Assembly: GCA_002269645.1 (NCBI GenBank)
Contig: NIVC01003514.1
Coordinates: 30,071-94,070, forward strand
Reading direction: 5' to 3'
Source: Macrostomum lignano
Taxonomy: Eukaryota
Length of the DNA: 64,000 bases
Shown here: one piece after another, positions 1 through 64,000 of the stretch
Position numbering within the stretch: position 1 is the stretch's first letter
Layout of the letters: the number at the start of each line of letters is the position of its first letter
Translations under genes and position numbers: made by a program
The notes under the pieces: generated by a model
Seen by the model: the letters and a program-made list of their open reading frames with translations, nothing else
Databases searched by the model: none
What the model was told of the DNA's origin: nothing

Positions 1-595
1 TCAAACCTTCTGACAGCTCCAAAAAATCTCCTGACAGCTCCATCAAACGTGACAGCTCCAACAAGCTTCCTGAAAGCTCCAACAAACCTCCTGACAGCTC
101 CAACAAACCTCCTGACAGATCCAACAAACCTCCTGACAGCTCCAAAAAACCTCCTGACAGCTTCAACAAACATCCTGACAGCTCCATCAAACCTTCTGAC
201 AGCTCCATCAAACCTTCTGACAGCTCCATCAAGCCTTCTGACAGCTCCATCAAGCCTTCTGACAGCTCCATCAAACCTTCTGACAGCTCCAAAAAATCTC
301 CTGACAGCTCCATCAAACGTGACAGCTCCAACAAGCTTCCTGACAGCTCCAACAAATCTCCTGACAGCTCCAACAAGCTTCCTGACAGATCCAACAAACC
401 TCCTGACAGCTCCAACAAGCTTCCTGACAGCTCCATCAAACCTTCTGACAGCTCCATCAAACCTTCTGACAACTCCAAAAAATCTCCTGACAGCTCCATC
501 AAACGTGACAGCTCCAACAAGCTTCCTGACAGCTCCAACAACCCTCTTGACAGCTCCAACAAACCTCCTGACAGCTCCATCAAACCTCCTGACAG
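1..595 (+). repeat. 21-bp minisatellite (unit approx. CTGACAGCTCCAACAAACCTC), about 28 copies, ending at the acceptor of the RhoGAP exon
   Basis: Directly visible tandem units. It produces the LLTAPSN peptide repeat in ORF 49..1221. Confidence 0.95.
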
Positions 596-2595
<2,000 letters not shown>

Positions 2596-3270
2596 ATTCG
2601 TACGAGTAGTTTGATCTGCTGGATCAGCTGATTGATGATATATTTTTAATCAACACCTTGGATTCGGTTAAGACCTTTCTAGTCCCATAGTTGGTGCTGG
2701 CTCCGGATTCTGTGCATTTGTTATAATCAGTGATGTTCAGCCATTTTCACTTTTATGAAAATTTGGTTCTTCAGCTACGAGCGAATCCCGCCTTGCCGTG
2801 ATTTTTAACACTATTCTTATTTATTGTCAGTTATTCCACCGATTCTATGGTAGCGTAAATCTGACGTCACTTTTGTAAATATACGCGGGCAATTTGAAAG
2901 CCTAATTGCTACTTATTAAAGTGAGTAGTATATAATTGACTTCTACAGGAAAAATAACAAAAAAATATTGAACCATTAAAAATTGTTCTAATTGACTAGA
3001 TAAGGACTTTATCATATGCACTATTAGTGCAAACCTACGGTAAAGGTTAAAAACAAAGTTTTTGGGCACCGATGGCAATATGAAAAGCATTTTGTAAATA
3101 CACTCGCACATGTTATTGCATGAGGTTTTGCCCTATACGAACTGATCCACTATAGAGGCAGGAACACAATCACTTGGGGATTGATTTCTGAGAAAATTTT
3201 CAATTCAATAATAATAATATTAATATTATTAATGATAATAATATAGTGAATTACAGCAGTCCTGGGACAG

Positions 3271-3503
3271 CTCAGCCGCAGGTATTGCGCTAAAGGCTGC
3301 GTACGGCTGTTCAGTCCAAAGACTGGGGGTCGCCACACACACCCTCAATTACCTAATTGTAATGCTGGCACCCATTTTACAGCTGGGTGAACTGAAGCAA
3401 TGCAGAGTTAAGTGTCTTGCTTATGGACACAAATTGGATCGAGAATCGAACCCCCGACCTTCAAGTCATGAGTTCGACGCTCTAACCACTAGGCTACAAC
3501 CCC
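3271..3503 (-). mobile_element. tRNA-derived SINE, copy 1
   Basis: The minus strand begins GGGGTTGTAGCCTAGTGGTTAGAGCG (A box) and has GGTTCGATTC (B box). The body has a CORE/Deu-like block ending CCCAGCTGTAAAATGGG. Homologous to 16939-17175 and 47455-47660. Confidence 0.8.
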
Positions 3504-3699
3504 TGGCTAATATTATTCAATGATAACCAATAAAACAATCATCAATGGTCGAAAAGTGGGTATAACACTTCATTCGATTTGTGATACTCCATACTCAATA
3601 AAGAATGGATTACAAGTTATATTACTCCACATGTACTCAATTGGGATTGTCGGTGTAGAATACAAAGTCAATTCGTGAGGTACGCGTGGCTTTCATAGG

Positions 3700-6253
3700 T
3701 TACAGCTGGCTAGTCAGGTGGCATGACTCTTCGTCATCCAACCGATTGCCGTCAAGTTCTGCAACCGCTCTGACGCTATCCGGCACCAGCTGAAGTCTGT
3801 GCTCAGTTGCGGCTTCTGTCTGTGAGCAGGAGCGCTGCAACCTGGCAGTTGTTGAGGCTGAGGTCATTACTCGCGTGTCTGCGCAGGTATGCGATCTGCG
3901 AATACAGGAGGATTGTATGAAGTGCGCAAAACATATTTTCGTTTGGATTATTTTAGAAGACGAAAGAAGAAAAAGTATATTTTTGTTTAAAATTACTTTT
4001 TTAATTTTCTCTCTTCCATGGGTTGCTATTAATTATTATTATACCTGACGTAGTCAGAAGTTGATGATGCTGCAAAAATAAAGAATACTTCCTAACATAT
4101 TGGGTCTGCAGGCGTGAATAAAAGAGGACATTCGGCGACGGAGAGTGACTCTAGGAGCGACACTGGGTGGTAGGGTGACAGTGGATAGTAGGGAGTGACA
4201 GTGAATGGTAGGGAGTGACAGTGGATGGTAGAGAGTGACAGTGGATAGTAGGGAGTGACAGTGGATGGTAGAGAGTGACAGTGAATGGTAGGGAGTGACA
4301 GTGGATGGTAGAGAGTGACAGTGGATAGTAGGGAGTGACAGTGGATGGTAGAGAGTGACAGTGAATGGTAGGGAGTGACAGTGGATAGTAGGGAGTGACA
4401 GTGGATGGTAGAGAGTGACAGTGGATGGTAGAGAGTGACAGTGGATGGTAGAGAGTGACAGTGGATGGTAGGGAGTGACAGTGGATGGTAGAGAGTGACA
4501 GTGGATGGTAGAGAGTGACAGTGGATGGTAGAGAGTGACAGTGGATGGTAGAGAGTGACAGTGGATGGTAGAGAGTGACAGTGGATGGTAGAGAGTGACA
4601 GTGGATGGTAGAGAGTGACAGTGGATGGTAGAGAGTGACAGTGGATGGTAGAGTGTGACAGTGAATGGTAGAGAGTGACAGTGGATGGTAGAGAGTGACA
4701 GTGGATGGTAGAGAGTGACAGTGGATGGTAGGGAGTGACAGTGAATGGTAGAGAGTGACAGTGAATGGTAGAGAGTGACAGTGGATAGTAGGGAGTGACA
4801 GTGGATGGTAGAGAGTGACAGTGGATGGTAGAGAGTGACAGTGGATAGTAGGGAGTGACAGTGGATGGTAGAGAGTGACAGTGGATAGTAGGGAGTGACA
4901 GTGGATAGTAGGGAGTGACAGTGGATGGTAGGGAGTGACAGTGGATAGTAGGGAGTGACAGTGGATGGTAGAGAGTGACAGTGGATGGTAGAGAGTGACA
5001 GTGGATAGTAGGGAGTGACAGTGGATGTTAGAGAGTGACAGTGGATGGTAGAGAGTGACAGTGGATGGTAGAGAGTGACAGTGGATAGTAGGGAGTGACA
5101 GTGGATGGTAGGGAGTGACAGTGGATGGTAGGGAGTGACAGTGGATGGTAGGGAGTGACAGTGGATGGTAGGGAGTGACAGTGGATGGTAGAGAGTGACA
5201 GTGGATGGTAGGGAGTGACAGTGGATGTTAGGGTGTGACAGTGGATGGTAGAGAGCGACAGTGGGTGGTAGGGAGTGACAGTGGATGGTAAGGAGTGACA
5301 GTGGGTGGTAGGGAGTGACAGTGGGTGGTAGAGAGTGACAGTGGATGGTAGAGAGCGACAGTGGATGGTAGGGAGTGACAGTGGATGGTAAGGAGCGACA
5401 GTGGATGGTAGGGAGTTACTTTAAGAGGAAGTTTAAAGTACCGTGAGAGAAAGGAACCAATTTAGTGCCTGTTCGGACACTGCACAGAAGACGTTGAACA
5501 ACTGAGTCCTGGAAGCGGTTCTCACCTGGTCAAACCGGTACTCTTGTCACCGCTCTCTCTGTCGAACACGACATCTGCAGCGCCCGCCCCATCATCCAGA
5601 GCAGACTGTGAGCACCGCAGAGTTCCAGCCAGCAGCAGCGACGCTCGCGAGTCTCTGGCGTGCGGATTCTGCAGCACGCCGACATCGGACGGCGGTTCTT
5701 CATCCGACGACTGGCATCGACGTACGCGTCGCTCGCCGCTCGACGCATCGACGCAGATCTGCAGGCGCGGCAGGCTGCACAGAGCCAGCGGAGTGTAGCA
5801 CAGTTCCGCCTCAGATCTCTGCCGCCAGCCGAAATAGCCCAGATCGATCTCTCGCTCCTCGCTCAAGAAGTCGCCCAACTCCAAATCGGAGTCGTCGGCA
5901 GCAATATCGTCGTCCTGGTCACTTTTCTGCAGCACAAAGACTGTGTTCTTCTTCTTGCAGAAGACGATGACCGCCGCTGTGAGGCTCATGCTGACAAACA
6001 GAAGGACACCGCCAATCACCAATACCCCGGCTAGGGATCTGTCGATGTGGAAGCTGGTCTCGGCCGAGTGCGAGCGAATCCCGCCTAAGCGATTCGAGCT
6101 GAACGCCGGGTGCCGTGGGTAGTACCGCTGCGGCGGCGGTGGCTGCGGAGGAGGAGGAGTTGCCGTTGTGCTCAGCATGGTGGGAAACTGCGACGAGTGT
6201 GCTGCTGCGACAGCTCTGCCCAGCAACGGTCCAGGAGTAGTCGTCGTCGTCAT
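3700..6253 (-). CDS. Uncharacterised single-pass membrane protein. Exons 6253-5526 and 3895-3700 (approx. 307 aa)
   Basis: ATG in ACAACCATG context just downstream of acceptor CCTACAG (6286-6285). Hydrophobic helix LAGVLVIGGVLLFVSMSLTAAVIVFC followed by KKK. Phase-2 donor CAG|GTGAGA at 5526/5525 joins acceptor TATTCGCAG| at 3896/3895 and stays open to TAA at 3702-3700. Confidence 0.65.
4180..5415 (+). repeat. 20-bp minisatellite (GAGAGTGACAGTGGATGGTA)n, about 60 copies, inside the intron of the membrane-protein gene
   Basis: Directly visible. Confidence 0.97.
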
Positions 6254-6317
6254 GGTTGTCAGAGCCTCGATGACCAGTGTTTTCCTGTAGGATTTAGAAA
6301 TGGGTAGGTGCAGTATT

Positions 6318-6455
6318 CTGGTAGTCTGGTAGTCTGGTAGTCTGGTACTCTGGTACTCTGGTACTCTGGTACTCTAGTACTCTGGTACTCTAGTACTCTG
6401 GTACTCTGATACTCTGGTACTCTAGTATTCTGGTACTCTGATAAGTCTGGTACTC
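6318..6455 (+). repeat. 9-bp repeat (CTGGTACTC / CTGGTAGTC)n
   Basis: Directly visible. Confidence 0.9.
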
Positions 6456-8099
6456 GTAGGGTGGTTCTTGTAGTGGCTAAATGATAACATTTGGATGCCT
6501 TCTTATTTCGTGCACATTTTTCCTTCAATATTTCAAAGAGTTCAAAGTGTCATGACCAGCAAGAAGATTTGTTGTCAACTTCGTGAAACATTAATGTTTG
6601 ACTGTTTATAGTAGAACTTCCGCTGCGCCATATGCCTTGCCTTATACATTTAGACTGGAGACGGGGTCGCTTTGTTTAAACAGCTTGCGCGATTCCGGTT
6701 GATCCATGCCAACACATTCAAGCCACCTGCCTGTCTGCTGCTGTGATTCTTGCGCCGGCTGCGCTGTTATTTCGGCGACAGGGCCGTGTGTTTTTCACTA
6801 TTCTTGCAGTCACACAGAAGGAAAGCTGCTTGTGAAGAAGGACGACCGATTCTCTCTTCCCCTCTCTCTCAATCCGACCCCCTCCTTGTCCTGTCGCCGT
6901 GACTGACAGTTGAAGAGTCAGCGCGGTGCCATGCCGCCATGCGCTACCCATTCATCATTTCATCTTCGCTTCGGACTGGAGGCTCTGCCTGTATATGAAG
7001 GCGGCGGTTTTTTTCTGGTAGTTTATTTTCCCTTGGGAAATCTGCATTAGCAAAGTCGTCGCCGCAGTCTGCACGGGGCTCTGTCAGCTTCTTCTTCTTT
7101 TTTCTGTAGAGGAGTTCCTCAATTCCGATCCGTTTCTGCGCCAAGAAACGCCTCATAGCTGCAAGGACTAACTAGAACTCCACATTTGGGACTTGGGTCC
7201 CGAGAGTGCAGGCCACGGGGAGGGCGCGCCGGGCCATTAGACAGGGATTCAGTGGCTGGTGAGAAAATATGGCTTGGAGAAGCTTCGAATTCTGACCGAA
7301 CTTTTTCTGCCCTGATCGAGGTATCGAAAAAGTTCTCCTCGGGGCGCGATTTTTTCGAGGTGGGGGCTGGGGTAGGTTTATCGGCTTCATTAATTCTCGG
7401 GGCGATATCTCCTTACACTGCGACACAGTTCTCCAGAGGTTGCCTTTCTCCATCTGTGTGTCGCACCAAACAAGGTTTTTTTGGTTGATGCTTTCTTTCA
7501 AAGCAGAATCCATGGATAAACTAAACACTGACTAGATAAGCTCGTTACTGATACATTCCTGCAGGCTATAGGGGCTGAATGAGAGGCCCTAAAAAACTTC
7601 CATTTGCTTTCACAGACAGCTCTTTGGATAGACAGGCAAGATTGATTGGTCTTATTGAGGCGATCATCTGCGCAGGACTTCAACATTTCTTTCTATTTGT
7701 AGTTTTTGTCCCTCCATCCAAGAAGCAGAGCAAACTCAATCAGGGCCGCTGTGTTGAGAACTGTGGAGACTGATGCAAGCTGGTGCAGGAAAGCAAATCA
7801 GTGAGGACACTGAGGCTTTTTCTGCATGCGGAAATAGCTCTTTTCCCACGCCACAAATTAATTAAGTGCCGGCTTTGCATCATCGGCTCGAACAAATTCT
7901 GCACAGTTACTAAATTGGTATATTCCAATTCCAATGCGTCAACCTACTGCAGACCATATATGGAAGCGAATACAAACGGTCCATGCACAAAAAAGTTTTT
8001 AAAAATTCTTACACAAAAGTTAGTGAAAAACTCGGTAAAAGTTCGATAATATCGACTGTTTTTTCGTTTTGAAAAGGTTCAGCAGCATTGTTAGGATTC

Positions 8100-9630
8100 T
8101 TGAACGCTAACGAGTGCGTCATTGGCAAAAGCACGAGTGCGCGAAGCGCACGAGTGCTCTTTGCCATAGACGCACGAGTTGGCGTGCATGAATCTCATTC
8201 TTATTTGATTCTTTCATTTTACATTCTGCCCAAAAAAGGTTATAATTGATATTACTATAGACATTACCCGCTGCTAGCGGGGGTGCGGGGCAGAGCCCCG
8301 CTGGGGGCGTGGGGGCGAAGCCCCCACATTTTAACCATAGACAAAATCAATCTTGCACGCTGGAGATGGTGAGGGGAGGGGGTAACGAAAGGAGATTACA
8401 ATTGAAAGCTAGTTGCCACTATAAAAACAAAGCAATGGTTTGTTTCGCCATATTATGAAGTTGCGAGCGATTGACATAATAAATGATAAAGCCTTTCATG
8501 CCGCCAATCTTACCATGAAGAGCATTTGCAACGCTTTCCTTCGATCTGGAGGAAGAGTGAAGCACTACGATGCTATTGAGAGTGACGACCTGAAGAAGCT
8601 CGGTAAATACTTCGATCGGTCGAATCCGGTGCGTCTTCAAGAGGAAGTATACTTTAACATCATTTATTACTATGGGAATAGAGGCCGTGAATGGTTGCGT
8701 GGTTTGAGGTTTGATCGGTTTTGTGAGAAGCGGCTCGCCAATGGACTCTACGCGATTGAGCTTGTTCAGGGAGATTCAAAGAATCTACATGGTTCTATCA
8801 GCGTCGCCGTCTTGGTTGACAACAAGCAAGCGTTGATGGTGTCAAAGGGAGATTCTGCCAAATGCCCAGTTGAGGCGTTCAGACTGTACAAGCAAAAGGT
8901 CACCGAAGTTGAAGGATGGAACGGAGTGGACTTCTTTCTGCGACCAAACGCTAACTTTCGTTCATCTGGTAAGTGGTACAGCAAGAGTGCAGTAGGAGTC
9001 AACACCCTTGGGCCTCTGATGAAGAAAATTTCTACGTCCGCCGGATTGTCCAAGCCATACACTGCGCATTGTGTGCGTGCAACTGTAATCACAGAACTTC
9101 ACGACGCTGGATTTAATGTCGAAACTATCGCTAAAGTGACTGGCCACAAGCGAGGTGCATCCGTCGAGCGCTACATTCGACGAGGGAATAAACGAGAGCA
9201 AGCGATCTGTGCTATGAGCCATCAACTAACGGCTGCCGTGGAGGTGGCTACTACGGCCGACCCTCAAGTTGTAGGCACTGAGGCAAGTGACCCAGTTGAC
9301 GTTATCAACGATCCTACGTCGGGCTCGGTGCGCTGTGTGCGAGTTATTCCGGAAAATCGGAAGAATTTGAAGATTCGAGCCAATGGTGACACCAACGTCA
9401 TTGAATTTGTATTTGAGTAGCATCTGATCGCAAGCGAAAAAATAGTAATGATATTAACCAATTTTCACTCGTTATTTTCTTGTTGTCTAAAAATAAAGTG
9501 CAATCCTGCACGTAAGATGCATTAGACCTAAAGGATAATTTGCCATAGACAACATCAATTCTGCACGCTTGGGCGTGCCAGATCAGCAATCCTGCACGCA
9601 GAATCAAATAAGAATGATTTCTCGTTCCCG
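8100..9630 (+). mobile_element. Crypton-type tyrosine-recombinase transposon (boundaries approximate, probably 5'-deleted)
   Basis: Contains the YR ORF. It is flanked by a perfect 18-bp inverted repeat (8195-8212 / 9600-9617), an imperfect direct repeat of about 29 bp (8335-8363 / 9543-9572) and a cluster of GCGAAGC-type hairpins at 8104-8326. Confidence 0.65.
8440..9420 (+). CDS. Tyrosine recombinase, Crypton/DUF3504-like (first ATG at 8455, N-terminal core-binding region appears missing)
   Basis: Catalytic set appears intact: YGNRGRE (R), YTAHCVRAT (HxxR), VTGH (H) and ERY (Y). CPVEAFRLY and WYSKSAVGVNTL match Crypton YR motifs. Confidence 0.85.
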   Translation: MFRHIMKLRAIDIINDKAFHAANLTMKSICNAFLRSGGRVKHYDAIESDDLKKLGKYFDRSNPVRLQEEVYFNIIYYYGNRGREWLRGLRFDRFCEKRLANGLYAIELVQGDSKNLHGSISVAVLVDNKQALMVSKGDSAKCPVEAFRLYKQKVTEVEGWNGVDFFLRPNANFRSSGKWYSKSAVGVNTLGPLMKKISTSAGLSKPYTAHCVRATVITELHDAGFNVETIAKVTGHKRGASVERYIRRGNKREQAICAMSHQLTAAVEVATTADPQVVGTEASDPVDVINDPTSGSVRCVRVIPENRKNLKIRANGDTNVIEFVFE

Positions 9631-10099
9631 TTTATAATCTTTGCTATGCACTCCACAGACAGTATGTGTTGTTGCAAGTTACAAGTCACGGATGGCGAAA
9701 ATTGTCACCTATGGCCACTCTCACGACTTGAGATGCTATCGGAAGACTCATTGTACGAGTGTGTCAAATTATAGAACATGGTGTGGGACCCAAAATAAAT
9801 ACTCTAGGCAAGAAATCTTCACAGGAAAAAATAAACGTTTTGAAAGTTGATTTCCTAGCCTTAATTCTAGGAAAGAAAATCGTGAATATTACGAGCGTAC
9901 TTTCAAAGTTTTAATTTCGTTCTCGTTGACATTAAAACTTGACAGTTCAGTTGCAAAGTGTTGATTATAATTACTCCTCAAATACTCGAATCAAAACTCG
10001 AAAGCTCAGCCCTTGGTCAGTAGTCATCACTCACCCCTTGGAGTATCAACAGTCGAAGTCTCTTTAGTTCTGCTGTGGTGGTGGTGGCTTGACGATACC

Positions 10100-10534
10100 C
10101 AGGGGTCGGCTAACTCTTCTATGCTAATGGCCAGATAGAGAACCTGCGGGCCAGAGGAGGGGAGAGAAGAGAGGGTCAGAGGGAATAGAGAAGAGATAAG
10201 ACAAATAGGATAAAGGAGAGACGAAAGAATAATGGAGAGGAGAGGAGAGGAGAGGAGAGGAGAGGAGAGGAGAGGAGAGGAGAGAAGAGGAGAGGAGAGG
10301 AGAGGAGAGGAGAGGAGAGGAGAGAGAGAGAGGAGAGGAGAGGAGAGGAGAGGAGAGGAGAGGAGAGGAGAGGAGAGGAGAGGAGAGGAGAGGAGAGGAG
10401 AGGAGAGGAGAGGAGAGGAGAGGAGAGGAGAGGAGAGGAGAGGAGAGGAGAGGAGAGGAGAGGAGAGGAGAGGAGAGGAGAGGAGAGGAAACTAGAGGAG
10501 AGGAGAGGAGAGAAGAGGAGAAGAAAAAAAGATT

Positions 10535-10589
<55 letters not shown>

Positions 10590-10722
10590 AAGAGAGAGAG
10601 GGGGGAAAAGAGAGGCCGTGTTAAGTTAAAAAAATTATAATTTATCAATGGCTACCGGTTTCAAGCCCCTGGGCTCTTCGTCTGGCTCAAGTGGCCCGCG
10701 GGCCGGAGTCTGCCAACCCCTG
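10100..10722 (+). mobile_element. hAT/Charlie-like non-autonomous element carrying an internal (GAGAG)n/(GA)n tract
   Basis: Imperfect TIRs CAGGGGTCGGCTAACT (10100) and AGTCTGCCAACCCCTG (ends 10722), with GCGGGCC subterminal motifs. No matching 8-bp TSD found. Confidence 0.5.
10232..10610 (+). repeat. (GAGAG)n plus (GA)n microsatellite
   Basis: Directly visible. Confidence 0.97.
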
Positions 10723-11809
10723 CCATAGACTAAAACAAAATCGGAGAGTCAAACTGCTGTACGAACGTACTGTAGCTATGGACTTAAATTTTGCTTGGGA
10801 AATCTATTGATACGTCATCAAACTGAGTAATTCAAGGTCAGATGTAACCAATGCCGGTCAAGACAAGATTACAAGTGTACTCGAAATTTTTGTTTCTATA
10901 TTGACATGCACCTCAGATACTATTTTGACATTTAAAATTGACGGAGTTTACAGAGAACTACTTTTTTCAAATTGCAAAATACTTGTATATAGTCTTGTAT
11001 ATATTTTCTCAGTTCGTTTCCCTTTCTCTCCAGCCAGGCCGGATTGGGAAAGTTAATAATGCTTAATGCTTTACTCAATATTTGCTTGGTCTTATATCTG
11101 TGTACACACCTTAGTGTTTATATGCAAACAATACATGGGGAAATGCCTATATGGGGACCTTGCCCCAGCTGCCCCTGCATAATTGATAAATTAAGTGCAG
11201 CCCTGAGAACTGAGACAGGAACGAGGGAGAGAGGGAGGGAGGGGAGATAGGGAAGAGAGTGAGGAGATGGAGTGAGCAGTTTAATACGCGGAAATACTTT
11301 ATTTTTCACCCAAATTTGCGACTGTCATATAGGCAACTTACTCATAGATTCCTTTGCTTTAGCTTCGAGACGCTAAGCTATAAGTGAGTTCGCTCGGCCT
11401 CATCTATATGCATTATTATAATTTTAGCTGAGAGCTGAGACCTGAGTCCGATAGAATTGTTCTACGAACCAATGATTTACAGCCTCTGTCAGTCTACTGA
11501 TTGACAGTTACCATAGTGGCCAACTGCTTCTGGCAGCGTGTTTGACCGAACTCGATCGCACTGAAGTGTCCTCCACTTGAAGTTATTGCCATTCCAATCT
11601 ATATTCTGCATTGCTCTTATTCTCCATTTTTATCTTCCCATAATATTTTGTCTCCCTATATATCTGAGTACTGTGCTTGCACTGAGCATTACAAAATCAA
11701 TATATCAGAACTGAGATGGATATCACATAAAATGACCCAGCTGGTAAAGTAAACAGCTCAGTACAATGTTGATACCAGAAAATTATTTTAACTTGCTACC
11801 GAAGCTCTA

Positions 11810-12625
11810 CTGTGACACCGAAGCTCAAATTGGATTGCTGTGACACCGAAGCTCAAAGTGGATTGCTGTGACACCGAAGCTCAAAGCGGATTGCTGTGAC
11901 ACCGAAGCTCAAATTGGATTGCTGTGACACCGAAGCTCAAAGTGGATTGCTGTGACACCGAAGCTCAAAGGGGATTGCTGTGACACCGAAGCTCAAAGTG
12001 GATTGTTGTGACACCGAAGCTCAAAGATGGTCTACTGTGACACCGAAGCTCAAAGATGGTCTACTGTGACACCGAAGCTCAAAGATGGTCTAACTGTGAC
12101 ACCGAAGCTCAAAGATGGTCTACTGTGACACCGAAGCTCAAAGATGGTCTACTGTGACACCGAAGCTCAAAGATGGTCTAACTGTGACACCGAAGCTCAA
12201 AGATGGTCTACTGTGACACCGAAGCTCAAAGATGGTCTACTGTGACACCGAAGCTCAAAGATGGTCTAACTGTGACACCGAAGCTCAAAGAGGGTCTACT
12301 GTGACACCGAAGCTCAAAGAGGGTCTACTGTGACACCGAAGCTCAAAGAGGGTCTACTGTGACACCGAAGCTCAAAGAGGGTCTACTGTGACACCGAAGC
12401 TCAAAGAGGGTCTACTGTGACACCGAAGCTCAAAGTGGATTGCTGTGACACCGAAGCTCAAAGTGGTCTGCTGTGACACCGAAGCTCAAAGTGGATTGCT
12501 GTGACACCGAAGCTCAGAGTGGATTGTTGTGATACCGAAGCTCAAAATGGATTGCTGTGACACCGAAGCTCAGAGTGGATTGTTGTGACACCGAAGCTCA
12601 AAGTGGATTGCTGTGACACCAAGAT
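11810..12625 (+). repeat. 28-30-bp minisatellite (TGTGACACCGAAGCTCAAAGTGGATTGC)n, about 28 copies, with a central block of the GATGGTCTAC variant
   Basis: Directly visible. Same family as 19575-21200. Confidence 0.95.
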
Positions 12626-13299
12626 TGTATGCCTCACGAGTAATTGGGGTTTGCGTTGCTAGTATATCCGCCAGTAAAACTGCATGTTTGAAGCCTGCAT
12701 GCTTGGAACATTGGCTCTTACCAAAATGTCAAAATGAAATCAGCTGGCTTTGGGCTGACGAGTTAGTATTGCCTGTAGTCACGCCGCCATACTTTTGTGT
12801 TAGTTGAGCTTCCTCTATCGTGCTTAGTCTGTTTGCTGTCAGTTCTGCTTATTTGATGGATTTTTTACTGGTGAGGGGAGAGGTTGGAGCGCAGGGGAGA
12901 GGTTGGGAGCCAATAGGGATCCAACAGTTCCATTGGCAGAAAATTGCTTCTTTTTGGGCCATGGCCTACGCGAAGCCTAAATTAGCGATAATTGGCAGTC
13001 CAAATAATGTAAGGGTTTGATTTGAATCGATCTCAGCTTCGAACCAATCAATCAAACTACCATGCAAACTACATGATGGACATGTTTCTATTCAAGGCTG
13101 TTTAACTGTCTAAGTGTAAACTTTTGCGAGGGGTTTTGGCGGAGTGCAATAATAACCACAGCAAAATACGCTGTCCAAAAAACCGAGATCAAAAACGGAC
13201 GTACGTAGAGGCGAGGAAATCATACGATGCTGTAGGCTGTAGTACGTCTTTACGCGGACAAAGTGGTCTGCCTTAGTACTGACGAGCAGCTGACGAAGC

Positions 13300-13640
13300 T
13301 TCCGCGCCGTTAGGGCTGTCTTACAGTCCGAGGCCCTGCCTGACCGCCAGAGGGCGGCGTTGTTCCAGGCAGTGAGGATCGAGACCGTCCTGCTGTACAA
13401 CGCCGAGACCTGGACGCTGACGGATTCGCTCGAACAGCAGGTCGATGCGGCGCACGCTGGCCTGCTACGCACTGCCTTCAAGATTGGCTACGAGCACTCT
13501 ATCACCGCGCCGGCCTGTCCCATCATAGCGAACTGTTGCATCGTCGGCGACTCCAGCTGGCAGGCCACATCATCCGCGCCGAGTCGTACTGCCCACAGCC
13601 GGTGCAGGAGATGCTGCTGCTGACGAGGCGTGCACTCGGC
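13300..13640 (+). mobile_element. Degenerate non-LTR retrotransposon fragment (RT C-terminal/thumb region, RTE-like)
   Basis: Peptide RAALFQAVRIETVLLYNAETWTLTDSLEQQVDAAHAGLLR resembles the LLYGAETWTL motif found downstream of LINE RT. Confidence 0.6.
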
Positions 13641-14391
13641 GTTTTGTGGACTGCCTGCTGGCTGCCGTCGCCGCCCGGGCCGTGAAACGCGCCCTGTGAT
13701 GTAGTCTCATGCTTGAGTGGCTGAAAACGTATTTTGTGTCATATTTTGTCATGACAACGTCCAATTTAGATCACACACTTAGCAGTGACATCGTAACCAA
13801 AATCGATTGAAAACCTGAACTCTATAATGGACTTATTAACATTTTTTTACAAATTTTAAACAAAATTTAGAATACTCGTTGCATGATCGCGACCGTCTTA
13901 CTAGAGTCGCCATTTTGGCAACAAGGTGAAGGACTGCATGCACTTCGAAACGCCCTGCAACCTCTGTAAAAATTAGGATTGATTTGTTTTTCCGAATAGC
14001 ACTTTTGTCAGCGGCCTTCCCAACAACAGCTCTGGGATAAAAAATATCGGGTTTTTGAGCCACGAAGGAGGGCCAACTCAAGCGCTACACCTGTGTATCT
14101 CAAGCAAGCGGCTGTCACGCAACTGAGGAAAATACTAATCTTCTTTTCGTCCAGGTGATAAATGACAATAAGAGAGCCTCTCTTCTTGGAGCAGATAAAA
14201 CAACATCAGCCAAGTTTCTGCTGGGCAGATTTTGGGTGTTGTTTTTCATCATAAATTACTCAAATGACTATACTGTGAGACTTCACTTGGACCTCGTCAC
14301 TTTCTCGCTAACGAGCTAGTAAACAAGACATGAATTTACGGTACGGCAGGCCTCGCGAAGGATGTGCACAGCAGTAATAAATCATAGTGGA

Positions 14392-14765
14392 GACTGACTG
14401 ACTGACTGACTGACTGACTGACTGACTGACTGACTGACTGACTGACTGACTGACTGACTGACTGACTGACTGACTGACTGACTGACTGACTGACTGACTG
14501 ACTGACTGACTGACTGACAGACTAACTGACTGACTGACTGACTGACTGACTGACTGACTGACTGACTGACTGACTGACTGACTGACTGACTGACTGACTG
14601 ACTGACTGACTGACTGACTGACTGACTGACTGACTGACTGACTGACTGACTGACTGACTGACTCACTGACTGACTCACTGACTGACTCACTGACTGACTG
14701 ACTGACTGACTGACTGACTGACTCACTGACTGACTCACTGACTGACTCACTGACTGACTTACTGA
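14392..14765 (+). repeat. (CTGA)n microsatellite
   Basis: Directly visible. Confidence 0.97.
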
Positions 14766-15490
14766 CTTCCTTAATTTTTTCCTTAACTCTTAATTCGTGG
14801 TCTATGGCTAAATGCACTGGCGATTAATGAATTATCAATAAAAACTATCAAGTTGATAATCTAATCACACACTACACCAGAAAGAATATAAGTCGATGTT
14901 TTTATTTTCAAGTAAAATGTTACGACGGCTACTTGCAAATCTACTATTCCTAATCATATCGGGGCATCTTATTATTGGTAAGTATACTGTACAGGTATTT
15001 ACATGTAATCTCAAAAATGTGTTTTTTTATTATCAGCTAACTCAAGGCTGCTGTAGTTTGTCGTTGTTGAAGGCCAAGGAGAAAAACAATTGTTTTTTCA
15101 ACGACCATCAACCCGCACAGCAACACTGGCTGCATCCGACACGGAATCTGACCTGTCACAAATGGCCAAGAAATTGGATCCGTTCGCTCTGCTGATGTAT
15201 CTGCACGCGTCGCAGTCGAGAACAATCCAGGCCAATAAGCCGCCTTGAGCAGTGCCTGTCTGCGTCTACTTCCCTCGCTCTGCGTGTCAAATTGGCTTCA
15301 TCAGATGCTGAGAGCTCCTGTCAGTTAATTCTCGTAACCCCTTGACTTTCGCAGCAATATGACGATGAGACTTATGCTATACGCCTTAATTTCTAAGTAA
15401 GGAGTATGATTTATAATTGACTTGTACGTATTAAATATAGTCAGATATCTGAGCACATACATGTACATGTCTAGCATGTCTAGCAAACGG

Positions 15491-16516
15491 TTAGTTGTTG
15501 TTCAACTCCTTCACAATCTCGTCGATCTCCTTGCTCTCGGTAAGCAAGTGCTTGAAGGTTGTCGGCTTTGTGGATCCGCGCTTGACTGATTCGTTGGACT
15601 GTCGTGACTGCTGCATGAAATGAAGCGGAGCCTGCAGAGCAACTTTAGTACCGTGAGCAGCCGGCAGGCTCACTCTGAGCTTCTCAATCTCCCTGAGCAA
15701 TGCGGCGTTGCGCTGATTGGCTGCGCTCAGCTGCTCCAGAGCGGTCATCTTCTCGAGCTCCTCGATGTCCATTGCTTTCACCAGCTGGCTCAGTGACTCG
15801 TCCGTCAGAGGCACCGAGATTGAGCCGGTTGCCTGCGCCTGAGAACAGTTTTAATTTCAGCTCCAGTGGTCAAGGATCTGTTTGTTTGCTAGTTAGTGCT
15901 AGTTTAGGGGCTGGGGGTGGAGGCAGTTCAGTGATAAACGAATCTGACTCTCGCACTAACGACTCCTGGTTTGATTCCCCGCATTACTTTGGGTTATCAG
16001 AGTGTACATGTCTGACGATTAGACAGTCGGATGGCCGCTGTACCCTCCTGTGTGAGTTTGTGTATGAATGCGTGCTCAGGAGGCAGCGGAATGGGCAAAG
16101 AACTGTTCCTGACGTGTCAAATTGGTAGAGTTCTGCGAATATTTACATTCGTTTCATAAAGATCGTTTGTAAATCAGTGCCAATTCCGTCTAATACTCGT
16201 ACTGTAGTGCAATGTACTTAGCAGAAGTGTTTACCAACGCGACTTGTATTTGAGTATAGCAGTGACTGCGTTAAATAACGGTCATTCTCACCTGTTCCAA
16301 TTCGATAGAGGAAAAGTAAGCTCGCTCAACTGTGCTGAGCTGGGCTGGCCTCCGACAGATGGGGCAGGTGGGGCTTCTCCGCAGCCAGTTGTAGACGCAG
16401 TTGTGAAAGACGTGCTTGCAACCGGTCAGAATCACACAGTCGGTGGTGCTATCGAATTTTTCACCACAGATTGTGCAGCACAGCTCGTTTCTGCTTTGTA
16501 GTCTGGACTGTTGCAT
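15491..16516 (-). CDS. TRAIP-like RING/coiled-coil protein, paralog A. Exons 16516-16292 and 15838-15491
   Basis: RING CTIC...GCKHVFHNC...CPIC. Phase-0 donor CAG|GTGAGA at 16292/16291 and acceptor TTCTCAG| at 15839/15838. The spliced product is colinear with the intronless paralogs (PLTDxxLSQLxKAxDIEE). Confidence 0.8.
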
Positions 16517-16938
16517 GTCTTTGGAATGAAGTCTAGTTTTGACTCTACATCTAAGCGAATAGCGTTAAGTTCGAGCTGGATTCTTTAGAACTCAATTTAG
16601 CTAGAAGTACCTTATAGTTGGCCTCAAACAGCTGCTATCTGTGACAGTTTCTGTCTCAGGCTAGGGTCAATGTACAGCATTCTTTCATTTAGCTTAGTCT
16701 ATTGTGCTACATGTACAATAAGGCTTATTTAGGCTTTTTCAAAGCAACGAAAGAACAACAGTGTTCACGCAAAAAGTCTGACTGCGTTTAACTACGTAAG
16801 ATGTATTTTAACTCTTTTAACATCCGTATGAAAGTAAAGTTTCTGGGCTGTTTTCTGTCGTGAGAGTAGCTATAATTTTCAATCATATTCTTGTAAACTG
16901 TGCTATGTTTTAACTACCAACTCGGGAGGAATTGGGGA

Positions 16939-17175
16939 GGGGTTGTAGCCTTAGCGGTTAGAGCGTCGGACTCATGACTTGAAGGTTGGGGTTCGATTCC
17001 CGATCGCACTGAACCAATTTGTGTCCTTAAGCAGGACACTTACCTCTGCATTGCTTCAGTTCACCCAGCTGTAAAATGGGTGCCAGCATTAGCTGGGGTA
17101 GTTGAGGTTGTGTGCGGCGGCCTCCCAGTCCTTAGACCGAACAGCCATCAGCCCTAAAAGCCAGCCATCTAGGCT
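16939..17175 (+). mobile_element. tRNA-derived SINE, copy 2
   Basis: A box TAGCCTTAGCGG and B box GGTTCGATTCC, then GTGTCCTTAAGCAGGACACTTACCTCTGCATTGCTTCAGTTCACCCAGCTGTAAAATGGG. Confidence 0.8.
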
Positions 17176-17819
17176 AATCAGCATCCCCTTTGAGCTTTAG
17201 CATGGAACCCCCCCCCCCTTAAACACATGGCTTAACTCTAACTCTCCCTTCGATGCTTGACCCACCAGCAACTCCCAATGAACCCTCTGACATCTGCGCG
17301 ACCCCCATAAGCCTTGATTACTCAACAATTCTCCACGCGAACCTTGAAAACTTTGTTAACCTTGCTAAAATTCCATGTTTGATTCCGGGAAAATATTTAT
17401 TTATGTAGATAGACGCACCTCAAATGTTTTAAAACAATGACTGAATGTAGTTAAATGAAAGTATCTATTACAAACATTATAGCTCGTATTTTCTTGGATC
17501 AAAACAAGTATCAGGCAAGCTAGAATTATAGAAAATTCAGTGGATTTGCATCGAATTTTAATTCACAGATAATTATTTTCGGGTGTAAGAAGGTTGGATT
17601 GAAAGTATTATACAACAGATAAAATCAATGTGACGTTAATCAACGCGTTCTTCTAACTGTGATTTAAAAATTCTTACTTTACCTGGTTACACATATAGTC
17701 TTCAAGCAGATGAATGTAGACATAATTCCCTTATGAAAAATTTATATGAGTTCATCTAGGAAAAAACGCGCAATTGATTTATTTGAAATTCGAAAGTTCA
17801 GAAGTTGAAGTAATTTAAC

Positions 17820-18605
17820 TCATTTTTTTGCTTCCACCACGACCACCAGCTTCTGAGTTGCTTCATACAGTTTTCTCTGCTTTTCCACCGCATTTCGAAC
17901 GTCTTCCGTATTTATTCTAGCATCAGCGTGTCTTTTAGCTGCCGTCGCTTTATCTTTCCTTACTTCTTCTAGCCGTTGATTTGCCGAGGCCAACGCTTGC
18001 GCATTCATCGAATTCTTAGATCCATTGTACTCCTCTAAAACCATGTCATGTATCGCAGACTTGCTTTCAGAGTCTCCCTCGGCGTCCATTTCTTCCTGCT
18101 CTGCTAGCACCAAATTTTCTAGCAAACCATTCAAACGAGATTTCTGCTCTTTAACCTGGCGGGTTTTTTCATCCAGTGCCTCTGATTTTTTGCTTTCGGA
18201 CGTGGCAACGCACGAGTCTCTAGGCTTGACCTTGTCCAGCTCTTTCATCAGGGCTTTGTTGTTTGAGTTGGCCGCACTCAGCTCCTCAAGCGCAACAGCC
18301 TTCTCTTGCTCTTCAATGTCCAGTGCCTTCATCAGCTGGCTCAAAAAGTTGTCGGTCAGTGGTAGCGACGTGGAACCTCTGTCTCTGGATTGCTGCAGTT
18401 CCACAGCAGAAAAGAAGACCTGCTTAACTGACTCGGGCGATGCAGCTTGTCGACACAGCGGACAGGTGCGATTATTTTGGAGCCAATTAGTGACACACTT
18501 GTGAAAGACGTGCTTGCAGTTTGGCAGGATCACACAGTCGCTGTTGCTGTCGAACTGGTCGCTACAGATAGTGCAGGTGAGGCCATTGTAGTTGCTGGTT
18601 GCCAT
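17820..18605 (-). CDS. TRAIP-like RING/coiled-coil protein, paralog B (261 aa, intronless)
   Basis: ATG-to-stop ORF with N-terminal CTICSDQFD...CKHVFHKC...CPLC and a charged heptad-rich C-terminus. Confidence 0.85.
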   Translation of the reverse strand: MATSNYNGLTCTICSDQFDSNSDCVILPNCKHVFHKCVTNWLQNNRTCPLCRQAASPESVKQVFFSAVELQQSRDRGSTSLPLTDNFLSQLMKALDIEEQEKAVALEELSAANSNNKALMKELDKVKPRDSCVATSESKKSEALDEKTRQVKEQKSRLNGLLENLVLAEQEEMDAEGDSESKSAIHDMVLEEYNGSKNSMNAQALASANQRLEEVRKDKATAAKRHADARINTEDVRNAVEKQRKLYEATQKLVVVVEAKK

Positions 18606-19244
18606 ATTGATGTCACAGATTTAGCTGAAGGTTGTACGTGCGTAGCTATGTTTCTTAGCCGAGCAGACATGAAGTCGACATCGAATTTGCGATGCCAAGT
18701 TTTTAAGAGGCTGTTGCTGGACAGTTAATTTTTTTCGGACAATAAACTGCTTACATTTAAGCGTCTTTTGTATTACGGATGAGTTCTGCATCCGCGTCTT
18801 GGAAACATATTATTGGACAAGAATATTAGTAATAGCCCAATTATGCACGAATAAGTACAGAAAACGCTCAATAATTCTTATGCCTTCACCGAGAGATGAG
18901 TTTCTGTCCAGTAGACTCTATCACCTCTTGCTGTTTCGTCAGCATGAGAGTAGACTAAAAAAGAAAGTTCAAGACGAAATTAATAACGTGTTTTTCAGCT
19001 ACTTGAAGTAGTACGAATGTTTCCAGTGATAGCTGAATTTCCTAATAATTAACAAATTTATGTCTTTCTCTGACAAAACTGAGAATTATTTTTCGACGCA
19101 TAATACCGTGGTACAACACGAATAAAATGGTCAGTATGCTTTAAGCAATCTGTCTTGGGAGTGCAAAATCTATTATATTAAAATATACACTTAACAATAC
19201 CTAAAATTACACTCGTTCGTATGTACTACGATTATTTTTACAAA

Positions 19245-19496
19245 TCATTGGAAATCGATGGCCTCTATTAAGTGGTCAATAAGGAGCTTGGCCTCGCCCA
19301 CGATTGGCAGGGAGCCAAAAGCTGACTTCAGCCAGCTGCGCAGCTCGCAACCACGCAGTCCAGGCAACTGATCTGCTCCACCTGAGCGAAGCTGAGAGAG
19401 ATCTTTGTCTGATCCTTCTGGAGGTTTTGCAAACGCCTGCGACACTGCGGACAAGTTTGGCTCTGCTTGAACCACTCCAGAAGTAAGCCAAATCAT
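19245..19496 (-). pseudogene. Decayed TRAIP-like remnant (RING tail fused to C-terminal segment, with stops and indels)
   Basis: One frame reads LEWFKQSQTCPQCRRRLQNLQKDQTKISLSF, matching the 34216 gene (GEWFKQSQTCPQCRRRLRNPQKDQLKIYLSF). Another frame reads SAFGSLPIVGEA, matching that gene's last exon (SSFGSLPILPIVGEA). Confidence 0.8.
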
Positions 19497-19574
19497 ATCG
19501 CCAAAATGACCCAGATGGTATACATGAATAGCTCAGTACAATTCTGATACCATAAATGTTTATGACTTGAAGTT

Positions 19575-21200
19575 CAAATTGGATTGCTGTGACACCGAAG
19601 CTCAAAGTGGATTGCTGTGAGATGACACACAGAAGCTCAAAGTGGATTGTTGTGACAGAGAAGCTCAAAGGGGATTGCTGTGACACCGAAGCTCAAAGGG
19701 GATTGCTGTGACACCGACGCTCAAAGCGGATTGCTGTGATATGACACACAGGAGCTCAAATTGGATTGCTGTGACACAGAAGCTCAAAGTGGATTGTTGT
19801 GACACAGAAGCTCAAAGCGGATTGCTGTGATATGACACACAGGAGCTCAAATTGGATTGCTGTGACACCGAAGCTCAAAGTGGATTGCTATGACACCGAA
19901 GCTCAAAGGGGATTGATGTGACACCGAAGCTCAAAGTGGATTGCTGTGACACCGAAGCTCAAAGTCGATTGCTGTGACACCGAAGCTCAAAGGGGATTGA
20001 TGTGACACCGAAGCTCAAATTGGATTGCTGTGACACCGAAGCTCAAAGGGGATTGATGTGACACCGAAGCTCAAAGTCGATTGCTGTGACACCGAAGCTC
20101 AAAGTGGATTGTTGTGACACAGAAGCTCAAAGCGGATTGCTGTGATATGACACACAGGAGCTCAAATTGGATTGCTGTGACACCGAAGCTCAAAGTGGAT
20201 TGCTATGACACCGAAGCTCAAAGGGGATTGATGTGACACCGAAGCTCAAAGTGGATTGCTGTGACACCGAAGCTCAAAGTCGATTGCTGTGACACCGAAG
20301 CTCAAAGGGGATTGATGTGAAACCGAAGCTCAAATTGGATTGCTGTGACACCGAAGCTCAAAGTCGATTGCTGTGACACCGAAGCTCAAAGTCGATTGCT
20401 GTGACACCGAAGCTCAAAGGGGATTGATGTGAAACCGAAGCTCAAATTGGATTGCTGTGACACCGAAGCTCAAAGTCGATTGCTGTGACACCGAAGCTCA
20501 AAGGGGATTGATGTGACACCGAAGCTCAAAGTGGATTGCTATGACACCGAAGCTCAAAGGGGATTGATGTGACACCGAAGCTCAAAGTCGATTGCTGCGA
20601 CACCGAAGCTCAAAGTCGATTGCTGTGACACCAAAGCTCAAAGTGGATTGTTGTGACATCGAAGCTCAAAGTCGATTGCTGTGACACCGAAGCTCAAAGG
20701 GGATTGATGAGACACCGAAGCTCAAAGTGGATTGATGTGACACCGAAGCTCAAAGGGGATTGATGTGACACCGAAGCTCAAAGTCGATTGCTGTGACACC
20801 GAAGCTCAAAGTCGATTGCTGTGACACCGAAGCTCAAAGTGGATTGTTGTGACATCGAAGCTCAAAGTTGATTGCTGTGACACCGAAGCTCAAAGTGGAT
20901 TGTTGTGACATCGAAGCTCAAAGTTAATTGCTGTGACACCGAAGCTCAAAGTGGATTGTTGTGACACCGAAGCTCAAAGTCGATTGCTGTGACACCGAAG
21001 CTCAAAGTCGATTGCTGTGACACCGAAGCTCAATGTGGATTGTTGTGACACCGAAGCTCAAAGTCGATTGCTGTGACACCGAAGCTCAATGTCGATTGCT
21101 GTGACACCAAAGCTCAAAGGGGATTTCTGTGACACAAAAGCTCAAAGGGGATTTCTGTGACATGACACACCGAAGCTAAAAGGGGATTTCTTTTGACACC
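19575..21200 (+). repeat. 28-bp minisatellite (TGTGACACCGAAGCTCAAAGTGGATTGC)n, about 57 copies
   Basis: Directly visible. Variants AAGTCG, AGGGG and TTGG recur in higher-order blocks. Confidence 0.95.
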
Positions 21201-22393
21201 AAAGTTCCATGTGGAGTGTGACGATGCTGCCAAAAAAACGTTGCGCTAGGGTATCAAAGTTCCAGCAAGTTCCTGTGAATAAATGGAGCATGCACATGAT
21301 ACGTATTCGGCGCGCACTCACAAAGGGTGTACGGACGTCCTGAGTTTCTCATTGTCAGACAGTGTCCACAGTCTTGCATCTTCTATACCGTATATAACTT
21401 ACTTAGCTCTCTGTCACGGCCTATGTGTCAGACTAGGGAGCCAGTCGTGTACTCGGCGCTTTAATTAGAGTCAATGTACGGTGCTTGTTTTTCATTTATT
21501 CCATTGAATACTATGATACCATAGGGTTAGGCATTTCAAAGGCAACAAAAATATTGTTCGTACAAAAATGTGCAGAAATTGGATGCGCTTGCTGTGTAGA
21601 ATACGTAACGATGTATAGATATTATTGCTTCTATAAAGCATGATGCAACGATGGATGTCATTCATGGATGCAACTCTAACGAGTTAAAGTGCCCGCAATT
21701 TCAATCTTCTACTTAAAGATCCGTACGAGTATGTCTCTGGGCTGCTTTTTGTGGGGAATCACTTTGCAATAATTATTTGTAAACTTGCGCTAGATTTTAG
21801 CCACTTAGGAGCGTATTGTCAGTTAGACATGCAGACAACAGCGAAATTTTAACGATAGAGAACATCACATAATTAAGGTCAACGTACTTTCGCTTAACTT
21901 CCACGTTCGATTGAAGCACAAAAGACGTATTATTTATGAAAATACATGTACTTTTAAAGCGTTGTATAATGTCTGCATGTAGCTAAAACTACAAAAATTA
22001 ATACCTTGTCAATTACAGAATTTTTGTCAAAACAAATTTAAATTAGGAATTGTCGAAAATTACACAGATTGTAAAAGAAAAGTCAGTAGATTTGTAATTT
22101 AATTTTAAAATGACAAATGATTTTATTGTAACGTTTATGATCACTCTTAACCCGCCGTTTTAACAATTCTTACTTTAACTAATCACAAAAAAGCTTGATT
22201 CATTTGCAATTCAAAGGTCAGAAGATGCAATAGCTACTGGGAATTTAGAGCTAAAAAACGGGCACTTTCTATGTCTTCAATGCGAGGGAAAATCAGCCCC
22301 AAATTTGAACAGATTGCGATAGAGAGCATTCTCCTAGTTTCTATTCTTTGTTGCCATGGCTCAAGAACAGAAATTTAACTCATTTTTTTGCTT

Positions 22394-23101
22394 TCACAAA
22401 AGCTCTTCTTCCACTGTCTTTCGAGCCTCTTCCGTGTTTTTTCTCGCCTCAGCGTGTCTTCTAGCTGCCGTCTCTGCTTCTTTCGTCACTTCTTCTAACA
22501 GTTGCGTTGCAGAAGCTAAATCTTGCTCGCCAACTGAATGCTGAGATCTATTATATTCTTCTAAAACCATGCCAAGTATCTCAAACTTTCCATTAGCGTC
22601 TTGCTTGGCGTCCATTTCTTGTTGCTCTGCAAGCTTCACATTTTGTAGCAAACCATTTAAACGAGATTTCTGCTCTTCAACTTGACTGGTGTTTTCATCC
22701 AGCGATGTGGCATCGCTAGGCTTGACCTTGTCCAGCTCTTTCATCAGAGCTTCATTGTTTGAGTTGGCTGCACTCAGCTCCTCAAGCGCAACAGCCTTCT
22801 CTTGCTTTGCAATGTCCAATGCCTTCATCAGCTGGCTCAAAAAGTTGTCGGTCAGTGGTAGCGACGTGGAACCTCTGTCTCTGGATTGCTGCAGTTCTAC
22901 AGCGGAAAAGAAGACCTGCTTAACTGACTCGGGCGATGCAGCTTGTCGACACAGGGGACAGGTGCGATTAGTTTGGAGCCAATTAGTGACACACTTGTGA
23001 AAGACGTGCGTGCAGTTGGGCAGGATCACACAGTCGCTGTTGCTGTCGAACTGGTCGCTGCAGATAGTGCAGGTGAGGCCATTGTAGTTGCTGGTAGCCA
23101 T
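22394..23101 (-). CDS. TRAIP-like RING/coiled-coil protein, paralog C (235 aa, intronless)
   Basis: Nearly identical to paralog B over the first ~128 aa, with a diverged coiled-coil tail. Confidence 0.85.
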   Translation of the reverse strand: MATSNYNGLTCTICSDQFDSNSDCVILPNCTHVFHKCVTNWLQTNRTCPLCRQAASPESVKQVFFSAVELQQSRDRGSTSLPLTDNFLSQLMKALDIAKQEKAVALEELSAANSNNEALMKELDKVKPSDATSLDENTSQVEEQKSRLNGLLQNVKLAEQQEMDAKQDANGKFEILGMVLEEYNRSQHSVGEQDLASATQLLEEVTKEAETAARRHAEARKNTEEARKTVEEELL

Positions 23102-23913
23102 GGATATAGTAGCTATGCTTGGTCAAAAAGAAAATGAAGAACTTTGTTGGCTCAAAGAGACTTTACTCGACCTAGCGATGCAGTTATAAGTTTTTAAGAG
23201 GCTCTTGCTGGGCAGTTAAAATTTTTCAGACATTACGCAGCTTTTACGAGCGTCTTTAGGTGTTCTTTTACATTCCGGATCTCTGCAATCCGCGTCTAGA
23301 ATGCATTCTATTGGACAAAATACGAGCAATAGCCCAAATATGCACAAAAAGTACAGACGACGCTCCAGAATTTTTTGCATCCGCCAAGAGATGATTTTGT
23401 GTCCAGTAGACTCTATCCTATTATTCGCTGTTTTCTCAGCAAGAAACAAAGCAAAACTGAAAGGTAAAGACGAAATTAATATTGCGTTTTTAAGCTACTT
23501 AAAGTATTGCCAGTAGTATTAGCTACTGAGACACCGAGTGATACAGAAGCTCAAAATAGACTGCTGTGAAGCTCCAAGTGGAGTGAGATAATATTGCCGA
23601 AGGTGTTGCACTAGGGTGTCCAAATTCCAGCAGGTTCCTTTGAACAAAATGAACAAGCACACGCATACGTACTCGTAGCCATATTCGGCCCGTGCACTCA
23701 CACAAGGTGTACAGAAGTCCTGAGCTTCTCATTGTCAGACAGTGTGCATTTGGATCTTATTTGACGTATATACTGTACCCTATAAATAGCTCTCTGTCAA
23801 GGCAGCTTCGTTGCAGACTAGGGAGCCAGTCGTGTACTCCGCGCTTTAGTTAGCTAATGTCAAATGTACTGCGTCTTTCATTTAGTCTGCTATGATAGCT
23901 ACTATGCGGTTAA

Positions 23914-26279
23914 CCACTTGTCTACGACAGAATTCCTTCCCCACATCTCTATCTTACCAAATGGCAAGCACTGCATGCCATAGACAATTTAGATCTGCGC
24001 TGTACACTTCGAATTTCAAAACAGTTGCTTTATTATGGACAGGCAAGAAAACACTTTCTCAACAGGAGAAGTGACATCTTTGACTGGAGAATAGTCTATG
24101 GCCAACCTAGAAAAAAGGCAAGAGGGAGGGAATACAGGCATGAAAAGTTAACTGCAAGAATTTTTACTGGTGCCTCCTTAGCTCACCACCCCAACTTACC
24201 AAATCTTACAATGCAAGCGGTCAGACAGCGACGGCAAGCAGCCAAGCAAGCCTTGCGAAACTTGGGCCTCGACAGCGAATCGAGCGATGAGTCGAGCGAT
24301 GACTCATTTTTCACTGCCGAGAGCGAGGGAGAGGACGGTGACGAAAATCAAGAAGGCAACGATGGACCGGAGGAAGACGATCAGGGAATGATGCACGATG
24401 ATTGGAGATCAGTAACTCCAGAGACTGATGCTCGAGCTAATTCCCTTCCCGAGTTCCTCGGGGCAAGCGGAGTCAATCCGGGATTCTCCGTACCTGCTGA
24501 TGTTGACGACGGCTGGACAGCCATTTTCGAGCAATTTTTACCCGATGAGTTGCTGCTTCAGATGTGCATGTGGACAAACAAGAGAGCGCAGCTGGATATT
24601 GCCAAGTTTCAAGAAGAACACGGAGATGATGAACTGCCTTACGGGCTCAGAACGTGGAAGCCCTGCACTGTTTCTGAGATGAAGAAGGTGATCGGCGTTA
24701 TATTATATACCGGAGTTGTACAGAAACCGGAGGTGACGGCTTACTGGTCCACGGACCCGTTTTACTTTCATCCCTACTTTCAAAGCATGAAGATGCTTCC
24801 TCGCTCGCGGTTTCAACAAATCATGTCATGGCTGCGTTGCTATGACTGTCTTGACTTCGACGCTGGTGATCCCTTGTGCAAGATCAGGCCGTTCCTAGAC
24901 ATGGTCCAGACAGTTTGCAAGAACAGCTACATGCCCGGTCAAAGCATTGCCGTTGATGAAGCGCTGCTGCTCTATAAAGGGAGGCTGATTTTTAAGCAGT
25001 ACATGCCCAACAAGAGAGCCAAGTTTGGCATCAAATTGTACTGCCTTGCAGAGTCTTCTACAGGCTACATGTGGAACTATCTGATACATTCAACCACCAT
25101 TGCGAATGAACAGTTCGGCAACGATGTGCCGCAGCTCTCAATCAGTGAGAGAGTCGTCGTAGAACTTTGTCGCGACATTCTGGACCTTGGATATCGGGTC
25201 TTTTGCGACAGTTGGTTTTCATCGGTGCGACTGGCCAAGTTCCTTCTGACCAGAGGAACAACCTTAACTGGGACCGTTCGCAAAGACCGAGGCGTTCCAC
25301 CGATTCTGCGAGATATGCTCTTGCAACCACCGAGTCATTCCTTTGCCCGACATGGTGACATCCTTGCTGTGAAGCTGGTTGACAGGCGAAGCTCAGGAAC
25401 AAAGACGGTCTATCTGTTGGACTCCGCTTCAACGGCTGCTAGCTCTTTGGTTAGCCGGGTACTGCGCGGTGGTGTGGAGCAGCAGCTGCTGAAGCCCAAC
25501 TCGGTTTTGCAATATAATCACAACATGGGAGGTGTGGATCGGATGGATGCCGCAGCCCAGCCTTACAGCGCATGCCGCCGAACGCACAAATGGTTCGTAA
25601 AGTTGGCGGTGTTTCTGCTACAGCAGCTGGTTCGCAACTCCTGGATTGTGTACCGACATCTAGGTGGATCCATGAGCTTTCTCAGCTACACTGAAAGGTG
25701 TGTAAAGCACTTGATTGAAAGCAGCGGAAATGGTCGATCGAGAGTTAAGCGTCAGGCTCTTCCCCGTCAGCCAGGCGAAATTCATCATCGGCTGGAAAAG
25801 CTACCCGCTACCGCAGCACAAGAACGGCCTACCAAGCGTTGCCGAGTTTGTTACCAGCGCAGACTGAAAAAGCGGACCGTCTACTTCTGCCAAGACTGTG
25901 ACGGTCAGCCTGGGCTTTGCCTGGAGCCGTGCTTCTTTGAGTGGCACTCGGCTAACTGATTGCTGGCGCTTTGCTGAAACTGTAATCGAACTGTTGCTAA
26001 AATTATTTTCATTCACTTGCATGCAGCTTCATTTGCCCTTATGTTCTTAAGATTTACCTTTGTGCATGCAATGTATGTCGTTTTCTATTTGTTTTGTGAC
26101 ACTCCGACGCAGTATGACAATACAAACAGTTTTTTGGCCTTGGCATGCATAGCATTCCATTTGGTTGAGTCAGACAATGATTCTGTCTAAACTCGCTTTC
26201 CCATCGACTTCAAATCTGTCTATGGTCAATTGACAGAATGAACGATGGCATGCACAGCATGCCACTGGTAATCATAAGG
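23914..26279 (+). mobile_element. piggyBac DNA transposon, full length, inserted at TTAA
   Basis: TTAA at 23910-23913 and 26280-26283. The paralogous empty site near 21520-21560 (GGGTTAGGCATTTCAAAGGCAAC) is colinear once the element is removed. Terminal repeats are degenerate (CCACTTGTCTACGA vs CCTTATGATTACCA), with subterminal TTACCA..TGGCA..TGCATGCCAT inverted matches. Confidence 0.85.
24025..25959 (+). CDS. piggyBac transposase (PGBD4-like), probable ATG at 24211
   Basis: DDD triad IAVDE / FCDSWF / GGVDRMD, KRAKFGIKLY motif, acidic N-terminus and C-terminal Cys-rich domain CRVC...CQDC...LCLEPCFFEWH. Confidence 0.92.
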   Translation: MLYYGQARKHFLNRRSDIFDWRIVYGQPRKKARGREYRHEKLTARIFTGASLAHHPNLPNLTMQAVRQRRQAAKQALRNLGLDSESSDESSDDSFFTAESEGEDGDENQEGNDGPEEDDQGMMHDDWRSVTPETDARANSLPEFLGASGVNPGFSVPADVDDGWTAIFEQFLPDELLLQMCMWTNKRAQLDIAKFQEEHGDDELPYGLRTWKPCTVSEMKKVIGVILYTGVVQKPEVTAYWSTDPFYFHPYFQSMKMLPRSRFQQIMSWLRCYDCLDFDAGDPLCKIRPFLDMVQTVCKNSYMPGQSIAVDEALLLYKGRLIFKQYMPNKRAKFGIKLYCLAESSTGYMWNYLIHSTTIANEQFGNDVPQLSISERVVVELCRDILDLGYRVFCDSWFSSVRLAKFLLTRGTTLTGTVRKDRGVPPILRDMLLQPPSHSFARHGDILAVKLVDRRSSGTKTVYLLDSASTAASSLVSRVLRGGVEQQLLKPNSVLQYNHNMGGVDRMDAAAQPYSACRRTHKWFVKLAVFLLQQLVRNSWIVYRHLGGSMSFLSYTERCVKHLIESSGNGRSRVKRQALPRQPGEIHHRLEKLPATAAQERPTKRCRVCYQRRLKKRTVYFCQDCDGQPGLCLEPCFFEWHSAN

Positions 26280-26292
26280 TTAAGCATTATAA

Positions 26293-29682
<3,390 letters not shown>

Positions 29683-30988
29683 AAGGCCAAAAAGTATTGT
29701 TTGTGCCATAATGTGCAGAAAGTCTGACTGCGCTTGCTACATACACTCTAGACTATATGTAACGATTGCTTTTTAGTTTTTATAAACATCCGTATGATAA
29801 AGTGTCTTCATGGGTAATTTTTGTCGCAACAAATTGCAAAAACTTGTTCTTTTTTGTAAACTGCTATAAATTGTAGGTTCTTATAGCCATGTATATAGAC
29901 ATGTAGACAACATAGCTACGAGTATAAGTGTTAAGAAGAGAAGAGAACAATCATAAAAGGTCAACGTTTTATTGACCTTTGTAGCTACCTACAAAGGCTA
30001 CCTATCTTATAACATAGTTGTCCTGTAGCTAAAACTACATGAAAAAGAAGTACTGTATAATTAGGAAAAATTAAAAGAAATTAAAATTAGAAATCGTAGA
30101 TAATTACAAACTTTTTAAAGTCCTCGCGCTGTAAAAAATATTTTTAAGTCCTTTCCGTAAGGAGAACTAAGTGTATTTGTATTGAATTTTAATTCACAGA
30201 TATATACGTCCTTTCGGATAGTAGATTCAAAGTATGAAAGTACATGGCTTTAATGTGATTTGTGAACTTTTCAATCCAGTGAAGTTCCTACTTAATTTAA
30301 AGAACAGTTAAATTTCTCGGACATTACACTGTTGTATTTAAGTGTCCTTTAAAATACGGATCTCTGCATCCGCGTGTACGAGTAGGAAACGTACTAGTGA
30401 ACAAAAACATGATGAGTATCTGCACTAGCAAGCCCACATTTGCACTAGCAAGCTACTTGTAGTACAGATGAAGCTCAATAATTCTTATGCATCCGCCAAG
30501 AGATGATGAGTTTCTGTCCAGTAGACTCTATTCCATTAGCTATTTCGTCAACATGAAAATATAGTAAAAGAAAAAGTTGAGGACGAAAAAATAAAGCTTT
30601 TTTCATCTACTTTAGGTAGTACGAAATTTGCCAATTCCTACGAGCGTATATACTAAAAATGAAAATATTACTAAATTTCCGAATTTAGTGAATATTTATT
30701 GTGAATATTTATAGTGAATCCGGACAATTCACGGATTTGTACATTTCAGCAGTAAAATAGAGAGAATCTTTTCTGAGGCATAATATAACAACTCGAGTAT
30801 TAGAACGTCAAGGGCAACAAAAATATTGCTCGTGCAAAGATGTGCAGATCATTCTGACGGCGCTTGCTGCGTAGACTACGTAACGATGCACTTTTGTTTT
30901 TTTAACGTCTCCGGGCTGCTTTTTGTCGCAACTTTGCTATCATTTTTTGTAAACTTGTGCTAGATTTGACAAATTCTCTTCAAAAGCA

Positions 30989-31951
30989 TCAATCTCCGCT
31001 TGAAGTTATTGACTTTCCACGTTTCAGCGCTTCAAGTTCACTTCTGGACAATTCTGCTTTAAGAGCATGAAGGTCCGCTTCAAGTTTTGGTTTTTCACGT
31101 TTCAGCGCTTCAAGTTCACTTCTGGACAATTCTGCTTTAAGAGCATGAAGGTCCGCTTCAAGTTTTGGTTTTTCACGTTTCAGCGCTTCAAGTTCACTTC
31201 TGGACAATTCTGCTTTAAGAGCATGAAGGTCCGCTTCAAGTTTTGGTTTTTCACGTTTCAGCGCTTCAAGTTCACTTCTGGACAGAGGCGTGGCAACACA
31301 CTGACTGCTAGGCTTGACCTTGTCCAGCTCTTTCATCAAGGCTTTGTTGTTTGAGTTGGCCGCACTCAGCTCCTCAAGCGCAACAGCCTTCTCTTGCTTT
31401 GCAATGTCCAGTGCCTTCATCAGCTGGCTCAAAAAGTTGTCGGTCAGTGGTAGCGACGTGGAACCTCTGTCTCTGGATTGCTGCAGTTCCACAGCAGAAA
31501 AGAAGACCTGCTTAACTGACTCGGGCGATGCAGCTTGTCGACACAGGGGACAGGTGCGATTATTTTGGAGCCAATTAGTGACACACTTGTGAAAGACGTG
31601 CTTGCAGTTTGGCAGGATCACACAGTCGCTGTTGCTGTCGAACTGGTCGCTGCAGATAGTGCAGGTGAGGCCATTGTAGTTGCTGGTAGCAATGGATATT
31701 GTAGCTATGCTTGGCCAAATAGAAAATGAAGAACTTCGTTGTCTCAAAAGGAGACTCGACTCGATTTTGGAATGCAAAGTTCTTAAGAGGCTGTTGCTCG
31801 ACAGTAAAATTTTTCTGGCAATAAACTGCTCGTATTTATGTCTTTTACATTGCGGATCTCTGCATTCGCGTCGTGGAAAAATTTTATCGGCCAAAAATAT
31901 GAGTAATAACCCCCAAGTGTGCACGAAAAAGTGCAGACATGCAATGCTCAA
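30989..31951 (-). CDS. TRAIP-like RING/coiled-coil protein, paralog D. The homologous ATG has changed to ATT (approx. 31693), so it either uses the upstream ATG at 31951 or is a pseudogene
   Basis: Same RING as B and C. The position equivalent to their ATG GCN ACC reads ATT GCT ACC. The tail carries a 78-bp tandem repeat. Confidence 0.65.
   Translation of the reverse strand: MSIACLHFFVHTWGLLLIFLADKIFPRRECRDPQCKRHKYEQFIARKILLSSNSLLRTLHSKIESSLLLRQRSSSFSIWPSIATISIATSNYNGLTCTICSDQFDSNSDCVILPNCKHVFHKCVTNWLQNNRTCPLCRQAASPESVKQVFFSAVELQQSRDRGSTSLPLTDNFLSQLMKALDIAKQEKAVALEELSAANSNNKALMKELDKVKPSSQCVATPLSRSELEALKREKPKLEADLHALKAELSRSELEALKREKPKLEADLHALKAELSRSELEALKREKPKLEADLHALKAELSRSELEALKRGKSITSSGD
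31010..31282 (-). repeat. 78-bp coding tandem repeat (LSRSELEALKREKPKLEADLHALKAE), 3 full copies plus a partial copy
   Basis: Unit starts recur at 31022, 31100, 31178 and 31256. Confidence 0.93.
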
Positions 31952-32279
31952 TAAGTCTTAGCCTTCACCGAGAGATGAGTTTCTGTATAGTAGATTCTTT
32001 CCCATTCGTTATTTTCTCAGCATGAACAGAAAGTTAAAGACAAAGTTAATAGTACGTTTTAAAGCTACTCAAAGTAGTACATATATTGCTAATATTAGTT
32101 GAATTTTCGAATAATTACACGAATTTGTATATTTGTGCGGTAAGATAAAAAAATATTTTTCGACGCATAATACAACACGGATGGATTGGTCTGCATATGC
32201 TTTAAGAAATCAGTCTTGGGAGCGTAAAATATATAATACACCACTGTATACTCTAACAATCTCTTGAAGTACCATCATT

Positions 32280-34216
32280 TTACAAAGCATTGACACCATC
32301 GATTGAGTGGTCACTAGTACGGATCTCAGCCTCACCCACGATCGGCAAGATTGGCAAGGAGCCAAAAGATGACTCTTCAGTCTTCTTGCAACTATTGGCA
32401 CCTGCCTCTGAGAGTAGCAGATGACGAGTCGCTAGGTGAAAACTGTTCAAACGTTTCGACAGCTGGAAGCTCTCAGCCTCTACAGCGAGAATTTTGTCTG
32501 CCAGGTCCATGTTGCGCGACTTTTCAATCTCCAGTGAGTCCATCAGTTCGATGACCTCCTGTTGGCTATCCTGCAGCTGGTCAAGCATTCTTGCATTGTT
32601 TCTTTTCTGATCGGCATTCCGAGCTTCAAGCTGATGAAGCCTCCCCTCCAGCCTCTTGCGCACGAGTCCTTCTTCATCAAGTTGAGCGCGGAGTTTTCGA
32701 GCTTCGTCTGACATTTGTTCGTACTCTTGAGCTAGCAGCTGCATCAGTTGGCAGTTCTCGGATTCCTGTGCAGAGTATAGAGGATGCTTTCCATGAGAAA
32801 TAAAACTATCAGAGCCAAGAAGCGGCAGAGTTGAAGAGATTCTAGAAATATACGCTTGTAGTAGCAGTCTGAAGAAGTTTTAACTCGATCAGTTAAAGCG
32901 ATTTTAAAAAGTTTCTCCTCTCCTCTCCTCTCCTCTCCTCTCCTCTCCTCTCCTCTCCTCTCCTCTCCTCTCCTCTCCTCTCCTCTCCTCTCCTCTCCTC
33001 TCCTCTCCTCTCCTCTCCTCTCCTCTCCTCTCCTCTCCTCTCCTCTCCTCTCCTCTCCTCTCCTCTCCTCTCCTCTCCTCTCCTCTCCTCTCCTCTCCTC
33101 TCCTCTCCTCTCCTCTCCTCTCCTCTCCTCTCCTCTCCTCTCCTCTCCTCTCCTCTCCTCTCCTCTCCTCTCCTCTCCTCTCCTCTCCTCTCCTCTCCTC
33201 TCCTCTCCTCTCCTCTCCTCTCCTCTCCTCTCCTCTCCTCTCCTCTCCTCTCCTCTCCTCTCCTCTCCTCTCCTCTCCTCTCCTCTCCTCTCCTCTCCTC
33301 TCCTCTCCTCTCCTCTCCTCTCCTCTCCTCTCCTCTCCTCTCCTCTCCTCTCCTCTCCTCTCCTCTCCTCTCCTCTCCTCTCCTCTCCTCTCCTCTCCTC
33401 TCCTCTCCTCTCTCTCTCTCCTCTCCTCTCCTCTCCTCTCCTCTCCTCTCCTCTCCTCTCCTCTCCTCTCCTCTCCTCTCCTCTCCTCTCCTCTCCTCTC
33501 CTCTCCTCTCCTCTCCTCTCCTCTCCTCTCCTCTCCATTCTCTCCTCGCCTTTCTCTCTTCTCCCCTTTTCTTGTCGCCTCTCTTTTCTTCTCTCCTCTT
33601 GTCTTCTTTATTCCATCTCCTCTCTCTACTCATCTGGCCCGCATTTAGGCGCTACGAGTAAATTCTTTATTTTGCATCCCTGGATGTACAATGTTTGCCA
33701 ACCCCTGGGGTATTGTATTCAATGAGTAGCTCTATTTGAACTCTTCACCTGCTGAGCCAGTGACTCCTGGCAACTTCTGAGCTGAGTAGTGTACTCATCC
33801 AGCTGACGCTTCTTCTGGCTGAGATCCCGTTTCATCATGAGGTCTCGCTGCTTGCTCCGTCGCACCTGCTGCTTGGCAAGCTCTTGTTCTTTGGTGACTT
33901 CAGCCAGCTTCGCTCGCAACTCAGCCAGTCCAGGTAGCTCTGCTCCATCACCGGTGCGGTCTTCGCTGCTGTTCTCTTGATCTCCGAAGCTGAGATAGAT
34001 CTTCAGCTGGTCCTTTTGGGGGTTGCGCAACCGCCTGCGGCACTGCGGACAAGTTTGACTCTGCTTGAACCATTCGCCTGCGCAGTGACTGTGAAACACG
34101 TGGCCACAGGGTAGAGCTGCCATGTCGGAGAACTCGTCAAAGTTGCTGGTGCAAATCAGACATGAGGCTGACGGCTTTGCAGTGGCGGACAGTGACATTG
34201 TCATGCATTCGGCCAT
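32280..34216 (-). CDS. TRAIP: TRAIP-like E3 ligase (canonical RING-H2 plus long coiled coil). Exons 34216-33749 and 32765-32280
   Basis: CLICTSNFD...ALPCGHVFHSHC..EWFKQSQTCPQCR resembles the TRAIP/NOPO RING. Phase-0 donor CAG|GTGAAG at 33749/33748 and acceptor CTGCACAG| at 32766/32765. A 5'-UTR acceptor TTTGCAG lies at approx. 34238. Confidence 0.7.
32915..33540 (+). repeat. (CTCTC)n microsatellite in the TRAIP-like intron, adjoining a Charlie-like MITE end at 33690-33707
   Basis: Directly visible. TGTTTGCCAACCCCTG ends at 33707. Confidence 0.95.
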
Positions 34217-34284
34217 TGCGCGGTGCTACTGGCTACCTGCAAATAATGGTTTAGGTTTGGCTATGGGATTAGGTTAGGTTTAGT

Positions 34285-34555
34285 CAAATGTCACTCATGA
34301 CCGTCAAATGTCACTCATGACAGTCAAATGTCACTTATGACAGTCAAATGCCACTCATGACAGTCAAATGTCACTCATGACAGTCAAATGTCACTCATGA
34401 CAGTCAAATGTCACTCATGACAGTCAAATGTCACTCATGACAGTCAAATGTCACTCATGACAGTCAAATGTCACTTATGACAGTCAAATGTCAATGGCAG
34501 TCAAATGTCACTCATGACAGTCAAATGTCACTCATGACAGTCAAATGTCAATGGC
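34285..34555 (+). repeat. 20-bp minisatellite (CAGTCAAATGTCACTCATGA)n
   Basis: Directly visible. Confidence 0.93.
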
Positions 34556-36405
34556 AGTCGAAGTGTTTTTAAGAGACCCGTTTTAAGCTTTGAGTGACGC
34601 ACTTCTGAAAACTAATTCGAAATGTGGCAATCTGACAGAGTTTCGAGTTTTAGGATCCGTTTTAGGGATTTTTTTCAGTATCCCTTCCCAATGACGTCAA
34701 TACATGGAGGGCTCCTGATTCTGTGAGAGAGAGAGAGGCTTCAATCTACGGCAGGCATGAGAAGAAAGAACTTACCAAATGGTGCTCTTTGTTTTTTGTA
34801 AGTTCGGGTGTCTTCAAATCAGTTGCTGGATGATTTTTGATAGTCAAAACAGACCCTACCCGTAATAGCCAAGAATAGATTCCAGCTAGATTCGTCTGTC
34901 TAAAAGCTAGCTGCTAAAGGAGTAGAAATTTTCGTTTTCAGTTCATACCTCTAGCGTGCGTACAAGTTGGTAGTTCAGCGTGACAAACCCAAGCCCAAGC
35001 GCTGTACATTCTGCCTATAGCCGGGCAGAAGAAAAAATGGCTACTTGATCGTACTTTCCGTTGCATAGAACAAAATAGCTCTCCAAATGCACACAATGCC
35101 CCAATGTGCACGTTTTTATACATTGGTCAGTGCTTTACTACAGTACAAACGAGAAACTTCTTTCTTGCTCACACCACACGACGTCGTCACAACGCTAAAC
35201 ACACTGGCTAATTACTCAATTATTTTTTGTAAAAATGTTAATTGATTTCAAAGCTATATTTTCATATTGAAGCTAAGTACTAAAAACTGACTGAGTGCCT
35301 TCATGTACAGCTATACAACTTAAGTACGTAGTTTTGGGTAGATATATTTCTCTTAACAAGTACAATTTCACCTCTTTCCCCTGGTTTATGCAAATACTGT
35401 ACAGCAGTGCAGCAAATAAGTTTTGTCTTAATCAAAGCGGAACCATGTTGCTTACGCTCGTAGACTGTAAGCAAGGGTCAGTAACCACTCAGACGGTACT
35501 TCCAGAGGGTGTAGTATACTCGTATACACTCAGCAACATGCTAAAGGTTCCATCTCGAAACCAGTGATCCATTTTTCTCAGATTACAGAGCTTCAACTCT
35601 AGCCACAACTCTCCACTCTCAATCAGATGTTTTCACGGGCCAAGCAGTTGAGGCAGGAAGCGCTGTGTGTGACCAACCCAGGCTGCTCTCTGAGCGACCG
35701 TGATGACATCCACGCCTGACTGCGTGATTCCCTGCAGTACCATGGAACTCCAATCCAGTGTAGATTTGATTTCGTCTGGTGGACTGTCCAGCTATTCTAT
35801 GCTCTGTCTGCGTCTGTACCATAGACTATAGACAGTGTCTCTACCATACTGCATAATTGTAACTATATATGTAACCATCTACAGTATGAGCTGCTTCGCT
35901 CCTTTGACTACCGGCTTTCTTCCCTTTTGCCGCAGTATTGATAGAACAAGGGGGCTACTAATACAGCTCCTTTATGTTACGTTAGAACAACTGACTCTCT
36001 TTATCAGGAATTCAACTGCTTAAAAAACTTATCTCCTAGGTAAAATCAGGTGAAATGTGCATGTAGCTTATGAGGTACCTGTATCTGTTTCATTTGCTAC
36101 TGACTATTTGTACTCAACACTTCTATTGTGGTTAAATAAATACTTAAACACATCACTATTAACAGAGTGAGTAAGTTAACTTGCTTAACAGGTTTTTTTT
36201 TGATTATCGGTTAAGAAAAATTTAACTAAAGAAATGAAACATGCTCCGTCGTGTAATAAAATAAACGACAAAGACAATAGTTTTTTGCGACCTAAAGCAG
36301 CCGTGTCTTGAAGAAAATTAATCAATTGATAGTCTTTAGTTGCCCACCACCGTTTGTTTCTTAATTAATATTGTAATCATCCATACAACTCAAAGAGATG
36401 CCTTC

Positions 36406-36971
36406 TCAAACCAGGTAGATGAGGAATCGGTCAGCCTTGGCGCCAGTACGATACGTTGGCGAGTTCTGCTTAGTGTTGTACACCAGCACGGGCGCCTTGC
36501 CTGTCCAGAACCGGTTGGACCAGGGGCAGGGATCCTTTTTGTCCGACACCGCCCAGAAGGCCGTGTCGCCGTTGCAGCCGCCGTACCGATTGCTAATAAA
36601 GAACCGTCTCGAGTATCTGGCGTCGCCCTGTGGCGCGAAAAAGTTGAAACCAGTCGATCCGACAAAGTACGGACTGCTGGACACAACTCGACTAGCCGAG
36701 AACCACGAGTGCAAATTCAACGAACGCCTTCTAACTGACACGTCGAAGAATACCTGCGACACGGGCTTGTTTTTGACTCGCATTTCGGCCACGATAAACT
36801 TTTTGCCCGACTCGATCACCGTGTCGGCCAGGTTGTCGAGAAGATCCGATCGGTACACGTTTGGCAAAGATTTATCGGCCGGAATCGGGTAGGTCTGCTT
36901 GGTACTGAATGTGGAGTAGGCGCCTTTACCGATGCCCGATTTGATAGTGAACAGAAGAATCTTGTTTCCTT
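36406..36971 (-). CDS. Orphan terminal exon encoding a domain of about 185 aa, paralogous to exon 2 of the 49072 gene
   Basis: Phase-1 acceptor ATTTCAG|AAGG at 36972/36971. Open frame EGNKILLFTIK...YRSDLLD...RRFFISNRYGGCNGD...DPCPW...ADRFLIYL aligns throughout with 48370-47697. No upstream coding exon seen nearby. Confidence 0.7.
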
Positions 36972-37929
36972 CTGAAATCGTTTTTATTAACTTTAAATTT
37001 ACGAGATCGTTCTTATTTACTAATGAGTAGTTATTATTGCGTATACTGAAGGATTGTGAACTAGCTCAGCACAATAATAATAATAATTGATTACACCTGC
37101 CCTAATGAGCTGATGTGCAACCCAGTGGTTAGAAAAATTGGGGCGTACCCTCTAGGCCGGCGCCCCGGCGGCCCTCAAGGGTACGCCCCATCCCGCAAGA
37201 TAAAAGTTTGTAGGTTTTCTTCTTTGTACGTATGAAATATTTTTGTGAGGAAATTATGTAAAGAGCAGAATTTTTAAAGTTGATTTTTTTAGTTTCGGGT
37301 GTTTTTGTGCTCGAACCTGACAGTACGCCTTTCAGTACGTGCAGTGGACAGTGGGCGAACTATTGATATCCTTATTAATTATTTTCTTGTATAATGAGCT
37401 CATTATTTATTTGCATTGACCAATCCTCATACTACAGCTAACTTGAACTTTTAACCCTTTGAGCAGCCATCTCTTTGAAAAATTGCTGCAAGCTCCAAAG
37501 TGGGGTATAGGCGACTCGTGCAAATTTTTCTGAGTTTCATACACTTCAGAAATTGGATGTGAACGCAAAAGTGTGCGTTTTAGCCTACCTACTTATAAGT
37601 AATACCTTTTGATCTTCGAAATCAACGCAACAAAAAATATATTTTTTAATACTCCACTACTTAAGCACTAGCGCATGTACAATGTTGCTTGTATTCTTAA
37701 GTTTTCATTTAGATGAGTCCGATTTGGTGGTCAATTCAGGATTTTTAAAGTAGTGGGGGCAGATTTGCCCAAATTTTTGTTTTGGTCTAAAAAGCCAAAG
37801 TAAGCTCAAAATTTACCCCCCTTATATGCAAGTCCAGCCATGGCAAAGGGGGCGGCCGCCGGGTCTACTACATCTACGAGTACATTTGACCGCCACAATT
37901 TGATCGCCGTTCTATTCAAGGTGAAATAG

Positions 37930-38348
37930 GGCGGCGGGCAAATTGTCTGGCGGGCAAATTGTCTGGCGGGCAAATTGTCTGGCGGGCAAATTGTCTGGCG
38001 GGCAAATTGTCTGGCGGGCAAATTGTCTGGCGGGCAAATTGTCTGGCGGGCAAATTGTCTGGCGGGCAAATTGTCTGGCGGGCAAATTGTCTGGCGGGCA
38101 AATTGTCTGGCGGGCAAATTGTCTGGCGGGCAAATTGTCTGGCGGGCAAATTGTCTGGCGGGCAAATTGTCTGGCGGGCAAATTGTCTGGCGGGCAAATT
38201 GTCTGGCGGGCAAATTGTCTGGCGGGCAAATTGTCTGGCGGGCAAATTGTCTGGCGGGCAAATTGTCTGGCGGGCAAATTGTCTGGCGGGCAAATTGTCT
38301 GGCGGGCAAATTGTCTGGCGGGCAAATTGTCTGGCGGGCAAATTGTGG
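37930..38348 (+). repeat. 16-bp minisatellite (GGCGGGCAAATTGTCT)n, about 26 near-perfect copies
   Basis: Directly visible. It explains six overlapping spurious ORFs. Confidence 0.97.
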
Positions 38349-39228
38349 CGGTCTCCGCTGTCGGTCTCCCGCGGCCGCGCCCCCCCCCCTTGGATAGTGG
38401 CGTAAATAAATACTCATTTCAAAGTTTTACATGTAAGTAGGCGGCATACCCTTGCACAAGGTTGCATAATTATTTGAAAGCCGTATGCTTGTATGGGGTG
38501 GACAGTTGACAGTCAAAATGCCTATATCTACATGTACCTCCATACAGTAATAATTTACCTATTAAACAACAGGTAAGGTCAAAGATAACATATGCGTATG
38601 CCAGCAAAGGTTTAAAATTTTCAATAATTAATTGTACGGTACAATGCGATAGCAAAACAAACTAATCTTAGATGCAGCTATTATCTAGAATCTCGATTTA
38701 TCTTCCAGAATTTTAGAGAAATACAACTAGGACAGGGGAAATCCCGGAAAATCAATCAGGTTTGCCAAGCTGTATTAAAGGGGGACCAAGCGCATTTTTG
38801 CCAAAATACAGAGCCACCCCTCCGCCCCCCTTGGGTCTTTACCCTTCAGAATCCGCCCCCCCCCACATAAGAAATTCTGCTTGCGCCACTGCTAACAGTT
38901 CAAGTAATTCTGGAGAGCACAGAGTGCTGTCTAGAGAAGCTGTTCAGGCTTGGCACAACGCGCCCGCCAAAATTTTGTTAATGTCAACTTTTGCTCATTG
39001 TAATGATCGAAATTCCTTGCGAGGGATTGGCTAACTATTTTACTTTAAGTGCCAGATAGAGAATCTAGCTCAAGACTGCGGGCCAGAAGGAGGAGAGTGG
39101 AGGGGAGAGGGGAGAGATGTGAGATGTGAGAGGAGGGAAGAGAGGAGAGAGGCGAGATGAGAGAAAGAAGGGAGATAAAGGGAGAGAGGAGAGAGGCGAA
39201 AGGAGAGATGTCAGAGGAAGGGAGCAAG

Positions 39229-39419
39229 CAGTAGGGCAACCAGAAATTTTTTGAGGGGGGGGGCGGATTCTGGAAGGTAAAGTCCCGTGAGGGAGGGGGC
39301 GGAGGGGAGGCTCTGTTTTTGGCGAAAATTCGCTTGGTCCCCCCTTCAATTTTTTCTGGGTCTCCGCCTAAGGGGGGGGGGGCCGCCCCCCCCCCCCCCC
39401 CCCCCTGGTTGCGCCACTG
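39229..39419 (+). mobile_element. hAT-type MITE with an 8-bp TSD, nested in a GA-rich Charlie-like element (approx. 39045-39621)
   Basis: TIRs CAGTAGGGCAACCAG / CTGGTTGCGCCACTG and TSD GGAGCAAG at 39221-39228 and 39420-39427. An inverted partial copy lies at approx. 38778-38892. Confidence 0.75.
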
Positions 39420-40504
39420 GGAGCAAGGAAAGAGGGGAAAGGAGGAGAGAGGGGAGATTTTGATGAGAAAAGGAGAAGAAATTAGCAAAAAAGCTGAGAA
39501 GAGATGCAAACCTTGAGCGGGCTGGATTGTTATTGGCATGGGAAGTTAGAAAGGACCCGAGGGCTGGATAGAGAGACTGCGGGCCGCATGTGGCCCGTGG
39601 GCTGGAGTTTGCTGACCCCTGCAGCCTGCAGTAGGCTATGCATGACGGGCCCAGTTAACTGCATAATGGCAAATAAGAGACATGGGAGATTGGAGATAGG
39701 AGACTGTCTCCCCTGTCTCCCCTTCATTTATCTCCCCGATTACGAGTAGGGCACAGTCACTCAGTCACATTTTGATAAGGAGGGATACATAGACATAGAT
39801 ATTTTCTCAGTTTTCATATTCAGAGGCGGTCAGAGCTCAAATGGGACAGGTCATGAATAAATAACAATCTAACCCCCGCCTTGTCATTTTTCCGGATGAA
39901 TAAATCCACTGAATCATAAAGGTTTCAAAGTGCCTTTGCGTTCTCATGACAGTTTTTGCCACTCAATTATTCTAGTCTTACTGAATCCCCGAGTTAACAG
40001 AAAATTATAGCTCGGCGCACGTCCGCCAGCTTGAATATTCTCGCTATATTGTTCTCTATTTGCGATCGTCTTTTACAACCCGACATCAATAAAACCCGTG
40101 TGGGCTTTATCTCTCATTAACAGAAATCTCTCATCAATTATAGCCTGTATAAAGCTTACTCATTTTGAGTTGCTCTTAGAAAAATGTTTTGAATTTCCTG
40201 GCCAGTGGCAATAACCCGTAATGACAGGGCAATGCAAGGAATTATTTTAACCTAGAGGTGACAGCTAATTTTGGCCAATTCATTTCAGTTGGGTGGGGGG
40301 GGGGGTTAGAAGAAAGGCTAGAGAAGTGATATGGGAATTTCTACGTTGTACCGTTCTTGCCTGCTTAAGCGAACCTATGCGAAACAAACAAACTGTCCTG
40401 ACTCCTTATCAGTGCAGGTCATCAAGTTTTTTCTATTCCCATATTGCACCAAAGATAAAGGAAGAACAAAGACGAATTTCGTGCGAGGCTTGACAAGGTC
40501 TGAA

Positions 40505-40520
40505 CTATATATATATATAG

Positions 40521-40554
<34 letters not shown>

Positions 40555-40580
40555 TATATATATATATATATATATAATAA
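40505..40580 (+). repeat. (TA)n microsatellite
   Basis: Directly visible. Confidence 0.95.
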
Positions 40581-41350
40581 GTTACAACCTAGCATAAACA
40601 CATAAATACTTTGATACGGAAAGTATTGATTCGATCTGACCTAAAATAGGTGCCAGCAAAAGAAAGAAAATATTCATAGCATTTTATATGTGCTTAAAAG
40701 TAAAACCAGATGGTAACAGATGGAAATTACAGTTGTGCAGCTAGTTGATTATTATCAATGGGATAAGTAAAATATTACAAAAATTCTGTTGGCTTGAATT
40801 GGAGGTAGGAATACTGTATACAATACCATTAGTATTTCATACTCGTATACTGGGGTTTAAGAAAATAAATCCCCCATTTCAGCCACATACAGCGGCATCA
40901 CCTCCCACTAAGTTTCCGGCCCCTCCACCCCTCCTACACAGTTTTGAGCTAAATTACCCCTCCGGCCTCTATAACACCGAATTTTAAGCTGTACCTAATT
41001 CTAGGGTTCAAGAATGTAAACAATAAAGATAGAATCAATATAATCAGTCTCTAAAATAACTCCAGTTCATGAATGACCGATCGCCAGGCTTGTAGTAAAC
41101 TCGTGAAACTGCGGATCCTAAAAGTAAAGATAAAATGGCAGTTGCGATCGAGTATGCATCGTAATATACTAATATTTAACTCACAATCTACAATCATGTC
41201 TGCGTGTTGAAGCTGAGAACATATACAGGAAGAAATTGCAGAATTGCAGAATACAGGGAATACGAGAATCGAGATAGAAGGAAATCGGATTGATATAAAA
41301 AACCAGAGAAAGATATTTTTAGTACTCACTTGCGACTCACGCGTCCTACA

Positions 41351-43377
41351 TCAGGCCTCCTCGGAGTCACCTGTCAGAGGAATGACAAAAAAATGGCTTG
41401 CTGGATCCCTGTCCGCTCCAGCAAGATTGGCAAGCAGATTCGCAGGCAAAATCCAGCACTTTCGCTCAGGTGTGCCAGTTAGAACACCAGATGTCATCCT
41501 GTACAAGCCGATTCCCAGACGCAAAGATGGATATGGGTTGGCGTAGATGTTGTCAACTGGGTGTAAAATCCTGCCAGTGACTTGATTAGCTTCACTTACA
41601 GCTTCGATTAGGACGCATACTTTGTCGATTATGCAACAATTATCACCTCGCTTTGTGCTGAATTTCAACGGTGGAATTCGCTGCTCATTCAACAGAAGAT
41701 CGCGAACTCTGAGCACCTGCTTAACTGAATGCGCTGCCATGTGCCTTGTCACCTTTACGCGGCGCTTTACAGATCCAAGAAAGTTTTCGAAAGGGAAAGT
41801 CGAAAAGTTGTTTAAACTGCCTAGCTTTCGGACAAACTCATCCAAATGAAGAATAGTGTGAAGATTGAAACTTATAAACTTCTGGCCGTAAAGGTGGGCA
41901 GCCCGTTCAACAAAAACTTCAATGCAAGTTTTTGCCTGCGTCCACCACTTGGAGTACCTTTCGTTGGAGTATGCGTAAATGGCGAAATGGAGGTAAAGAA
42001 AGTGGTTATACCTTTCTTCATTTAAAATGCCTTTGAAGAGGACAGGTCCTAGGTACAGCAAGTACTGTCTGAATTCAGTAGCCTTCATGTGCTTCAGTTC
42101 CAAGTCGATTTTCCGGGGTCTTCGTTGAAAGTTTGAAGGTGTCCAACCGGCAGCCATAGTAATTCGGTCGCCCAATAGGCTCATCGGACCGGGATAGACG
42201 AGACACTTCTTGCCATTAGATTTGTCGAAAAATAGGTAAAATAGCTTCCTTGTGACTCCAAGGCATACGGCATGCTGGTAGTCAGGGGAAAAGCATCGAC
42301 AAAACTAATGTTAGGCAAATTTAGAAGGGGCGATAGAGCGATTTTTTTATTTTCCTGGTTAGACTCCTTTCCCTCTCGGTATTGTTGGCTGCTACGAGAC
42401 TCCCCGACGCTCGTTGAAAATGTTACTCTGTTGTCGGTATAAGGTCCAGTAGCCCTGCAGTACATGCAACCGACGTACGACATGTGCCCTTGAGTTACTG
42501 AGACCCAGGCTCGAGCAGGCGCATCGCAAACAAATCGGATAGTCGAGAAGCTGATGCTTAAATTTTCGATAATTTTTATTGGACCCGTAAGAAAACGTTT
42601 AGCCTCGTCGCAAAATTGTCGAAGATAATCATTCAGAGGTGGCTTGCCACAACCAGCCCATACGGCTACTGGAAAAGGTCTGCTGAATATGCTGGGAATA
42701 GACATAAGTATGGGCCAAAGACCGAAGTGGCTTGCTCGGTACAAAGGCAAGCCGTCAAAATTAACGATGGCTTCAATTTTGTAAACCTTCTCAGTTTCAC
42801 TATCGTGTTGTAGATATTCTGGCTTCATGTGCAGCTGGTTTTTGCGAAACATTAGTTCTAGATTTTTCAGAATCGAAATGTAGCGAAAATGGCCTTTTCC
42901 CATGGGCTCCAATTTTTCCGTTGGATCGCCAGCATTGATGACGGCCTCAATAGAGTTGACAGACTTCGGCGCAGGCAAGCCTATGTCTCTTAGACCATCA
43001 ACAAGGAATTTTTTAGATCCACGACTTAGGTTGAAACAAGAAAAGTAGACTACCAGCAAGGCGAATATTTTATCTTCTAAAGAGCGGTCATCCTCTTTCT
43101 TGTCAATCTCCTCATCTTCATCGCTGCAAACTCGCGCGAACTCGTCAAAATCAGGATAGCTGCCATTGTCGTTGTCAAGATCTGGATCCGTACCTTCATT
43201 GACTTCTGCTACAGAGGACTCCGAAGCGATGAAACCGGCGACTCTCCCAGAATCATCTGCTTCGAATACTTTTCTTTTTTTCTCTTGCAGTGCGATGTCT
43301 TCCAAAGCTTCTTGTTCTCCTTCCATGAACAAGCCCAGCAAATCCTTATTTGCTTGTCGCCTCAATTGCCTTGTCAT
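41351..43377 (-). CDS. CACTA/EnSpm-type (CMC) DDE transposase with one frameshift at 42285-42288
   Basis: NFDGLPL (D), CDAPARA (D), CMYC, (K)ATEFRQYLLYLGP, LHTILH and FPFENFLG (E). Restoring one base gives the expected DYQHAVCLGVTRKL motif linking ORFs 42181..43377 and 41351..42184. Confidence 0.85.
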
Positions 43378-43741
43378 TGTTTTCGTCCGAATCAGACTTT
43401 GATGATAGTTGACTGTTGTAATAATAATAAAGTAATTACTACGATTGCTTATTTCGTATTAAAGAAAGGATATGAACAAAAGCTGGGAAGAATTGAAAAC
43501 TATTCCTTTGGGGGTTTGTGCGCGCTGATTGGACAGGTATGGATGCGGGGACGGTAGGGCCAATGAAATTGGAAAAGCCAGGGCGGCCTTTTTCATTCGA
43601 AGAACTATAGAAGACAATTGCTTCTAGAAGCAACCTAAACCACTGAATCATTAAATAAGCATAAACTATAGTGTGAGCTCCAAACTCTTGCTTTATTTGG
43701 TACTCAGTTTTGCACTAGCATAGTCTAGTCTGCATGCTACA

Positions 43742-46700
43742 ATGAAGTTTTTAGTGATCTTTAAAGACGACCGTCAAATTGTTGAGGTCTCGGAAAGCGA
43801 AGTGAAGCTTCCTGAAGGCTTTCAAAACCTTAAGGAAGAGGAATGGTTAGAAAAGAGGGACTCCACTGAGAAGTGGAAGTGTGAAGCCTTGTATGAAGGC
43901 TGTTTTTACTCTGCTCTAATTATTCAGGTAAGCAACCGATCCCAACGATTGAAATGTTAAAATTCTTGAATCGATCTAATATTTGTACGCTCATATTTTC
44001 TCATTAATTTAAAGGTAATACTAAGCAACAACCTAGAGCCTGGGAGCTTCCGCTTTGTGCGTGAATTGGTGGCCAAAAAGACCCGACTGAACCGAATTCT
44101 CGAGTTGGTTCAACCCAGAGTCTTTCAGGAGCGTGACATGAAGAAAGCACGAAGGCATTACCAGACTAAGGTAAAATTAAGCACAGCCCATATAATTTTT
44201 ATCGAGAACTTTGTTTTCTCCGTTTTACCTTTTAAACTATTTTTTAAGAAAAGGGAAGAAATTAAATGTGAAAATAATCTTTAAAACTGACATTAACTTG
44301 ATAATTTCTCATGCCGTAACCATCCCAAACAGAATCTGTCAGACGGCTCAGCCACCGATTCCGAGGCAATCTTCGAAGATAAGAGCAGCCGCTGTTTGCA
44401 ACCTCCAGCTTTGCTGCCTAAACAACATCCGCCTACGATTGCACAGTTAGCGCCAATGCCTCCTATTAGTGATGATGAAGCAGAAGCTGGCGTAGACGCC
44501 GATATGGAAGCTGAGGCGGAAGCTGAGGCGGAAGCTGAAGTGGAAGCTGAGGCGGAAGCTGAAGTGGAAGCTGAGGCGGAAGCTGAAGCGGAAGATGAGG
44601 TGGAAGCTGAGATCGGAGCTGAGGTGGAAGCTGAGATGGGAGCTGAGGCGGAAGCTGAGGCGGAAGCTGAGGTGGAAGCTGAGATGGGAGCTGAGGTGGA
44701 AGCTGAGGCGGAAGCTGAAATAGAAGCTGAGTTCGTAGCAGATGATCGATCGACGATTCCTAAGTCGCCTCCCACCATTTCATCTTTTAATTTTGGTTCT
44801 GGCTTTCTTAGAAAACTAGAAGAGCAGATCCAAGCCGGTGTTAGCTTTGAGCTGGAAAGTCCAAGAGGCATCAAGTTTCTGTCCTTATATGCCCTACGCG
44901 AACTTACTATGCGCAAGAATGAATTGAAAGCATTAGAAAATAGTTTGACCAAACAAATCACCGCAATGCGCACTGAAGTGCAGAGCGTGCTACGCTTTTT
45001 GGAACCTGTTGGCGCTGACATTCCAACTGATAATTCTGAGCCTTCATTCTGGCCGATCAACTCCTGGGAAAAATATGTGCAATTCGCTTCCAGTCCAAAT
45101 GAACATATTTCTACTTTGGTAAGTTCATGACAGAGTTTTTTATTTTCTTTTCATTAGAAGAAATGCTCTAACTACTACTCAAAGCGCACTAGTACTATCA
45201 CTGAAATAATAATCTATAAGTATTCTCACCTGTAAAAATCTAAACAGAAGAGCCTGCTACGTTCATGCAAGCGAGACAAGTGGTCCGATGCTTTAATGGC
45301 AATGCTTAACGAGAGCTTGTCGAAAGAGATGCAGGCGGTTATTAATTTAATCGGGTCAGACATGCGAAGCCGAGCTGTTGCTGCTGGAGTTGCGACCAAC
45401 CTTACTGATGCGCAGCTTGGATTTCAGAGCACTCTGCTCAGCCATTTCCAAAGTAAGTCTACTTAATCAACGTTCAATGAGACTTTTAGAGCTAAATATC
45501 AAGAAATTAGTCGAGCACAGTGCATGCTATTCATAGTAACTTTCAACTTTTTTCCTAACAGAAGCAATCACATTCATCTATGGCGCGACCGCTGAAGCCG
45601 GCAGGCCCTCTGAACAATCTGTAAGAAATACTTGCAGACAGCAGCTAAAGCATGGCGGTGACCGATTAAAGGGGCGGTCGCATCGCACAGGAAGCCAGCT
45701 GCTTTCCGGAGTCCAGACTCAAAGCCCCGCTTCTGACAGCGCCGTACAAAGACAGTCTCTGGTGGCAGCGACTCCAAGCCCCGCTTCTGGCAGCGCCGTA
45801 CAAAGACAGTCTCTGGTGGCAGCGACTCAAAGTCCCGCTTCTGGCAGCGCCGTACAAAGACAGTCTCTGGTGGCAGCGACTCCAAGCCCCGCTTCTGGCA
45901 GCGCCGTACAAAGACAGTCTCTGGTGGCAGCGACTCAAAGTCCCGCTTCTGGCAGCGCCGTACAAAGACAGTCTCTGGTGGCAGCGACTCCAAGCCCCGC
46001 TTCTGGCAGCGCCGTACAAAGACAGTCTCTGGTGGCAGCGACTCCAAGCCCCGCTTCTGGCAGCGCCGTACAAAGACAGTCTCTGGTGGCAGCGACTCAA
46101 AGTCCCGCTTCTGGCAGCGCCGTACAAAGACAGTCTCTGGTGGCAGCGACTCCAAGCCCCGCTTCTGGCAGCGCCGTACAAAGACAGTCTCTGGTGGCAG
46201 CGACTCCAAGCCCCGCTTCTGGCAGCGCCGTACAAAGACAGTCTCTGGTGGCAGCGACTCCAAGCCCCGCTTCTGGCAGCGCCGTGCAAAGACGGTCTTT
46301 GGTGGCAGCGACTCAAAGTCCCGCTTCTGGCAGCGCTGTGCAAAGACGATCTCTGGTGGCAGCGACTCAAAGTCCCGCTTCTGGCAGCGCCGTGCAAAGA
46401 CGGTCTTTGGTGGCAGCGACTCAAAGTCCCGCTTCTGGCAGCGCCGTGCAAAGACACAGCCATTCATCTTCTTTTTCCCTAGTGAGTAAAAACGTATCTA
46501 AACTGAATAATGAACGATGAATACTATGATTGCTAAGCATTAAATACTACTATCAGTAAGATAAAATGTGCATGCAGTAATTTTTTGTTTTCTTTCCAAT
46601 GTCACAGACACCATCGCGACTATCAGCGGGAGAAGTGCCGCCAGCGGCGACAGCAAAGCCGAGCTCCCAATCCAGAAAGCGAGCGAGTATTCAGTTGGAT

Positions 46701-46865
46701 TCTCAGCCTCGAAAGCGGAACAACCATCGCCCCCGTTCAGCAAAGTCAAAAACCAACTACCGCACTGACTGCTCTCTCGAATCTGATGACGAAACCGAAT
46801 CAAGTGGATCAAACTGGTCCGAAGATCAGCGAGAGCTGGATGATGGACAATTTAAAATCTTCTAA
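43742..46865 (+). CDS. Probable transposon accessory protein (DUF4806/BEN-like region with acidic and Ser/Pro repeats). Exons 43742-43927, 44015-44170, 44333-45118, 45248-45452, 45562-46481, 46608-46865
   Basis: All five introns have GT..AG ends and consistent phases (0, 0, 0, 1, 0), giving one uninterrupted frame. The segment WPINSWEKY...KSLL...[10 protein letters not shown]...[14 protein letters not shown] resembles DUF4806-type proteins from memory. It lies head-to-head with the transposase. Confidence 0.65.
44485..44730 (+). repeat. Coding (GCGGAAGCTGAG)n-type repeat encoding a poly-(Ala-Glu) tract
   Basis: Directly visible in exon 3 of the accessory gene. Confidence 0.9.
45715..46455 (+). 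repeat. 54-bp tandem repeat ([18 protein letters not shown]), about 13 copies, in frame within exon 5 of the accessory gene
   Basis: Directly visible. The phase matches the spliced frame. Confidence 0.9.
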
Positions 46866-47454
46866 TTATGAGAGCACGTATTTTACGAGTAAATGCTGTC
46901 AAAATGATTTTAAAACTGACATTCTTTCAACACCTTTGTTGCCAAAAACTTAACTATTTTTCGTTCTAATATTGTGTTTTAATATCAGTTCCATTTAACT
47001 TCGCTAAATAAATTCAAATTTCATTACATTTAAGTTTCTTATTCGATTTCATTCATAGACTCAAACTAATTTTCTAAAGAACTGCAAAAAAATTTACAAA
47101 AGGCAAACTTCGTAAGCAGGTAGCAGCAAGGTTGTTTAAATTTATAATGGAAGAGACAATTGCTTAAAAAAATCAGATAGCTCTGAAAATTATTTGGAAA
47201 TAAATTCAATTTTGAAACAACCAGAAAGCTAGGCTGCTGCCAGAGCAAAATATATCAATAAAAGCCCTGCATACTACTGTTAGTAGAGTAAACCAATTCT
47301 TGCCTTAATTTATTGGGCAGTCCACCGGGCGCCGGGTATAAGGCCGGCGCCCCGACTGGACAAAGAGTGCGCCCCGCTACCGGCCACAGGCCACCGGGCG
47401 CCGCGGTCTGCGCACCCTTGGGCGTACCAGAATTTCCCACTGGGAACCGACAGA

Positions 47455-47660
47455 TCAGCCGCAGCTAATGCGCGGCGCATTAAAGGCTGCGTACGGCTGT
47501 TCAGTCAAAGGACTGGGGTCGCCACACATACCCTCAGCTGGGTGAACTGAAGATGCAATGCAGAGTTAAATGGGTCTTGCTCGATGACACAAATTCTTCC
47601 TGTGGGATTAGGAATCGAACCCCTGACCTTTCAATCGTGAGTCCGACACTCTAACCGCAA
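47455..47660 (-). mobile_element. tRNA-derived SINE, copy 3 (internally deleted)
   Basis: Shares TAAAGGCTGCGTACGGCTGTTCAGTC and CAGCTGGGTGAACTGAAG with copy 1. B box present as GAATCGAACC on the + strand. Confidence 0.75.
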
Positions 47661-47696
47661 GAAGCATCAATACTTTTGACATGTTGTTTTTCAGGC

Positions 47697-49072
47697 TCAA
47701 AAAATGTAACAATGTGAGCCTAAATAGGGGGTAACAACTTGACTCTTACCAAACTTGAAGCTCTTCTCTGGCAGGCTTCCACTCGCAGCTGGAACGCTTG
47801 AGTACCTGAGATAGATGAAGAACCTGTCCGCATATGCCGCGCCTCGGTTCTGATATTTTCCCGGGTACTTGTTGTACACCAGGGTCGGAACGCGACCATT
47901 CCAGCCGCCGTTGCCCCACGGACAAGGGTCTTTGACGTCTGAAACCGTCCAGAATCCTTCGTCGGCCGCGCAGCCGCCGTATTTGTTGTTAATGAAGAAA
48001 CGTCGCTTGTATTTTCCGTTTCCTGCTATGCTAAAAAAGTTGAAATTCGAGCGGCCAACCCAAAAAGGATAGCTGGACTTGACATTTCTCCTGTTGAACC
48101 AGCTGGTCTTGTCAATACTGTCTCGGTTTTTTGAGACATCGAAAACAACCTGAGCCACGCGATCGTCCCCCACTCTCATTTCGGCCACCATTTCCCAGTT
48201 TCCGGATCTTGTAGCCAGCGCAGAGGGCAAATCGTCCAGCAGCTGCGATCTGTACACCTCGGGCAGCGTCCCGTCAGTGGGAATTGAGTATCTGTGCTCG
48301 TCATTGTAGCTCTCGTATGCGCTGGCGCCGCATCCAGCCTTGATGGTGAACAGCAGCAGCTTGTCACCTTCTGAAATTTGTTCATTTGGATCACCAATTA
48401 CAACAAGGAATTTATACTCGTAGTTAAGTTTTAAGCTTAAACCATTTCGATAAATCACTCACCAAACCAGAGCTCGTCAGAATAAGGTCTCGAGCTGGTC
48501 TTCACCACAGGCACCCAAGACTTGGTGAGGCGCAGGCTTCGGCCGTTGCTAACGCCGAAGAAGGTGAACTCCATAGCCGACCGGATGAAGTCACTGCTGG
48601 TGGTGCGAAAGTGCAGGGCGTTGAAAATTCTCTGGCACACGCTGCGACGTCGACAGCGAAAGAGAACAGATTGCTGGTTTCGCTTTCTCAGGTTGGTCAC
48701 AGTCAGATCGCTGCAGTTTTTTCTACACCCGCCAACAAGGCTTTGTCGAAGCTTCACGGACACAGACATGATTGTCATTTTGCCCAGTGGCTTGTCTCTT
48801 AGCGTGGCATTGGGCTTGTAATCAACGATCAGAGGCACAGAGAAGTAGTAGCCGTTGCCAACTGGAGTCTTTCTCACCTTGGCTTTCTCGCTCGCCTGCA
48901 GCGCGATGTACGGCTCTAGAACCTCGAGACCATCGATGCTGAAGCTTCTTAGCTTGACTCCTTTGTAATTTAGGCGGCCAGTCTCCACTACCCCGCTGTC
49001 CTGAAAGTTAACCGACATGAAAGCGCTGCAGGCGCTAGTCGTGGCCAGGAGAAGCAGGATTAGAAATTTCAT
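47697..49072 (-). CDS. Uncharacterised secreted protein (approx. 427 aa). Exons 49072-48463 and 48370-47697
   Basis: Signal peptide MKFLILLLLATTSACSA. Phase-1 donor TTTG|GTGAGT at 48463/48462 and acceptor ATTTCAG| at 48371/48370. The C-terminal domain carries an RRFFINNKYGGCAADEGFW motif. Confidence 0.8.
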
Positions 49073-50418
49073 ATTGACGCAAGTTTGTGAGTCCAGTGGA
49101 AAAAACTTTTCCCAACGAAAGCGGGAAAACTTACTGAAAATTTTGTTGTCTAAATAGTGAGGATCTTATTCTATTTTGCTGAATCCTCTGACTACGTGGA
49201 AGCCGAATCAACAGCTGCAAAATGGAGCTGACAAGAGAAGCCAGTGGGGCTATGCAAATCGATATTTTCGTTAAAAAAACTTCTGGAATTATTTGACTTG
49301 ACTTTTATGAAGTATGCTTCACGGCCTCACTTCTTCGGTCAAGACTTTCCCGGTCCTTGAAAGCAACTTATCTAATGCATTAGCCTCAGAAACTACGGTA
49401 GCTATGCTCCCAATATCCGTTTCAACGTAAGCTCTCTTAAGTTGTGTTCACCTGACTTGATAGCTTGGATATTACTGCAATGCATGAAGCTACACTTTGA
49501 CAACTTCGAAGGAAATTTTCGTATATCAATTGCTACAATATCACTTTTTCTTAATTTTTTCAGGCCTGGAGTGGCTGAAATTGTGCTATGATGCATGTAC
49601 AGGTAAAATGAAAGCGTATAAGATCAAGTTGTCTAATCGTCGACAATAAAAATGGTAACAAAAACACTAAAAAACAAGCATATAACGACTTTCAAGACGG
49701 TAGCGATAGCTAATGTTGATAAACTTGATCGAATTCAGCAGATTTTATTTATTTCCTCCATTTTCCGGGATAAAATTTCAACAGTATTCAGTAAAATAGC
49801 AAGGGAAAATGCTACCATCAGCTGTCAGTATTTTATGTGAGATAGGAACTATCTTCTTCTGTTTTCTTCAGGAACTATCTGTTTCAAAAAGCAACAATGA
49901 GTACAAGCAGACAGCCGCAGGCAAAAACGTCTGCAAAGTTCACACGGCATTTGGTCTAGATCATTGTCAAGGTTTCATTACAAAGCCTAAACTTCGGCAA
50001 CGCAGCCAGCTAAACGGGATTGCCAACAAATTCTCTTGCAATCTCTTTTCTTGTATAGCCACTATGCTAGAAATGTTTTGTCTCTATCTAGGCATCTATC
50101 TATCTAATGTGCAGATTGATTTCAGAAAAACGGCTCAACCGATTTTCATGAAACTTGCACCGTACATCCGTAAAGAATCTACATTTAAACTACTTTAGGG
50201 CCCTTTAACTTGTTTTCAAGTTATGAGCACCATGTCTTCAAGTTATGAAGACATGGTGCTATACTTTTGGCTCCAGCCTGTCTGGGTCAAAGAGGTCTTT
50301 CCAGCTTTCTCCCCACTCGCTCTGTTGCTTTCTCCTTTGATTTATGGGCGTTTTGCAGTCACTTTTGGCGCCAGGATGTCTAGACAAGTGGCTTTTATTA
50401 TGTTTTGCTTATGATTTA

Positions 50419-51054
50419 TGACCGCACCTGTCAACTTCCCTGGGGTCTGAAGGCCACCTGGTGGGGTGGGTTTTGGGGTCTTGAGCTCAGCCAATCAGAG
50501 TCGACCTGACTGCCCCCGGCTCGACCAATCAGAAAATTCAGCGCCTATTTTAACAAAGCTCTCAGCCAATCGGAAAATTCGGCGTGCGTTATAACAAATC
50601 GGCCGCGTGAGAGCTATAAAAGGCGGCAACTCGACCCGCGCTCGAAAAGGGCTTCTCCTCCGGGACCTGCCCTGCCCTGCTGCTTCCTCTTCTGGTCCTG
50701 CCGACCTGATCCCCCTTCCCCCGGCAGTTTCGGCCTCGACAGCTAAGTTCCCCCCCTGAGAAGCATCATCAATATCTCCCGGCAGTGATCTAAGAGCAGC
50801 AACGACAACCGGCAAGTGAAGAGTACCGGCGGCACTCGTCAGTTAAGATCAGCAGCAGCATCCCATCCGAGCGCTGCGGTCTCTGTGGATCCCTTGGCTA
50901 CCGGCAGTTAGGTCCTCTGATTGGTTTGGTGAGAGGCTTTCTTGACCTGCTTAACTGGGTGCACCCTTTGTCTGACCCCTTCCTAGGTAGTCTGATGGGA
51001 TTTGCACTTTTGCTTACTTGCTTTTTGCGTGCCCAACTCGAGGCAGAAGTGTCA
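50419..51054 (+). mobile_element. Probable solo LTR (636 bp)
   Basis: TGAC...GTCA termini flanked by 4-bp direct repeat TTTA (50415-50418 / 51055-51058). It is a GC-rich island with three CCAAT boxes followed by TATAAAA near 50614. Confidence 0.55.
50488..50625 (+). promoter_or_regulatory. CCAAT x3 plus TATA promoter module inside the putative LTR
   Basis: AGCCAATCAG (approx. 50490), GACCAATCAG (approx. 50523), AGCCAATCGG (approx. 50565) and GCTATAAAAGG (approx. 50612). Confidence 0.5.
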
Positions 51055-52849
51055 TTTAATACTAAAAGTAGCCATTAGCTCTGACTCTATCTAAGGCGTT
51101 TAGGATTGCGGAATAAGTGAGAAAGTTAAATCTGGAAGTTAAAGACTTAGCGTTTTATTTCTTTTTCGCAATGCCAGCTGAGATGAGCGACTAGATCTAG
51201 AGGCAAAGGTCACAGCAGACCGGAAGCAGCACAGTTCCCAGTCAATCAGTCGATCTAAGCAATCATGATAAACATGCAAATTAAGAGCCAGACTGGTGCT
51301 TTGGCGTGGTCACAGGCAGTCAAGCGGCTAAAGTAAGTTAAATATTAGTCTAACGATCTTCGAAAGTGACAATGCATCTGCATCATCGCTATCTGTCGAC
51401 GTGTTAACACATTTAGTGCCAAAAGCGTGCTGTTACGTGTACTTGTACATGTACTGCTGGGAATTCGGTAATGAAATAGTACTTTTAGTAGTGTATGAAG
51501 GCTCGCCAGCGCAAGAACCCCCTGCAGAAGTCCTCTCTGTCCTTGCATGGCCAATGCGATCTTAGTCCTAGCAGTGTCCCTTCTATTCGGCTATGACTTC
51601 GAGATAGACAGCTATAAGACACTAGATGGCAGGTAAGTGCAGTGCCCCTCGTCTAGTCGGAAGTCCGATTTCGATAGTTCCGGTTTGGTGAGCCGGGGCG
51701 CACGATTGGTGGCAGCGGGTTGGTTAATCTGTGGATTAGCTAATCTCTACCTTTCAAATTCTCCCTGCAATTGTCTCTCGCTGTCTTCTCTTAGCTATAG
51801 GACCTTGCTGCTCGCCCACAACCTAGCTACCACGGGGCTGACCATCTGATAGGAGTGAGAGGCCAGAGCTTTAAGTGATTCATTTCTGAGTTCTGAGGCC
51901 CGAAGCTACAGGCTTAAAAAGGCCGAACCCATCAAAAGTACTTACACTTATACTGCAAAAGTATAGCTGCTGTAAAACTACAGCACAATACTGCTGTAGT
52001 AGCTGGCGACGAGAATGGCTCTCACAAACGAAAAGTCGCTTAAAGTATTCTACACTGATTATTGTGACACTTGGACAAAAATTATCTCCATACATACTTC
52101 TGAAGAGTCAGAATCAGCATTTGAAAATCGGCCTCCAAAATTTTTTCTGCTGATCGCGAGTGTATCGTCCTGGATGTACTGCAAATCTTTGTTTTGTAAA
52201 GTTATTGCTTATTCACTCAAATTTTGGATGTGATAATAGCAAAAAACATGATGTAGCATCTTTTGAGGAATAACAGCATGTTTAACTCAAGACCAACACG
52301 TTTTTTGTTTTTTTTTCATAAAGACATGTTTAAGTACTTTTTAATTGGTGGTTCTATAAAATTAGAAAGGACCGGTAACGGAAGTACCGGCGGAAGTTAC
52401 TTTTTTAAAAAGTACCGGTACCGGAACAAGTGCCGGAAGTTACTTTAACCGGAAGTTACTTTTTCAGAGTAACTAATTGGCCAACACTGCCTGTTAGATT
52501 AGGCTGGATAAAACCTGCATTTAAAAAAATCGAAATAAATGTATTTGAAACACAAGCTGCTTTTTAATAACTGATTAGTATTTAAAAAATGACACAGCTG
52601 CAAAAATTCTGAGCTGGTACTTTCCTTGCTGCAAATTTTCTCCGCTGGCAATTTTCTGGCTGGCAAAGTTCGTAGAAACTAGGATGGGCCGTTAGGGTTG
52701 AATTGGATCACTAAATCAACACATAAGGCAAACAATTCAGACAAAGAAGTTTGCTTCCATTTTTCATGTACACACTGGCTCAATTTGTAATGAACGTAAG
52801 AATTCAAAATGTATTTGTAGGCTTTATGCTTATAACTTCGTCCTCTCTA

Positions 52850-53312
52850 GGGGGGGGGGGGGGTTTCACAAACTCGAAATTTCACAACGTCGAAAGCATG
52901 CACCTTCTTTCACAAGATGGAAATCGAAAACTCAAATAGCAACCACTTTCACAAGGTCGAAACTTCACAATGTCGAAATTTCATAACATCGAAAACTCAA
53001 ATAACTGCAGCCACTTTCACAAGGTCGAAACTTCACAAGGTCGAAATTTCACAACGTAGAAAACTACTGCATGGTTCTTGTTATATTAAGTTTTCGACGT
53101 TGTGAAATTCCGAGCTTATGAAGTTTCGAAATTGTGAAAGTGGCTGCTATTTGAGTTTTCGATGTTATGAAATTTCGACCTTGTGAAATTTCGACTTTAT
53201 GAAGTCTCTTGCTTAAGTTTTCGATGTTGTGAAATTTCAACCTTGTGAAGTTTGGACCTTGTGAAATAATTTACTTTTCGACGTTGTGAAATTTCGACCT
53301 TGTGAAAGCATC
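52850..53312. mobile_element. Foldback/Mutator-like MITE built from inverted arrays of TTTCACAAGGTCGAAA
   Basis: The left half has tandem TTTCACAA(C/G)GTCGAAA units and the right half their reverse complement. 8-bp direct repeat CCTCTCTA at 52842-52849 and 53313-53320. Confidence 0.6.
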
Positions 53313-56300
53313 CCTCTCTAAATTTCGATTTCTAAAAAGTTAAATAATGTACGCTCGTAGTTTCACGGTGCTTGTGGTTTTTAACAAATTCCTCTTTAGC
53401 GCGAATTTGATTTATTCGTTTGGAAATTATAAATCTTAACCAATTACTCCATCAGCCAGCTCTAAATAGGACATTAAACTTCCGTAAACAATAATTTATG
53501 ATAATTAAAGACAAATACATGTATGCATTAAATTAACTATAACATCTCTTTCATACTTTTGACCTAATCTTATGGCTATGCAAGTATGCGTAGATCATAG
53601 GCTGAGGCTGACCAATATTATGATGTTTAATGCTTAATGACAATGGTAAGGGATCAAGGTTAAGAACTTAAGATATAGCATAGGCCTAGGGCAATGATGG
53701 AATACAAAAGTGGTAATGGCAAAAAAATTGTTTTTAGGGAATGCTGACTAAGGGAAGGCAGAGACAGAGTAAGGAATGATTTTATTTGATATTGAATTTT
53801 GATAATTCTTTCAAATAGAAGTATATTTTAAAAACAAGCCACAAGCACAGCAATGCAAACTACAAAGTAAATCAGTGTGGTTAAAACTATAATTGCATTG
53901 CATTCGCATGGTTAGGCCTAGACCCTAGTAGTTAGCTGTTAGCATGGAATCCTTTAGCCCTTTTGATATTGAAAAGTGAATCATAATAACAATAAGACCT
54001 AGGGCTAGGCCTTATTAATAGTAAAAGCTATACCTATAATCTTTATTTCTCAAGCCCTGGCCTAATTGCTAAGGACTTAAAAGCTCTTCTTACAAAACTT
54101 TTTTAAATTGGACAACAAAATTTATTTATTTCCACTGCTTTATAACCTTTTACTCTTAGGCAGATAGCTAGGGCTAGGCCTATGCTAGTCTTAGTCTATA
54201 TTTAGGGAAGTCCACTTAAAAGGTTTAAATTAAATCATACAATGGTCTTTTAAAGTCTTCGTTATTATACTAATCAGGATTCAGGATAATATACTCTATG
54301 GCCTATCACTAAACCATTTTTGAACCTAAAATGTGCATTCTAATAATTCTATGTGCTAAAAAATATTAAAACTAAATTCTTAAACTAAAATAAAAAGTTA
54401 GCCAAAATTAAAGAATAGGGCCTATAAAGATGCTTTTGAAATGCTTTTTCTATAAAAATTAAGATCAAAATAGAAGTTTGCCAGTTTTTTAAATTGAAAT
54501 TAAAATTTTGAGGTGGGGGCAAAAAAGAAAAGGGGGTTTGGTGGGAGTAGGTGGTTTCTAATGTTTGAATTGCTGCCTGCATTGTCTTGGCACTTGTAAA
54601 GCTGGAAAATTTCTTGAATTGATGCACTGATTCTTCTCCTTGGTTACTCCGTCTGCCAGGGTTATCAATTCTGGGGGGAGAGTAGTTATAATTGTAGTCG
54701 CGCAGTCTTTTAGCGGCATGGTCATTCAAATTGGGTCCTTAGACACTGTAAAATTCATAATTTGTTGATATGCTCAATTTGTTATTATCAGTAGTAAAGT
54801 AGTGCTGCCACCACCGTAAATTTTGTATTATGGAACAATGAGTGTCTTTGAGCTTTCTTTGAGTTGAGACAGATTGGTTATTTTATGCCCCACGGGCAAA
54901 TGACTCAATAAAGGCTAAGGGCTTCTATTTGAAATGAATGAAAAATTATTAATGGTTGGTTATTTTTTTGCACCAGATAACTTAATTGCTACAAATGAAG
55001 TACTAACGGATATTCCTATTAGTATTATTATTTGGCTAACAAACAAGTGATGAATCGGCAGGGCTGAGAGCCTAAAAGGATTAATAAAGTTTAATCAATA
55101 AGGTAGAACAAGTTAAGTAATCGAACTTGCAAAAAAGAAAGAAAGAAACAAGATGAGAGGAAAAAAACAAGGTAATGGTTGCAAACAAAATGTCATATAA
55201 ATAATAGAAGGGTACAGATAACCCAGGGGGTGGGACAATGGATGGGACAAGGAAAGGGGCACCCAATGGGAAAAAGGGAAAAACCCAGCTGCTAGAAGCC
55301 GTAAAACAATAGCGACCATGGGAAAGAGCAACAAAGGAGGCAGATGAAGGAGCAAAGGCGGGGGCAACCAGGGGAACAGACATGGGAACAAACAGTGAAA
55401 CAAAATTACGTCAGTTGTCAATCCATGGAACCTGGGTCGACCACCTTGTCCGCACTGGAGGCCTGCCATTGTTCACCCAGTGGTAGACCAGCCTACCACA
55501 TTTTATTAGACTTGCTTTCAAAAATTATAACGAAAACCAAAAGTAAAATCTTCCAAAATTGAAATTCAGAAAAAAATGATCTAATTAATAACTTAATATT
55601 TAAAAAACTATTTTTATTAGTTAACTGCTCAAGGAAATTAATATATATAAGCATAAATTTATATTGATCAAGGTTTTGATCAAGGTAAATAATAATTTGC
55701 ATAAATAATTTTTTATTCTTTATATTATATAGGCCCTTTATATAAGGTCAAGGATAATCTAAAAGTTTTGCAACTATACCAAAAGAGTTTCTAATCTAAT
55801 TGGCAAATTTTGATCATAATCCTTTAGTGGCTTCTATTGAATTATAATATAGACATTTATGAGCATACATGCCCAACTTTAAATCTTACCTAGTTTTAGA
55901 ACTTATTTTTGACCAAAAATGCATTTTTTACTTATGAAACAAACCCTAAAGCAAAAATTAATATAGCTTTAAGTAAATGGCAAGAGTAACTATATTTATA
56001 TTATTAAGCTTAAATTAAATACCTCATCTAATTAGACTATATCCATATTTTAAGTTGACATTTTTGTGACTTGCCTTCATTAGATCGCTTGTTACCTAGT
56101 CAAATTAGCTGGATTAGCTGGGTATTAAGCATGCATGCTTGTGAGTACAAGCTAGCTACTTTTTTATTCAGCATTTAAACCTTTTATTCTTTAGTTAGGA
56201 TATCCTTGATTGCCATTATTGTAGCCTCTTCCATGTCATTGACTTGAATCTATGTTTTTCAATGACACATTTATCTTAGTAAAGAGCCAGAAGTTGCAGG

Positions 56301-57284
56301 GGATAGATCTGTCAAGTAGATAAGCTGGTACCTAGTATAATAATATCATTCTAGTCTAGAAATGGAAAAGTCAATTTAGCTGTTTTAGTAGGTGCATGGT
56401 TTTGGTTATTAGTACAATTTCTAACTAAATATTCTTGTCTTTGGTACTCATTCTATGCTTATAATTTTATATAATATGCAAAATAATTTCTATTTGTTGC
56501 ACTTTATGATTTTGGAACTTGATAGATTTGAAATTATAAATGATTTTCTTAAAACCTAAATTTGAATTCCTATTAAATTTGTTTTACTATATTAATTTTT
56601 GTTTAATGCATGCAAGTATTATCTTATTATTGTGCATTTATACTCTTGGATATAATTTTGCAACTTATTTTGTTTTAAATTTTCATCACATAATTTCACT
56701 TTAAGTTCAATTGCAAAAAATGTATTGCATATTTTTTGCAATTTTTCTATCTTGGCTGTCTTCTGATCTTGAAGCTTCATCATTTCCATAATACCCTAAG
56801 GGTGGTTGAATCAAGGATGGTTGATTAAAAACAAACTTTACAATAAATTCATAAAAAAGATATCTGGCCATAGGCACCAGATTTTTCTATAGCAAAGGGC
56901 AGCTTCTTAACTATGGCCATGTGGCATATGCTAGAATTTACTTAGTGAAATGACATTATTCTGAGTGTAGTATTATTTATCAAGTAACAGATATTACTAG
57001 TTACAGTAAATAGATATAGGAAATGTATAAATCTTTTTTATCTAAAAGAATTATCTAAAAGTAGATTTAGGTAACTAATTTATTTAAATTTTTTTTATTA
57101 AAAAATTTGTCTATAATATCATATAGCTATGTCTATTGCTATACTAGACTACCATATTTCTATAGTCTTAGCTATGTATGTATCTATCTTGCTATTAAAA
57201 AAACTGTCTATAATATCATATAGCTATGCCTATGTCTATTGCTATACTAGACTACCATATTTCTATAGTCTTAGCTATGTATGT

Positions 57285-59095
57285 ATCTTCCAATATACTA
57301 AAAATGAGTTGTCTGTATGTATGTATGTGTGAGATAGATTTCAGAAAAAACGGCTTAATCAATTTTCTTTAAACTTGCACCATTTGATCAGAAATTTTTC
57401 TGGGACGGTACATGCATCTTGGCTAAGAAATTGCTCAATTTTAAGAAGCGTAATATCAAACATAGAAGAGCCACCATGTCAAACATTAAAGAGCCACCAT
57501 ATCAAATATAAAAGAGTTACCATGTCAAACATAAAAAAGCCACCATGCCAAACATAAAAGAAGCACCATGTCAAACATATACGTGACTCCATGTCAAACA
57601 TTTAAGAGCCACCATGTCGAACATTTAAGAGCCACCATGTCAAACATTTAAGAGCCACCATGTCAAACCTAAATGAGCCACCACGTCTAACATTTAAGAG
57701 CCACTATGTCAAACATTTAAGAGCCATCATGTCAAACATTTAAGAGCCACCATGTCAAACATATATGTGACTTTATGTAAAACATTAAAGAGCCACCATT
57801 GTGAACATTAAAGAGCCACCATGTCGAACATTAAAGAGCCACCATGTCAAACATAAAAAGGTATACCATGAAGAACATTGAAGAGCCACCATGTCAAACT
57901 TTAAAGAGTCACCATTTCGAACATTAAAGAGCCACCATGTCGAACATTAAAGAGCCACCATGTCGAACATTAAAAAGCCACCATGTCAAACATTGAAGAG
58001 CCACCATGTCAAACATTAAAGAGCTGCCATGTCAAACATAGAAGAGCCACCATGTCAAACATAGAAGAGCCACCATGTCAAAATTAAACAGCTACTTTGT
58101 AGAACATTAAAGAGCCGCCGTGTCAAACATAAAAGAGCCACCAGGTTAAACATTAAAGAGCCACCATGTCAAACATAGAAGAGCCACCATGTCAAACATA
58201 GAAGAGCCACCATGTAAAACATAGAAGAGCCACCATGTCAAAACATAAAAGTGCCATCATTTCAAACATAGAAGAGCCACCATGTCAAACATAGAAGAGC
58301 CACCATGTCAAAGATTTAAGAGCCACAATGTCAAACATATATGTGACTTTATGTCAAACATTAAAGAGCCACCATCTCAAACATTAAAGAGCCACATTTT
58401 TAATTTCAAACATTAAAAAGCCACCATTTCGAACATTAAAGAGCCACCATGTCAAACATTAAATAGCCACCATGTCAAACATAAAAGAGCCACCATGTCA
58501 GACATTAAAAAGCCACCGTATCAAACATAAAAGAGTTACCATGTAGAACAAAAAACAGCCACCATGTCGAACATAAAAGAGCCACCATGAAGAACATAAA
58601 AGAGCCACCATGAAGAACATTAAACAGCCACCATGTCAAAGATTTAAGAGCCACCATGTCAAACTTATGTGACTTTATGTCAACATTAAAGAGCCACCAT
58701 TTCGAACATTAAAGAGCCACCATGTCAAACATTAAATAGCCACCAGGTCAAACATAAAAGAGCTATACCATGAAGAGCATTAAAGAGCCACTTTGTCGAA
58801 CATTAAAGAGCCACCATGTCAAACCTAAAAGAGCCAACCATGTCTAACATAAAAGAGCCACCATGTTAAACATTAAAGAGCCACCATGTCAAACATAGAA
58901 TAGCCACCATGTCAGACATTGAAAAGCCACCATATCAAACATAAAAGAGTTACCATGTAGAACATGAAAGAGCCACCATGTCAAACATTAAAGAGCCACC
59001 ATATCAAACATAAAAGATACACAATTTCAAACGTAAAAGTAAGCGAATTTTAAAGGAGCCACTATAATGCTAAGGAAATTGTCGCACTAGCTACT
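57285..59095 (+). mobile_element. Possible Helentron-associated non-autonomous element (HINE/DINE-like) with an expanded central tandem repeat
   Basis: Head ATATACTAAAAATGAGTTGTCTG(TATG)n...GATTTCAGAAAAAACGGCTTAATCAATTTTCTTTAAACTTGCACC, with a second copy of this head at approx. 50090-50170. The head is followed directly by the 23-bp array. Confidence 0.4.
57465..59020 (+). repeat. 23-bp minisatellite (GAGCCACCATGTCAAACATTAAA)n, about 65 diverged copies
   Basis: Directly visible, period 23 (e.g. 57606 to 57629). Confidence 0.95.
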
Positions 59096-59099
59096 TATT

Positions 59100-59340
59100 G
59101 TCTGGTGGATGCTTGCTATTTGGGGATGCTATCTATCTGGGGGATGCTTGCTATCTGGGGGATGCTTGCTATCTGGGGATGCTTGCTATCTGGGGGGTGC
59201 TTGCTATCTGGGGGATGCTTGTTATCTGGGGGATGCTTGCTATTTGGGGATGCTATATATCTGGGGGATGCTTGCTATCTGGGGGATGCTTGCTATCTGG
59301 GGCATGCTTGCTATCCGGGGGATGCTTGCTGTCTTGGGAT
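59100..59340 (+). repeat. 17-18-bp repeat (GGGGATGCTTGCTATCT)n
   Basis: Directly visible. Confidence 0.9.
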
Positions 59341-59371
59341 GATTTCTTTTTGCATTGCACTTCATTTGAAT

Positions 59372-59535
59372 ATTTTGTCTTCTACTTTTTATTCTAAGAA
59401 TCTCTTCTACTTTCTATTCGAAGAATGTCTTCTACTTTGCATTCTAAAAATGTCTTCTACTTTGTATTCTAAGAATGTCTTCTACTTTCTATTCTAAGAA
59501 TCTCTTCTACTTTGTATTCTAAGAATGTCTTACTT
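59372..59535 (+). repeat. Repeat of about 25 bp (AAGAATGTCTTCTACTTTGTATTCT)n
   Basis: Directly visible. Confidence 0.85.
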
Positions 59536-59579
59536 TTTATTAGCTTTTATTAAAAAACTAATTAAAAAGACCTGAATTA

Positions 59580-60530
59580 TGGCGCTAGATAAACCAAGGA
59601 TTACTGCACTTGATAAACCAAAAATTATTGCACTTGATAAACCAAGAATTACTGCGCTTAATAAACCAAGGATTATTGCACTTGATAAACCAAGGACTAC
59701 TGCACTTGATAAACCAATGATTACTGCGCTTGATAAACCAAATAATATTGCACTTGATAAACCAAGGATTACTGCACTTGATAAACCAAGGATTACTGCG
59801 CTTGATAAACCAAGGATTACTATGCTTTACAAACTAAGGATTATTGCACTTGATAAACCAAGGATCACTTCGCTTGATAAATCAAGGAATATTGCACTTG
59901 ATAAACCAAGGATTATTGCACTTGATAAACGAAAGATTACTGCACTTGATAAACCAAGGATTATTGCACTTGATAAACCAAGGAATTTTGCACTTGATAA
60001 ACCAAATATTACTGCACTTGATAAACCAAGGATTACTGTGCTTGATAAACTAAGGATTATTGCACTTGATAAAGCAAGGATTACTGCGCTTGATAAACCA
60101 AGGATTACTGCGCTTGATAAACCAAGGATTATTGCACTTGATAAGCCAATGATTATTGCACTTGATAAGCCAAGGATTATTGCACTTGATAAACCAAGGA
60201 CTACTGTAAGGATTTTTGCACTTGATAAACCAAGGATTATTGCACTTGATAAGCCAAAGATTACTGCGCTTGATAAACCAATGATTATTGCACTTGATAA
60301 GCCAAAGATTACTGCGCTTGATAAACCAAAGATTATTGCACTTGATATGCCAAAGATTACTGCGCTTGATAAACCAAGGATTATTGCACTTGATAAGCCA
60401 ATGATTATTGCACTTGATAAGCCAAAGATTATTGCATTTGATACACCAAGGATTATTGCACTTAATAAGCCAAAGATTACTGCGCTTGATAAACCAAGGA
60501 TTATTGCACTTGATAAGCCAATGATTATTG
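59580..60530 (+). repeat. 24-bp minisatellite (ATTGCACTTGATAAACCAAGGATT)n, about 40 copies
   Basis: Directly visible. It underlies ORF 59579..60580. Confidence 0.95.
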
Positions 60531-60647
60531 TTCCCTTTTGTCTATGGTTTCCGGCATTCATACTTGCGGTAACAATTTAATTGTTTGTCGGCTTTTTTCG
60601 ATTGTTGCCGGATTTCAGACGAATGTATTTGGCTATCAAAACAAGGA

Positions 60648-63600
60648 CACAGTGTATTTCTTTGGTAAGATTTTTTGAAAAAAATGGCCACTCAAGATTT
60701 TTACTATCATTAATAGATCACATTTTTCTAGAGAGGAAGCCACAATATTAAAAAAATCTGTCGAGCGGTTGCTGAGTAACTACTGTTTTTCTGTTTTTCA
60801 TGCTGTTTCATGCTGTTTTCATTTTTTTGCTTTGATACAGGTTATAATAGGCAAATTGGTATCAAAAACGTTATTCAATGTTTTTCTTTCAACATTAATA
60901 AATTATATTATTAGTATAAATTTAAAGAATGCTTGTACAATATAAAAACTTTCAGCTTGAAACGTAGTTGTACAATGTCAATATAAATTACACATTAGGA
61001 GTGAAAACAATGTCAAAGTCCACACTGACTACATGTCCTACACATGTCGGCTATTATAATGACGCACAGCCTGAAGCAAACGACTTCCAAAGCTGGGATT
61101 TTCTACATCCTTGACCTTGAAGTTCGCCCATAGCTGCTGAAAGTCGTGGTGCACTGCTTCAGATGCCTGTTCACTCCAGGGACCAAGTCCTCGCTGTTGC
61201 ATCAAACAGAACTGTGGCACATGATGCAGCACTGTGTGAACTTTCGGTGTCACTGAGATCCCGAGGTCCATGAACGTCACTTGAAAATCAGCGATCGTCT
61301 GCTGGAAATTGGAGGCCAGTTCATTGCCAAAGCAGCTGGACACAACAAGCCTGAAGCAGCGCAGTGCAGCAACGTACGGCAAGCACTGTAGCGGGCACAT
61401 CGATGCCAGAGCATCAACATTCTGCAGGAGCACTTTGCAGCTGTTGCCGGTAAAACTGCCTCCGTGAATTGCCTCCCTGGCGACGTGGCAGTGATGCAGC
61501 CATCTGTCACACTCTGGCCACACTGACTGCATACTACAGTAAATGGTATTTACTACTCCAGTTAGCAGGTGCAGTTCGGGCGGTGGTACAATTTCTAGGA
61601 CCATTGTTGAGGCTGGGAAATTTTCTAGAAGACAGGGACGTACCACATTTCCAAAATTCTTGGCAGCTGCAAGCTTGGAGCCAGAAGCCTGGAAGTTTGC
61701 ATGGCTGTCTTCGAGAAGCTTCAGTGTGCGATCTGTGCCCTTCTGCAATAGCTTATTCTTGTGGGCATCGCACCAGCAGCAGGGATGAGCAGCACTGTGA
61801 GCCATAAGCCCAAGCAGCATGTTGCACAGCTTTAAGTCGCTAGCGATGGTAAATTTGCCTTGAAGACTGCTCAGTCCAGCTGCCCTCCACAGCAACTCCA
61901 GGTTCTGGTAATTTTCTTGAATGGCTGGTGCGATGGCTACAATAAGAATTCGTTTAACACCGGAGTGCTTTAGCCGACTGCTGCGAGAGTTGCTGCTACA
62001 GGCTGCCTGTGAAGGCTCAGTGGAGTCAACACACCAACTGGAATCAAACACAGACAGGCAGATCTTGAAGAACCCACCACCTCCATCAATGCCAACCTTA
62101 ATCATACAGGTCGATGGGTTCAGTTGTCTTTCTTGAATAATTCGCTTGAGAAGCTGCTGAATGCGCACACAAATAACAGCTGGACGTGATGTTACTTCTG
62201 TCACAACTCCTCGCTCCATGTTGACGAAGTCCAACTGTTGTAGTTCAAAAAAGCTGTCGAGCTGGTGGTGAATGTCAGACAGCTTTTGTTGGAGGTACGA
62301 CTCTACAGCTGTTTTTGAACCCGACGCTGCTCTAATATGGTGAGCCAGCTTCAGCATAGAGCGCGTGCTGAGGCCCATATCCTGCTGAATGCTCACCATG
62401 CTGCTGACGCTCAGCTGCTGTGGTTGCTTCGGCGTACTCTGAGATGGTGGCTCCACTTCCATGTAAAAGCCTTCTGCATTATGTGCCCTTGTAGCAGGAG
62501 TACAGACATGTGACTTGCCTCGATTTAGCTGCGAGAGGCACTTCACACAGAGCTTCATGCTGACTGGGCGTCGAGTTTTTGACACAGTGCTGGCAGTGGG
62601 CTCGCAAACAATCCTACTTTGACTGTCAGCGCTTGGCCTTCCTCGTGGTCGCCGATTAACTGCTGCTGGATGTCCAAAGTTTGCGGAGCTTTCTCTGGCA
62701 GCCTGACACACAATACAGTTGCATCGAGTAGCTGCTCGGCTTCGTGTTCGAGGAGGCTGGGCTCCAATCTTAGAGTGGTCGAAGTCGGGCAGCGAGGACG
62801 AAAAGTTTCCTTTCTCGTACTCTAGCAGCGTTATCCTGCATTTTGTGCACAGAGCACTTGGTAGCCGATTGTCCTGCGTATCGTAGCCATGCATCTTGAA
62901 CTCTGAGATGAGTGACTGCATGTGCTCATTTATCCGGCGCATTTCCTTGCCCTTATGCATGCAGATGAGGCAGACGATGAGACGAGCATCTTCGTGCGTT
63001 CTGGCACTGCTGCTTTTACTCATAATGCCTAACACTGAGCGTGCTTGGTGTCGATTAAGAAAGGTGCTACACAACAAATCTGATATGTAATGAGACGCAG
63101 AGATTGTGCAATGAATATAAAAACTTCTCTAGTTAGATTAAAGTGAAATCAATCGATAAGAGCGACTTATATATATTCATTGATTGCTGAGCAGACAAGT
63201 TTTTAGCTCAGCAAACTTGTGTGCATTGCGCAATGTATAGCACACTATTTGATTGAGTAATAGATGAGTGACTGCGTTCTTCAACTCCAAATCATGCACA
63301 CACAGTCTCCCCTCAATAGAGAAGTAGTACAGTTAGTACAAAACCTATTTGTTACATTCAATCACACAATTGTACCCTGTATTTTTGGAACATTCATTTT
63401 GATTAGCATATGAAATGTGTGTAAAAAACAGCCTATTTGTTGGCTAAACAAATGGACCTTAAGCTTATAAGTGATTTTCTGTTTGAACTAGAAAAACAAA
63501 AACAAATAGCACGAAACAGCATAAAACAGCATTAAAAACAGAAAAACAGTAGTTTCTTAGCAACTGCTTGATGGATTTTTTAAAGTCTTGTAGCATTCTC

Positions 63601-63684
63601 TCTGGACATACATGATCTATTGATGATAGTAAAAATCTGGGGTGGCCATTTTTTCAAAAAATGTCACCATAGAAATACACTGTG
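60648..63684 (-). mobile_element. Complete Chapaev-like (CMC, RAG1/Transib-related) DNA transposon, 3,037 bp
   Basis: Imperfect TIRs of about 170 bp both start CACAGTGTATTTCT. 4-bp TSD AGGA at 60644-60647 and 63685-63688. It encloses a single intact transposase ORF. Confidence 0.88.
61038..63077 (-). CDS. Chapaev/RAG1-related DDE transposase (probable ATG at 63023, approx. 661 aa)
   Basis: N-terminal Cys/His clusters (CLIC...CTKC, CNCIVC, CVKC...HVC). Core motifs VGIDGGGGFFK (D), ASDLKLCNMLLGL...HPCCWC (D and C2C), PPPELHL, HGGSFTGNSC, TPKVHTVLHHV (H3H) and WSEQASEAVHHDF (E). Confidence 0.88.
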   Translation of the reverse strand: MLCSTFLNRHQARSVLGIMSKSSSARTHEDARLIVCLICMHKGKEMRRINEHMQSLISEFKMHGYDTQDNRLPSALCTKCRITLLEYEKGNFSSSLPDFDHSKIGAQPPRTRSRAATRCNCIVCQAARESSANFGHPAAVNRRPRGRPSADSQSRIVCEPTASTVSKTRRPVSMKLCVKCLSQLNRGKSHVCTPATRAHNAEGFYMEVEPPSQSTPKQPQQLSVSSMVSIQQDMGLSTRSMLKLAHHIRAASGSKTAVESYLQQKLSDIHHQLDSFFELQQLDFVNMERGVVTEVTSRPAVICVRIQQLLKRIIQERQLNPSTCMIKVGIDGGGGFFKICLSVFDSSWCVDSTEPSQAACSSNSRSSRLKHSGVKRILIVAIAPAIQENYQNLELLWRAAGLSSLQGKFTIASDLKLCNMLLGLMAHSAAHPCCWCDAHKNKLLQKGTDRTLKLLEDSHANFQASGSKLAAAKNFGNVVRPCLLENFPASTMVLEIVPPPELHLLTGVVNTIYCSMQSVWPECDRWLHHCHVAREAIHGGSFTGNSCKVLLQNVDALASMCPLQCLPYVAALRCFRLVVSSCFGNELASNFQQTIADFQVTFMDLGISVTPKVHTVLHHVPQFCLMQQRGLGPWSEQASEAVHHDFQQLWANFKVKDVENPSFGSRLLQAVRHYNSRHV

Positions 63685-64000
63685 AGGAACAACAATAGCA
63701 ACACGGCGAAAGTGTTTCATAGTCACAAAAAGTTCTTAAGAACAAACCGATCGAATCAATTGTTTTACTTTCCGTAAAAGTTGAATGTGCAGTTGTGGAA
63801 CTGACCACCACAGAGGCTTTTCGGCAGGTCTTGGCCGCCCTCGGGTGCTTTCATCAGCTCGCCTCTATCAGACCCAGTTGTCACACTTCCGATGGTGGAT
63901 TCCGCATCGTCGTCAATCTACGAAGGGACGTTCGATCAAAGTATGCGCGAATTGTTTGCATGTCGTCCTCGAAATAGCTTCGTATTTGTCTACCTTCTCT

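What the first reader, a model, noticed from the sequence alone, without database searches (positions are those of the whole stretch)
60648..63684. Complete RAG1/Transib-related (Chapaev-like) transposon whose TIRs start with the perfect RSS heptamer CACAGTG
Both ends begin CACAGTG, identical to the V(D)J recombination signal heptamer. Each is followed by exactly 23 bp and then an A-tract (AAAAAAATG left, AAAAAATGG right, matching 6/9 and 5/9 of the nonamer ACAAAAACC). The element has a clean 4-bp TSD (AGGA), which fits Chapaev rather than the 5-bp TSD of Transib/ProtoRAG. The uninterrupted transposase has an N-terminal Cys/His region and a TPKVH..HV / SEQASE C-terminus reminiscent of RAG1-family proteins. 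There is no RAG2-like gene and no 12/23 asymmetry. It is a potentially active relative that could inform how RSS-like ends and RAG1 domains evolved.
Basis: partly seen in the sequence, partly recalled or inferred. Interest (0 to 1): 0.8.

Follow-up and report, generated by a model that had tools for sequence, protein, structure and literature searches.

The report
Intact Chapaev transposon with RSS-like ends
This is a complete 3-kb "cut-and-paste" jumping gene of the already described Chapaev group, whose enzyme has the same fold as the antibody-gene recombinase RAG1 and whose ends have the same layout as the signals RAG1 cuts; it is a good specimen of a known kind, not a new kind.

Summary
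Window 60648-63684 is a 3,037-bp element. It has inverted ends that both start CACAGTG, a perfect 4-bp duplication (AGGA) and one uninterrupted 661-codon gene on the minus strand.

The interpretation also holds.
- **Fold:** the predicted structure (pLDDT 86) significantly matches only RAG1, amphioxus RAG1-like and HzTransib among solved structures.
- **N-terminus:** the Cys/His region matches published "Chapa domain" fragments of Repbase Chapaev-2_HM, Chapaev-1_AA, Chapaev-1_HM and Chapaev-5_HM at 36-68 bits. Chapaev3 fragments score under 5 bits and human RAG1 about 0.
- **Published hallmarks:** all are present, namely a 3-4 bp TSD, CAC...GTG termini and the C(2)C, LH and H(4)H motifs.
- **Relatives:** four elements with 27-41% identical transposases also have 4-bp TSDs.

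Among these relatives only CAC is invariant, so the exact RSS heptamer is probably chance. An A-rich block about 23 bp further in is kept in four of six lineages while the spacer drifts. This is the layout already described for Transib ends.

Chapaev and its link to RAG1 are published, so I file this as a new member of a known kind. Mobility is untested, only one copy was seen, and the host organism is unknown.

The parts
60644..60647 (.). Left copy of the 4-bp target-site duplication, AGGA
   Evidence: Read directly. It is identical to 63685-63688, and the fifth base out differs.
60648..60833 (+). Left terminal inverted repeat, about 186 bp
   Evidence: the repeat finder pairs I1-I3. Gapped alignment with the right end gives 87% column identity.
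60648..60654 (+). Terminal heptamer CACAGTG. CAC is invariant in the six related lineages examined.
60655..60677 (+). 23-nt spacer. This stretch is variable among relatives (30% mean pairwise identity).
60678..60686 (+). A-rich nonamer-like block AAAAAAATG. It matches the published Transib TIR nonamer AAAAAAATC at 8/9 and the RSS nonamer at 6/9.
   Evidence: 76% mean pairwise identity among four lineages. Transib consensus from PMC1131882.
60796..60828 (+). Subterminal run of about 10-nt repeats (CATGCTGTTT-like) inside the left TIR. It is mirrored at 63494-63526 and may be an additional transposase-binding site (inferred).
   Evidence: the repeat finder I4/I12; alignment columns 170-195
61038..63023 (-). 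Transposase gene. It is a single exon of 661 codons plus a stop (ATG 63023-63021, stop 61040-61038).
   Evidence: ORF list. Homologues align over 93-100% of its length. It keeps the family residue at 96 of 101 columns that are at least 85% conserved.
62706..62996 (-). N-terminal Chapa-type zinc-finger domain (residues 11-107: H-x7-CxxC ... P-x3-CxxC ... CxCxxC)
   Evidence: The family N-terminal profile scores 68, 52, 46 and 36 bits against the Chapaev-2_HM, -1_AA, -1_HM and -5_HM fragments from Additional file 5 of PMC4411706.
62634..62645 (-). RGRP AT-hook-like motif (residues 128-131). GRP is conserved in most homologues. I propose, by inference, that it reads the A-rich block.
   Evidence: Alignment A1; motif position. 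The function is inferred by analogy with the GGRPR motif of the RAG1 nonamer-binding domain (my own knowledge).
62502..62549 (-). Small CxxC...HxC zinc knuckle (residues 160-175)
   Evidence: C160 and C163 are nearly invariant in A1; positions.
62085..62087 (-). Predicted catalytic Asp D314, in GIDGGGG on the first strand of the RNase H-like fold
   Evidence: Invariant column in A1. Strand 307-316 in the model. Codon checked.
61836..61838 (-). Predicted catalytic Asp D397, in SDLKL just after the fourth strand
   Evidence: Nearly invariant. Aligned by hhalign to the invariant D658 of sea-urchin RAG1-like.
61770..61781 (-). C(2)C motif, C416 and C419 in HPCCWCD. These are zinc ligands equivalent to the RAG1 CxxC pair.
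   Evidence: The motif is named as a Chapaev/CMC hallmark in PMC4079192 and PMC12730594.
61572..61577 (-). LH motif (L485, H486) within PPPELHLL
   Evidence: Nearly invariant in A1. Chapaev hallmark per PMC4079192.
61221..61238 (-). H(4)H motif, H597 and H602 in PKVHTVLHHVP. These are zinc ligands equivalent to the RAG1 HxxxxH pair.
61158..61160 (-). Predicted catalytic Glu E623, in WSEQASEAVH
   Evidence: Aligned by hhalign to E914 of sea-urchin RAG1-like, in the conserved SGEGNE motif. Codon checked.
63499..63684 (-). Right terminal inverted repeat. Read as reverse complement: heptamer 63684-63678, spacer 63677-63655, A-rich block AAAAAATGG 63654-63646.
63685..63688 (.). Right copy of the 4-bp target-site duplication, AGGA

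Best explanation
The region is one complete autonomous DNA transposon of the Chapaev group. Yuan and Wessler place Chapaev in the CMC assemblage, and Kapitonov and Koonin place it in the Transib superfamily. Within Chapaev it belongs to the RING-less subgroup that contains Repbase Chapaev-1_AA and Chapaev-1, -2 and -5_HM.

Its single gene encodes a 661-residue DDE transposase with the RAG1/Transib fold.
- Predicted catalytic residues: D314, D397 and E623.
- Predicted zinc site: C416, C419, H597 and H602.
- N-terminal to the core: a Chapa-type zinc finger, an RGRP AT-hook-like motif and a small zinc knuckle.

Proposed mechanism, inferred from RAG1 and HzTransib and not shown for any Chapaev:
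1. The transposase binds each end through two contacts, the terminal CAC heptamer at the active site and the A-rich block about 23 bp further in.
2. It pairs the two ends and nicks exactly at the CAC/flank border.
3. The freed 3'-OH of the flank attacks the other strand, leaving a hairpin on the flank and a blunt transposon end.
4. The two transposon 3'-OH ends then join into target DNA 4 bp apart. Repair of that stagger gives the 4-bp duplication seen here.

Shown here: the element's anatomy, the 4-bp TSD in five elements, the fold, the motif set, the match to Chapaev N-termini, and the conservation pattern of the ends.

Inferred: the chemistry, which protein module reads the A-rich block, and current activity.

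The confidence given (0.88) is for the identification as a Chapaev-type transposon with a RAG1-fold transposase. The mechanistic steps are less certain, at about 0.6.
For: - Anatomy: the TIRs, TSD and single ORF are all in place.
- Fold: the AlphaFold model has pLDDT 86 and pTM 0.70. Its only significant PDB matches are RAG1, BbRAGL and HzTransib.
- Sequence profile: hhalign against a RAG1-like alignment aligns 230 columns, from the second Asp through CxxC and HxxxxH to the catalytic Glu (E 2.6e-4, probability 42%).
- Chapaev hallmarks listed in PMC4079192 are all present.
- N-terminal profile against published Chapa-domain fragments scores 36-68 bits for the Chapaev-1_AA/HM subgroup, under 5 bits for Chapaev3, and about 0 for human RAG1.
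- Relatives have 4-bp TSDs and CAC termini: L006 AAAA, L036 TTTC, L037 ACAC, L042 TAAT.
- End architecture: CAC is 6/6. Among four lineages the spacer is 30% identical and the block at 31-39 is 76% identical.
- Family and gene state: the family is large, with 3,932 cluster representatives at E <= 0.001. The gene keeps 96 of 101 conserved columns.
Against: - Only one copy was seen, with no empty site and no polymorphism, so mobility and activity are not shown.
- The two TIRs differ at about 13% of positions.
- The protein lacks a stretch of roughly 35-40 residues that most homologues have between the zinc knuckle and the following helical domain (alignment columns 320-400).
- Sequence-level similarity to RAG1 is weak. 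There is no PDB hit by phmmer or by profile. hhalign probability is only 42%. Homologues have no precomputed RAG1 Pfam hits, whereas RAG1-like proteins have six or more.
- The comparison with Repbase Chapaevs covers only N-terminal fragments taken from a machine-read PDF. The catalytic cores of reference Chapaevs were not available.
- The A-rich block is absent in the beetle element L037 and shifted by 2 nt in L042.
Confidence: 0.88

Rival explanations
1. The RSS likeness is coincidental. The element is an ordinary Chapaev whose ends need only CAC plus generic AT-rich subterminal sequence. On this view the exact heptamer, the 23-bp distance and the A-tract have no specific role.
For: - Heptamer positions 4-7 vary freely among relatives: AGTG, GGTG, CCCG, CCCT, CCTG, GGTA.
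- The ends are AT-rich and carry other A-runs, for example near position 102.
- L037 has no A-tract at the site, and in L042 it is shifted by 2 nt.
- Only six lineages were sampled, and some share ancestry in their ends.
Against: - In four lineages whose transposases are only 36-41% identical to the window's, the first A-rich 7-mer starts at positions 30-34. Each 200-nt end holds only one to three such clusters.
- The block at 31-39 is 76% identical, while the spacer before it is at the level of unrelated sequence, 30%.
- L006 and L042 align from position 35 inward but not across the spacer.
- The same layout is the published consensus of 21 Transib families (PMC1131882).
Confidence: 0.3
2. 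It is a canonical Transib, or a RAG-like (ProtoRAG-type) transposon, rather than a Chapaev.
For: The best structural matches are RAG1, BbRAGL and HzTransib. The ends have the heptamer-23-nonamer layout described for Transib.
Against: - The TSD is 4 bp here and in four relatives, not 5 bp.
- There is no RAG2-like gene.
- There is no sequence-level hit to HzTransib or RAG1 chains.
- Homologues have no RAG1 Pfam domains, unlike RAG1-like proteins.
- The N-terminus matches Chapaev fragments, and canonical Transib has no such domain (PMC4411706).
Confidence: 0.03
3. It belongs to another CMC branch: Chapaev3, EnSpm/CACTA or Mirage.
For: All of these share CAC/CA termini and the C(2)C and H(3-4)H motifs (PMC12730594). 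One homologue (P0061) carries Pfam PF06918, a domain of unknown function.
Against: - Chapaev3 makes a 3-bp TWA duplication (PMC4079192 and PMC3014272). The five TSDs here are 4 bp and are not TWA.
- Chapaev3 Chapa-domain fragments score under 5 bits, against 36-68 bits for the Chapaev-1_AA/HM group.
- By my own knowledge of the Repbase classification, EnSpm makes 3-bp and Mirage 2-bp duplications, and EnSpm elements are much larger. The papers read here give only a 2-4 bp range for CMC and 3 bp for EnSpm.
Confidence: 0.04
4. It is a dead or domesticated copy: a former transposon that no longer moves, or a host gene derived from one.
For: Only a single copy was seen. The TIRs have diverged by 13%. 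The protein has a roughly 35-40-residue deletion relative to homologues. The exact protein is not on record in the public collection.
Against: - The TSD is perfect, both ends are intact, the frame is open over the full length, and 96 of 101 conserved columns are kept.
- A domesticated gene would not be expected to keep matched TIRs and a TSD.
- Left and right TIRs need not be identical in an active element.
Confidence: 0.35

Closest known systems
[quoted passage not shown]
   Same: - The N-terminal Chapa zinc-finger pattern is the same and lacks a RING finger (36-68 bits).
- The ends are CAC...GTG and the TSD is 4 bp, within the published 3-4 bp range.
- The C(2)C, LH and H(4)H motifs are present.
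- The transposase is encoded by a single exon.
   Different: It is not the same family. The nearest proteins found are 45-46% identical, and the N-terminus clearly differs from the Chapaev-1_AA fragment. The catalytic cores and ends of the Repbase references could not be compared.
Transib transposons, including HzTransib (PDB 6pqn, 6pqr, 6pqx, 6pqy)
   Same: - The overall fold is shared (Foldseek E 8e-7 to 3e-4).
- The DDE triad with CxxC and HxxxxH zinc ligands is shared.
- The end layout is CAC heptamer, 23-bp spacer, A-rich nonamer. AAAAAAATG here compares with the AAAAAAATC consensus.
- Both ends are of the 23 type, as in most Transib families.
   Different: The TSD is 4 bp rather than 5 bp. 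This element has an N-terminal Chapa domain, which canonical Transib lacks. Its TIRs are much longer, about 186 bp against about 38 bp. No sequence-level hit was found.
RAG1 core and invertebrate RAG1-like (ProtoRAG / BbRAGL, sea-urchin and starfish RAG1L)
   Same: - These are the best structural matches, with about 600 aligned columns and E down to 3e-12.
- The catalytic and zinc residues align.
- The heptamer is identical to the RSS consensus.
- The published alignment places the Chapa domain against the RAG1 N-terminus.
   Different: There is no RAG2-like partner gene, no RING finger and no 12/23 asymmetry. The TSD is 4 bp. No RAG1 Pfam domains were detected. The N-terminal profile does not score against human RAG1.
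Chapaev3 (Merrow, Garfield, Conan; Zhang et al. 2014)
   Same: CAC termini, the CMC motif set and a related N-terminal zinc finger.
   Different: Chapaev3 makes a 3-bp TWA duplication, has short TIRs of 11-19 bp in Anolis, and has smaller transposases of about 485-560 residues. Its Chapa-domain fragments score under 5 bits.

Membership tests
Chapaev (as summarised by Zhang et al. 2014, PMC4079192) | Target-site duplication of 3-4 bp | tested here: met
   AGGA here. AAAA, TTTC, ACAC and TAAT in four related elements, each with the fifth base differing.
Chapaev (as summarised by Zhang et al. 2014, PMC4079192) | Inverted repeats with invariable 5'-CAC ... GTG-3' termini | tested here: met
   Both ends here, and all six related lineages.
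Chapaev (as summarised by Zhang et al. 2014, PMC4079192) | DDE transposase with the C(2)C, LH and H(4)H motifs | tested here: met
   D314, D397, E623; C416-x2-C419; L485-H486; H597-x4-H602. All lie in conserved columns of A1.
Chapaev (Kapitonov and Koonin 2015, PMC4411706) | N-terminal Chapa zinc-finger domain | tested here: met
   hmmsearch of the family's N-terminal profile against the published fragments gave Chapaev-2_HM 68 bits, -1_AA 52, -1_HM 46 and -5_HM 36. The fragments came from a machine-read PDF and contain some errors.
Chapaev | Catalytic core clusters with reference Chapaev transposases (Repbase / RepeatPeps) in a phylogeny | not testable with these tools
   No Repbase, Dfam or RepeatPeps library is at hand. 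Only N-terminal fragments were available from a supplement.
Chapaev3 | 3-bp TWA target-site duplication | tested here: not met
   Five of five TSDs are 4 bp, and none is TWA.
Transib | 5-bp target-site duplication | tested here: not met
   4 bp. The definition comes from PMC1131882 and the 2026 preprint.
Transib | Ends made of a CAC heptamer, a variable spacer of about 23 bp and an A-rich nonamer | tested here: met
   compared with the consensus CACAATG-23-AAAAAAATC.
Transib / RAG1 | Recognisable sequence similarity of the roughly 600-residue core | tested here: inconclusive
   The fold match is strong. By sequence there is only hhalign E 2.6e-4 at probability 42% over 230 columns. There is no phmmer or hmmsearch hit to PDB RAG1/Transib chains, and homologues have no RAG1 Pfam hits.
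RAG-like transposon (ProtoRAG type) | Convergent RAG1-like and RAG2-like gene pair inside the element | tested here: not met
   The TIRs enclose a single plausible ORF. The other ORFs of at least 60 aa overlap it.
hAT | 8-bp TSD and a Hermes-like fold | tested here: not met
   The TSD is 4 bp, and no hAT structure appears among the Foldseek hits.

The most novel reading that the evidence does not exclude
The two-part end layout (terminal CAC heptamer, spacer of about 23 bp that is free to vary, conserved A-rich block) is not special to Transib and RAG signals. It is also conserved in a large Chapaev clade that makes 4-bp duplications. If so, it predates the Chapaev/Transib split and is read by an ancestral AT-hook plus helical module. 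This intact copy, which carries the exact RSS heptamer, would then be a working enzyme for testing that idea and for testing whether a RAG2-less, 4-bp-stagger relative can act on RSS substrates.
Probability: 0.3. Interest if true: 0.6.

Novelty: new member of a known kind. Interest (0 to 1): 0.35.

Why it matters
As far as I know, no Chapaev transposase has been studied biochemically. All mechanistic knowledge of this fold comes from RAG1/2, ProtoRAG and one Transib.

An apparently intact Chapaev with clean ends gives a concrete substrate-enzyme pair. The comparison of six lineages suggests that the heptamer-spacer-nonamer layout of V(D)J signals is older than Transib itself. That would move the origin of the RSS layout one branch deeper, and it is directly testable.

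The existence of Chapaev, its RAG1-like core motifs and its RAG1-like N-terminus are already published. The element itself therefore adds an example, not a concept.

Tried and rejected
- Sequence searches against solved structures found nothing relevant, whether with the single protein or the family profile; the profile search returned only weak tropomyosin noise.
- NCBIfam found nothing.
- hhalign of the family against a single starfish RAG1-like sequence gave the expected alignment but no usable statistic (probability 1.7%). Replacing the single sequence with a 24-sequence RAG1-like alignment improved this.
- The metagenome scan returned 26 loci, but almost all contigs stop inside the inverted repeats, so they gave no termini.
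- L029 has an internal inverted repeat without CAC ends or a TSD, and I set it aside.
- L040 and L041 showed no inverted repeats, and L035 starts too close to the gene.
- The right flank of L007 is cut after 3 nt and does not match the left flank, so it was not used for the TSD count.
- A BLAST of known ends against all loci found no further ends.
- Scans of prokaryotic genomes and viral contigs found no relatives.
- The exact protein is not on record, so neither the host organism nor the copy number could be established.
- hAT, EnSpm, Mirage, Chapaev3, canonical Transib and ProtoRAG were each considered and rejected on TSD length, gene content or domain match.
Full report
**1. The observation**

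The region was read directly. The element spans 60648-63684 (3,037 bp).
- Both ends begin CACAGTG when each is read inward.
- Each heptamer is followed by exactly 23 nt and then an A-run: AAAAAAATG on the left (60678-60686) and AAAAAATGG on the right (reverse complement of 63646-63654).
- AGGA lies immediately outside both ends. The next base out differs, so the duplication is exactly 4 bp.
- The 19-nt terminal sequence occurs only at these two places in the window, against 0.07 expected.
- The pattern CACAGTG-N21-25-AAAAAA also occurs only there, against 0.05 expected.
- CACAGTG alone is not enriched: 6 found, 8.2 expected.

- The inverted repeats are long, about 186 bp (60648-60833 and 63499-63684) at about 87% identity with a few indels. 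They contain a short run of about 10-nt subterminal repeats (60796-60828, mirrored at 63494-63526).
- The gene is on the minus strand, with its ATG at 63023 and its stop at 61040-61038, giving 661 codons. No other ORF in the element looks real, so there is no RAG2-like gene.

**2. What the protein is**

By sequence alone the protein matches nothing in the PDB or NCBIfam. It does belong to a very large family.
- There are 70 cluster representatives in the word-indexed search, aligned over 93-100% of the length for the full-length ones.
- There are 3,932 representatives at E <= 0.001 in the exhaustive search, the nearest 45-46% identical.
- Almost none carry a Pfam annotation.

The alignment (A1) shows the following conserved columns:
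- an invariant Asp in GIDGGGG (D314);
- a nearly invariant Asp in (A/S)TDLKL (D397);
- HPCxWCD (C416, C419);
- PPPELHL (L485, H486);
- PKVHxxxxH (H597, H602);
- WSEQxSE.

The window's protein keeps the family residue at 96 of 101 columns that are at least 85% conserved. The exceptions are the artificial first residue, one gap and three conservative changes. It does lack roughly 35-40 residues that most homologues have between the second zinc knuckle and the next helical domain.

An AlphaFold2 model built on A1 is confident (mean pLDDT 86, pTM 0.70). Its strand-helix order places D314 on the first strand and D397 just after the fourth strand of an RNase H-like fold.

Foldseek against the PDB returned 36 hits at E <= 0.001. 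Every one is mouse or zebrafish RAG1 core (best E 3e-12, about 600 aligned columns), amphioxus BbRAGL (1e-6) or HzTransib (8e-7 to 3e-4). The next hit has E 0.1. No hAT or other transposase appears.

For a sequence-level test I took the starfish RAG1-like protein printed in Additional file 2 of PMC4411706. I used it to collect real RAG1-like proteins, aligned 24 of them (A3) and ran hhalign against A1. The result is E 2.6e-4 and probability 42% over 230 columns. The aligned residue pairs, against sea-urchin RAG1L numbering, are:

| This protein | Sea-urchin RAG1L |
|---|---|
| D397 | D658 |
| C416 / C419 | C677 / C680 |
| H597 / H602 | H886 / H891 |
| E623 | E914 |

By my own knowledge of mouse RAG1 numbering, these correspond to D708, C727/C730, H937/H942 and E962. 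The sequence signal is thus modest but lands on exactly the functional residues, and the structural signal is strong.

**3. Which family**

Zhang et al. 2014 (PMC4079192) summarise the Chapaev hallmarks as a 3-4 bp TSD, invariable 5'-CAC ... GTG-3' termini, and the motifs C(2)C, LH and H(4)H. All are present here.

Kapitonov and Koonin 2015 (PMC4411706) add an N-terminal "Chapa" zinc-finger domain shared with the RAG1 N-terminus. Their Additional file 5 prints that domain for Repbase Chapaev, Chapaev3, RAG1 and RAG1L sequences. I rebuilt those fragments and searched them with a profile of the first 190 residues of this family.

| Fragment | Score (bits) |
|---|---|
| Chapaev-2_HM | 68 |
| Chapaev-1_AA | 52 |
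| Chapaev-1_HM | 46 |
| Chapaev-5_HM | 36 |
| Sea-urchin RAG1L | 14 |
| Chapaev-1_ACa | 10 |
| Chapaev-1_BF | 6 |
| Chapaev3 fragments | under 5 |
| Chapaev-1_NV | about 0 |
| Human RAG1 | about 0 |

The element therefore sits in the RING-less Chapaev subgroup that contains the mosquito and Hydra families.
- It is not Chapaev3, which makes a 3-bp TWA duplication.
- It is not canonical Transib, which makes a 5-bp TSD and has no N-terminal domain.
- It is not a RAG-like transposon, because it has no RAG2-like gene.

The catalytic cores of reference Chapaevs were not available, so the phylogenetic placement of the core remains untested.

**4. Related elements and the ends**

I fetched contigs carrying homologues and located their inverted repeats with a script.

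| Locus | Protein, identity to window | Ends begin | TSD |
|---|---|---|---|
| L006 | P0022, 36% | CACCCCT | AAAA |
| L036 | P0031, 41% | CACCCCG | TTTC |
| L037 (beetle *Brassicogethes aeneus*) | P0069, 27% | CACGGTA | ACAC |
| L042 | P0053 | CACCCTG | TAAT |
| L007 | P0011, 40% | CACGGTG | not usable (right flank cut) |

All five TSDs, counting the window's, are exactly 4 bp.

Only CAC is invariant in the heptamer, so the identity with the RSS consensus heptamer is specific to this element and is probably chance.

The A-rich block behaves differently.
- In the window, L007, L036 and L006 the first A-rich 7-mer starts at positions 30-34 from the tip. Each 200-nt end holds only one to three such clusters.
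- Among these four lineages the mean pairwise identity is 62% in the heptamer, 30% in the spacer and 76% in positions 31-39.
- L042 has the block shifted by 2 nt, and L037 lacks it.
- L006 and L042 are alignable from position 35 inward but not across the spacer.

This is the pattern Kapitonov and Jurka 2005 described for 21 Transib families: CACAATG, a variable 23-bp spacer, then AAAAAAATC (PMC1131882). The left block here matches that nonamer at 8 of 9 positions.

In the paper library searched, only one paper contains both "Chapaev" and "heptamer", and it does not address this point. I could not read the Repbase Reports that first described Chapaev, so I do not claim the feature is unreported.

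**5. Mechanism**

From the fold and the conserved residues, I propose RAG1/Transib-type cut-and-paste chemistry.
1. The enzyme nicks at the CAC/flank border.
2. A hairpin forms on the flank, leaving a blunt transposon end.
3. The two ends join into a target with a 4-bp stagger.

This is inferred from homology. No Chapaev enzyme has been assayed, to my knowledge.

I further suggest that the conserved RGRP motif (residues 128-131), together with the helical domain that follows, reads the A-rich block. The analogy is with the GGRPR motif of the RAG1 nonamer-binding domain, which I cite from my own knowledge. This is the weakest step.

**6. Comparison and verdict**

Kojima 2025 (PMC12730594) notes that EnSpm, Mirage, Chapaev, Transib and RAG1 all share the C(2)C and H(3-4)H motifs, CA...TG termini and 2-5 bp TSDs. 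A RAG1-like core is therefore expected for any member of this assemblage.

The element is a new member, probably a new family, of a known superfamily.

Activity is open. The gene and ends look intact, but only one copy was seen, the two ends differ by 13%, and the host genome could not be identified. No relatives exist in the prokaryotic or viral collections.

Interest is moderate to low. The main value is as a candidate for the first biochemical study of a Chapaev enzyme, and as a hint that the RSS-type end layout predates Transib.

Noticed in passing
window 24025-25959 (+): A 644-residue ORF matches piggyBac-family transposases. phmmer gives E 1e-51 to the piggyBat transposase (9c0f) and 2e-34 to 6x67. 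This is a second, unrelated DNA transposon gene in the window. Its ends and TTAA duplication were not examined.
   Followed up: partly
window 26581-27843 (+) and 27791-29680 (+): Two further long ORFs (420 and 629 residues) lie next to the piggyBac-like gene. The 629-residue ORF has no sequence match in the PDB. Their nature is unknown.
   Followed up: partly
window 2-599, 1212-1697, 4155-5416, 11806-12620, 19569-21162, 37933-38346, 45716-46456, 57456-59039, 59576-60530 and others: The window is unusually rich in long minisatellite arrays with unrelated units of 16-54 bp. More than 20 separate arrays were found. One array with a 24/48-bp unit (59576-60530) ends about 120 bp before the left end of the transposon. 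It produces the spurious ALDKPRI-repeat ORFs on both strands.
   Followed up: no
window 11806-12620 and 19569-21162: Two arrays share essentially the same 28-bp unit (GAAGCTCAAAG..TG..TGTGACACC) but lie 7 kb apart. This suggests a duplicated or split satellite block.
   Followed up: no
L037 (Brassicogethes aeneus OV121138.1, locus 3260-6078): A 2.8-kb related element in the pollen beetle has CACGGTA ends and a 4-bp TSD (ACAC). It has no A-rich block at the 23-bp position. Its annotated protein (P0069, 381 aa) is a fragmentary gene model.
   Followed up: partly
protein P0061 (homologue): It is the only homologue of the 70 to carry PF06918, which by my own knowledge is DUF1280. P0070 is the only other homologue with any Pfam hit (C2H2 zinc-finger families). 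The PF06918 hit suggests that this domain of unknown function was built from transposases of this assemblage.
   Followed up: no
window 60796-60828 and 63494-63526: Short tandem repeats of about 10 nt (CATGCTGTTT-like) sit about 150-180 bp inside each end in inverted orientation. They resemble the subterminal repeats of CACTA-type elements.
   Followed up: no
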